Notes: generated by a model from the letters alone, not told the origin. A DNA stretch of 64,000 bases from Marsupella aquatica (GCA_973895155.1 OZ316898.1:746751-810750); one strand, 5' to 3'; shown: positions 1 to 64,000, counted from the first letter of the stretch. Made by a program: numbers and translations.

Positions 1-3000
1 ATCTCAACACATTTTGTTGAGGTCAAGAATCAATAGCTTCCGTCTGATCGGACCGTGAAGTGGAGGCAAGGGTCCTGCAAAGAAGGAACACCAATGTTAG
101 AATTGTGAGAGATAAAATAGAGGAATGTTCGAGATAATCTCAAGCATCACAAGTGAATGTACAACAGTCAACATCATACCTATTGTTGGTTGAAGATTAG
201 TAGTTGAAGAAATCTCAGGACATCTTCGGAGATTATTGTTGACGCACTCCACAACTGGTAAGGGCCCGCCTATTTCTGTGAAGATAGACATAATAATTTA
301 GACAACTGAATTTCAGGACTGTTCAAACTAACTTGGGTTTCAACCTCACGTGCTGAAAGACCCAAATTCATCTAGAAGGTTATCTCCTAGTTGGTTTTGG
401 ATGTCCAAATTTATCCCTTCGGGAAGGGTCTCAACAAGAGCTGGCTCAGACCAAAGTGGCACTAATTTGAACTTATCCTTCCTATACTTTCTAGATCAAA
501 TAATCTTCTCAGACTGCTCTATACTGACTTATTGACCTTTTGACAGTCCATCAGTCCAGACATAATGAGTAGCACTTGCTTTGAGTGATTTGTAACCAGT
601 TCTACCGATTTCAGTCCCCGGTTTCCTAACAAAAGGGAGAATTACAGGGCTTCCAATAGAAGAATCTGTGAGAACAAGCTTATTCTCTGAAGCGCAAAAC
701 ATTTGGTCCAAGGGAGAGGACGATGCACCTGCCTCGTCCTGAGGGGGAGTATGGCCCAGCGACTAGCTTTCTTAGTAGAGAGAATCTCATCCAGTTGAGG
801 AGGGCTTGGAATTGGTTGGCTAACTGCGTCCTGCAAGGTGGATTCCCAGCCAACATCCAAGGTTGAAGACTGTTGTTCACGTTGTGCGTCTCCAAGGCCA
901 CCCGATGAAGGAACACCTGGAAGGTCAAGATCATCTCGAGCATCATTTCCAAATTCAGGCAATATTTCACCCTCCTCTTCCATGTAGCTTGGGATTTTCA
1001 GGCCCTCCATTTTGCGATGCTCTAAATTCTTCGCAAATACTTCCTCAAAAACACTGGCTTCCACCGGAGCTATGTCTGAGGCAAGGCCCCAAAGGCCTTT
1101 GAAGGCCCCAAGGCCTTTGAAGGCCCCAAGGCTATTCAAAGGCAAGACTGTGAAGTCTTTGTCCCACTTCTCACTGTAGTTCCAAAACGCATAAAAGTCA
1201 TCAAAGAAAATTTGGGACCAGTCTGGTTCCTCTTCACAACAAATTCCCCCAAAGATGATTGAGTCTCGGGCTCCAATGAGAAAATCTCCCTCCTCCTTGG
1301 GCAGCTGATCACGGTAGTAGCTCCCGTACTCCAACTTTGTGTGGACTTTCTTCTCACGACGAATATTTTCAAAGACACTCTGAATCTGGCCTATCAATGG
1401 GCCTTGACGGAAAAAAAACATTACCAAGAGCTCCGTCGAGTTTGCCATCTGTAAACAATACTCCAGCAAGACAAAAATTTCGGCATTTGTCCACTGCCGT
1501 TGTCGAAGATGACCAAAATTGACAATGGAAAGTGGGCACGTCCTTTGCACCAAGTCAACAATCTCAGGCTTCATTGTCCTCATCAAATTATCGCTAAAAA
1601 ATGTGCGATAAGGAGTATCCTCCATTGAAGGCATCCTACCAAATACCTTGCAATATATCTGCTCAAGCCTAACAATGAGACTTTGCGGAAATGGGTCTTT
1701 TGGCCTATTTCTTTTTAGGAGGTTGGAAATCCAAACCTCTCCAGCAAGTTGTCTAAGTTTGGGCAACTCACCACGATCCATAAATGCAGACAAATATTGA
1801 GTTAGCTCAAACTAAGTGAGTGAATTGGCAAACCGATCCGGATACTTCAAGATGAAGTTCTCCACAATTTTTGCCCTCAACTTGGTCATGACTTTGAAAG
1901 TATGAGCCATATCACTCATTGATTGAACATCAGATTTGTTGTCTAGGTCTTTCTTCAATAAAACCTTCTGATGTTGAACGGCAGTAAAAACTTTCAGAAT
2001 GTTGTCACTACTCAGGTCTCCTTCAAAGCATCTAAACAATGTCGGCGTAATCATTTTGTTGTCCAGGATTTCCCGTTTATTTTTGAACCTAACTCCCCTA
2101 GACCATCTGGAAAGTCCCTTGACCCAATCGATGCACATTTGTCTCCAAGACTGGAAGAGGTTCTCTTCCAAAAAAAGCAACCAAAAAATATTCCTCAGAT
2201 CGGATTTTCCAGTCGTTATTTTGGCCAAGGCCATAAAATCTTGATCCAAACAGTACAAAGAAAATCTGAGGCTCGAGACGATCTCGAGGTAGAATTAAGG
2301 AACTATGTTGAAATTTATCGGAGAATACATGAAGATAAATCAAATACATAAACTTGACCTCGAGGCTTGAGAAAATCTCGAGCTAGAAGTGGATTTGAGT
2401 TTGAATATACCTGGAACTTTTGATGATCCGTTAGTCTATTGGACCCAATCACGGGTCTCTCTCGACGGCCACACTCGTCAAACTATCGACGGGCATGGAC
2501 CATAGTATCAAGAAAACAAGACTCATACTCCATGGTCTTATAACAGCATTTGCCCTTTGTGAGTGTTGAGCAAGTATTGTTCTTGGAGTTTTGTCCTAAA
2601 GAATTTGTGACTTTCGATACTGCAGACTCTTCGCGACCTCCTTCAACTTTGCATCGCTCTTAGCCCAACCTATGATCCAAATAACTGCCTTTGCCGAGTG
2701 TTGTCCACTAATTGCAAGGAACTGCACCTTCTTATTCTTAACACCCCACTCAAACTCCTTTCGATCCTCAGGAGTATTCTCATAATGGAGCAACTACGAA
2801 CTCTCTCTTGAATACGGAATTAAATCCGCCACAGCTGGTACCATTCCACGGTTTTTAACCATGGATTTCGCGACCTCCATGCCATGGTCTTTATTGAACA
2901 TCCTATATACCAATACTGCAAAAGGCGAATCTATACTAGTGACAGGTATGTCAAAAGTTTCATTCATGCCAAATATGTAATACTCCTCAGTCTCCTTAAG

Positions 3001-5067
3001 AACTTTGGCTCCTTCTTTAACGCTCTTTTCTCCCGGAGCATCTCCTGGAGTGCCGTCATCATCGGTATGTGCAATCACACCCGAGGAAGATGCCAAAATG
3101 AGATCTACATTGGGCGGTGTAGACTTTTTTGGCGGATGAGCCTTCTTCGCTTTGCTTTCGGGTTTGTCAACCCTCTTCCTCTTTTGAGACACCTTTGCTT
3201 CCTTTTTGTCCAAACCGGAGGTCTTGTCTCCTGCAGCTATGGATTTCACTTTACCTGTTTGTCTCCGATGAGACAACACCCACTTTTTACAAGCATCCTC
3301 GTCAAATTCTCCGGCTCCAAACACAAAATCAAGGGATATGGATTCAAACTCCCCCAATTTTGATTCCGACATTAGTCTCAAAACCTTCCACGTGAAAGGA
3401 GTCATGAATGCATCATCACGATCAAACCCATACTTTCAACAATAAAGTAATCCAAAAATTATGTCGGCTCCAGATATAGGACTATCTTCAAGCAAATTAC
3501 TTGCAGTAAAACCCTCGGGGAAGAACCCCATTGATATTACGCTCAATTGTTTCCTGGCTGCATGTTCAATGTTAAGATCGCAAGAGTAGTTTTTGGCGTG
3601 AAGCCTAATTAAAGCCCACTTCCCTGTCTCGTGGTTCTCCACCGTCAAAACCATGTCCTTACCGTTACTCGTCACAATAGAAACAACAGGCCCTAATAGG
3701 CTGCACACCAGAGGATCGACTGATGGAGACCTCGTCTTCACACAAATAATAGTTCCTTCCATGTCTTCAATTTCAGCAAGCTCAATGGCCCAACAGAATC
3801 CAAATTGACCTTGTCCAGGGCAGGAAACCTCAATTGCATGTTCATCTTGACTACCAAATTAGGCGATCCCAATTTCGCACCTGGTACAGCCAAAATGGTG
3901 CAATTGTCAGAAACATGTACCACAAAACCAAGAAACAAATAGGAGGCTCAAGATGATCTCGATCTTCCTTCATTATTAGGACAGCTGAGCCGACGGTTTG
4001 TGCATATGCACTGTAGTCTGACATGTTCCAATGCCACATCTCACCCGGGGAATTTGAAAAGAGATTTCAACCCCAAGAAATCTAAAAAGAGAACACAATA
4101 GTCAGGAACTACAAGAGGCTCGAGATGATCTCGAGCCACCATCTGTTTAAAAGAAAAATACAAGGGCTCAAGATGATCTTGATCCTCAGATATATCAGTT
4201 GAGGTTTTATTCCATTGCATACATAAATCAGTCAAAAATGATCCAATGTCACCTATTCGACCACATTCAAAACCCTCTAACTCAGTGGTTTGTCATCTTC
4301 AAAAACAAGTTGGAGGACTAAGAAAGTGGTCCACAAGGCAATGTTGGATCACATTGGATAGGATATTAGTAATTGGAGTAGACGACATGGAGTCCTTCCA
4401 ACTGGAAGAAATCGGTCAAGGGATACGAATGAACATAATGGAAGATGGTGATGAATATGTTTGGCTCGAGATGATCTCGAGCCTAACATCTCAAACGAGT
4501 GATCCAAATATTATATTCAACAATGAACATCATATTCAATCAATGATTAAAATCCACTTTCTCCATTGACTTCTCATACGCACAAACCCATTCGGATGTC
4601 AATGATCAGAACGAGTTGGAGGGTAGAGAAGTCCCTGGAGGAAGGAAATTTTAGATATTTTGGATATGATGTTCACTTTTGAATTATAAGAGCTTGAAGA
4701 AATCTGACTAGGTAACATGCAGGAAATGGATATTGGCTCGAGACGATCTCGAGCCTCATGCCACTTACATCAAATGCAAAATCACTTGATATCACAAACT
4801 TTTGAAGCAAAGTAATGCAGAAAACATCAATAGGCTCGAGATGATCTCGAGCCTCAACTGCATCTAAGGAATCCAGAAACAAGTGGACCAATTGAAGCTC
4901 GAGACAATCTCGAGTTAAACTTGAACAATGAACAAAGATGATGAATTACGTTTAATGGTGCGATGGATCTGATGCGCTGAGTCTAGATGGGTCTGAAGCT
5001 CATCCCCAACCGTTACAAGGTTGTACTCAACGAAGTCCTCCTTGGAGAAATCTACAATAGTCGACAT
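1..5067 (-). pseudogene. Transposon accessory gene, multi-exon and decayed, containing a ParB/Srx-like domain (~2410-2975)
   Basis: ORFs 2794-3405 and 2596-2793 are in frame, separated by a single TAG. ORFs 1812-2258 and 642-1793 are likewise in frame across one TAG. Motif order FDIPVTSI..R..EVAKSM..G...FLAISGQHS..A...ILAQHSQRAN fits the ParB N-terminal fold. GT donor at ~2410; probable ATG at 5067 (MSTIVDFSKEDF). Upstream exon structure uncertain. Confidence 0.6.
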
Positions 5068-5930
5068 GGCTGGTGAAGAGAGGAACGTACTACGGGCTGA
5101 GAACTTAAAAACAAATCTTGAGCCTAAACACAAAATCTTGACCCTATAAAATCTCGAGGAAAAAAAATAATCTCGACCCTCTAATATCTCGAGGCTAATA
5201 CAAGCATCTCGAGGCAAGAGCGCAAAAAAATCTAGAGGCAAGGGACGCGAGGAGACGAGGAGGCGAGGAGGCAAATGTGAAAATGGGGAGTTCAAAACCC
5301 TGAAGCCACTATAAGCCCCTCGGGGGTCGGCCTTGGCCGTGCCAAGCGTGCCACGGGCTCGTGCAGGCTCAAGTAGGCTGCCACGCAACCTGCTGGGTGC
5401 GTACAGTCATTATTACGGTCACACGTGTTGTCATTATTGTTATCCGTACTTCAGCTCTGCCACGAGTTTAGCCGTGCCACAAGTTCAACCAAGCCGTCTG
5501 ATTGGCCTTTTTGTCAGTCAGGATTTTATATATTGCTTCTCTTTGCTCTCCAGCGGGTCATTCTTCTCATTTCGTTTCATTGCTCGCTCGTTGCTCCCTT
5601 TGCCTCTCTCTACTCTCTCTCTCCCTCTCCCTCTCCCTCTCCCTCTCTTTGGCTCTAGATTTCTGCTCTGATCTTTTTCTATCGTTATTTTTAAGGGTTG
5701 TGGACTCTATGTTTGTGTTTAGGATATGTCGAGACATTATCATTTTAAGCTCTGAAGGAGGTCTAAAATAATTGAGCTCCTATCTTTTAGAAAACCAAAC
5801 CTTTTCAGCTTATACTAATGTCGGTCAAAATCCATTTGGAAGTCTTTTCCCTCTATTTGATGGCCTTTTAGAAGCTATTTCTCAGTAAACTGGGAGCTAC
5901 TTTCTTAATTGCACCAAATCATACCTCTAG
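5068..5930. promoter_or_regulatory. Probable bidirectional promoter/5' UTR region of the transposon
   Basis: Lies between the divergent genes. GC-rich core with repeated TGCCAC/GTGCCA boxes (5339-5480), a GA-rich tract on the left (5240-5275) and a CT microsatellite on the right (5604-5650), as expected for outward-facing plant 5' UTR pyrimidine tracts. Confidence 0.45.
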
Positions 5931-5947
5931 ATCATCTAGAGCCATTT

Positions 5948-6585
5948 GGCCTCATTCACAATTGGAGGACCCAAAAGGAACGTCGCACTCAAAAATGACC
6001 ATAGTTTATTATGTTTTAGGATATCATTTGTAGGGTGTAATGAGATGATATAGAAAATTTGATGTACTATACTTAATAAACATCCTGTAGGTTGGTAACA
6101 TTCATTAAACTATCTAGCATTTGAGACTTTGAAGCTTTCCTTATATGTCCTTCAAAGATTGATAAAAGGACTTGTCACGCAACGGGTCACATCCTTTCGG
6201 GACTCAGAAGGACTCTAAAAAATGCATTTTAGACAATGAAATTTTACCAAAGCATGAATACTAATAGAATAATCTTATATTTCAAAACTCAAATATTGAC
6301 ACACACTAAACCTTTATGTACAGGACAAAAATAATCAGTAATTTTGGCTTATTTAGGGCCATCAATAATAGGATCCCTTAAAACAGTTGAAAACTTGATT
6401 TATCTACATGGTGAGGTAGGTAACACCATGTAAAATAGTCTTGTGAAAAAATTAGACTTATATGTCTTGAGATAAAATCATGATGGTGCTTTTTCCATGT
6501 TACAAAAGTTATTTTTCACTAAAAAAGCATGTTTTTGAGTCCTGAATGTGGTTCCTGCGAGGTACACCCAATTGTGAATGAGGCC
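5948..6585 (+). mobile_element. MITE family A copy 1 (638 bp, 18-bp TIR, 4-bp TSD)
   Basis: Perfect TIR GGCCTCATTCACAATTGG...CCAATTGTGAATGAGGCC; TSD ATTT at 5944-5947 and 6586-6589; near-identical inverted copy at 53983-54620. Confidence 0.95.
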
Positions 6586-7040
6586 ATTTATATGTTCTTA
6601 TTTTGGGTGGCTTATTATTCATAATAGTATCTTTGTCAAATACAATTTCCTTTTTGGCTCGAGATCATCTCAAGTCATAAGTTTGATCCTCAAAATTATT
6701 AACTTTTGCTTTCTATCTAATCGTGCATTCGGTTGTCCTTGTTCTAATTGGGTTTGTAGATAGTCGAAGGTATAGAATCTGAATTCGCTATTTAGTGAGA
6801 TTTCATATTCTACCTCAAGATCATCTCGAGCTAGATACTTCTGAATTTTTACATATTGGTGTTTTTGTCCCTCTTCTACCTCAAGATCGTCTCGAGGTAG
6901 AAGAGTTTCTTATTTTCTCTATCACACAGTTTTTTGGGATAAACTTCTACACTTGGGTTTTTTGGTTTGTTTTTGTAGTCACTTTACCTCGAGATCATCT
7001 CGAGGTAACTACATCCAACGGTTTGGACCACGGTTTCAAA

Positions 7041-10000
7041 ATGGGGATTTTCTTTCGAGGGGACGAGCTTTGCCTCATAATCGACGGAGTAGAAGTTGCT
7101 TGCAGGACCGTCCTCAAGGTTGACCCGGGTGACTCAGTGCGTAATGTTGATTTGGGAAGTAATCGTATTGGAGTTCTCATTGAGAAGTGCTATGAGGGAT
7201 CATGGGAAATTCCTTACCCTTTGCCACCGATCAGGACCCTGTTTGATGCAGTTGACTCCTACATTATTTGGGATGCCTCTTTTGCATATTTGAAGTCACA
7301 ATCAACTCCAACGACAACACAAATGGATGCCTCTTGTTCTACAAAGGATACGGTTCCCGGTTTTGTACCAGACAAATCTTCGGTGGGAAGTTTGGGAGAC
7401 TCAATTATATCTGGCCATGAAGTCGAGCTCTGGATTGGCAATCAGATTGTGGCTTGTGGATTTGTATTCAAGACAAATCCCGATGAGACCTGTCACAATG
7501 AAAGACTTGGCACTTCTAGGATTAGTGTGAAAATATGTGAAGTTTTTCAAGGAAGGGAGAGGTTACCCTTTCCTCACGTTGGAGCCGATACCATTCAGGA
7601 AGCATTGGACACTTTTGTATTCTGGAATTTAAAGGATGTTACTCGGAGGAGTTCTTCCCAGGATATACTAAACGACCTGTCCACACGGGATGTTTTTGGA
7701 AATTATAATTTCAAGGATTATAGTTTGCGTTCTAATTGGATGACCGAGGAGGTGGAATTGTATGCTGAGGATAATCGCACCAAAGTGGGGGTTGGCATCA
7801 TCACAATGCCTTTCGAGTCAAGTGAAATTGATGATGAGGTTCTTGGGCCAGCTCACGTTGGGGTTGCAGTCACACGCGTGATTGACCCTCTATTTTTCCC
7901 AAATATCTCCCCAGGAGTGCCTGGTCTTGTTAGGTGGGCCGTCCGTTCACTTCTACTGATTCAAGGGGTATTTTTCTTCTGGATCTCATTGAAGAGGTTT
8001 CTCCGAAACCAATTATTGATGGTCGAGATCATCTAGAGGTAGATATGAAAGGTGACACTGAGTTTTCAAAGCGCCCGTATAATTTCATCAAGAGAACGAA
8101 GGTTAACCCAGATGAAAAAAGGAAGAAGCACTTGGAGTCTCAGGCAATACTGAAAATCACAGAGGAGGAAATTGACTCCATCCAAAGAGAAGGTTGTTGT
8201 AAGTTGAAGTGTTGCCTCAACATGCCGAGAGAAGACCTACAGGCGATAAGGAGGGAATACCATGGGATGTCAAGCGACAACAAAACCAGTCACATTCTCA
8301 CTCTTTTTGGCTGTAGGGAGAAGGAAGTGGTGACAAAAGGATATTTTGTTGTAAGAAGTAGACTTGTTTGCAAGGGTGCATTTATTAAAATGCATGGATT
8401 CAGCACTCCCAAGTATTATGATTACAAAAATCAATATGAAGCAGGTTGCACGGTTGGATTCCACGGAAACAAGGGTTCACACAAGACACGGGGAAGCACC
8501 TTGCACGCTCGTGCTTTGTTGGAGTCCATTCTAACCCAAAACGGAGAACCCATGCCGCATCTTCCCTATGGAGGGTCTCATGGTATTGACACGGTTGAGT
8601 ACAGACTTCCATCTTGTTTCACGAAGAAAGAGATTTTTGAGGAGGTATACTCAAAAATGGAATTAGATGGCTACGTGAAGGTGAGTGAAAACACTATGTA
8701 TAAACTCTGGAGTGAGTCCTTCATGAATTTTGACTTTCACAAGGGAAGTGCATTTGCAAAGTGTGCACTTTGCAGTGAGTTCAAAGATCAGTTGATGCGG
8801 GAGAAGAGAAAGAAAGAGCGTTTAGAGATTGAGGAAAGAAGAGCTCGCCATCTTCGTGAGCAAATGTCTAGGAGATATGTTTACTATGCTCATAGGTTTC
8901 TTGCGAAGAAGGATCCTGAGAACTATCTTTGCATTATACATGACAAGATGGACCAAGCCAAGACATGGATCCCTAGGTTGGTCCCCACTCCTAAATCATT
9001 GTCTGGTAGTGGTCAACCGCTCCCCATTGCGCTCACTGGGATGTTGACCCATAGAAGGGATCCCGGAGTGTATGCTCACTTCAGTTTCACTGGGCTTTGG
9101 CCGGGAGATGCAGACTTCACAGTGACATCATTGGCCAAGTGCCTTAGAGATCTGGAGGATTACAAGGGGGAAAAATCTGGAGACCTCCTTGAAGGATTAT
9201 ATTGGGCTGCAACGAGGCCAATTTTTCAATCTCTTTTGGACTTTGAAGCATTTCTCGCAAGTTACTTAGAACCCAAAAAAGTCTCAATTGCTAGATTTCA
9301 GGGAGCTGAAGATGACCAAGATCTTGGGTTATCAAATGTGGTGGATGACAACTTTGGTGTTGATCCCAAGGCTACGTCTACCTCTTTCAAACCATTGCCA
9401 AGGCACCTGACCTTGCAAATGGATAATTTAGGGAAAGATAACAAAAACCAGTACGTGATGGCATTTTGCAGTGAGCTTGTTAGTAGAGGGGTTTTTGAAA
9501 CAGTGCAGATGTCGTTTCTCATGGTTGGTCACACCCATGAGGATGTCGATGCATTGTTTTTGAAAGTATCCAACCAAGTGAAGTACAAGGAGGTTTCTAC
9601 CCTCTTGGGGTTGATGGCTGAGGTTTGGGAGTGTGAAAGCATTCATCCTGTCCCAGGTTGATCCAAGAGGTTGCAGCTTACAAAGAGTTTTTGAAAACTT
9701 TCAAGGTAAAAGACATAGAGGGCCACTCAAAACCAGTGGCATTTCTTTTCTCTATGAGAGATAATGTTCCAATATATCAATACAAAGCACATGTGAAACA
9801 ACCTTGGTACCCTCCAACCGGAAGGTCTATTTGGAGAACTGATTCCAACACCAATGCTCTCATTTTACCAGAAGGTCAACCGTTTGCAAAACCCATCTCC
9901 GGGGATGTACGAGGCAAGGTTGAAGAAATCATCCCATTCCTTAATCGTTACATTGAGTTTTTGAAGGAGAGTTGTAAGGATGAGACCTCTACAACATATC

Positions 10001-10750
10001 GTGAGCGGTTTCCTTTGGTGAAATATTGGGAGATGGTGGTGCAAGTATTATTTGGGGAGCTTACAATTGAAGGGGAGGCAGAAATATAGTTAGCATTGAC
10101 ATACGAGTTCTGGCCAAAAACCAACCACGAAACTGGTTACAAGGTTAATAGTACAGGAACCTCTGAACCATTGGGGGAGCCTAGTAGTAGTACACAAAAT
10201 CCAGAAATGGTGGAGCTTCAGAATGAGTACCTGGAAGAGATGGAGGATCAAGCTGCAACATTTGTTGGCGCTCGACACGAGCAAGAACTTGCACGTTGGA
10301 TTCCTCTGCAGGACATTCAAGAGGGTCACTTTATATTTCTCCGTCCAGAGGATGAATGGGAAAAGAAGAATGGGAAAGAACGTTTCTGGTTGGTGAGAGC
10401 TTTGGGTGTTGTGGACCAAACCATGAAGTTCCTTTGAACAGGAGATTTGCAATGCAATGAGAATTCTCCTACTAGTACACGGTATGCTCCTATGTTCCAA
10501 GTGCAATGGTGGAGGCCTAAACATGGTAAGCATGATGCACCGGATCATGTGTGATATTCACGTTGCCTTCAGACCACTAAGACTTGGGAGGTGGATCCTG
10601 GGTTTGACAGTGCCACTAAACGTTGGCAATTTGCTAATTCTGCTATGTATGGATTCAAGTCACGCTCTAGAGAATAAAATATAATTGATAGAGGTTTGAC
10701 CATTCCCAAGAATGTTTTGAAAACACTCAAAACTACATGGAAGGGATTGT
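7041..10750 (+). pseudogene. Sola-like DDE transposase with 3 N-terminal TNP1/En/Spm-like domains, CxxC/H zinc motif and C-terminal BAH/SH3-like segment; frameshifted
   Basis: ORFs 6795-8036, 7934-9661, 9658-10089 and 10096-10437 are joined by frameshifts (~7960, ~9655) and premature stops. Motifs: FAKCALC..H, LCIIHDKMDQ (D1), LQMDNLGKDNKN (D2), FLMVGHTHEDVDALF (D3). Three repeats of V(A/G)xG..LG...V.I...(LP.P)..W at the N-terminus. Confidence 0.8.
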
Positions 10751-10786
10751 TGAGTAAGTCAAATGTTTTTTAGTAGTCACTATGTC

Positions 10787-10918
10787 AAAGTGAGGGAGTC
10801 TATGTCAATTAGTTTGGAATTAGACATGTCAGAGTGAGGGAGTCTATGTCAATTAGTTTGGAATTAGACATGTTAGAGTGAGGGAGTCTATGTCAATTAG
10901 TTTGGAATCAGACATGTC
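10787..10918. repeat. 44-bp tandem repeat x3
   Basis: Unit AGAGTGAGGGAGTCTATGTCAATTAGTTTGGAATTAGACATGTC repeated three times just downstream of the transposase. Confidence 0.9.
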
Positions 10919-11460
10919 TTTAGTACTTACTGTTGGTTAGTACTAAGTAGTATATCTATTTAAGTAACTAATTATTATAATATTTTGGGATACTAGTTTG
11001 AATAGGTGGAGGTAATTGAACTTGGATACCTTTATAATTGCTTTAATTAATTATTATATCAATACAGACTATATATTACATGAAGTCTTAATATCCATGA
11101 TAGGATGTGACTGCCTCTTACTAGTAAACCTCAGTTTCAACTTGAGTTGCTTAGAATGTAACAAATTACTTGAATGTCTGAATGGATAGTAAGCCAGGTA
11201 TCATTCAAATTTAATATATTAAATGCTCTCAATTAGTAACTAAGTAGAAGGTTAATTTAGCTAGCTAAGGGTAGAGATCATATTGAAGCTTTACTAGTTA
11301 TATGGGTAGAGATCATATTGAAGCTTTACTAGACAGTTATATTCTATTAGTCAGATTGAATCAATGTAAGTAAGTTGAACTACTTCTTATCCAATATATT
11401 TTACATTATTATCACCCAAATGTTTTTCTTTAGAATCAAAATTAATATTTCATTTTCTCC

Positions 11461-11556
11461 TATGTACAATCTTGATCCCCCAAATGTACAACTCCCACTG
11501 CCCAAATGTACAATTCTTGTGCCCAGATATATATTTTTTGGTGCCTAAATGTCCAA
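11461..11556. repeat. Short ~22-bp-period repeats (CCCAAATGTACAA), probable subterminal repeats
   Basis: Four to five degenerate copies immediately before the sequence changes character at ~11600. Confidence 0.5.
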
Positions 11557-11599
11557 AGATCAAAGAATTTTCCAGTTTTAATGAATAGACTGATTGAGG

Positions 11600-13000
11600 T
11601 GTTCTATATTCCACCATAAAATGTTCACTTAATCTTTCTCAACGCCTAGTTCCCTACGTTCCAGTGATGCAACTTGTGGTGATTGTATTGCACAGTCAAT
11701 TGCCACTGGTAGGAGATTTGTTCCTTGATTGATGACAATTTTTGACCGGTTATTGGATCAATAGTGAACAACAATGATGTGGTCTAGTTTGACCAATACA
11801 ATTTTCAATTTAGATTAAGTGCTTGATATCGGGCTTGATATATCTTGTATTATTCAATGCCGATTACGTCTTAGAGTAGACTGCAATTGCTAGTCCATCT
11901 TGCTGCACCTGGATTCTTGTGCTCTAACTCCATAAAAAATCTTGTTGTTTTCCTATTGATGTTGATCATCAACAATATTTGCAATGATATATAGGTCTTC
12001 GGGTGGGGATGATGCAGTTATTATACACCCTATTGATGCAAGTTGTTTCTGCTAAGTTGCATCGCATTCCCAATCTCTGCCTCATTCCCTTCACATCATA
12101 GAATTTATTCCTTGCATATCCGCAAATCTGAAATGGCTCCCAAAGAAATATTACGATGACACTTGTTGAGTTGTTCCAGTATCTTATTATATTGAAACCC
12201 AGAGTAACTCCTTTCAGAATGAAGCGTCTGAGCCAACCACCATTGGCCCCTTGTAAAGTCAGGTCTGCTGCATGTCATCCACAAGGTAACACACAAGAAT
12301 TCTACCACTTCCACTCTCTGTTTACTCGTACATTGAGTTTTGAGGAACCCACTAGCTGTCAGATTCTTATTGAAATCCTTGAACTCTTTGTCCGACGTAC
12401 CGATGAAATTGGAAGTCAATCTTGATACTGCCTCCCTTCTTCAAGGAGAATGCCTCTGCCACCAAATGTGGGTGATTGTTCTTTCCGGATCCCAGCTCCC
12501 CACAAAAAATTGATCATCTCCCGCTCACCAATATCCTCTTCTAACCAGGGTAGTCTAGCAAAATTGGCCAGACCAGTCTCCTACATAAAATATGGATGCT
12601 TGTTCATCTGCAAAACTACAATTGCTTCTAAATTCTCCTTTGACCTTAACAGTTTCAATCAAACATTCTCTTGAACTGAGTTTCTCCATTTGTTCCAGTT
12701 GCAGTGCTAGAGGGTCAAAGTCCCAAGATTGTCTTCAAATTTGGGTCCATCATCATACACTTCCTAGCTACTTCCTCGATCAGGACCAGGTTTGGCTTGC
12801 TTTGGTGTCCTTTTGTGACCTCAAGAGCCTTGTCCATGTCCTCCTTCCATTGAATCTCATCCCTTCTTCTTTGGTGGCTCTACTCCCAATGCATTATCAG
12901 CTATTTGTTTCTTTGATTGAGCCTCAATGTCTGCTTTCCGTTTGGCAAGAGCCTTTTGAGTTGTAACTGTTCTCATTGGACGATCCAAATCTTCTCCGTC
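11600..13000 (-). pseudogene. Highly decayed ORF, possibly a retrotransposon accessory (antisense) ORF
   Basis: Stop-ridden but protein-like minus frames (ETGLANFARLPWLEEDIGEREMINFL; HPHLVAEAFSLKKGG), followed by a Glu/Gln-rich coiled-coil-like stretch. No catalytic motif seen. Confidence 0.25.
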
Positions 13001-13390
13001 TAATACCTTCTTGTTTCAAATATACACACTACAATATACGTAAAAACTTTAATGATTTTTCTCTTTGTATTTTTGAGTGCATTGATTTTCCATACAACCC
13101 CTCAATTCTGTGGAGGAGGGCGTTTTGTGAAGCACCATAAATGTAGGAAAGGTAAAACCCAGCTATAGTGTTACCATATAAACCACCAAAATAAAATGTT
13201 TCAATGAGTTTTGTGCCCCCAATGCATTGCCATTTCATTAGACTAAGTTTTATAGTTTTTTCTTCTAAACTAAGTTTCTCTAGATTTGTTTTTGGCAAGG
13301 AATACTGCAAATTCAAATGACGACCACTTTTTAAAAAGGCACAGCCCTTTATCATAGTTCTTGATAGCCCTGCCCATGCATTGCACAAAA

Positions 13391-13790
13391 GATGTTGAGG
13401 TGAGGAAAAGATGTTGAAGAGAGAAAGTTGTTGAGGTGACGAAAAAATGTCAAGGTGAAAAAATGATAATTATTAAGGTGAGGAAATTGTGTCAATGAGA
13501 GAAAAATATGTCAAGGAGAAAAATACGTGAAAATGAGAAAATGATGTTGAGTAAAAGATGTCAAGGAGAGTAAGAGAAAAGATATCAAGGTGAGAAATTG
13601 ATGTTGAAGAGAGAAAAGGTGTAAAGGAGAGGAAAGATGTTGAGGGAAGAAAACCATGTCAATGTGAGAAAATGACATTGAGGTGAGGAAAAGATGTCAA
13701 GGAGAGAAAAAATATCGAAATGAGAAAAAATGTTGAGGAGATAAAACGATGTCGAGATGAGAAAAATATGTAAGGCAAATAAAACTCTCA
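13391..13790. repeat. Degenerate purine-rich ~18-19-bp tandem array
   Basis: About 20 units of consensus GATGT(T/C)(G/A)AGG(T/A)GAG(G/A)AAAA. Confidence 0.8.
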
Positions 13791-15773
13791 AGTCAAGGCA
13801 AAGCATGTCTCAAGGCACTATTGTGAAAGTGATGTTGTGGAGGAGGGCAAGAGCATAGGAGGGAGAGCAATAGGGGCCAGTGGCCAGGGTGTCACGGGGT
13901 CAAGTGTGGTCGCCCTTTGCTAAATGGAGGGAGAGAATTCCCTTTTTGCTTCTTTTCTCCTCTCTTCTTCTGTGCCCTCCCTTTCTCTCCTTCCAGTCTC
14001 CCTACCTGACTCTTTGGCTCAGTCCCTCCCCCTTCCAACATGATTGAGAAACAGAAGAAGAAAAAACATGGAGTAAAAGATCAAATTAATGATCTCTCAG
14101 AAAAATGAGAATTACTCTTCTCTCTAGAGAAGACAAACAAAAATATCTTGGATGCTGGAGCTCACCAACTTAACCAAGGTAACTATATACAAGAAACTGT
14201 GGTAGAATAACATTAATGTGACAAGTATTTGATAAGAAACTTATTATTACTATTGTGCCAAATGCACATCCCCTTCCTCTGGCACATTCCCTAAAATGAC
14301 AGGTATATTGTAATATTTTTAGTGTCAGTGTACTGAAGAGCTCTTAGACAAAGTAATTTTCTTGAGGGTACTTGGTACAAAATTGTTGGCAAGGATAGGA
14401 ACTTTTCTTTGATTAATACTCCTTCCACGCGGTCACAAGAATTGGTTCTCGACTTAGTCCTAGTCGCAAGGTTCAGATCTTTCATACGAGCTTCAGCAGA
14501 AACAAACATCGACTTGCCAATAGTTGGTCTGCTACCGCTGGCTACATTCCTCTCGGTTGCCAAACTAGAGTCCCCTGTTTCTTGTAGGTTGGTAGTGGAC
14601 GATACCCGCATTCTTCTCCCAACAGAACGATGCATGTGCATGTACCGGCCTTTCAATGAGTAATCGCCTTCCATGTTGCATTCGTCAGAATTTCTCATTT
14701 TCACATGACGTACTCTTTTCATCGTCCGCGTTTATACATATATGACTTATCATGTTTTATTTGATTTTAGATTCGGACTGGTCAAGCACTACAGTAGCTA
14801 GGGAGAATTGGAGGAGACGGCAATCGGTTTCACTTATAATAAAATGATTGAACAGGCCATTTCAGTGGCCAACTCATCTTCGCCCAATAAGTCACTAACA
14901 GCGAAAGTATTCAATGGTCGTACCCCGCTTCACGTTCTTCTCAAGGACTCTCCTACATTTTTTCCAATTGCGGGAGTTGCAGTTCGATTAGGATGAAAAC
15001 TGTGATGTGTGCGGTTTGTACTGTATTCTCGGTCAAGAAACATAGCACGGACATTCATAGGTGAAGGTACAAGATGGAACACATGCAACACATGCACGTG
15101 ACAAACTTCCAGACAAGGACAAATCGAAACAGTGAACAATGCCTCATTCAACACAAATAATTGAAGTTGAAGACTCACTCGATAATGTACAGAAGCGCAA
15201 CCCTTACGCTTGCGGACCCTTCTATGGTTCTACCAGCACCTCCTGTGTTGGAGTTACTGTTAGAAACAAATTCCATCTATCACTGGGACAGACCGCACTT
15301 ATTGTACGGGACCAGTGTTATAGCCTGTAGCTGAGTAATAACTATGTAATTCTGACTTCCAATTATTTAAACATTGATCTGATCAGCACAACTCATGATA
15401 ATTAAGAATGATTCGAGGCTTCTGTCCAGACGACGATCCTAAGTTGGTATGGATCTGCGCAACCGAGAGAAACGAACATGTTGATTAGTGAGTGAAGAAC
15501 GAGACAAAACTTCCCAAAGGCCAGCAGAGCAGGTATGAAGGAATTAAATGAGCGGAAGGAAGCTCGAAGTTCTCACCTTTATAGTTCAGATTGTTCTGTA
15601 ATTGATAGATCGAGGGCATATGATTGTAGAAGTGATCAGAAGCGTTGCCCTAGAACTCCTCGCGACAGTGATCTCCTGAATCCCTTGAATCCTTGCTACC
15701 TTCTTCCACTATATATGTGACTGACCAGTTTTTCAGAGCTAAGAGTGGGTGCTCTGCGGTGCGAGTCAATGCC

Positions 15774-18700
15774 CTAAGATTTGTCCACACTTGAGAAAAT
15801 GGGAGGGTCCTCAATGAGTTTACACTCGCTAGCCTGCGAAATCAGGCTCCGAGAATCGAGATGTTTTCTTGGGGAGGCTTCCAAAAGAATCGGGACCACA
15901 TCGCGCATGGAAGGGCGGTTGGAAGGTAAGAAACTGGTGCACAGAAGACCTACTTTGAGCACAAGCATCATGCTCTCCTGCGCCGAGGCCCTTATCTGCG
16001 GGTCCAAAATTCCCACAGCTCCAGCTTTGGTCTCGATCTTCTTGGAGACCCACTTGACGATATCCTGATCTCCAAACTCAGGCTCGATCGGCTTCTTCCC
16101 AGTCACCAGCTCCAATAGAACGACCCCAAAGCTGTAGATGTCAGCCTTCTCCGACACTTTCAAAGTGTAGCCATATTCTGGGGCAATGTAGCCGTAAGAT
16201 CCAGCAACAGCGGACATGGATTTCTCCACGAAGGGCTTCGCTAGGCCGAAGTCACCCAGATGGGCCTCGAAGTCGAGATCCAATAGAATATTATTCGACT
16301 TCACATCTCGGTGAACAATGGGAGGCATGCAATCATGGTGCAAGTACGCCAGACCCTCAGCAGCTCCCATTGCGATTTTGTAGCGAGTGTCCCAGCCCAA
16401 TACGGAAGCGCATTTACTGTTGTGGATGTAGTCTCCGAGAGAACCATTCTGCATGTATTCGTAGACGAGGACGTTGGACTCATAATTCCAACAACAACAG
16501 AGAAGTTTCACAATATTCCGATGCCTGATTTTCCCAAGAGTGTCGACCTCCGCAACGAAACCGTTGTCGAATCGAGCCTCAAGTTTTTTCACGGCTACCG
16601 ACTGCCCATTGCTCAAGTCCACCTTGTAGACCTTTCCGGACCCACCACTGCCTATCAAACAATCCTCGTGCAACTTTTCCATCACCTCCTCCTGAAGAAA
16701 GTTTACCTTCTGGAACGACCTCAGGCTCCAAGTTAAGTCTTGATGATTTCGCCGATTCTTCCAGTAGTACAGTCTAACATAGTACCGTCTCCAGAGACAG
16801 CAAGCTCCCGCGAAGAGGATCACTGCGACAGCAGTGAACGAAGCTCCAATAGCCCACGCCAAGGAGGCGTTGTTAGATTTAGGATTGCTAGTGCTTGTCA
16901 CTGGAACACTACAAAGACTTCCGTCGTTGTTGCACAAATTTAAACCAGGGTTGCCTATAAAGCTAGAGGGGAGCAAACTGAGGTTGAACGGAGGAGGCAG
17001 CGGGCCTGTGAGGTTGTTGTACGAAAAATTATATTCCGTGAGCTGGAGTTTCCCAAGCTGAGGAGGGAGGGCTCCGGAAAGGTCATTATAAGAGAGATCG
17101 AGAGTATTGAGGGACGGCAAGTCACCGAGTTGCCAAGGAATCTCACCGCCGAAGTGGTTGTTGGACAGGTTCAGCTTATCCAATCTGAGGCACTCGGTAA
17201 TTTCGACGGGAATCGACCCATTAAACGAGTTCAGTCCTAGATCTAGAGTAGACAACCATTGCAGCCTCCCGAGCTCTGTGGGAAGGTTCCCTTCCAGACC
17301 GTTCGATGATGCCCAAAGCTCTGTCAGGTTAGGAATGTTCCCAATCACAGAAGGTATCAACCCGGAGAACTGATTCCCTTCGAGATGCAGCGCTTCCAGT
17401 GCCAATGCGCTGCCAATGCTCGACCCGATACTCCCACTGAGAAGATTGTTGGAAAGAGACAAGTACACCAACCCCGGAGAACCCCATAAGCCGTCAGGAA
17501 GGGGGCCGGTGAATCGGTTGTTTTCCAGACGCAACTTCTGAAGGGTGGTGCAACTTCCAAGGCCGATGGGGATCGGGCCAGACAAATGGTTCTGCAGAAC
17601 GAACATCCACAATGAAGTTAACATCACAAGCATGGCGAGGTACACGAACACGAGAAGAAGGCAAATGTTTCTCGTCCCTGCACACGTAGGCACTCCACGA
17701 CGGGAATACAGTCGGGGATGGAAGACAGATCTCCACAGGGTACTTGAAAGACGGGTAGCGGGAACCAATTAAGAAATGGAGAAACTTCAAAAGAGCCAAC
17801 TTGAAATCTACGGCATGGTAAGACTTGAAAAAAAGCCAGAAAGTGTGCAGTATTATGGCAAAACAGCAGGATGAGTGGAATACAACCCCTACTAGCCCGT
17901 GTGGAGAACAGCGCTTCAACAATTTCACGAATAGAATGCAAACAAGAAAAAGCCGGCAGTGAGACAGCGAGAACGTAGGACGATGTGTGAGGAAAATCCA
18001 AATCAGAGAGTTTGTAGTGTTTACCTCAAAGAGATTCAGAAAAGTGAGATTTCCTTTGTCGCAGAGACCGAGAGGTATCGGCCCATCTAGTTGATTCGTT
18101 GAGAGATCGAGATTTTCTAAAACCGTAAACTTTCCCAGGTTCTGAGGAACTTGACCCGTGAGACGATTGCTGAATAATTTGAAGCAAGAAAGGTTAGGAA
18201 GATCACCGAAAGCCTGAGGAATGCTCCCGGTGAGGCCGTTTGTGAATGCCTGAAAGAGAGACAAACTATGAATGAAGGAAAGCCCCTCAGGGATAGGTCC
18301 ATCCAGTTGATTGAGGGACACATCGAACAATACCAGGGAAGTGAGGTTCCCGGCAGAAGAGGGGATTTGCCCGGTCAGATTATTTTGCCAGAGTAGAAAG
18401 TCTTGAAGCTCTGGGAAGTACATGAGTTGGTCTGGTATGGTACCTGTGAGAGCGTTCCGACTCAAGTCTAGGGATTGTAAACGTTTCAGCTCACCCAGCT
18501 CAGGCGGAATCGATCCCTGGAGATCGTTTCCGGTGAGGTACAGTCTTGTGAGATTGGTATTCCGCAAAGAAGGTGGGATCTGACCGGTCAGTTGACACCA
18601 CGTCAGGGTTAGAGTTTCCAGATGAGTGAGATTTCCCAACTGTGGAGGAATGCTGTCACTGAAACTGTTAGCGTCCAGCACTAATTCCACGAGGCTGCTA

Positions 18701-19299
18701 AGATTTCCCAATTCTGGAGGCAGGGGCCCCTCGAGGAGGTTCGCTGAAAGGTTGAGACTTTGGAGGGCAGGCAGGTCACCGATACTGGGAGGGATTGCAC
18801 CGCTTAAATTATTGTACGAGAGATCCAATACTTTGAGGGCCTGAAGCTTCGAGAGGTTATCTGGCACTGTACTGACGATGTAATTGTAGCTCAAATCGAG
18901 GACCTCCAAGCGCACACATTCCATAAGTCTGGTTGGGATGGACCCATTGAGATAATTATATCCCAGAATGAGTGAGACTAGCATCGGCAACTGACACAGC
19001 ATACCAGGAACCGGCCCAGAGAGACTCTGGCTGTACAGATCGATCGCGGTGACTCGCTGGTTCGTTGGATCGCAGGTCACTCCAGTCCACTTACATGGGA
19101 ATAGGTCCGAGCTATTCCACGTCTGCAAAGTTCCCTGGACATCGTCCACGCTGCGCTTGAACTGCAAGAGAACCAGCCCATCTTGGGATAATCCATGTCC
19201 GGGACACAATTGGAGAAGAGAGAACAGGAGCAGAAATGTCAGCCTCCAAGAGATCAATGACGACGTTTCGACCTTGTTGGCTCCCACTGCTTGCGCCAT
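15774..19299 (-). CDS. LRR receptor-like kinase, subfamily XI, HAESA/HSL-like; exons 19299-18025 and 17591-15774 (~1030 aa)
   Basis: Signal peptide, CKWTGVTC cap, many plant LRRs (LxxNxLxGxIP), TM helix, WSLRSFQKVNF juxtamembrane, kinase motifs GSGGSGKVY/VAVKKL/HRDVKSNNILL/DFGLAK/GSYGYIAPEY. Phase-0 GT-AG intron 18024-17592 restores LFE|NHLSGPIP. Confidence 0.95.
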
Positions 19300-20715
19300 C
19301 GACCTCCCCGCCTGATGACAACCTTCACAAGCTTTCCTACCAAAAGTTAATCATTCAGGATTCTGGTACAGTAGCTCATCTCCTCAACATGTGCTCAGCT
19401 TGCTCTCCATTCCGGAACTCCGCCCAACCCCGGCCGCAAAACATCCACGCATTACGATTACGTGTCGCGTGGCGATCCTCCGCAGGAAGGAACAGGCAAG
19501 AACTGCAGCTGGGAAACAAGACCTCCCAAGACTGTAACAAACTTCTGGAATGTGGCACCTGCTCGGAGCCTTCTTTCTCCGCCTACAAAGGAGACAGATA
19601 CGGGATCTCGCTCTATGGAGTCCACACCCTATGACTTCTTTGGCGTATGAAATGAGCTTTGTTAGGGCAGGGGCTCGGATTCAACTCATCACTCGCTCGT
19701 CCACTACTGAGGCCAAAATGCGACGACAGGACAAAAACGCTCAGAGACTCCTTTGCGCTCTTGCATAGATCATCTATTCATCGCGTTTCAGCAAATGCTG
19801 AAGGACCTGCAAACATGCAATGAGGAAATTAGATCCTGGGACATTGGGGCATATCTCAGACTCAACCTCCTCCCATAACTGCTCCTCATATCACGAGCTC
19901 ATTTAATCAAGAAGCCGAGAAGGACGAATACCGGGGACGCACACAGCAAATCCAGAAGCCGTCAAGGAAATATACCTAAGAAGCACAAGGCGATGTAAAG
20001 CACTGAAAGACCGCACATCGAACCGCTTTCCGGCTCAACAAACAAAGCAATTCACCGAGCTTCTTGAAAGTCCTCAGCATCACCGACCGACTGCTCCGCG
20101 ATTCGATGCAACGACACAGTCGAATGTTGGAGAAGACAGTCGACAAGTGGTCCCACTGCCACCTCCGTACCGAGCTTGTGATGGGGTAGTTTATCCACAC
20201 GGCAGCAGCAGCAGCAGCTGGTAAGGCTTTTTAGTGGAAAAAGCAGAAAGGATCCAGTCCATCAGTCCATGGAACTGAAAGTCAGAGAGACCTCGACAAG
20301 AACCGCTCTCGGGATGAGCCTCCCACAATCCAATGCACCCAGCCAGGCTGTCATTAGTGCAGATATCAATCGTTCTGGTGAGCTGATGAGTGCCTGTCCG
20401 TCTAAAGTATCGCCAGAATATGATACTATACCAGAGCCTACAGTCCTTCATATACTGTACCGGAGACTCTGTAGCAATCATCACAGTACAGTGCCGAGGG
20501 GGAGGGTGAAGGATCGAAATTTAGATAAAAATATGATCTTCTCTCCATTTTACCGCGGTCCTTTTTTCGTCGCTGTTTCTTTTTGGTCTCGAACGAAAGT
20601 TTTATCCAAACAAAGACTGCTCGCTGTTTTGTATGTCCCGCCGATGGCGCCTGTAAGGTCGGGAGAAAGGAAAATAGGGAATCATCGGAAGGATCAGCGA
20701 GAGAGATTCAGCGGA

Positions 20716-21020
20716 GAGATCTTCTTGCCTGTAATTTAGAAGTAACGAAATGGGGAGAATCCCAGTCGCCACGCATACTGATCACGTATAGTAATGAGCC
20801 ACTACTCGTAATCATCAACTCATGAGCGCCATTCAATGATCAACCGAAGGCGAGAAACAAAAGATGCCGAGATCTTCATTCCTGTAATTAGCAAGTAACA
20901 AACGGGGAGAATCCTAGTCGGAATGCATCAAGGATCACGTACAGTAATCATCCACTACTCGTAATCATCATCGCATGACCGCCACTTAATGACCAACCGA
21001 GGCTAGAAACAAAAGATGCC
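20716..21020. repeat. Diverged ~153-bp tandem duplication upstream of the RLK
   Basis: Two units, each starting GAGATCTTC (20716, 20869) and ending AGAAACAAAAGATGCC. Confidence 0.85.
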
Positions 21021-21620
21021 GGGACATGATTGTCTCTGCGTCTACTCGGCCCCGCAATGGCACATTCCCGCTTTGGTCAAACCTCCGCCGATGCCCCTCT
21101 TCTCCGGCTCTCCCTCGGATCTCTCACCCATTTCACATCACGCATTTCACATCACACATTGTGCGTTTGTGACCCAAATGACGGGAGGGAGGGCGGAGCG
21201 ATGGTCCCGCCATCCTTCGCGCGCTGCAGTCTGGCATGCGCGGTCGGAAAGCTTGGGCCGGGAAGGGCGGACCTGCTATGGCGCTATGCAGTAGTAGTTA
21301 GTAGTGAGTACTGATCTAGTGTACAACAGTGGAGTGTTCCTCGCGAAGACGCGAAGGGAGAGAAGAGGCACGAGAAGAGTCGGGAATGTGGCGGCTGCAC
21401 GGCAAAAGACCAGACCAGAGCTGGCGCACCGGGACCGCTGAGCATGGAGTGCGTGGCACTCAGGCACTCAGGCACTCTTACTCTGTTACTCAGTTACTCT
21501 CTCTCACTACAGCACTGCTCTGCCAAATGTTCCATCCAGCTATGGCTATTAATAGGGGGTCATAAATATTGAATCATTTTTCTCTTACACATGGGGCTGA
21601 TGCCCCTAATTTGACCTTTG

Positions 21621-21832
21621 ACCAATGCACCTATTTTCCAAGTCCACTTATTTTGGATTCTGTAACAAACAGCCAGAACTTTGTGGGAGGTGGTGGGAGG
21701 TGGTGACCAACGAGAAACAAAAAAAAACCAATGCACCTATTTTCCAAGTCCACTTATTTTGGTTTCTGTAACGGCCAGAACTTTGTGGGAGGTGGTTGGA
21801 GGTGGTGACCAACGAGAAACCAAAAAAAAAAG
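21621..21832. repeat. ~106-bp tandem duplication
   Basis: ACCAATGCACCTATTTTCCAAGTCCACTTATTTTGG...GGTGACCAACGAGAAAC occurs twice (21621, 21727). Confidence 0.9.
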
Positions 21833-24800
21833 CTGCAGAAGTGTGTGGGCTAGGCTCTGGGACACCCTGCACATTTTTCAACCACGTCCTTCCAAACTTC
21901 CAAATTGGACTACTGTGTGAGTGCCCACAAATAATATTTGAGATCCGTTTGACAGACTAAGGGGTGCCTTCAAAAGAGTGGGGCATTGTCTTCCTTTTAT
22001 TCCATCTTAAATTAAATCTACTGTAAGTGGAAATGGCTGATAATTTGGCATTGGAGGACCCTTCTTAGAGCATCTCGAGCAGTTTAGGGGTGAGTAATTA
22101 CTGAACACTGAATTTGAATAGTAATTTGGAGGCCTGGAAATTAACCAAGACCATCTTGGATTTCAGCCAGGTCTTTCCTCGTTTTGACCTCTGCCTATCC
22201 TCTCCAACTTAAAGTGTGCTGAATGTCCAATGCAGCTTCTCTTTAAAAACTCAATATCCTTGGGTAATGGTGGGGGCTCTATATCTGACAATGAAGAAGA
22301 TGTCTCATATATATCTTTACCCTCTTCTTCATAAAATCTCATCACCTGGTCCTTTTGGAACACCTAGATTCAAAATCTCAAATATATCCATATTGTGACA
22401 TGTGATGGAATGTTGGCATAATGAGAATAGCCAAGATAAAGGTACTTTCTCCCAACTAAGACTGCTACCAAATATGGTAGCAAGGGTTGTGAAGGGAGGA
22501 TAGTTACCACTCATTTATAGATAGGAATCACCTCTCCAAAATCAACCCCTATATGCTCCTGTTAGCACTTATAGGTTGATTTGACCCATGATTGCCCTGC
22601 CATTAATCACACATCAAAATGTGGTGATATGCACTCATTGATTTAATGAAAATAACTAGATTATCATGGTATGGAGTGATACCTACACCATATATATCAT
22701 ATTTTGATGTCTATGTGTCATATTTTGATGTGCAATTAGTTCCCGGGACTCCCATGATTCGAGATCCTCTAATGAGTAAAACTGGGCTGCTACTCCTACC
22801 AACTATGGCAGCCAGGGTTGTGAAAGAAGGGATTGACACTTATTATAGAAAGGGCCATCCCTCCAAAATTAGCCCCTATATGCTCCTTTTGGTAGTTACA
22901 TGTTCACTTGACTCCACCCTTGGAGAGTGGAAAAAGCTGTTGTTTGCTTGACAACAGTTGAGTCCATCCAGTGACACAAGTCTACATATTTTTGCATCTT
23001 TGGCTCCTGCATTTGAGGGACTGTCATTTATTGAAGTTCATTTCAAAGGAGTCTATCTTTAGAACAAGAAATGATCTTATGATCCTCTTTTGCAGTTTCC
23101 TATGGGGAAAACAAGCTGAGGTGTCATCTTGTAAAGCCAGCCTAAATCAGAGCTATAATTATTGAATGTATAGAGTCTAGAACCATAATATAGGTTGAAA
23201 AGTTCATATGGGATGCACATTTCTAAGTTCAGATGGGCTGCGCTCTATAGGAATGGTAGACACTATACCTGAATGGTCCTTGATTTCTTGAACGCCAACT
23301 GCAGTGGCTCCACTTATTAGACCCTCCAGATCAATCCTAGTATGATGAAAAGGAGACGATGGCCCACACTTCTTGTAAAGCTTTGTATGGGATCTGTAAA
23401 GAAGTATAGAGTAAGTAAGATGACATGAATCTAGATTGAAAAATACCTGATTTCCATGAGAGTATTTTGAGATCCTCTCCAAATCCTAAGGTTTAGGGCT
23501 GGGTTGTGTCAAATCTAGGATGGAGAATGTTGCATTAAAGTTGATGCTCAGATGGATAGCAATGCTTTGGCCTCAAGATTCTCATAGACATTTTGTGACA
23601 TCAGCTAAACGGGGAGTACTTATAAAAGAAAATTCTGAATAATTTTTTTGTTTCAAAACTTTTCATATAGGTTCCATCCAGACATCTTGTCATAGATTAT
23701 GGTTTATAGGAGTTTCTCACCTTAGGCTTGCATTTCTGTAAAACATTTGCAGTTGAGCTTATTTCGTTGCCATCCTCTCCTCCCATGCCTCATATTGTGG
23801 AAGACTTGCTGTGACTCTTGGGCTCTTTCATTCTTTGGTTTTGGCAGTGTTTTTCTTTGTTTTCTCTCCTATATTGGTCTCCTGCTCTTGCTTTTGTGTC
23901 TCCTCCAGATTGGATGTTTTTAGGCGGTGTGATATACTGGCGAGCTTAAGTAATTTCTCTTAAGCACCCTTAACATGAAGACGAAAGCAAATGGCAAAAG
24001 CTACAACACCCAACTCATGGAGTCAACGGAATCATGATTCATTGTTCGCCTAGTGTAGCCCTTTGTAGAGGCCAATTGAGTCACATGGAGAATAAATGGG
24101 GACTGAAAAAGGGCTCTGGTTTTTCCTTTTAGGCACGGGGAATTAATACAGACGACAAGAGGCCGGAGGTCCAAAAGATGTACAGTACTAAGCTTTTGTA
24201 TGATCGACTTGATTACTCCAGTTTTTAGTTAAACGACCCCTGCCACTAGTAAAGAGGGCCTCCCCCTAGTCAGCTACCGCTGTTGGTATAGATGAACCTA
24301 GGCTCTCCCAATCACTTCCATCATAGGACCCCAAAATGGTTGGTGATTTCTTATTAAAACACAACTGGCCTTATATAAGGGGAAAGTGTCCAAGATTTGC
24401 CTCCCTTTCCACATTTCACTCAATTTTTCCTACCACCCTACCAGTTTGTTCCACAATTTCCGGGAAAAATCAATTTTAATGGTAGCTACTGGTATCCCGT
24501 AGGTTTTAAGTGCTATCATTTGTGCAATGCACATGTCATGGAGGTGAGTTTTGAACAGTAGATAACCTATGAGGCTATGCTAAGAAACCATTAGAAATAT
24601 GATATGTTCTTGTGTACATGAGAATTGTGCTTCAGAGGAAAACCTCAAGCAGTTCAACTGTTTGAGAGAAAGACCCTCACTTATGTTTTTAGTCTTCTCA
24701 AGATAATAGTACACCATTTTTGAAGCCAGAAAACTAACTAAGGGTGACTGACAATCTTGCTATAGACGTCCAAAATGGCTCCTGTCACATTGACTCCTTT

Positions 24801-26142
24801 TTCATATCATCATTGATCATTCATCCATAGAGTTGCTATTTTTGGCTCACTTTGCTGGAAATCTGAAAGTTCTCCCCTGTCAAAGTTATACAACTTGAAT
24901 GGCAGAACATCTTAAGCAGCTTTTCACTTTGTTGAAAACAATGGTGAAAGTGAAAAAGATGATGGAGAGAAAACAAGGATCCCATGGAACCAAGCAATGT
25001 GGAGATCTAGTGCCTTATGTTTTCCTTGTTTTTTTCCTAACTTTATGGTTTTGATTGATTTGCGAGTCATTACCTACTGTCACTGAGGATCTGTGCTTTG
25101 GGTGCAAATGTTTTTGGTACCTTTTGTATTATAGATTTGTACTTTTCCTGGTCATTACAAATCAGTTACTAGTTACACCATTTTCAATATTCCTTGAAGT
25201 ATTTTTCCGTCCTTGAAGTCACTCTTTATATATTCAGTCTCACTAAACAATAAATGTCACCCACACTAATTATGGGTTGCCAGTGAATCTTCAGACAACT
25301 GGCCCTATATGCTCTCATCCCCTTTTAAAAATAAATCCAATATATTGAAACAAGGGTGACAATGTTCTTGGTGGTAATCTTAAATTTAGCTCACTTTAAT
25401 GTGATGCAAACCAGCAATCACATGTGTTTGTGTGTAAGTACCTAGTACATTTTATTTTTATTCTATTTTTTTGGCATGTCAGTCTTTCCGAGCTAGAATG
25501 TTTACGCGGGTAAGTTTTGGCAGCGGACATGGGTGAGATTGGGGAAAAGTGAGGGCAGGGGACAGGTTTGGGACAACCTGTTCCCTGGGATTCCCTGCAA
25601 TGTTGGGAGGCTCACAGGCATTGAGACCCAAGTTTTCCCAAGCAAAATGTTGGGCACCCAATGTTCACACATTCCTGGTTTGAGGGGACATGGAGCGGTG
25701 CACTGTGAGTATAGTGAGAGTGGGATGTTGCAGCACATCATTACAGTGGATATTGAGGACTCAGTCGAGGGCTTAGATTGCAGAACTTGAAGCTGTATTG
25801 TGGGGAGATTGAGAAGCCATCGATGAAGCACGAGACTCTGTGCAGGGAGAGGAACGAATTGCTCATCAAAGGTGCATCGTAAGGAGAGAAGAACTGGACT
25901 GCTGGCAGACTGAGGAGTTGCTAGTTGAAGCTACATTGTTGCATAAACCGGGTCATAAGTGTTTTGTGTTGTGCTGCATGAGGTAGGTGATGTTCTGCTG
26001 GCCCACTGGACATTGCGTTTCATTGAAGGTTGTCTCTGACCCGATTCGGGACAAAGGTGTTGCTTGTTGCTGGTTCAATTTTGGAGCACTTGACATACAC
26101 TTACATTTGGCAATGGCAAAAGCAACAGGCCACGAACATAAG

Positions 26143-28562
26143 TGTTAGGATTTACTTTTAGGTCTAGAGTAACGACTGTACCATAGTTAGGGCTAACCTT
26201 AGTCGCAAACTAGGTTAGGTTAGTCATGTTGTGCACACTCTATACCCAAGCGGTGTTTGCTTGGAGAGAAGGAACTCAGGCTCATTGTTACGGAGCCAAT
26301 TGAGAGATAGGGAGAGCCTGTGCCGTGGACGCTTGGTATGGCTGGTGGGTCTAGAGTACAGTAAAGCTCTTGTGTGTTCCCATGGACGTAGCCTCATGTG
26401 GCAGTGAATCACATATCTCTCGGTGTCAACTCTTGTGCGTTGGATGGTTCATAGGCTTGCCATTGCAATTGTCATCTATGCTCAACGATTGGTATCAGAG
26501 CATGCCTGGGAGGTGACAAGGTTTTTTCGTGATGGTTTTTACAACGTTGAGTGTCGGTGTTGCATTCAGAGTTTTGTCGCATGAAACTCGAATGTGTGTG
26601 GCTGAGCAGATAGATTAGTGAGAGGGCTCTCTATTGGTATATAGAACTCACTCGTTGGTATCCGTGGTGTGGAGGAATCGGAGTTTGTGTTGATCAGGAG
26701 TTTTTCATGTTCGATGGTATTTTTGTGGGAGAGACCAGAGTTTGTTTTTGCAACGGTGTGAGCTATGCGGTGCGGGAGGCGTCGCATGTTATAGATCAAG
26801 TTGAAGATTAAGGCAAGTTGGTTATTTTGGTAGCTGAGTTGCTGCCGAGTGTTTACTGAGTGTGTTGCAACGAGTGAAATTGACATTCAGATGTTTTTCA
26901 CAGGCTATGGTGCTTGTTCCCATCTGAACTAGGTTTCTTGTTGTCACATCCGATGCAAAGGAAGAAACGCAAAGTGCTAGGGCTCAACAGAGAGATCGTG
27001 GCGAAGCGGTCGTTTTGAGTCCGGGATTGGCACTTGATGAGGAGAGAGCGAGACACGACGGAAGTATTTTCTCTGTTGAGCTTGCATACTGTGCCAGTGC
27101 AATTTGACAATATTTTCTGTCGGCGGTCAACACTTTTCTCATTTCAATCGGGAGCGGCAAGGTGTGTAATTTGGCCAACTTTTGTTCTTTTAGGGAAATT
27201 TTGCTTTTAAGGGGGGATTTAGGGCACTTTTGGTGTGTGTATACACACCACACACCCCCGGCCAGCCCCATACCCCCATCGTTCCCCTTGCGTACCCCTT
27301 CCCGAGTACATAGCCCCAATTGCAGCTTAGCCGGACCACGCAGCGCCGGTTGGCACAACGTACACCCCCCATGGCCGGCCCGACCTTGTCCCAACCTATT
27401 AGGTATTTACTCAAGGTCTAGGTTACGACATGTAACCATAGTTAGACTAACCGTAGTCGGAGACATGGTTAGGTTAACTAGGATGCAAACTATATGCCAA
27501 GCGGTGTTTGCTTGGATAAGTGGAACTTAGGCTCGTTGTTATGGGGGCCACTTGAGAGATGAGGAGAGCTTACACTGTGGAGACTTGGTATGGCCGACGG
27601 GCTTAGAGTTTAGTAAAGTTCTCTTGTGTGTTCCCGTGGACGTAGCCTCGAGGAGGTGAACCATGTATCTCTTGTGTCGACTACTTGCGCGTTGGATGTG
27701 TCATGTGCTTACCGTTGCGATTGTCATCTATGCTCAGCACAACCTCCCGCCGGTAGCCACCCCCTTCGCAAGCCTTGACAATGGCATTCGACCCCCGGCC
27801 CGGCCTTCGACATACGCGGCTACGTACGCAGCCACTTGTACTCCCGCCCGTACCCCCTCATGCCCCCATTACGGCCCTGTATGCCCCCGGCCCGGACCCT
27901 GATACACCGTTTTTTTGAAAGAAGCCTTAAACCCCTTTAAGGGCCAGTTTTTGTTTTTTCCCCGATTCTTTTCTATTGGTTGTCCTGGGCCCGGTCACGC
28001 ACCATTTTAACCGCTTGGACAAGGGGAACGGCCCCTGTGAGCCTTGTTGTACTACGCGGGGAATATTCCATAAAATAGAGAGCATGTTTTTGGCCGTTAG
28101 TAAAAATTCTGAGGTCCAAATGATAACTTTGTTGGATCTTTTTTGGCAAGGACGTAGCCACTAAAGTTAGCAAAGCGGCGCACCAATTGAATCGTGATTC
28201 CAACGACAAGTTGTACTTGGCATTTCAGTTATTTCCTGAAGTGGTCAAAATGGGGGAGTTTCCCAAGGTTTTACCCACCCCAACCAAAATTTGAATAACT
28301 TTTTTGTTGGATTTTGGTTTCAATTTTGGTTTTCAGTGTTGGGCTCCTAGCTTTGTGGTCTATGCGGTGGTGATTAGTTTTGAGTTTTTTGGGAAGTTGC
28401 AAAAAACAACATTTTTTGTGATTTCTCATATCAATCAAATTGCTCCTTTGAATCACCTCCACATGAGGCTACGTCCACGGGAACACACGTATCTCTCCGT
28501 GTTGATACTTGTGTGTTGATGGTTCATGGGCTTGCCGTTGCAATTATCGTCTATGCTCAACA
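26143..28562 (+). mobile_element. Coding-less derivative of the Copia family: 5' LTR (26143-26487), PBS, long leader, truncated 3' LTR
   Basis: LTR similar to 51032/58166 LTRs; PBS TGGTATCAGAGC (tRNA-iMet) at 26490. Internal part is colinear with the reverse complement of ~56550-58160. Ends in CTATGCTCAACA at 28562; no gag-pol. Confidence 0.85.
27397..27739 (+). mobile_element. Solo LTR of the same Copia family nested in the leader
   Basis: TA(TG-mutated)TTAGG...CTCAGCA flanked by 5-bp TSD CAACC (27392-27396, 27740-27744). Confidence 0.9.
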
Positions 28563-29211
28563 TATAGAGCCATTGACATTTCACTCCAAAGATCACCATT
28601 GAGCCATCGACATTTTAAATACTCCAAAGATCCTCCTTGCTCGAGTTCTTGGCTTTGGTTAGTTTGGCCTTACTAGGGTTAGTTGACCTTTGGTTAGATT
28701 AGAATAAGATCCACTTAATTAGGCTCTTGTCAGTCCCCCTTGGGGGGTATAAGTTGGAATGAGAACATTCTCTCACTCATTCTTCACATGTACTCTCATA
28801 TGCTATGGATCCTTGAAGAGTTTCTCCACATGTGGTATCTCGTTGGTGTATCGTGTGATTGAGTGTCTCTCTCATGTTTCGCATTTGCTGTCTAGTGTAA
28901 GTTGACAATTTTTTACACTTCAGCCTCAACATTTAAGGGAAACCATCCTCTTTGCTTGCAACCCCCCTTCAGCGCACGGCTCCATCTCCTTGCAAAATGA
29001 TCCACCAAAATGTGCTCTGATTTGGTCCAAAGTGGCCCGGCATTTTTGCACGGGAATCCTAAGGAACAGTTGGTCTGAACCTGTCCCCTACCCTCACTTG
29101 TCCCAATCTCACATGGGTCTGCTGCCAAAAACTTTGATGACCAGGTTTTACCACAACAAGTCCAATCATGTAAAAGTAAATTTGGGGCCCCACCAAGCCA
29201 TTTTGGACTTA

Positions 29212-29429
29212 TAATTTTTAATACATTGTCACTAAAGATGTTTGAATTTACAGTACTATCACTGTTTTTTTTTATTTACAAAAATGTCACGGTTTCCTTA
29301 TATAGTTCCCCTAGTTACCTTGGTAAACTTGTTATCCGTGTACAAAACATTGACATTCTTATAATACAGAAAAAACAGTGACAATATTATGAATTATAAC
29401 ATCTTTAGTGGTAAAATAATCAAAAGCTG
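29212..29429. mobile_element. MITE family C copy 1 (foldback, 10-bp TSD, Mutator-like)
   Basis: Long imperfect TIRs covering most of the element; TSD TTTGGACTTA at 29202-29211 and 29430-29439; homologous to 34797-35004. Confidence 0.8.
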
Positions 29430-30769
29430 TTTGGACTTATGGGATCTGGTTTTGTCGCGCGTTTCATTTGAGGTCCCACCAAGCAGATCTCTTGAGAATT
29501 TTCCAGAGCAAGGGGAAGAGATTCAAGATTATGTCAAAATGTCACTAAAAATGTAAGTTGCATCTCCTTTTGTCTTTGATTATTTCTTGCATGCTTTTAA
29601 AAATGTATTCTTACTGTATCAAAAGACTATTTTTTTCTTGAGGCAACCATTGAAGAATGTCTCAGTTCTATCAACAATCAACAATTAACAATGAGATGCA
29701 AATAGGAGATGGATCCTAATCTTAGAAGCATTTTGAGACGCTCTTGCCAATGAACATATAACAAAAATTGTCCACAAGCATGGCATGTTTTATTTACAAA
29801 AATCAATGATAAGGAACAGTTTGTCTCTTAATGTCTATGGGGTAATGTCTGAAACCACCTGAGCTTCAAATTATTAAAGCAAATCATCACTTGGATCTTG
29901 AAGAGAGTCAGGGTGGCCTTGACATTGATGTCAAAGTGGCAGCTCCACCAAAAATTCAGATTCCACCTCCTGATGTTGGTGAACCATTTGAAGAGCCAAT
30001 TGAACCTCTTTCTATTCATTTGGGGCTGTATGCTGTCTTGCAAGGATGAGACACAAGGGATAGGTTTGGGAGACTAAGCATGATGTTTGTTTGTAACTTT
30101 TGTGAGACAACCAGCAATACAATGTGTCAAGTGTCTGGTGTTATATTGACTACATGTGTTATTCACAGTCTGACAGGAGTGAATCAAACAGATCTTTCCT
30201 GCAAGCCCAAAACTGCAATGTTTGTTCAATATTAAAGAGGTTATGGATTTCTGAAGTTTGCTCGTTGTGTTCAGTAGTATATGTGAATTTTGTAGACAGA
30301 AATAAAATATTGTGCACTATTAAAGGTTTTGCCATATGTAAATTTCTGTTATTGCCCATTCAATACACAAGCATGGTATCTAATCATAATTCAAGCATTG
30401 AATCACCTAGTAGGGCTACTGGTATTCAATACCGTGCTTCTGTTATTGTCCATTTAGAATAGATTTTACTAAATAGTTGGCATGACGCTAATTATGATCA
30501 AAGTGCTCCCTTACAACCTACGAATAAACAAGACACCATACCATCTTCCCTGGAAAGAATGCCCAAGCCTCGTATTAAAAGACTATTTATGCTATGAATA
30601 TTAAAAGACTATTTATGCTAGGAATACTCCTTTTATGCCACGGGTGCTTCTATTTCAATATGTCTCAGGTGTGAAGTCGACCACTGGGCCCTACTCAGGG
30701 GATTATTATTACTTTGTTTCTATTTTTTTTGGCTTGCACCCCATGATCAACTTGTAGTCCTATGCCCTC

Positions 30770-31080
30770 ATTATAGCATGCGCATCCTGGAACATGCTTG
30801 ATATTTTGTATTATTGTGATATATAAATGAATCAAATAAGAGAATAGAACTAGAATAAGACATGCAAAGAAAAAGCACACTGACCAATGAAAAGTACACT
30901 CAATGAAAAGTACAATCAAGTTGCTATGACACAAAGACACTAGGAGGTATGCACTTAATTCAATGTGTTTTATTAATGACACTCAATTCAATAAAAACCA
31001 TAAACTTAAGGAAGGTATGACGGCAACTTAAGACACCATGTGTTCAGGTTTGTTTAGAATCATTTTCTCTCTCATGAGAA
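30770..31080. repeat. Old dispersed repeat, diverged inverted copy at ~47175-47535
   Basis: Shared blocks such as ACATGCAAAGAAAAAGCACACTGACCAAT/AAAGTACA and CTCTCATGAGAA occur in reverse-complement at 47175-47535. Confidence 0.55.
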
Positions 31081-31709
31081 GATTTAAAAACTTTGTTCAA
31101 GTGATAGAAATTAATGTCATCTGGATTAAAAAATGAAGAGGACTGCCAAAATGAGTTCAAAATTCTCTAAGATACCAAAAATTAAAGGGGTTCAAAAATT
31201 AGATAAAATCTATATAATTCAAAATATGCCCCTTGATAAGGCACATTGAAATAAAAATACATGACACAAAAATGATGAATAAGACAAAATCTGAAAAGTG
31301 CATTCACCATATAACTGTAGCAGCTTCAAAATTTGATATGTCAAATCAAATATATCAAAAAGCACGACAAAAAGTGCCCAACTGGGAGACAGGATCCCAA
31401 TAGCATGAGACCCAATAAAGGGAGGATATGGGAATTGGGTTATCCCATGTAATTTTTTCATGTTATGAGGGTAGGACACTTTATTGACATGCAAGCTACA
31501 GGCACCTTTTCTCAATAGTTGTGATGGACGGATAGGTATTGTAGACTGCAGGGTATTGGCTCAGGTGGGACTGTATAAATGTACAAAGTTGCTCAAGCCC
31601 TCGCTCAAGTCTAGCCAATCAGCCTATGCTACATCTGCCTACAAGCACTAGATGGCTATAAGTGACAATCAAAGGTATTGATGTGTGAGTTGAAAGCTAG
31701 TGGAGATCA

Positions 31710-32152
31710 AATAATATACAAACTTTTTATATAAAAGTACCAAACAGAGTACAAAAGAACAAACAAAAGAGGGCCCAAATGGACGAAGCCAAACCAAAAG
31801 AAATGAGCTATAAGGAACCCCTAAAAACCAAGAAAGAATAACTGAAACTAAGGAGTGAGCAATAGGGAACCCCTAACAACCAAGAAAGAGGAACTAAAAC
31901 GAACCCAAATGGACCAAGGTCCTCATCATTCCTAGTAAATGTGGCAAAAAGCTAATGGTCCACATCAAGTATCGAAACTAAATCGACAAATGGGACTAGA
32001 ACGTCCTCTAGGGGAGCTAGCCGCTACGGGGGCACACTAGCACCCATTGTAAGAGATTCATGATAGATGGCCCGAGGTTGAGCATGCTGTAAGATGACTG
32101 AAAATGCGTTGGCGAAAATGCATGGTCAAAACCGATAGCGGGGGTCCGGTGG
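31710..32152 (-). mobile_element. 5'-truncated 3' fragment of the CRE-type non-LTR retrotransposon
   Basis: Reverse complement aligns by eye with 36720-37095 (ORF end and 3' UTR ending TTTGTATATT); small internal duplication at ~31807-31900. Confidence 0.85.
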
Positions 32153-34435
32153 ATAGTGTAGAGGTTTGATGTGAAAGACTAAAGTTGAAATCCTTGATTA
32201 CCTAAGGTAGCTGCTGGAATATTGGGTGATTAAATATTGCACTCACACATCCCTCCCTCAAATAATAATCATTTGAAAATTAGTTTGAGTACCCGTTGGT
32301 GAACTATTGGCTGTTTTTCCAACCATTGCTATTTCACAACTTGCCAGATAAATAGAAATTTTCAACATTTTCTATATATCAATCACAACCCATCCAAAAG
32401 GTTTCTGCTCTTTGTTTGTTTGTTTATTGAAGAGTTAGTTTTTGATTTCCATCGTTTTTTACACTTGATTTCTATTGTTTTTGAGCCCACTTGTGCACAA
32501 GAGTACTCACCCAGGAGTTCTCAGCCCACTTGTGCACAACTGCACAATAAGAAGTCCATCAGTCCTGAGGAGTCAATCACTCAGTACTGACGAGTCAGTC
32601 CACAAGTGAAACACTGTGAGACATTGCTACAGCAAGAAGGCCAGTGGTGAGTCAGGGGCGTTGAGCAAAGTAGATGGACTTGAGGAAGGTAGGTGAACAG
32701 CCTGTTGTCAAGAGCAAGAAACCAAAAACCCAAGTGAAATTGAAGTATCTTGATTCAATATAAATGGGGAAAATGGATTGCAAGTGGGAAAAACCCCCTT
32801 GTTTGTATTTTTATTATAATCCTGCAAGAGCTTGTGGCCCAATAAGAATTAGAACTTGCCCAAGACGGTCAGGAAAAGAAGCCATTTATGAACTGGTTAA
32901 AAGCTGGAGAGCTTTTGATGGGATTGAACTAGACACCAGTTGGTCACAAACCACCCCCACCTACCTGAGCTGACAACCAGGCCCCATTTGGGTTGTTCAC
33001 GTTAAATATAGTGAACTCGTCCCAACACAGCTTGATTCCACATTATAAAAATAGTTGTGAATAGTTTAAAAAAACCTCCCTACAGTAGTTAGAGTAGGCA
33101 GATGCAAACGGATGATAAGAGCTTTATAGCCATTTTTATTCTTGTAAGCTCTAGAGGCTTTTTCTGGATATACTTTTACCTGCCAAATATAATGGATTTG
33201 TCCCTGGGGCCGGAACACAATCGTCTAACCCCACAACACTGTCAAACCGGGAAAAAGAACTATACTTTATCACAAGTCGATGGGATAGAATGATTAGGAG
33301 AACAAAATCTATTTGTCAAGCCCTGCCAAACTTGGTACAATTGGGAAATTGTGCATGACTGAGTATAAAGCTTTCAAGCAAAGGATGGGCCAGTAAAACA
33401 AATATAATTTTATTAAATGTTGAGGTCTATGGAGGTTTCAATTTCCCTACAGTCGGTGAGGTGTATCCTTGATGGACCCCTCTAGTTGAAAAACTTTACT
33501 TGATGTACTCCATGAAAGTTAATTAGAGTTAATTAACACTTTCATTTTGGGGGTTATAACACAGTGCCACAAGACAACAACGCCCAAACTTTGGGGGTCA
33601 AGTTATAATAAAACTTTCATGCGTCAATAAGGAAATTTTCAGGTCCCCGTCCGTAAAATTGTCATGGGTTCATAAGCAAACTTTTCAGCTATGGGGTCCA
33701 TTTATTTATAATAAAATTGTCATGGGTCCATAAGGAAACTTTTCCAGCAAGGGGGTCCATCAAGCATACACCAAATTCCTCGTAGTTGGTGCCCACAAGA
33801 CTGTAGCCATCTAGAAAGTACTTTATCGTTGTCTACAGTTTGTCGTCCCCCGACAGAGGACGACATACTGTAGGTTGGTTAATGTTGGCTCGATGATTCC
33901 ATCAACGGCTTCTCAACCTCCCCATTCCCCAAGAAAGCAGCGGCAGCTGTTTTTCCTAGAAAACAGCGGCGGCCAAATTTAGCTATTCCAGTCACGCTCT
34001 GACAGACTGACACCCATGCAATGCATGCTCGAATCATCTCATTTCGTCGTACTTTTTCATCGGATGGATTGGTTGATCGGATGACATTCTCAAGTCTCAC
34101 TTTTGCAAATGATGCTTTGAGTAGTTTGGGCATGGGCCACAAATTACTCTTTCCTAAAGAAGTTTCAAGCTTGGTGAAGACAAATATGCTTAGTAGACCC
34201 CCTTCTAAAAAAAGTTTGCTTAATCAACCCTCTCTATACTTTTCCCCAATCTGGACCGTTGATGGACCTTTCGATCTCAGATCTGGACCATTGATAGACC
34301 TCAGGGGGTCGATCAAGTAACAAGTTTCACGGGGTCGATCAAGCAAATACCTCGTTTTGTGAAGGACACCCCTCACTACTGTAGTTGGGGCATGGGGAGA
34401 ACTTATCAATGGGTGAACTAAATGGGTGAACTAAT

Positions 34436-35098
34436 TAGGGAGTCTCAAAGCCTGACAACAAAATAAACCTTCCTATAAGTCGAGTATTACAAAAACTCAT
34501 GTAAAAGTTATGGACACCAATCTTTAACTACAATAAGGAAAGCTCCACGAGCTCAACACTTAACCCGTACCTTTCCTGCAAGTTTAGATGCATGTCAACA
34601 AATCTAGTACTCCAGAACCCTGGAAAGTCTCAACTAAAGGCACATCAGGTTTGTGCCTTATGTGGTGATGACTGCTACATTTGAGGTGGCCGGTGATGAA
34701 GAATGGAGGAAAAATAATATTGGTTATGAAACAGGTGAGGCCATAACTCCTGCCTTATGGTGCGGGTAAATGCTACCTCCCCCCATTTTAAAAATTCAGC
34801 TTTTAAATACATTGCCTTTATAGATGTTTGAATTTACAATACTGTCACTATTTTTTTCATATTTACAAAAATATCATGGTTTTTGTATATAACTTGGTAA
34901 ACTTGTCATCTGTATACAAAATCGTGACATTTTTATAAATACAGAAAAAACAATGATAATATTGTGAATTAGAACATGTTTGGTGGTAAAGTAATTAAAA
35001 GTTGCTTAAAAATTTCATAACTAAGTCCCATAATTGGAGTTATGGGAAATACTACAAATTCGTAACTTTCATTGATGACCCAACTTTGAGACACCCTA
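34436..35098. mobile_element. Non-autonomous TIR element (TAGGGAGTCTCAAAG...CTTTGAGACACCCTA); partial second copy at ~47640-47908
   Basis: Inverted terminal match; left arm is the diverged reverse complement of 47640-47908; TSD not identified. Confidence 0.55.
34797..35004. mobile_element. MITE family C copy 2
   Basis: CAGCTTTTAAATAC...GTAATTAAAAGTTG foldback; flanks TTTAAAAATT / CTTAAAAATT (10-bp TSD, one mismatch). Confidence 0.8.
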
Positions 35099-35139
35099 TT
35101 GATGTTCATTGATGAGACAACTTTGAGAGTCGTGCATGG

Positions 35140-37098
35140 AGTCCAACCGGGTTACCCTCTGATCTTGCGCTTCCCCCTGGGTTCTTATGTCCAGCCGACG
35201 GTCTTCGAGTCCTTGGCTCCCCAGTTGGTACCGCCTCCTTTTGCTCATCTTTCATCGTTAATGCTCTACAGGCTGCCTTAGCCCCTACTCCTATGCTCCC
35301 TGAGTTAGCAGATTCTCAGGCAACATTTGGGATGTTGTTGAGGTGCATCCACACTCGTGCATCTTATTTGGCTAGGACGCATCCCCCTACCGAGGATCTC
35401 GGGGGGGGGGGGTCACTTCCATGGAAGTGGCATATCATGTGCGACGAAGTATAGGGCCATTTAAATGGTTTTGGCGGAAGACTTATTAAGTCTTCTATGG
35501 AAATATAGGGTTGTTTAATTGCAAAATGCATACGTGTCATCACATGATTGGTGCCGTACAACTTTCTAGAAAGTGACTTAGGGGGGTCATAAATGACCCA
35601 AACCGTCGCACGTGATGTATGACCCTTCATATAGTGACCCCCCTGAGCCGAGGATATTTGTCTCCACCTTCGAGCATTTGATGTCTCCATTCGTGAGACT
35701 TTGTCCTCTCTTTTAGGGTCGGGTACATTGCTCTCATCTCAGTGGCTTCATCGACAGCTCAGTCTTCTTATATCTCAGGGCGGGTTTGGGCTTATTGAGC
35801 ACCTTGCACCTTTGGCCTTTTGGGCGCGTGGGCGGCCGCCTACTCATTGTTGGCAAATTGTTTCTTTATTGAGGATCGACCTTTTTTACTTTTGTCTCTC
35901 ATGGAGGTAGAGGACGGTTCCCTCCCATTTCAGGTTCTTTTGCGCGCAACGCGGTCATCATTACCGGATCCGGTCCGTGCTGTGTTACCTTCATTTCAAG
36001 AGTGTTTATCCTTGGACCCCGTCCGTCTTCAGGCAGACCTTGCCGGGCGTATGCACGCTTTCACCCTCTCCAGCATCCTCATCGAGGCACTTGACACGGA
36101 CCAAGCTCGAATTCTTTCTTCCAGAGGGAAGGGCGAAGGGGGTTGGCTTCAGGCCAATCCAATCATTCCTCATTTGCGGATGTCTTCAGCGGAGTTCTCG
36201 ACAGCCATGCATCTTTGTATGGGGCTGCCCCACCCACTTCTTGCTGGTTTACCTCCCTCTTGCACTTGTGGGAAGCCTTGTGATGCCACAGGTGTCCATC
36301 TTCTTCGATGCAGTTTGGGCGGCGAAACCATGTTTGTTCATGATGCTGTGAGAGATGCGACTGATCAGTATCTCTCTGGCTCTTTGGTCAGTGTGCGGCG
36401 GGAGGTGGTGCTCGAGTTACCTGGTCCTCCATCACAATGGTTACGGGTGGATCTTACCATGGTCCGTGAGGGTCAACGTACTTTGGCAGATGTTGTAACT
36501 TGGCAAACCCATTGCCCCAAGACATCATTGGGTCAGCGGCAACAACGGCAGGGGCAGCGGCATCACGAGCGGCAACAACAAAGGAGGCCAAATATGCTGC
36601 CTGAGCTTCATCTGATAGCTTTCTCCCCCTTGCTCTTGAGATATTTGGGCATCTCCACCATCAATTCAACGGGCTTCTTCGACAAGCTGCTCGGGATGTT
36701 CATGGCCGGGTGGGTCCTACCAGACCCCCGCTATCTGTACCCCGCACTTTTGCCAACGCATTTTAGTCACCTTACAGCGTGCTCAAGCTCGGGCCATCCA
36801 TCGTCAATCTCAGACAATGGGTGTTAGTGTGCCTCCACAGCGGCTAGCCCCCCTAAAGGACATTTCAGTCCCACTTGCCGATTTAGTTTCGACTCTTGAT
36901 GTGGACCTTTAGCTATTAGCCACACTAGCTGGGAATGATAAGGACCTCGGTCCATTTGCGGTTGTTTTAGTTCCCCTTTCTTGGTTCTTTCGCTCACTTC
37001 TTTTGCATTTGGTTTTGCCCACTTTGACCTCTTTTGGTTATTCGTTTGTACTCTGTTTGGCACTTTTATGTAAAAAGTTTGTGTATATTCTATTAAAA
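35140..37098 (+). mobile_element. 5'-truncated CRE-clade non-LTR retrotransposon (RT thumb, CCHC knuckle, restriction-like endonuclease), frameshifted
   Basis: GLRVLGSPVG...QATFGMLLRC..RASYLARTHPP; LSLLISQGGFGL; GGWLQANP...SSAEF..MGLP; CTCG...D.TGVHLLRC...HDAVRD; RVDL...LADV (PD-D-like). T-rich 3' UTR. Confidence 0.85.
35398..35647 (+). mobile_element. MITE family B copy 1 (8-bp TSD) inserted in the CRE ORF
   Basis: TIR CTC(G)nTCACT...AGTGACCCCCCTGAG; TSD CCGAGGAT at 35390-35397 and 35648-35655. Excision restores the frame HPPTED|ICLHLRAFD. Confidence 0.9.
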
Positions 37099-37465
37099 CG
37101 TGTTGCAAAAGGTCAAGAGTTTGTTTACAGGTCAGATCTCAGATAGAACTTTAAAAGATATACCAGAGTCTATTTAGACATTCTTTGCCGGTCCATCCAA
37201 GTTTTGGAAACTGATCCAGGTTTCACATCAATCCCCTAGGTCCATCCAGGTTTATTTGTCTAATCCCCTTTCTAACTCTCAATATTATGATATTTTTTGG
37301 CCTTAAATAAATGACCATAACTTTCTTTAGGTTGTGAAATTATTAAATATTTTCTCTAGTCTCCAGAGTGACTTATGGTCATGACAATTCACTAATCTTT
37401 ATGGCAAAAAGTTATGAACCATGAGTTTGGTAGTGCAACACCGTTTCTGTCCCTCACCCTAACAA

Positions 37466-37760
37466 ATCAGTAAAGATCCATCAAAAACTTAATAACGGTC
37501 AATCAAATTTGTTGCTTAATCAGTAAAGGTCCATCAAAAACTCAATAAAGGTCAATCAAATTTGTTGCTTTGATATGTCCTAGTGGGGTCTGAGTGAACT
37601 CTTCCTAAACTGGCAAAATGGAAGAAAACAAGCAACACAATTTAACAAAAAAGAAACCCAATCGGTGATTGTCCATAAAATTTGTTGCTTTGATAGGTCC
37701 TATGGGGTGGGCGTGAACCCCTCCTAAAGTGGGTAATGGAAGGAAACAAGTAACGAATTT
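37466..37760. repeat. Two adjacent short tandem duplications
   Basis: TCAGTAAAG(A/G)TCCATCAAAAACT...AATTTGTTGCTT x2, then AATTTGTTGCTTTGATA(T/G)GTCCTA...GAAAACAAG x2. Confidence 0.7.
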
Positions 37761-39988
37761 CAACAAAGAAAAGGTGGGCGAAAACTTTTCAGAGAGACCT
37801 GGAATCTAGCGAATTTTGGCCACTAAATAAAAAAGATGGATCAGGTGGGATGATTGGAGACTGTCGTCTTGGAGTGTGTAATCGACACTGCGCCGCCAGA
37901 TCGATCTCTCATCATCATCTCCCTTCCCCTCAATCTCGGGAGGTCGGTCGGCCCACTCATGATCCATTCTGATGAGCTTCTCTCGGGCTGGCTGGCTATG
38001 GCTGCCTTGTCTGTCGCTACGGTCGACGCTAGCTTCCGGTTGTTCCTCGTTGCGCTTCCAATGATTAGCGGTGGTGGAAATGAAATGGTTGGATCGCGGA
38101 TCATCGATCCGTGATTGTGATGAGTATACTACTACTCTAGAGGCTATGGGGAGACTAGTGTTGTTACTTGTTGTTGAGAATGAAATGTCAACGGGGCCGC
38201 CATCCTGTCAGGTTTTTTAGCACTGATGTCTGATGAGTCGACGGGGTTCCAGTATTATTGGCCCGATATGCTAGCGTTGCGATGCGATGCGATGCGACGC
38301 GACGAGATTCTCTCTTTTTCCGTGCAGAGACCGTCATTCCGCGTGCCCCCACCATTGTCAATTTCCCCAATCGCAAACATCAAAACAAAAGTAACTTGGG
38401 AAGCTTTTGAATTACTCACGGATTCCCAGACCCCGACCCTTAAATTTGCGTATGGGGTTGTGGACTGTAGCAAAGGTTTTGAAGATGTGGCTAGCTGTGC
38501 CTCGGGAGACGGGAACCGGTGGGAACTACTGTAGGTTTAGGGTTTGCCCCTCACATCGAAAAAGGCTTTCAATCTCATACGTTCCTCTTAGCCGCAGCAC
38601 ACACTGCGGTGAAGCATTCAAGAATATATAGTAGAGTAGATGAAAGCTTTTTATCGGCGAAAGCGTGCTGAAGAGGTTTCAGACACGGGGCGCGAGAGGT
38701 AGTCCAACTTTATTTACGGGATGCGCACTTTTACTACTTTGCATGAGCGCAATCCTGACGGCGCGAATGCATGGTACTGTTTTTCGAAAGTGTGTCGGGT
38801 GCGAGATAGACGGTAAAAGCCAGAAGAGGTTGTCCCAAAGAGTCGCCAGAAATCAGACCAGATGCTTTAGATAAACTTTAATCCGTCTCTCGCTCTCTGT
38901 TATCGAATGCACTGCGCCACACTCATGGCCTTCAGCTCAAAGGGCAAGTCTAGCGAACGGGAAGGCACCAGGCAGCGGCATCATCGTCCGGTAGCCGACC
39001 GTCATGTTGAATCGGCTGCTTTAGCTCCACTGGGGCTAATAATAATAATGTAGGAACAAACGTTGTAAGAACACAATTATTTCGCATCAACAATACCTCG
39101 GGCAATGCGCTTCACCGTATCGATGGAAGTTTCGAAAATTCAGATCTGCAATGCCAGAAATATTCTGGAAATTCTTAGAAGCGGGGAATCGTATTGGCAG
39201 CCGAACGCTCATTCAAAACAACAAGGCCCGCCCGAACTGGACATGCAAATTATAACGCAGTGGCTCCAGCTACAGTAGTTTGGGTTTGCTTTTGGGCTTG
39301 CTGGCACAAGTGCCAAGGCACTTAGGCACATCAAGGCTGTGCTGCAAATAATCCTGGCAGAACTACTCGTCTTTTCCTCATGCCCGTCACAAAATCTTAC
39401 GCAATTTCTCGATGTCCGTGCCGTAAGACAATGGAAAAAAAGGAAACAAGAAGACGACTCCTCGGTCTGTGGTCTGGTAAGGTTTAGAGTATTGTGGTAG
39501 GTTATGAGATTAAATTTTCCATGGGGACTGAGATCCGTGGCTATGAGTACTAGTATTGCAAATCTTGCGTCGTGACACTTATTGGCCTCTATAAACCTTG
39601 TCCTTTGCGGAGACATTCCGTTCAGTCGAGTCCAGCATCATTCAGGCCAGAATCTCGATCGGCACCACCTGTGGATGTACTGTGTAGCTCCAAACTTTCC
39701 TCCATTTCCTCGTTAACGGATTCTGACGCGAGTTTTACGCTAACTGACGTACCTTGGTGAGAGCTGAATGCACTTAGACTGATCAGGAAACCAACTGTTT
39801 CTCATACACGTCAATTCTGCGCACACTACTTTCTCGAATACTCCCCAAATGCCTTCCGATATTGTTCTCATAACAGGACTCATTTGTATGTTGTATGTAT
39901 ATGAATGCTTCCCAGACATCAGGACGATTCAACTCCATTTGCTTATCATCAAGTAGAGGACTAAACAATGGCTACCACCTATGCCTAT

Positions 39989-42900
39989 CTATGTGAAGAC
40001 GTGCTGTCTCCGGGCTTGCAATTTGCGTGGCACAGGAAGCGGATCTCCGGGACCGACATTATTTACAGGAGGACGGGCAAAGTGATGTGTGGTTTCCTCC
40101 TGATAAGCGATGGCCAATGCAAGTACCTGCATTCATCGAATAGCATCAATTGTTGGGTCCCCAGCAAAGATACTCGTGAAAACTGTAATCCTGCTATATG
40201 TTAGCTTAATAAGATAGGTGGATATTAAAGACGATGAAAATCATGTGCAGATTGAAGCTTGCACTACATTCTTGCCCAGCCTCTCGTGGTAATCGGTTTC
40301 AACAATGATGCAAATCTTCCTCCAAGGAAAAGTTGAGATCTTTTTCTCATCAACATATCAAACATGCGAGAGTTCTGTAGTGTGCTGGTACCTCGCCATC
40401 ACGGTGAGGGGCCGCATAAATTCCAGTCGTGATGGTGGTTCTTCTATTTGTCCCACCTGGGGGAGGATCAGTGATGTTCTTCAGTCCTGTTGGCACTACC
40501 ATTACCGGTATGCCTACCAAGTTTCCAACAGAGACTTTCTCCCAATCAGTTGCATTCCCAATGAAAGCATCGATTTTCGCCTCCTGAAGACATTTCAGTA
40601 TCTGTCGTTGAAGGATGCCTCTCACTCTCTGTGTCTGTTGTTTCAAAATTTCCAACATGTTTTGCAAGTCAGCTATAAGGACGGACAAGCAAAAGAATCA
40701 TCATTATCAATGAAATTCCAAAAAGTCAGCAGATTGGGTTACCAAATTCACACAAACCTTGTGTCTCTGACTAGATTGTTATGCAACCCTGTCTAAGATC
40801 TACTTCTCCTACTATATTCTTGGTCAAGAAAATGATCTAGCTAGGGTACTTTTAAGTTTGCGGGACCAATCACTAACCTGCACGTAGTCCACAGCTGAAA
40901 TCAACCGTGCTCGACGGGTCTCAAGGGGCCATTGCCATTGTGCTTCATATTCGTCGTCAAGGCCAGACCTTTGCCAATGGTCGAAGTTTGCCAACATGTC
41001 AACATCCATCACGAAATTTATCATGTCCTGAGCTGAATTCACAGTGTAGTTGAGGTCGAACTTTACCATCTCCACACCTCTGGAAGCCAGAACACGCACC
41101 ACCTGCACAATCATCATGTTGTTGATGTCCAGAAAACAGCCCGTAGTAGTTACAATCTTGAGAACTTGCTCCACTGATAGATACTTCCTCACATGTTGAA
41201 TTGAGCGTTATCGTGGATCTCCAGAATGAGCAAAGGGTATAAAATACAAAGAGCCAAGTAAGCAAGACGAGGATTTAATGACTTATTATCTCAGGATTCA
41301 TAGGTCCAATTCCACACATGCATCAGAAAATGCAAAACATCTAAAAGCTAGGAACGTTGTGCTAACGATATAACTCGAGACCCTACATCTCATACGTGAG
41401 AACGATGTTCTCTGTCTCTCAATGAACCAATTGATACACCGGGGATATTAAAAACAAGTTTGTTGATTTCTCTTGTATAAAACGCCCAAAGTTTGAAGAA
41501 GTCGGAGATAGGACAGGAGACCAATTGTCGGGGCTAGGGAGTGAACGGCATTATGCCAAGGCTGCAAAGAACCTTATCAGAGTTACGCTGGTAGGGTCGG
41601 TAAGGAGATTCAAAGCCACACATTTTCAAAATGAAGTCTGTTCGGTTTTACAGGAATACCTTCAAGGATTGTCACCGTCAACTTTATACGTTTCAGAGCA
41701 ATACCACTAGTCGGGTCTAGACACAGCCATCACCATATCGCCAAGAAGCATTGCATCAAACAAATGAGAAAGCTAATGGTATGATGTGTGATCTACCTCC
41801 ATGTCTGCATCTGGCAGGTAACCAACAACGAGCTTCGTTATGTCAATTTGAAAGGGGTCCTTCAACTGTATGTCCTTTGACGATATGTCATCAGGATCCC
41901 TTCCTCTGATGATATCCAAAATTACAGCACAATCAGCCGCACTCCTGCAAAAAGGTCCAATCTTGTCCTGAAAGACCACCCTTGTTAGATTAAAAAAGGG
42001 ATGATATATTATAAAGTAATAGTTAATTCAAGCGTACACAGAGGAGCAGGAGCAAAATCTCGACCTACCATGCTAGCAGATAAGGCCAGCACCCAGGACC
42101 TTCCCACCAACCCAAAACTTGGTCTGATGGCAGTAACACCAGTTCGTGCTGCAGGGTATGTGATTGATCCTGCGGTCTCTGACCCCAATGCAAATGGGAC
42201 ATTGCCTAGGAACCAAAAGAATTTTCGAAGGTCACTGTCTGATTCAAAAACTAGGGAAATACACACGACTGTAGCTCTGCTCATCAGCCATGACACTCTC
42301 AAGTGGGAATTTTAGAAGAGCTATCCTAAACTTATAGGACAAGGTCTATTTCTTTCTATTTCTTTTCATTACTTACCAGCACTAGTACTTACTGCAGGTC
42401 CAGCTGATGAGCCTGTGCTGCCCTCTGCAATGTTCCATGGATTCTTGGTTTGTCCTCCAAACCATATATCGTCATAAGCTAGAGAGCCTGCAACTAGCTT
42501 GGCTATCAGAACAGCCCCTGCGGCTTTTAATCTGTGCAGAAAAAAACACCACAGATAACCCAGTTAATTGTCTAGGAATGATCAGAGAATTAAGGTGCGG
42601 AGGAACCCAACTCCTTGCGATAAGCAGCGGGCACAATTAGATGTGCACACGCGCAATTCATGGTGGTCTGGAACTACTTCAAATAAACTCTAACCCAGAC
42701 AACTCGGCCAGAGGATGCACCTTTTGTAAACCCATGCCTCCTCATTAATGACCTGATCTCTAAAGGATCTGCTTCCCCAAGTTGTCTTATACTTAGGCAC
42801 TGCGATAATGTCCTTCAATCCATATGGAATGCCATGCAAGGGACCTTCAGAACAAATTACAGTATGTGAGGCTCAGAGCTTCATTCCCACTGCAGTATTT

Positions 42901-45900
42901 GCATGCCAGCCATAGACAACAACCAAACTTGAGAAGAGTAGAGCTTGTCATTTTTTCAACTAACAATGACCTTACCAAGATAGGTGCCCTTTTCCAGCAG
43001 GGTGTCTGCGGCTAAGGCTTGCTCATTGGCCAGTTCAGTTGTATATGTTATCACTGCCTTCAGCCAAAAATCATATCTAGAAAACAACATTGTTGGGAAC
43101 AGGACAAAAATAAGAAACAGAGTTTAGGAGTAATCACAATATGGAATACCCAAATTGTAGATAGTTATCCAAATCAAATGAATGCAAGCATTGTGAATTG
43201 AGAACAAACAAAACACATTAAAATGTAAACGGGAATGGATAATTGCCTTTTAAGCCGATTAGTGTAGAGTTGGACAAGTTCTTGTGATGTGACCTGCTTT
43301 GTCCGGATAAGTGCCCCCAACTCCAAAACCTATTCCGTTTGAACCAATCGTAAAATTTGCTTACTGCAATTGAGGGATATCACATGCAGTTGACGGAATC
43401 ATCCATGTAATCTATTTCCTTTTCAAAGATTGTAAACTGCAGTGATCAGTTGAAGAAGCTCATGTCAAATCCCAAAGGTCTGAGGAACCTCGTTGAATGC
43501 GAAACCCCAAGTATTCCGCAAAGCTTAGTATTTAGGACAGACTTACTCAAATCCTGTTCTATTCAAAAATACCTGCTACCCATACATACGTAAATATGAC
43601 AACTAACCTACGCCTACCTAACTAACCTAAAGTGCCATAGAACTTACAGTCATAAATGCCAGGTCATCATCATTATCTGGTCGCGTAACATTGTCAAGCA
43701 CTGGATACTTAAACTGAGCGTCAGGGGCTGCACCCTGGCACTCGTTGTTAAGAGTTGGGTCGAACGTAAGAGCAGGCGGATTGTGAAGACCTCCATCCTG
43801 ATAGCCTAACAGATCTCTATTCCTTTGAAACCCCGGAATGTTGAAGAGTTGAGCACCCTTTGCCATTTCGTGCCGCTGCAGTAAGAGACTCATTTCATAT
43901 TGTCAATGACAGGCCAAAAGGACTGATTCTTCCAAGCGCCACATTTCAAGTCCATCTATCTCAGGCATAACCATCAAGCTATGGCAGACATGGACGAGAC
44001 TTCATTCCAAGGCATCATTACCATTAATCATTTTTCTATGACGACAAGTGTGTAGCACTTGTAATCTAGAGTCATTGATGAGCACACTCTTCATTTAACA
44101 AATGAATAGCATTCCCTTAGATGACAGGTGGCAGATGCATATAGATTTTTCCTGAACACTGCAAAGAATCTTGGTAGTTTTTCTACAATTAGACAGGGAT
44201 TGTTAGTACATATCCCATCTACACACTGGAAGGACTCTGGCGGGTTGAATGCATGAATCGTTTGTGGAGTCCACAGATCTCCAGTTGCAATGAGGTCAAA
44301 AGTCCAAGAACTCGAAAACAAAAGTTGCTTGAGGCAAGAATGAAAATAACACTATTCAAGTTTGGAGATCATGAGCAATTTGCACTTCCGTTTTGGTTAT
44401 TATTCTAGTGAAGTTGGCAATACAAGCCTGGTCCTCGCAGCTCGAATGGAACCTGACTGAAGAGTCAGTGCAAAAGGCTAGAGTCAGGCAAGGTTTATCA
44501 GAGGACAATAAGGAGTGACTCGTTTTGTGTGCCATGCAAGATTGGAGGGTGGAAAGACATCGAATGACATTGAGAGACTACCTCGGCACGACTGAAAACA
44601 TCCGCATCAGAGAGCTTGGTGGCACCAAGGACAGCTGTTTCGTTGAGGGAGACATCAGTTGAAAGTAAAGTCTTTGGGTCCTTACTTCCTAGAACATTTT
44701 CAATGACATAAAGAATTCCATCTTTGGCAATATATTTGGACATCACTACAGCAGTCCCGATGAAAACCAGTTTTCCAACTGTCTCAATCTGCATAACAGC
44801 CACCGAACAAGTCAACCATAAGAAACAAATAGTTGACAGGAAATCCACCCGTTATACTTGAATCGCTGACTGAATAAAATCGTAAGGGAAGTGCGGGTGT
44901 ACCTCTACAATGGCATCCCCATTGACCTGGATTCGCGTCCCATTTTCAAGAGAATTGATCTCAAAGTTGCCATCCACAACTGTATATGAAGTACAATTAT
45001 TTCACTACTTTATTTCCAAATGACGCACCCAAAAATTACCTCGAATAAGAGTTGAAATCCTGACTGGCGCCAGAGTGACGTCAACTGCATTAACTGGTTT
45101 ATTGACTGGAAACTAACATTACCACAGTTTCGGAGAGTTCAAATTCAAAATTGAAGGCGAACACGGCCTTTGACACAATTCGAGCCTTTGCATATCTCTC
45201 TGTATTGAGCTTCACAGTTTTCTCTACTACCACATGAGGAATATGGAGCTACACAGCTACACAGCTACCAGATAACCCACCTAACATTCTGGTGAACCAC
45301 TTCTTGATAGACTTAGACAGGCAGAAAATTACCATGATTTAGTATGAGTTGGTCCAAGCTCGTTGACTTGAGTAGGTCATCCACAGACGTACAAGGATTG
45401 GCGACAAAGTAGTGGTCGACACATGTTAGAAGAGAATTGTTGATGACCTTCTCAATGGCTGCATTACTTGGGACAAAAAAAGTTTGAGAACCTTGCCCCT
45501 GTCGAGAAGAAGTCCCGACCTTGCTCTTTAGTAAAGCCCTGTTGAATATTGCCTGATAACCAGTTCAAAACGCCAAACCCAGGGTGTATCAGGCTAAGTA
45601 TCCCTTGCTATGATTTTGCTATTTGTGGTTTCTAACAACATCTTAGTTACATTCAACTCCGCTCTCGGCCCCAGGGGCCAATTAGGCTCAGGACAGAGTA
45701 TTTTCCTTGAATTCATTCCTTTGGTTTCTCTCTTAACGAAAAGTAAAACCAACTCTTTCTCTTCACTTCAGACAAGCCGAAGCTGCACGAGAAGAACCAT
45801 CCATCCTAAGTAATTTATGTAATGAGCATTCAAATGACGAGAAAACTTACAACTTCAGGAAGGGAAGACAAAAGAGATTTTATGGTGTCGTCGTTGGATG

Positions 45901-45988
45901 ATGCTGAGAACACCACTGTGCAGCTAGTGAATAGATGACATAACAGGCACAGAATGCAAACCCATCTCCAGAGAGGACGCGGCTCCAT
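39989..45988 (-). CDS. Amidase-signature family protein (At5g07360-like) with signal peptide and N-terminal fasciclin (FAS1) domain; ~15 exons
   Basis: Exons read: 45988-45851 (signal peptide MEPRPLWRWVCILCLLCHLF), 45552-45333 (TFFVPSNAAI..LILNH), 44979-44903, 44788-44582 (KDGILYVIENVL), uncertain exon(s) near 44330-44100, 43875-43648, ~43329-43247, 43076-42976, 42844-42721 (GPLHGIPYGLKD), ~42531-42376 (NPWN..TGSSAG), ~42205-42069 (GSETAGS), ~41967-41797, ~41102-40878, ~40634-40392, ~40126-39989 (stop TAG). Lys/Ser/Ser triad intact. Confidence 0.9.
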
Positions 45989-46340
45989 GTCTCCACCAAT
46001 GTCGCAGCATGCCCGCGAAGGTAATCAGTGTTAAGAGTTGGGATCGGTCCAAAGCATATGAAAGTAATTCCGTTACTTTGCGAGATGGAATAGAAGCTTC
46101 AATACACACCTACAACGGTACGCTTCCGTTCTCGCGATAGACATTCTTGCCAATAAGTGGCCAAAGACAAAGGTTTGATTTCCACACTTTTTGTTAGCGA
46201 GATGGGCGTTTTCTCCAGAACGCAATTGGTCTTCGGAAAAGGTGGATGCTAATCGACTATCTCTTCATACGCATCAACTGAAACATTGCCTTCCGTTTCG
46301 CATACGCAAACTACATTAGAAGATAAGGGTGGCTTTACAA

Positions 46341-46658
46341 GAACTTGGGTCCAGCAATTCGTTTTTATGCAATCCTAGCCATTCATATGTGTGAAGTGGC
46401 CACATTTCACTTTACATGAACTTGGGTGCAGCAATTCCTTTTTATGCGATCCTAGCCATTCATATGTGTGAAGTGGCCACACTTCACTTTACATTAACTT
46501 GGGTGCAGCAATTCCTTTTTATGCAATCCTAGCCATTCATATGTGTGAACTGGCCACACTTCACTTTACATGAACTTGGGTGCAGCAATTCCTTTTTATG
46601 CAATCCTAGCCATTCATATGTGTGAACTGGCCACACTTCACTTTACATGAACTTGGGG
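46341..46658. repeat. 77-bp tandem repeat x4 in the amidase upstream region
   Basis: Units start at 46341, 46418, 46495, 46572 and partial 46649; near-identical with no unique spacers. Confidence 0.95.
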
Positions 46659-49600
46659 GCACAATGAACCAAAAGCATTACCTAACCTAGTTATCTGTTA
46701 GTGGGCCCCTTGTGGGTCCTTTTTTTGCTGAGGTTTTTTGCTGAGGTGTGCAAGCTTTTTTGTCAAAAACTTAGACCTATTCTTGAGGTGGTCTAAAAAC
46801 TTGGAGCAAACGGCCACTTATTTTCAGGGAATTGCATTGATTACTTCTAAACCTGACACATTTTGGCTCAGGCATTTTAACTTTTGTGGAAGGAAATGGC
46901 CATCAGCTTTGCTCTAGATGGAGAGAGATTGAACGGCCCCCATGGTCTTGTAAAGCCCCCTAAGAGGTATTTATCGTGAAGCCACACTAGTCCAAACCTT
47001 CCACAGATTTATCGGATTTGCCAACAACACTTTGCATTCTGCTAAGTCATCAACCATTCTTCGAGATCAAGGGCTCACACAACACACAATTGACCTGAAG
47101 CATTTTGAATGTATTTGGCTCCCCTCGTAAATGTTAATTTTTCCTTTTCAATTACTCCTTAGTGAATTATCTTTTTTCTCATGAGAGTGAGAGAAATGAA
47201 TTTGAACAATGTGCAAATCTGGTACTAAATTCCCCTCATGCTTTCCTTTACAAAATTTATGGTTTTAATTGAGTTTATTGTCATTACCTAGAAGCAAGTG
47301 AAAATCTGTACTATATGTGCACAACTCTTTAGTACCTTAGTTTGTACTTTATTGGTCATAGTGTGTTTTTCTTTGCATGTGTACTATGTCACTCACTCTT
47401 AATTAACAGATATTAATTTCTTGACATATACTTTACATGTTCCTATTTCTTTTATCATAAAATAAATCAAATGAATTACATATCACTACAAGACAAAAAA
47501 AGAGGCATGTTCCAAGATGAACATGCTATATGGAATTTTAAAAATGGGGGGAAATAGCATTGATCCATAGGGCAAGAGTTACGGCCTCATCTGTCTCATA
47601 GCCTAAGTATATTCTTTTTTCCTCCATTCTTGATCAAGTGTCATCACAAATGCAGCACCCATCACCACGTCAAGCACAAAGCCCAAGCGCCTTCAGTTGC
47701 AGCTTTTGGAACTTCCGGAGTCATGGACTTCTGGATTTGCGCCTAAAACTACGGGAAGTTACAGGTTAAGTGTACGTTGAGCCCGCAGAATTTCCTTATG
47801 GTAGCTAAAGATTGGCTCCCATAACTTTTATGGGAGTTCCTGTAATAATGGAGTTACTTATGAGGGACCGAGACTTATCTTGTTAGCACTAGACTTTGAG
47901 ACGCCCTATTGGAATGTTCTCTTAGAGAGACTAGAGAAGAATGGACACTAAGTTAGTGCATATAGTAGGAGTAGGCAAAGACTTATTGCACATAATCTAA
48001 AAAGACAAAGTCTTGGTGCTTAGATTAGTCTAGTACTCAAGGCAAAGACTAAAGTTAGTCTACTTTAGATGATGGACCCCCCAAAATGAAAAGTGTTACT
48101 TGAGGGGACCCTGAGTGATCCTGATCCAGACTCCTGATACTCCTTGATAGACTTTAAATCAACATACCCAAACCTCCTAGTCTGTCTGTAACAAGATGTC
48201 TCTCTAGTGTTTGGACTATAGTAGAGGTCCTTGGAAACTCAGTTGTTGTTATTTATTGGGTCCTGCCATTCAATGCTGCCCATTGTCACCCAACCACTGC
48301 CCATTGTGCACAAAGTGTGAAGAGATGAACCAATGTATGTCTTTACATTTTTGAATGCTACCAGTGGTGTGCGGTTGCAAACAAGGACAGCAAGTGCTGC
48401 AGCTAACAGTAGCCGTCTTCTTTATCACGAGTGAGGTTCTGAGATGGAGCTACATAGCATCCAACTTCTGCACAAATCCCCATATATCCCAAAGTGCCTG
48501 TTCTATATGATCTTGCACAGTTTGGGTTGTTTTTCAGCCTTCACTTGGGATTTTAAAATCGTCATTCAAGTCCAACTCATCACCTGCAGACACAACACCA
48601 CTGTCAAAAAAGCAGCAACCAATGACGATCTCCATCAATAACATTGTCTGTGGGTTAATGTAGTATATTGCCATCCAGAGAGCATACTTGCCTGGAGCTT
48701 CCTGCACATTAAAAGTATGGTTCAGTAGCATGAATCCATTGGGCATGCACATTTTTTGGGTTCCTGTAAAGAACCATGTAGGTCATGTTTCATCAAGAGT
48801 CTGATACTTTGATGTTTTGGTGGGCAATTGGCAAAAATAGCATCACCATTGAGATGTCTAAATGGTGATAATGAAAGCATATGACAACTCACAAAATTGA
48901 TTTGATTCATAGATGATGTCAGAAATACAGTCATACAGCCTTAGCCTGGCTGATCAAATATAATGTGCTTGAGCTCTAAACTCCTCATCATGTGATTGCT
49001 GCATTTTGTGTTGCTTCAGAACAGCATTTCAATTGGGCCCTTCCAATTATTTATTTGTTCAATTGGTGAATAGAGTTGAATTTCAAAGTGGAGGCTAGTA
49101 ATTCAAAGCTATCAAAACCAACTTTGGAAGTAGAGGAGAGCAATCTTCCAAGCAAGAACAGAGTTCCTTCAGTTTTTGTTAGCTCCCCTCTTTCATTCTG
49201 CTTATTTTCTCAAGGAAGTTTGAAATAACTAAGGATCATCGAAGTCCTTTTGGAGGTTTTGACACTCTTCTGAGAAAGAGAACATGCACAAGTAGTGGGT
49301 GATGAATTTTCCTCAATAACACCAACTGCAGTAGGTCTCGTTCTTTCTGTCAGCAATTTTTTTCTTCATTTTTTTCATTTCTTGCTAATTTGGCTCATGT
49401 TGACAATTGTCAGAAAGATCAAAGCAATTAAATACAATAAACCTGATGACACTCGACTATACTGTTACGGACTCTAAAAGACTGGGCCAGCACACATTTT
49501 TAAACTTCTCTGATTATGGAATCATAGACTTTCCTAAATCCCTTGGAGATTCCCCTCTGAAGATGTATATTGGTATCTCATTTCTGATATCTGCTATGGA

Positions 49601-50211
49601 CAATATAGGTTAGAATGCAAAATGCACAAGCCATGAGAGGATGAATTATGAATGATCTGACCTTAACATAGACAGGCGACTTGACAGCATTAGAGTGAAG
49701 GTCGATGGTTGATCATTCAGTAACAGGATCAAAAAATGTATAGCATGAGTTTCATGCATTTCCAACAACATTTGAGCACTGGTGAAACACTACCTCTTCC
49801 ATATCTTTGATGTGTGGACTTTTTTTACAAAGTAGTCATGAAATGGGACGACTGAGTTCACAGTCCCAATCAGTGCCTACTTTTTGAGAGCAATATTCAT
49901 TTCTAAACAATGATCCCCCCAAAACCCCTTTGCGCAAGCAGCTGCCAAGATCTGATTGGTATCTTACAAAGCAAGATTCTTACCTTATTCACATAAATTC
50001 CCCCATCCCCCCATTAATTAATCCTCTCGATGACTCATGACCATTCCTTCTTGGCTTTGTCAATTTCTCAAAGGAACAGTCCATCTTCTCAGGTAGCTTA
50101 TCGATCAGCTCTTTGAAGGGCATTCCCACTTTTGTTAGGGTAGTTGCTTAATTGCCCTTTGGTACTAAACACTAGCTTACCTGGTTATCAAAATTTAATG
50201 TGAAAATACAT

Positions 50212-50555
50212 CTCAGGGGGTCACTTTGACGGAAGTGGCACATGCTCAGGCACATCATGTACGACAAAGTATAGACCTATTTAAATGGGTGTGGTGGAAG
50301 ACTTCCAAAGTTTTGTGGACAAACAAATAAGACATGCTTTATTGATTGGTTGGCTTTAAATAACAAATAGACCTATTTAATTCCTGATTTAATTGTAAAA
50401 AAAATTCTTTAAAGTTTTAAGGGGTTTTAAGTAAAAATGACAAAATTCAAAGAAAGAAAGGGTGTTGCAAAAAAACAATTTCACTTCTAAGTTAGGGGGG
50501 TCAAACATTAAAACGTCACATGCATGTATGGCCCTCCATATAGTGACCCCTCAAG
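50212..50555 (+). mobile_element. MITE family B copy 2 (8-bp TSD)
   Basis: CTCAGGGGGTCACT...AGTGACCCCTCAAG; TSD AAATACAT at 50204-50211 and 50556-50563; shares subterminal sequence with 35398-35647. Confidence 0.9.
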
Positions 50556-51582
50556 AAATACATTATTATATGAATTCTTTGTATTTACAAAAAATCAAAA
50601 TTAAAGTAAATAAAAAGGTTACTGTCAATAAAAGTTTCATCTCTTCCTTTGTATTTTTGTTATTCTTACGCTTAGGGTTTACCGCATGGCGACCCAAAAT
50701 TTATACAAAAATGGTCACAAACACAATTTGGGAGGTTATTTCTCTTCACATAACCGTCATGTCGTGTTTGTCGTCGTCCTAGCTTGCTGACATGACACAT
50801 TGTGGTGCTAGGAATTTTGCAAAGGACCTTGGGCTAATTGGGGTCCGTAATCATTGGGACCCAAAATCTGAGTAAGTGATTAATTTATTGGGCAAAAAAA
50901 TCATTGCTACAGTACGATAATTATCATGGAAACATTGACAGAAGGACAGGTGGATGGGAGCCTCAATCCTCTGCAGAGCTGGGATCACAAGAAGTGCAGG
51001 GTCTTAAGTTCTTCACAAAGGGTGGGATTATTGTTGAGCATAGACGACAATCGCAATTGCAAGCCCATGAACCATCCAATGCACAAAAGTCGACATGGAG
51101 AGATATGTGGTTCACCTCCACAGGAACACACAAGAGCTTTAGGGTTTAGGGTTTAGGACCGGCCATACCAATCCACAGCGCAAGCTCTCCCTATCTCTCA
51201 ACTAGCTCCGTAACAATGAGCCTTCGTTCCTCGAGGGTCTGGCACCAGCCCTGGCTATATACACAACAGCACTACCGCTAACATTAGCTAAGTCCTAACC
51301 CAAGTTAGCCTAACTGTGGTTAGCTCATGAGTCACAAGACTAAGAGCAATACCTAACAAACTCCCCCTTGACTCTTGTCTTGGGGATTGGACTAATTGCT
51401 ACCATATATGGAATCCTCAACGGGAAGTTCTAGACAATCACCTAAACAGGTTTCCCCCTAAAAACCATAAGGGTTAACTAAGGGTTAACTAGAATTAAGC
51501 CGTAGCCAAACTGGAATGAGTAATCCATATACAAATAGTCACACATTGCTAAATAACTCTACTTGAGCTATAACTGCAAAAC

Positions 51583-54500
51583 CTACAAAGTAGCACGGTG
51601 TCTTGAGAAACTCTCCAAAGGAATCACTTTGGTAAAGGCATCAGCTAAATTGAGCTTTCCATCAATCTTGACTAGCTCAAAAGTTTTATCAAACATTGTT
51701 TGCCTGATAAAATGGTACCTTATATCAATGTGCTTCACCCTGCTATCCATCACCTGGTTAGCAGCCAAGTGAAGAGCACTCTGACTATCACAGTTTAGAG
51801 ACATTTTGCCATGCTCTAAATCCATCTCCACGATCAACTTGTCCAACCAAATTGCTTCCTTTGCTGCTTCTGCTGCTGCAACATACTCTGCTTCTATAGT
51901 AGACTGAGAGATACACTTTTGCAAGGTAGATTTCCAACTGATACATCCTCCTCCAAGAGTAAATACATACCCAGTTATAGATCTCCTTGTGTCCAAACAG
52001 CCTCCATAGTCAGAATCTACATAGCCAACTAACGTTCTATCTGATCTGGCATCAAATTGTAATCCATAGTCCTGTGTTCCCTTTAGATACCTGAGAATCC
52101 ATTTCACAGCTTCCCAATGTACCTTCCCTGGATTTGACATGAATTTGCTAACCTTGCCCATCGCTAGGGCCAAGTCAGGCCTAGTACAAGTCATCAAATA
52201 CATCAAATTGCCTACTGCCTTCTCATAAGGAATCTTAGCCATCAGACCTTTCTCCACAGCATCCGTAGGAGAGAACGCCGATGATAACTTGAAATGTGAA
52301 GCTAAAAGAATACTCACTGGCTTACAATTTTCCATGTTGAATCGTGCAAGTACCTTCCTCGCATACTTGCCTTGACTCAAGCACAATTGTCAAGTATTAG
52401 AGTTTCTAAAAATCTCCATCCCTAAGATCCTCTTGGCCTTACCAAGATCCTTCATCCTGAATTTAGAACTCAATTTCGTCTTGAGATTGTCAATCTCAGA
52501 TTGATCTTCAACCACAATTAGCATGTCATCCACATAGAGAATCAAAATGATGAAACCAAACACATCATTCTTGACTGATTTTGTATACACACAAGGATCA
52601 TACACCATCATTGTAAAACCTTGAGCAATCATGAAATCATCAAACCGCTTGTTCCACTATCTAGGAGCTTGCTTCAATCCATAGAAGGACTTGAGAAATC
52701 TGCATACTAAGTTTCCTTGGCCCTTCTTCATAAAGCATACTGGTTGTCTCATGAAAATCATCACTTCCAAGTAGCCATAGAGAAAAGCAGTAACAACATC
52801 CATCTGATCCATCACCAGACCAAAAAACACAACAAGCTGACACAAGATCCGAATTGTGGAATACTTAGCCACCGGTGAAAAGACCTCATTGGAATCTGAC
52901 TACTCCTTTCTCCTGAGTGAATCACTTGGCAACAAGCCTTGCCTTGTAGATCTTGTCTCCACCCTCTGAAGGACTGTCCTTTAACTTATAAATTTACTTG
53001 TTGTCCACCACTTGCTGACATCTTGGAAGCTCCACCAACTCCCATGTCTTGTTGTCACTCAAAGATTGCAACTCCCTCTGCATTGCTGCATTCCACTCAT
53101 GCTTATGCTCTGAAGCACAAGCCTCACTATACGAATAAAGGCTCTCTTTCTTCCAAGATCAAAGCCGTATCATCGTCATCAGGTGTGCCAATGTCAATAT
53201 CATCTAGCTTAGATGAGTCTGCCCATTGACCATACCTGGTAGGAGCTCTAGTAGAACTATTGGAAGTTCTTCTAGTACATGATTCAAGTTCATTTGTTGC
53301 TGTTGCTGGCTAAATTTGAGGTACCCCAGCAATAATCTGCTCCTCTTGTTCCATCACAGGAACCAGCTCCATGTCCGGAGCTTCTCCATCTCTCCTATCA
53401 TGAACATCATCATGACTAATCTCCCCCTCAACCCGGTCTGGGATGGAAGATTTCTTCTTGTCAGTATGGGAGTCCTGAGAACTCTCCCGCTCCTTTGATG
53501 ATCCAGATTCATTAAAGGACACATCTTTACTAACAATTAGCTTACAGGTTACTGGATCCCATAACCTATAACCCTTCACACCTTTTTTATAGCCAAGGAA
53601 AATGCACTTGTTTGACTTGGACTCCAACTTGGATCGAAGTTGGGAAGGTGTAAATATATAAGCATCACATCCAAAAATCCTCAGATGTGAGTTATTTGTT
53701 GGACGCCCGTACTTCATTTCAAATGACGTCTTGAATCTAATAGAACTAGATGGAGAAAAATTTACCAAATAAGCTGCAGTGTTGATAGCTTTAGCCCAAA
53801 ATTCATGTGGTAAGCATGATTGACTCAACATACTCCTCGAGTGTTCCAATAGTGTTTGGTTGAGTCTCTCAGAAACACCATTTTGCTGAGGAGTATAACT
53901 TGTTGTAAGATGACGGATAATCCCCTGCTCCTTACAATACGTTCCAAATTCCCCGGAACTCCCACCAGAACTGTATTCACCGGGCCTCATTCACAATTGG
54001 GTGTACCTTGCAGGAACCACTTTTAGGACTCAAAAACATGTTTTTTTAGTGAAAAATGACTTTCGTAACATGGAAAAAGGTTCATCATGATTTTATCTCA
54101 AGACATTTAAGTCTAATTTTTTCACAAGACTATTTTACATGGTGTAACCTACCTCACCATGTAGATACATCAGGTTTTTAACTGTTTTAAGGGATCCTGT
54201 TATTGATGGCCCTAAATAAGCCAAAATTACTGATGATTTTTGTCCTGTACATAAAGATTTAGTGTGTGTCACTATTTAAGTTTTGAAATATAAGATTATG
54301 CTATTAGTATGCATGCTTTGGTAAAATTTCATTATCTAAAATGCATTTTTTAGAGTCCTTTTGAGTCCTAAAATGATGTGACCCATTGCGTGACAAGTCC
54401 TTTTATCAATCTTTGAAGGACATATAAGGAAAGCTTCAAAGTCTCAAATGCTAGATAGTTTAATGAATGTTACCAACCTATAGGATGTTTATTAAGTATA

Positions 54501-56510
54501 GTACATCAAATTTTCTATATCATCTCATTACACCCTAAAAATGATATCCTAAAGCATAATAAACTATGGTCATTTTTGAGTGTGACGTTCCTTTTGGGTC
54601 CTCCAATTGTGAATGAGGCCACCGCCGTTATCCGATCAAAGATATCTCACCTTATTTCCAGTCTGATTCTCAACTTGGGCTTTCTACTCCTTAAAAGTGG
54701 CAAAAACATCAGACTTATTGTGTAGAAAGTATATCCACACATACCTTGAGTAATCGTCTATGAACGTGACATAGTATAACCGTCCAGAATGTGAGGGAGT
54801 AGGGGCTAGACCTCACACATCACTATGTACATACTCAAGTACTTGATTGCTAGTGTGAGTTCCAACTTTGAAGGGTTTCCTGTGCTCCTTCCCAAGCACA
54901 CAATGTTCATAGAATTCCAACTTACAAGATTGCAAATTAGAAAGTAATCTTTTTTTCTGAAGAATAACCAAACCTTTTTCATTCATGTGGCCCAAACTAA
55001 AGTGCCACAGCCGGACCGTCTCCTCATGAGATAAGGTTACATTGGCTTCATCACAGACTACACTGCCCTCCAAAACATATAGATTTTTATGTCTCTTTCC
55101 CTTCAATACAACTTTAGTACCAGTTGAAACCTGAAGGACACCATTAGCAAAACTCCATCGATGGCCATTTGCTTCTAAAACTCCAAGTGAAATGAGATTT
55201 TTCATCATGCTGGGAATATGTCTCACATTCCTCAACGTTCTCACAACACTATCAAACATCTAAAATCTAACAGATTCAAGTCCAACAACTTGACATGGGA
55301 TTCTATTACCCATCAACATTGAACCGTTGGATGCCATGTAAGAACTGAAAAAATCTCTCATAGAGCAAATGTGAAAAGTACATGCACTATCTAGAATCCA
55401 GTCATCACTACCTGGATTTGACACTACGTTGAGAGCATAACCTTGGCATCACAATATGTCATCATCATCGAGAAAATCTACCTCATGCAAGCTCAATGCT
55501 GCGTTAGCTGATGCAGTAGGGTCCTTTACTCAACAATCCCTTTTCATGTGGCCAGACTTGCCACATCTCCAACATGCAAGAGGCTTCCTCTCTTGCGATT
55601 TCCCTCTGGATTTAGATCTCCTCCGTGATGTAGATCTAAACCTCTGGATTTAGAATTCGTACGTTGCTCTGCTCTTCCCCGGTTCACGTTCAGCGCAGTG
55701 CCAGAAGAAGATGTTGTTTGTGCTTGACCCAACTTTTCTGAGCATCATCAGACAGTAATGAGCTCACCACCTCATTATACGAAATGGACTTTAGATCTCT
55801 ATACAAGAGTGCCTATTTCAAGCCCTGATAAGATGACGGTAAGGAGTTTAGCAGAAGCAAGGCCTAGCCTTATTCTCATCTTCAACTCCCTTACCCAGGT
55901 TTGACAGATTCACCGCTAGATTGTCAAACTCATCCATGTGATCATGCAGCTTGCTCCCTTCCTTGAGCCTGAGGCTTATCAAGAGAGACTTCTTGTACAA
56001 CCGGTCTGACGCATCTTCCCGGTAGTACTTCTCTCTTAGAGCCTTGAATAGTGACGCGCAATCCGCATAATCATCCAACTTTTTGATGATGTGCGGCTTG
56101 AGATAAGCATCACTGCATTGACAGCAATCACCTGCTCCTGTCTCCACTGCTTCTTTGAAATCTCTTCTTCTCCATCATACTGCTCTCGCAAAGAGAGTAG
56201 ATGAGCTAAGCCCATGGCCCATAGAATACCCTTCACTTGCTTTTCCCACAGCAAGTAGTCAGTACGACCATCGTACTTCTCCACCTCAAACTTCACTCCT
56301 CCAAATCTAGCCATCTCCCTCTTCTTCCCCACTACCGACAGCTCTGGTAGTAGAACAGCTTCCTCCACTGCACGCCGCACCGATGATCGTATCGGTGATA
56401 CTTGTTCCTCTTCAAACGGTAGCAGTTCCTCCTCAGACTCTCTGTTTGATCATCGCGATCCTGAAGCTCCACCAACGCCAATTCTTGTAGTATCCTCTAA
56501 GTCACTCATA
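51583..56510 (-). pseudogene. Copia gag-pol, multiple stops/frameshifts and a MITE insertion
   Basis: KFEVEKYDG..LW (gag), CWRCGKSGHMKRDC knuckle, WILDSACTFH (protease), LWH..LGHM / EYVHSDV / TPQQNGVSERLN (integrase), QMDVVTAFL, YGLKQAPR, LYVDDMLI (RT), GYVDSDY, IEAEY, KHIDIRYHFIR (RNase H). Confidence 0.95.
53983..54620 (-). mobile_element. MITE family A copy 2 inside the Copia integrase
   Basis: Same 18-bp TIR and 638-bp length as 5948-6585, inverted; TSD ACCG at 53979-53982 and 54621-54624. Confidence 0.95.
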
Positions 56511-58755
56511 TGAAATAATCACAAAAAATATATTTTTCCAAAACTTCTCATAAAACTCAAAACTCAACACCGCCGCGTAGCCCACGAAGCTAGGAGTCCA
56601 ATACTGAAAGCCGAAATCAAAATCAAAATTCGACGGAAAAATTCAAATTTTGGTCGGGGTGGATAAAACCTTGGGAAACTCCCCCGTTTTGACCACCTGA
56701 GAGAATAACCAAAATACCAAGTACAACCCATCATCGGAATTGCGATTTGATTGGTGCGTCACGGTGCCAACTTCAATGACTACGTCCTTGCAAAAAATAA
56801 TTAAAAAGTTACCGTTTGGTGTGCGGAATCTTTGTCGGACGGCCAAAAAACGGCTTTCTGTTTTTCATGAATATTCCCACATAGTCCGACAGGTCTCACA
56901 GGGGCCGATTCCCCCTGTCCAAGCGGTTAAAACCCTGGGTCACCGGTCTTGTGATAGCCAATGAAAGAGATCGGGAGGAAAAAACAAAAAATAAGGCCTT
57001 AAAAGGGGGTTGTTATGCCCCTTTGAAACAAAAAGGCGTATAAGGGTCGGGATCGGGTCAGCGTACGCTCAGGGACGTACAGGCGGCCGTATGCTGCCTT
57101 GTACAGACGCGGGCTTGGGCCAGGGAGAAATTCGGCGTGGAGGGCGGGGCAGGCGGCCGGGCGTGAACGGGACTGGTCCGGGGTGGCAGGGCGCGCGCTG
57201 GAGGGGAGGAAAGGGAGAGCGAGTTGGAGCGGGCTCGCGAAGGGCCGGAGGGGAGGAAAAAGTTGTGAAGGGGGGAGGGCGGCCAGTAGCAGGGCGGCTG
57301 CAAACGCGCCGGCCGACGTTGCGCAGCTCGCCGCTGCCTTCGTAATTGGGGTGTGGGGGGAGGCGAATAGACGGCCGACCGTGGATATAGAGCGGGGCCC
57401 GATACGAGGTGTGTATCCCCCCTAAAATGGCAAAAAAACTCCCCTGAGATAAAATAATGAAAAGCTCACCTTAATAGCCGCTGTATTAAGCAAGGAAAGT
57501 GAGGGCCCAGGGGAAAGTGAACGCCGCCGACGGGAAATGTTGTCGAATTGCAGCGGAAAATTTTGCAGCTCCAGCAGAGTAAAAAACTTCCGCTGTGACT
57601 TCTTCACTCCGCATCAAGAGCCAATCCTGGGCTCACAACGACCGCCTCACCGCGATCAAACCATTGAGCCGTAGCACTTTGCATTTCTTCCACCGAGTCG
57701 GACGTCATGAAGAGAAACCCGGTTCAGATGGGAACAAGTTTCATAGCTTGTGAAAAAACCTGAACGCCTCCTTCACTCATCACGACGCACTCGGTAACAA
57801 CTTGTCAGCAATCCAACTACTAAAACGACCAGTTCGCTTCAACCTTCAACTTGAGCTATAATGTGCGATCTTCCAAACACCGCACAACTCACACCGTTGA
57901 AAAAACAATCTCTGGTCTCTCCCCCGAAAAACCCGTCAAACACGGATAAAACCTGAACGATGCAAACTTTGATTCCTCCGCACCACGGATACTGATCAGC
58001 GAGTTCTAACCATCATTAGAAAGCCCTCTCACTAATCTATCCGCTCAGCCACACACATTCAAGTTTCATGCGACGAAACTCCGAATGTAACATCGACACT
58101 GAACGTTGAAAAAAAACCCATCACAAAAAAACCTCATCACCTCCCAGGCATGCTTTGATACCACTTGTTGAGCATAGACGACATTCGCAACGGCAAGCCC
58201 ATGAACCATCCAACGCACAAGAGACAACGCAGAGAGATACGTGGTTCACCTCCACATGAGGCTACATTCACGGGAACACACAAGAGCTTTACTACACTCT
58301 ATTCCGAACAGCCATACCAAGCATGCACAATACAAGCTCTCCCTATCTCTCAACTAGCTCCGTAACAATGAGCCTAAGTTCCATCGGGGTTTGGTATCAG
58401 CCCTGGCTTAATACACAATAGCAGTACGCTAACATTAGCTAGGTCCTAACCCGAGTTAGCCTAACTGTGGTTAGCTCATGAGTCACAGGACTAAGAGCAA
58501 TACCTAACAAAAAATGCATACAAGCCCCTGTCCTCTCATACAAAATTGTCTGCACCACTTTGACACTTGTGACTTAGTACCCCGCTTAGTACACACCAAT
58601 ATCTCAGGCATCCATCTACATGATGTGAAATAGTCATCAATTTTACTTCAAAAGCCGTCTCCTCGCTAGTGTTAATTACTGTACAGAGAGCCCATCAAAG
58701 AGACTCACAACTTTAGCACAACTTTCAAAATGTTTGGGAGTTAATTGCTGCCTAG

Positions 58756-59103
58756 TGTTAGGGTTACCTCTAGTCTTGGATTAGCTTCTTGATACTTAGG
58801 CTAATCCGCCATTAGGGTGTCAATGTTGATTAGCCTCAACTCTTGCATCTAGCATGTAGAGGCTAGGGAAAGCTCTTCTTGGAGACTCATTCTCATTGTT
58901 GAGGGAGCTAGCTAGGTGCTAGGGGGAGAGCTTGTGCAAGGAGACTTTGTGTGGCCATGGTGGCCAAAGCTTAATAAAGCTCGTGTGTGTTCCCGTGGAT
59001 GTAGCGTCTGACAAAGGTGAACCATATATATATATATCTTGGTGTCAATGTGTGCATGCTTGCAGGTTGTGCTTGTGGTTGTTTCATGACGGTTTTCCCA
59101 GCA
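58756..59103 (+). mobile_element. Solo LTR, diverged relative of the Copia LTR family
   Basis: TGTTAGG...CCCAGCA with 5-bp TSD CCTAG on both sides; shares AAAGCTC..GTGTGTTCCCGTGGA.GTAGC..GGTGAACCA block with the other LTRs. Confidence 0.85.
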
Positions 59104-60260
59104 CCTAGATCTTGTCAAAAAGAGTTCAAACTATTTTTTCAACCTACACACATTCTGCTTGTGTCTATTGATACAGGCTCAAGAACTCAAGCCAAGATAT
59201 GAGCCAGTAATAAAATTATGTCTTCTACTCTTGCATCTAGTTTTTGCTGCAACAAAAATTGGTTACTTGTGATGATCATCACGTTTCCTTATAAGAGACT
59301 TGAGAAGGTAGCTCTTTTCCATCAATGCCAAGTTTCTGATTTCCCAACCCCAATGACTTATTGATGATCATTTCAGAGGGAAGACTGAGGTAGCTTTCTT
59401 TGATAACAAGCTGTTAGACAAGTGAATGCACAACAAGCTCTGAATATAGTAGAAATGGCTACCTGATACAACAAGGTATCTGATACAATTACCCAGTACC
59501 CTTGACGTACGTACACTACTATATGATGGTTGGTACATGCCATGTTCTACTACCAAGTAGCATACAATTATGTTTTTAGTTCTTACCATCTGAAATCCAC
59601 ATGGATGGGGACATTGCACTAAGTGGGAGGTCTATAGGGTGACTTCTAAACATTGGGGCTCTCTGTTAGGCCAAAAGGTTTCCAAAGGGGGTCTCTCGTG
59701 GTATCTCTAGCTTCAAGTTTTTTGTTCTTTGACAGTGTGATAGATATCTTTTGAATGAATCCAGTGGTTACTCTTGTTTCAATTCCCTTAATTTGGACCT
59801 CTCTGTCCATTCTTCCTTGGTTGGTCTTGGGGTTCATCTTTCCCCCTACTTGGGGTTCCTCTACAGTGTAATGCTTGTATCTTGAGGTATATGCTTGATG
59901 GACCCCCAAACCAAAGTTTTCTCCCCAACCAACCTCATGAGCTTTTGGGTATGTTGATTGAAGCTCTATCAACTCTCTAGCTCACTCATGGTGTCTATCA
60001 AGTAATTTTTTTAATGTTTTGGTGTTATGATAATGTGGATCCACATTTGGCTTACAAAGACCTAGAAAAATGAAAGATGAATTCCCTTTCCGTCCATTCA
60101 CGATAATTCGCTCCTCTTACCGGCATTGTGAGCAGACTTTTCACTTCGTTTTGTGCAAAGTATATGCAATGTACGGTTGAGTAAACGATCCTTGTAAATA
60201 GAATATTAACTTTTTAGTTTTTGAAACGTGAAAAGCACCTGAGCGACCTTTATTGGAGAA

Positions 60261-60574
60261 TCACCTCCAGCAAAGACAGATGTGACTTTTCACTTGAGTG
60301 CTTTAGATGCCAAAAATAGAATTGGGAAAACACGACTGTAAAGTCTGGAATTATTGACAAATACTAGAGAGACAAAGGATTGATTGCGCGAATCACAGTC
60401 CAAAGTGGATGAGATCACCCCAGTAAAGACAGAGATGACTTTCATATGACTACATGAGTGCTTAAGATGCCCAAAAATAGAACTAGGAAAACAGGACTAT
60501 AGAGACTGTAATTACTGACAAGTGTTAAAGACACTAAGGGTTGCTAACGCGAATCACAATCCAAAGTGGATGAG
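60261..60574. repeat. Diverged ~155-bp tandem duplication
   Basis: ATCACC(T)CCAG(C/T)AAAGACAGA...CGCGAATCACA(G/A)TCCAAAGTGGATGAG occurs twice. Confidence 0.8.
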
Positions 60575-63500
60575 CCCAATCGCATCAATCGATGATGTGT
60601 GTGTTCCTTTATCTCCTTAAAAGCAACTAGAGTCTTTTAAAACAAACTTTTTCCCATCCTTCTTCTTTCTTTCTTGCATTTCAAATAATTGAAGGCACGC
60701 AACAAGAGACACTTGGAAAGGGTCAGCCAAGCCATGGACGTGGCCTAAATTCCAGCCATCTAACAGGCACTTTAGTGACCGTGTGGGTCCACACTGTTTT
60801 AACGACAGTCAATGAAAAATAAGGTCATTAATAATTGAAGGGATAACGCCTCACCGTCTCACCGGCACCCCCCTCTCTGTCGTTCTTTCCTCCAAGATGC
60901 CCTAGTAAAAAGCGATTGGAACTAAAAAGGGAACTCGAGTCTGTCCCCAATCCAAGGAGGGGCGGAAAAAAGGAGAAAGGGGGTTGGTTGGGCGACACAA
61001 GGGGGGGGGGGGGGTGCGGTGGCCGGGGGGACGGGTGGTTGTTCAAAGAGATCGTAGAGCTCGAAAGTAGACCTTAACTCAATAGAAGATAAGAAAGCAT
61101 TATCATTTCAAACTATTATTGGAAAGTGTGGACATCAAAATGGATGAATACTTCTTGGCTCGTGAGCTGCCGTACTAGTAAACTATATTACGTTTCCTTC
61201 ATCCCACGTGGCATAGAAACATCAGTTTAAGACTGCCTTCCTCTTGCAGTAGAACATGTGGAGCAAGTGTTTCTTTGCTTGCAATTCGTCTGCCCATCAG
61301 AGATCCGACCCAGCTACGTTTTTCAGATGAGAGGATGAAACTCTAGTGGGATCTTAGCTTGCAAACTCCTTCCAAATTTCTGAACTACAATGGGATCCCA
61401 AGGCTTATAACTCATTAGGGAGTTTCAATCCTCAGTGGTTAAGGTTACTTGAAGAAATTTATGGGTTACCTAATTCGATCATAGTCCATAACAAATTCGA
61501 TCATAGTCCATAACATTTTGCCCTAAAATTGTGTCATGTGCGAGATAGTCACTGTCATGGGCTAGCCAACAAAGTTGGTCATATGCGAGATAGTCACTGT
61601 AACTTCAACACAACCCCCTTGCGAAAAAGCTATGGCCAACTTACACAACTTTGACACTTTGAGATAGCGAAGAAGGGCTTTCCTTGTTGCGTTTTATTTT
61701 GAAAGAGAAGAAATCAGCGAAGAAGAACCGCACATTTTGTCGGTCGAGTCAGACTTTCTACTTTGGTACGGAGTCTTTTCACATTTAGTGTGCCATAGCA
61801 ACAGTGAATATTACTTTGGAGTGGAGCCAAACTAAATTGTGAATCTCGAATCCTTGTGTGTGATTCTTACTCCACTAATACGTAATACAGTAAGTAAGTC
61901 ATTGCACAATGGAGAACAAGATATTCCTTTTTCTGCAGGCCATGCCGGCACTCTAGTACCATATCTCAGCTTTGTCCTGTCTCTTGTCCTATAGTAAGAG
62001 ATGTCACCCTCCTCCTTGGTTCTACTCAAATGGCAGCGTAAGGCAGCGAAGATCAACAGCATGCCGTCAACTGAGGAAGAATGATCTCCACGAGTTCTGA
62101 AGGAATGGTTATCTTTCCAGGAAGGAAATCTGGCCTTAGATATGAAGAATATTGACTTTTGCCCACGTGCAGACGCAATCAATATGGCAATTCGGTCCAC
62201 TTATGGTGTGTTTGAGGATTTGTAGGGCCCAGAGTTGCAGACCAGGTAAATTTGATTCTGGGTTGGGATACTTCTCAAGTATGGTCGTGCATTCCCTCAT
62301 CATCAGTGTAAAAAGACACCCACTCGGGAATCGACATGTAATTTGCATCGTCATAACGTGTCAGAGAAAAGTTCTTCATTACGGGATAGTAGAAATTGGA
62401 ACATCCTGTCTGGGTCATCGTGGCAACGGATTCACCGATTCAGAATGATTACAGGATGCCGTGGTGAAGACGAGACACATTGGAGAAGTTGTGATCCAAA
62501 TCAAAGCAAAAAATGTATGCCACTATAGCACTACTGGGGTGGGGAGTGTCTAAAGTGTCCTTCCTCACTTCCTTTCCTCACTTTCTTTCAAGAGAAAAAA
62601 CAATTAAACAAAGCAAACAACCTTGAATGTCTCGTCCACTCAGCGTCATCTCTCTCGTCAAGGGTCAAGCTGTGGGCCCGCTAGAAAGAGACGGGGGCCT
62701 GCGAAGTCGCTGTCGCAGCTTGACCAATTTGCCGTTGGTATCGGAACGAGTGAACGACCCTTCGACGAGATCACTCACAGCAGGTACAGTCAAGTCTGGT
62801 CCCTTACTGTCCCGACTACTACTGTAGATAGTATTAATCACGGGAGTTCGTTTCCTGTACAGCTTTTGGGCAACGAAAGAAAGAAAAAGTAACTCCAATG
62901 CGGTTCCTAGTTATTAGTCTTAAACAAATGTGTTCGTGTTGAGCGTCAGTCAAATTCCTCTCCCAGACCTCCCCGGAGCTCTATCAGACAAACCTCAGGT
63001 AGGCTTTTACAGTTGTTTCTAATTGCTATTATGGGGTCTTTATTTGGGAATCTTGGGCTCTTTGGTACTCTTGGGCTCTTGGCTCTCTTAGGGTTTTCCC
63101 TTGTGGTCTTCCCGTTATTGGGTCTCTTTGCCCGTGCAAAGGTGTCGTGATAGTGTCTCCCCGATGGACGCCTTTTGGTTTTTGGCAGTGTGTGTAATGA
63201 TATGTACTGGACAGGAAGAATGGAAAAGATAGTCCATGTAGCTCGTCCCGCGGTGGTCCTCTACATGAATGGAAAAGGGATGCCAACAGGCCTTCAGCGA
63301 CACATTTTCCACTATGGACGTTGTATAGACATTCTTTTGAGTGCCGAGGTGGTTTTTGGGTCCCCGGACTCCAATGACCCTCCTCTGTGTTCACTCCAAA
63401 GCTTTACCAGACATTTCAGATTACGGCTCAGATAGGGCTTCAGCAGTAATGGAGGACTCTTGGTCTTTTTGAAGGTTTTCCCCTGCTTACCCCCTTTAAC

Positions 63501-64000
63501 TGGTCTCTATCCTTTGGGATCCTATGGCACAAACCCCCATCCCAAAGTAGGGTTAGGGTGGCTTTACAAGTTGGTCTCCAAGATCTGATCAGGGCCAGCC
63601 ATTAGGGAGAAGCTGCTGCTGCTTTTAGTCCTGAGACACTATATTTAGTGTGTGAATGGCCCTACAGTTTGCTTTGGTGGAAAAACCTCACAAGTTTTGG
63701 TGGAAAAACCTCACAAGTGCCCTCAACTGTTTGAAGCCCTTTGCACACAAAAACCATTACAATAGAAATTGGATTTTACATGCGCAACCCTCATCCCAAA
63801 GTGGGGTTCAATAAAACCCTGTGCACAGAAACACTACCCTTAAGCGTGATAGAGCAGATGGACGACAGAACTTTTCCCAAACCGGCCTATAAGGAGTATC
63901 TATGAGCGGGGCCTCTTATCACCTAAATGGACGAGAGGAGGATCTAAGAGGGGGACCTACCTGTACATGAAAATATTTTAAGGCAGAAATTCAATTGCAA

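Follow-up and report, generated by a model that had tools for sequence, protein, structure and literature searches.

The locus analysed here raises the question of whether a transposon that encodes a ParB-like protein also carries, as a repeated palindrome, the sites by which that protein recognises its own element. The analysis covered a DNA stretch of 64,000 nucleotides (the window). Our main reading, to which we give a probability of about 0.5, is that the element is a decayed three-gene transposon whose palindromes are putative sites of a dimeric protein that the element itself encodes, the ParB-like fusion described below being the most probable candidate, and would serve self-recognition.

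Organisation of the element

The element in the window is a decayed, high-copy member of a bryophyte (liverwort-type) family of cut-and-paste DNA transposons of the DUF7869 type. Elements of this family carry three genes. The plus strand encodes a DUF7869-type transposase; head-to-head with it, a divergent gene on the minus strand codes for a fusion of a ParB-like part with a methylase fold, and a NIF/FCP1-like gene comes next (Table 1). The sequence-only reading had described a two-gene element made of transposase and ParB-like protein, overlooking both the NIF-like gene and the methylase fold, devoid of DPPY, of the fusion. It had also let the element run from 924 to 8038. A palindrome copy at 128 and the start of the NIF-like gene lie to the left of this start, and the left end of the element is beyond the edge of the window.

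The window copy is nonfunctional, with several stops and frame breaks, the loss of the SAM-binding segment and N-F-G-H in place of a conserved V-D-F-x-R motif. The transposase gave a Pfam DUF7869 match with an E value of 4.8e-35 (121 bits; cut-off, 26) and 54% identity to P0038 (BLASTP), and its homologs in Riccia sorocarpa bear the name DUF7869 protein. Its frame is interrupted by a 1-nt deletion near 7960, after which other copies have an extra A, and by more breaks near 9660 and 10090. A nested 642-bp insertion (5941-6582), with an inverted copy (95%) at 53983-54621, splits the palindrome-bearing leader 5' of the transposase, and its empty site is seen in contigs of other copies as a joint from 5940 to 6583.

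Table 1. Features of the element in the window, from left to right
Feature	Position	Strand or location	Basis or remark
First codons of NIF/FCP1-like phosphatase-like gene	1..75	-	translation RRKLLILDLNKM; remainder left of the window
Palindrome copy, 2 mismatches	128..144	between accessory gene end and NIF-like gene start	mismatch scan
C-terminal tail, accessory protein	349..735	-	tblastn with P0001 residues 773-901, E 3e-23; two in-frame stops
Palindrome copy, 2 mismatches	924..940	low-complexity linker within accessory reading frame	mismatch scan and tblastn
Helical region and N-terminal half of predicted beta-class DNA-methylase fold	1152..2243	-	tblastn with P0001, P0011, P0017, E 1e-42 to 1e-73
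Intron after ParB-like exon	2267..2410	-	GT...AG boundaries
Palindromes, n=2	2272-2288 and 2366-2382	in intron 2267..2410 (-)
ParB/Srx-like domain	2453..3093	-	tblastn with P0030 residues 265-456, E 2e-27; alignment to relatives
Conserved N-terminal domain, accessory protein	3436..3846	-	tblastn to L005 381-734, E 1e-12
Large first intron, accessory gene (putative)	3881..4950	-	splice sites read from sequence alone
Palindromes, n=7	3947, 4119, 4167, 4465, 4737, 4835, 4898	first intron 3881..4950 (-)	central base identical in the gene's sense strand
Putative first coding exon, accessory gene	4951..5067	-	ATG 5067-5065, GT donor 4950
Direct half-sites ATCTYGAS, n=7	5115..5238	+	just upstream of accessory gene start, extend the array
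Palindromes, n=5 (5925, 6658, 6814, 6880, 6988)	5925..7004	non-coding leader upstream of transposase ATG
Transposase: DUF8039-like N-terminal part and DUF7869 core	7041..10674	+	Pfam; tblastn with P0038, P0046, P0050, P0044
Palindrome copy, 2 mismatches	8022..8038	variable linker of transposase frame	6-residue gap relative to P0038

The palindrome array

The array of about 17 palindromes reported from the sequence was borne out by comparison with shuffled sequence. Exact matches to CTCGAGAnnnTCTCGAG occur seven times in the 64-kb window, all between 2272 and 7004, compared with none in 100 shuffles, and allowing up to three mismatches raises the count to 19, against 1.9 expected and a largest shuffle value of 6. 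All of these except one (18 of 19) fall within 128-8038; the other, at 51602, is a weak three-mismatch match, in keeping with the earlier statement that no full copy was seen in the other ~56 kb. The half-site ATCTCGAG is similarly confined, with 18 of its 19 occurrences in 1-8100. The actual unit is longer than the 17 bp first described and reads GGCTCGAGAT-N-ATCTCGAGCC, or, on the side of the transposase, TACC...GGTA. Coding DNA with homology support (6193 of 10674 nt) contains none of the 18 copies. Those at 924 and 8022 are located in in-frame linkers of low conservation and not in introns.

A comparison with other genomic copies, whose contigs read intact CTCGAG bases, showed C or G at positions 2368, 2373, 4170, 4180 and 6672. 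At four of these (2368, 4170, 4180 and 6672) the change restores CTCGAG from CpG-to-TpG/CpA changes, and 2373 belongs to the central spacer. Because other copies carry C/G at the decayed CTCGAG sites, the imperfect copies of the window are decayed perfect ones, and the sites are intact in the family consensus.

The palindromes are concentrated in the leaders and near the divergent promoter region, and every one of them contains a CpG, as might be expected if a host transcription factor or chromatin protein bound them after their recruitment as promoter or enhancer elements. We consider this very unlikely, as the remaining 56 kb of the window, which are host DNA, are practically devoid of the motif and a different host factor would be needed for the different sequence of each lineage (see below).

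Some of the array has clearly arisen by local duplication: copies spaced by 98 nt at 4717-4856 are 81% alike, related loci show periods of 47 bp (L003), 27-28 bp (L009) and 35 bp (L011), and joints between palindromes are present in contigs of other copies. The central base, moreover, keeps a constant orientation relative to the sense strand of each gene. Fast-evolving hairpin or tandem repeats generated by such duplication, with no protein partner and perhaps acting as sources of hairpin RNA or small RNA or as recombination hot spots, could display these features. This explanation is nonetheless distinctly unlikely, since outside the duplicated stretches the flanks are unrelated and just the 17-23 bp core is kept, the sites are perfect in the family consensus, and stems of 8-11 bp with loops of 1-3 nt make poor Dicer substrates. 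The recurrence of the design, with perfect dyads each time, across lineages with a protein identity of only 27-55% points in the same direction.

The ParB-like domain of the accessory protein

The ParB-like motif order noticed in the sequence was recovered on the minus strand (3093-2453), and relatives have kept it. In the window the domain is broken by stops at 2794-2796 and 2599-2601, the one at 2796 being copy-specific because other copies read G there. The fold was predicted on the intact relative P0031, with the window copy aligned to its family. The AF2 model, calculated from an 8-row alignment, has a mean pLDDT of 67.6; the core (residues 30-170) reaches about 80-90, with the exception of one 10-residue block near 59, and values drop below 50 beyond residue 180. 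With a best E value of 2.4e-3 and a probability of 1.00, Foldseek had ParB, Noc, Srx, KorB, PadC or SbnI in about 40 of its top rows. VIA-align 2, used as an independent search with its background at Z about 2.5, placed PadC (Z 8.7), KorB (8.1), SerK (7.5), the N-terminal domain of pNOB8 ParB (ParB-N, 7.4) and Srx (6.6) among its top eight matches, all from the ParB/Srx superfamily (Z 8.7-5.4). Structures 8qa8, 7bm8 and 7ol9, of the KorB/ParB/Noc group, are among the structural matches. With ParB, KorB, PadC or sulfiredoxin as all the top structural matches, the modelling supports the ParB/Srx-type fold that had been suspected for this protein. Sequence comparison gave no such support: Pfam ParBc gave no match in the window or relatives at E values up to 10, phmmer and profile searches of PDB sequences returned spurious matches and none to ParB, and the conserved N-terminal domain of the accessory protein has no Pfam match.

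The strand-helix position of the CTP-binding GERR arginine box, assigned by eye, reads S-G-Q-H-S without exception in the window and every relative. No ParB HTH or other sequence-specific DNA-binding domain was matched confidently, the structural matches covering the N-domain alone (model residues 36-180). For these two reasons the idea of a CTP-driven spreading clamp that loads on parS is unsupported.

The methylase fold and the NIF-like gene

The ParB-like and methylase parts form a single reading frame in L002 and are joined over one intron in L003 and L004. The second part is predicted to adopt a beta-class methylase fold with a circularly permuted order: its AF2 model matched CcrM with Z 16.4 over 226 aligned residues, followed by M.BceJIV, MboIIA, EcoP15I Mod, RsrI, PvuII and the rotifer N4CMT (Z 13.7-15.2). 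The family profile matched M.RsrI with an E value of 3.5e-7, and relatives matched Pfam N6_N4_Mtase (PF01555), P0009 with 29.2 bits and thus above the cut-off of 26.7, the rest with scores below it. SAM motif I (FxGxG) reads D-F-F-S-G-G in L001-L006 and P0011; in the window the half bearing it is missing (between 1152 and 735), and an in-frame stop is found at 1812. No tetrapeptide of the catalytic motif IV, (D/N/S)PP(Y/F/W), is present anywhere in any relative. The strand expected to bear DPPY ends in the conserved V-D-F-x-R, where the window reads N-F-G-H. Owing to the absence of the tetrapeptide, this part was not classed as an active methyltransferase.

The start of the window resembles the KLL-x-LD-x-N with which the NIF-like genes of relatives invariably begin, a by-eye match over only about 25 codons. 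In L002-L006 these genes (Pfam NIF, E 1e-16 to 1e-19) come after the one for the ParB-methylase, and all have D-x-N in place of the D-x-D of the DxDxT motif. A bolder and rather doubtful proposal is that land-plant transposons carry a three-part kit for self-recognition and anti-silencing. The ParB-like reader would dock on the CpG-containing, family-specific palindromes, the noncatalytic methylase fold brought along with it would still bind SAM or flip bases, and a substrate-trapping CTD-phosphatase-like partner would retain RNA polymerase II at the element, so that its promoters were shielded from host CG methylation. Such a module would pass from one transposon superfamily to another and evolve its sites anew on each occasion.

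Related elements and the putative reader of the palindromes

Nine related loci, including one of Riccia sorocarpa, bear arrays of a repeated palindrome of their own, and the gene layout is conserved wherever the contig spans it. ParB-methylase and then NIF are found in L002-L006, and NIF, ParB-methylase and the divergent transposase occur together in L009 (Riccia sorocarpa). All the palindromes are far above chance: TTCACGCGCnnnGCGCGTGAA in L003 (n=6), CTCGCRAAWTTYGCGAG in L005 (n=6), a GTTTCACAC-type palindrome in L004 and L002, GGGACGCGTCCC in L009 (35 copies) and L008 (18 copies), and two additional ones upstream of the transposase in L010 and L011. No clear palindrome was seen within the short stretches available for L001 and L006. 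In L009 no GGGACGCGTCCC is found in the 9.2 kb beyond 13675, and this absence past the last copy also argues against a host factor. The intron directly after the ParB-like exon holds an array in the window, L003, L004 and L009.

The expectation that related elements would bear different palindromes in comparable places was therefore confirmed. Outer bases are common to the window and L005 (GGCTCG..CGAGCC) and to L002, L003 and L004 (GTTTCAC..GTGAAAC), so closer ParB-like proteins share outer palindrome bases in a graded manner. The non-coding DNA of diverged families differs anyway, and therefore the differences in sequence carry no information; what does is that palindromic arrays recur. Nor do lineage-specific palindromes identify the reader protein, because the element carries both ParB and transposase, which evolve together.

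Co-variation of the palindrome is, indeed, equally strong with the transposase gene. The transposase, through its DUF8039-like N-terminal repeats, might read the palindromes as internal binding or autoregulatory sites and leave another role to the ParB-like protein. About 300 residues of uncharacterised repeats at its N-terminus and arrays upstream of its gene in the window, L008, L009, L010 and L011 fit this possibility, which has a parallel in the subterminal TnpA motifs of En/Spm. We hold it to be rather unlikely. Typical eukaryotic transposase sites are subterminal and often direct, whereas perfect dyads with a centre of 1-3 nt better fit a dimeric binder of the ParB/KorB type. Arrays are also placed, at a conserved position, within the introns of the ParB-methylase gene itself, and in algae inverted-repeat arrays track the ParB-like gene across transposase superfamilies (bioRxiv 10.1101/2025.02.11.637652).

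The data are compatible with an element-encoded self-recognition system. A CpG-containing, family-specific palindrome occupies the shared upstream region, leaders and introns, and we infer that it is a protein-binding site on which a dimeric product of the element, in all probability the ParB-like fusion, would dock. Docking may allow the element to recognise its own copies and to control their transcription or chromatin state via anti-silencing or self-marking.

Comparison with known systems

The sites of KorB (OB, plasmid RK2), ParB (parS) and Noc (NBS) are dyads of 13-16 bp dispersed across the replicon, often close to promoters. KorB is a transcriptional regulator of its own element. All these bacterial proteins act as CTP-dependent clamps and possess both a GERR box and a defined HTH. 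The window family has in common with them the predicted ParB/Srx N-terminal fold and the scattered, dyad-symmetric sites, but differs in the S-G-Q-H-S that replaces GERR, the unconfirmed HTH, the fusion to a methylase fold and a putative action, if any, on chromatin. The targets bound by VANC of the Arabidopsis VANDAL transposons are short motifs that form arrays in the non-coding parts of the same transposon family; motifs and protein diverge jointly between families, and experiments have established loss of DNA methylation as the function of VANC. Both systems have a transposon accessory protein and family-specific motifs arrayed in non-coding DNA, binding being putative in the window. VANC has, however, no relationship in sequence or fold to the ParB-like protein, the short motifs it binds lack dyad symmetry, and its function has been demonstrated by experiment, whereas the window system is known from sequence and predicted structure.

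Fusions of ParB with methylases have been described in phages and bacteria, and ParB-HTH-Dam fusions in chlorophytes and chytrids; these ParB-amino-methyltransferase fusions are of prokaryotic or phage origin and were transferred to eukaryotes (Iyer et al. 2016, PMC4738411). The chlorophyte and chytrid proteins likewise join a ParB-type module to an amino-methyltransferase, but of the Dam/DpnM type (group 2) with an intact catalytic motif (PMC4738411), in contrast to the CcrM/RsrI type (PF01555) lacking the tetrapeptide in the window family.

Sola1-1_Ec32 of Ectocarpus is a giant DNA transposon in which the gene opposite the transposase encodes ParB-like and N4C/N6A-type methyltransferase domains, as on the opposite strand of the window element, and whose authors propose that this protein binds and modifies its own element (Genome Biol 2025, PMC12477816). 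Its host is a brown alga and not a bryophyte, and the paper reports no palindrome array, NIF-like gene or missing DPPY (PMC12477816). PAG3 of the Plavaka elements of the red alga Bostrychia moritziana has an N-terminal ParB-like domain and tandem inverted-repeat arrays beside its gene across families; binding of its own transposon was explicitly proposed, and Plavaka accessory genes move between transposon superfamilies (bioRxiv 10.1101/2025.02.11.637652). The ParB-like accessory protein and the inverted-repeat arrays at its gene are found in the window as well. PAG3 differs in its effector, a 2OG-dependent oxygenase instead of a methylase fold, in the EnSpm/Plavaka transposase of its element and in the location of the methylase in a separate gene, PAG2. 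The published algal giant-transposon design, a ParB-like gene by the transposase with inverted-repeat arrays at the gene, is matched by the window and the related loci. The ParB-like gene and palindrome design is thus real and conserved, yet not new in kind, because the 2025 papers on red and brown algal transposons already propose it.

Organization of the element

The transposon copy in the window is decayed in both of its main genes (table below). The alignment of the transposase with P0038, a relative transposase protein, spans both of its ORF pieces, and the break at 7960 is a frameshift and not an intron, because other copies of the gene carry an extra A after this position. The accessory gene, which encodes a ParB-like domain and a methylase fold, is a pseudogene in the window, interrupted by in-frame stops near 3433, 2794, 2599 and 1812; comparison with contigs of other copies shows the one at 2794-2796 to be unique to this copy. 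Also absent from this copy, between 1152 and 735, is the stretch in which relatives have the SAM-binding motif. As the window's left edge falls within the NIF-like gene, the element extends past this edge. The family is high-copy in two organisms, as seen in contigs from public runs.

Features of the window element and palindromes of related loci (L-numbers denote relative loci from other contigs or genomes)
Locus	Feature	Position	Strand	Details
Window	Transposase gene	7041 to ~10674	+	Pfam DUF7869, E 5e-35; P0038 54% identical
Window	Direct half-sites	5115-5238		n = 7
Window	Accessory gene	5067 down to 349	-	Parts placed by tblastn with relatives
Window	Putative first exon	5067-4951	-	
Window	Putative 1.07-kb intron	4950-3881	-	Seven palindromes
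Window	Conserved N-terminal domain	3846-3436	-	
Window	ParB-like domain	3093-2453	-	
Window	Putative 144-nt intron	2410-2267	-	Two palindromes
Window	Helical region and first half of methylase fold	2243-1152	-	
Window	C-terminal tail	735-349	-	
Window	NIF-like gene, first ~25 codons	1-75 (left edge)	-	
L003	TTCACGCGCnnnGCGCGTGAA	Three before ATG, three in intron after ParB-like exon		6 copies, 47-bp spacing
L005	CTCGCRAAWTTYGCGAG	Upstream		6 copies
L004, L002	GTTTCACAC-type dyads	Upstream; L004 also intron after ParB-like exon		2 or more (L004), 1 (L002)
L009	GGGACGCGTCCC	659-13675		35 copies, all in this range
L008	GGGACGCGTCCC	6959-12452		18 copies
L010, L011	Two further dyads	Upstream of transposase		3 copies each, imperfect in L010

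Several other repeats were seen in the window. A 642-bp MITE-like insertion (5941-6582) lies directly after the palindrome at 5925-5941, and an inverted second copy with 95% identity is placed 47 kb away at 53983-54621; other family copies have an empty site here, where the joint has 7 letters in common. A ATGTCAAGGTGAG-like core unites three tandem units of 44 bp with about eleven of 19 bp past the transposase gene (10782-10918 and 13387-13783); these units may be subterminal repeats of this element or of another one. Repeat pairs between 26246-28562 and 51031-58511, both inverted and direct (45-273 nt, 70-96% alike), indicate that an unrelated repeat family is present in further copies. To the right of the element, the first apparent host gene is an intronless LRR receptor-like kinase ORF of 664 aa on the minus strand (15774-17768), which marks the genome as that of a plant.

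The palindrome array

The palindrome CTCGAGAnnnTCTCGAG occurs seven times without mismatch in the 64-kb window, always within 2272-7004, and not once across 100 dinucleotide-preserving shuffles. Allowing up to three mismatches raises the count to 19 matches, against 1.9 expected, 18 of them in 128-8038 and the last a weak, three-mismatch one at 51602. This bears out the sequence-only reading, in which the element carries its own palindrome array with no full copy elsewhere. The half-site ATCTCGAG is similarly confined, with 18 of its 19 occurrences in the first 8.1 kb. The full unit, flanks included, spans 21-23 bp as the dyad GGCTCGAGAT-N-ATCTCGAGCC, with a TACC...GGTA version on the transposase side. 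Homology-supported coding DNA makes up 58% of the first 10.7 kb and is free of all 18 motifs, those at 924 and 8022 lying within variable in-frame linkers.

Other family copies, in public-run contigs, have C or G at 2368, 2373, 4170, 4180 and 6672, and four of these five variants (all except 2373, which falls in the spacer) restore CTCGAG. Because these letters rebuild the motif, the imperfect sites of the window copy are perfect sites decayed through CpG-to-TpG/CpA changes, as expected for methylated, silenced DNA.

Read along the sense strand of whichever gene holds it, a palindrome within 2272-8038 has C as its unpaired central base, with exceptions: the plus strand has G at 5 of 9 copies on the accessory side and C at 5 of 6 on the transposase side, 924 being a further exception. 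This orientation could stem from a bias linked to transcription or from an inverted duplication affecting the region. Contigs of other copies join distant palindromes within 2200-8100 (e.g. 2305 to 4113, 4752 to 6985 and 4847 to 5216), and these joints come either from deletion derivatives broken at the palindromes or from assembly artefacts caused by the repeats. Some palindromes end in GAG|GTA and were considered as micro-exons bearing splice sites, an idea that was dropped as the palindromes of other lineages have no such ends.

Palindromes of related elements

The order of the ParB-like/methylase gene and then the NIF gene is kept in L002-L006, and the whole layout of the window element is repeated in L009 of Riccia sorocarpa (GCA_046195345.1), where the NIF gene and an 805-aa ParB-methylase gene on one strand are faced by a DUF7869 transposase. 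Similarity between the two copies from Riccia is 94-97%; one is cut by an assembly gap and the other runs off its locus, and neither TIR nor TSD was found. Each lineage has a CpG-containing palindrome of its own, far above chance; the 9.2 kb of L009 beyond 13675 contain no copy of GGGACGCGTCCC, and in the short stretches on hand of L001 and L006 nothing more than a 22-nt direct repeat and a single 10-bp palindrome turned up. Where the ParB-like proteins are closest, the lineages have the outer bases of the dyad in common, GGCTCG..CGAGCC belonging to the window and L005, and GTTTCAC..GTGAAAC to L002, L003 and L004. The co-variation for which a test had been suggested, with related elements carrying different palindromes, is found. 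That the palindromes are lineage-specific makes it unlikely that they are sites of a host factor.

What recurs across lineages is the design and not the sequence: perfect dyads of 12-27 bp occupy the leaders and the shared upstream region, the spacer that precedes the NIF gene, and the intron that follows the ParB-like exon. The palindromes might instead be hairpin repeats that propagate themselves with no protein partner, and tandem duplication did produce part of the arrays; we take the recurrence of the design as the main evidence of palindrome function.

Beside the Riccia copy in L008, at 4300-5080, there are 23 copies of a perfect 14-bp palindrome (AGACTCTAGAGTCT), 12 of which extend to a 16-bp dyad, in a dense array with spacing steps of ~21, 41 or 63 bp. 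This array may belong to another palindrome-bearing element.

The accessory proteins

No ParB match was obtained from Pfam with the window pieces or an intact relative, phmmer and profile searches of PDB sequences returned no ParB and spurious matches only (fimbrial subunits, IST1), and the 203-aa ParB piece retrieved zero homologs in a search covering proteins of 112-355 aa. Relatives were found with the largest open piece (642-1793), which gave 27 matches against 1.8 billion representatives; on their contigs the matched region is directly preceded by a ParB-like ORF, and in L002 the two share one frame. A metagenome scan for more such loci yielded one 1.2-kb contig (L007). The window copy itself is broken, and the fold model was built from an 8-row alignment of the ParB-like domains of relatives (A2). 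Its core (residues 30-170) has a pLDDT of ~80-90, except for a single block around residue 59. Foldseek placed Noc, ParB, sulfiredoxin, KorB, PadC or SbnI in about 40 of its top rows, and its best match has an E of only 2.4e-3 with a probability of 1.00. An independent all-against-representatives structure search gave PadC (Z 8.7), KorB (8.1), the serine kinase SerK (7.5) and pNOB8 ParB-N (7.4), followed by sulfiredoxin (6.6), SbnI (6.4) and Atu1540 (5.7), and then SspE, BrxU, Osa and Spo0J, with unrelated chains near 2.5. The domain is accepted as a ParB/Srx fold, on a medium-confidence model from a shallow alignment of relatives. The initial assignment as ParB-like therefore stands at the level of the modelled fold; the accompanying analogy with CTP-dependent clamps is unsupported, because an invariant S-G-Q-H-S replaces the arginine box (GERR) and no HTH was matched in structure searches with the model. 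For the stretch that links the ParB part to the methylase part, scores in the ESM Atlas did not exceed 0.80 and were too low to use.

The methylase part has weak Pfam N6_N4_Mtase matches in relatives, and its family profile matches M.RsrI (E 3.5e-7). The modelled domain superimposes on CcrM with a Z of 16.4 and on ten other beta-class amino-methyltransferases with 13.7-15.2. The SAM-binding motif D-F-F-S-G-G is kept in relatives. The catalytic motif (D/N/S)PP(Y/F/W) is absent from every relative examined, and the strand expected to carry it ends in a conserved V-D-F-x-R, so that the protein probably has a methylase fold without being a conventional methyltransferase. The next gene is NIF/FCP1-like in five relatives, and its proteins in L002-L006 (alignment A5) have an invariant D-x-N versus the D-x-D-x-T of the family; they may be phosphatases that trap their substrate or are inactive, kept as cargo of the transposon. 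A Cys-rich C-terminal tail is also common to these proteins.

A putative reader of the palindromes

The palindromes are most likely binding sites of a dimeric protein encoded by the element, with the ParB-like fusion protein as the most probable reader. Such a dimer would dock on the palindromes, which would mark the element's own copies and lead to control of their transcription or chromatin state. Both accessory enzymes have lost residues canonical for catalysis, and CpG occurs in every palindrome; from this we infer that the roles of these proteins may lie in binding, with interplay with host CG methylation. The transposase is the rival candidate for reader; it co-evolves with the ParB-like gene on one element, and the data therefore cannot separate the two. 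A search for a DNA-binding domain common to the transposase and the accessory protein gave no similarity between them.

Should the ParB-like fusion be the reader, early land plants would have transposons equipped with a protein-DNA recognition pair that is portable and re-programmable and distinguishes self from non-self. To our knowledge, such self-recognition logic has been established so far solely for VANDAL/VANC of eudicots, and in algae it has been suggested and never tested. The many lineages with different palindromes are ready-made material for specificity swaps and could yield orthogonal DNA-binding parts.

Comparison with known systems

The idea of a self-binding ParB-like transposon protein is already published. 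In Bostrychia (bioRxiv 10.1101/2025.02.11.637652), ParB-like PAG3 genes lie next to inverted-repeat arrays, as in the window element, and self-binding was proposed. In Ectocarpus (PMC12477816), a Sola1 element has a ParB-methyltransferase gene divergent from its transposase, again as in the window, and Iyer et al. (PMC4738411) listed ParB-HTH-methylase fusions for chlorophytes and chytrids. For land plants the literature search yielded no paper. The window family adds three details absent from these papers: the lack of a DPPY motif, a NIF-like partner with D-x-N, and arrays at a conserved place in an intron. The algal papers assume enzymatic roles, whereas the loss of catalytic motifs in both accessory "enzymes" points here to binding.
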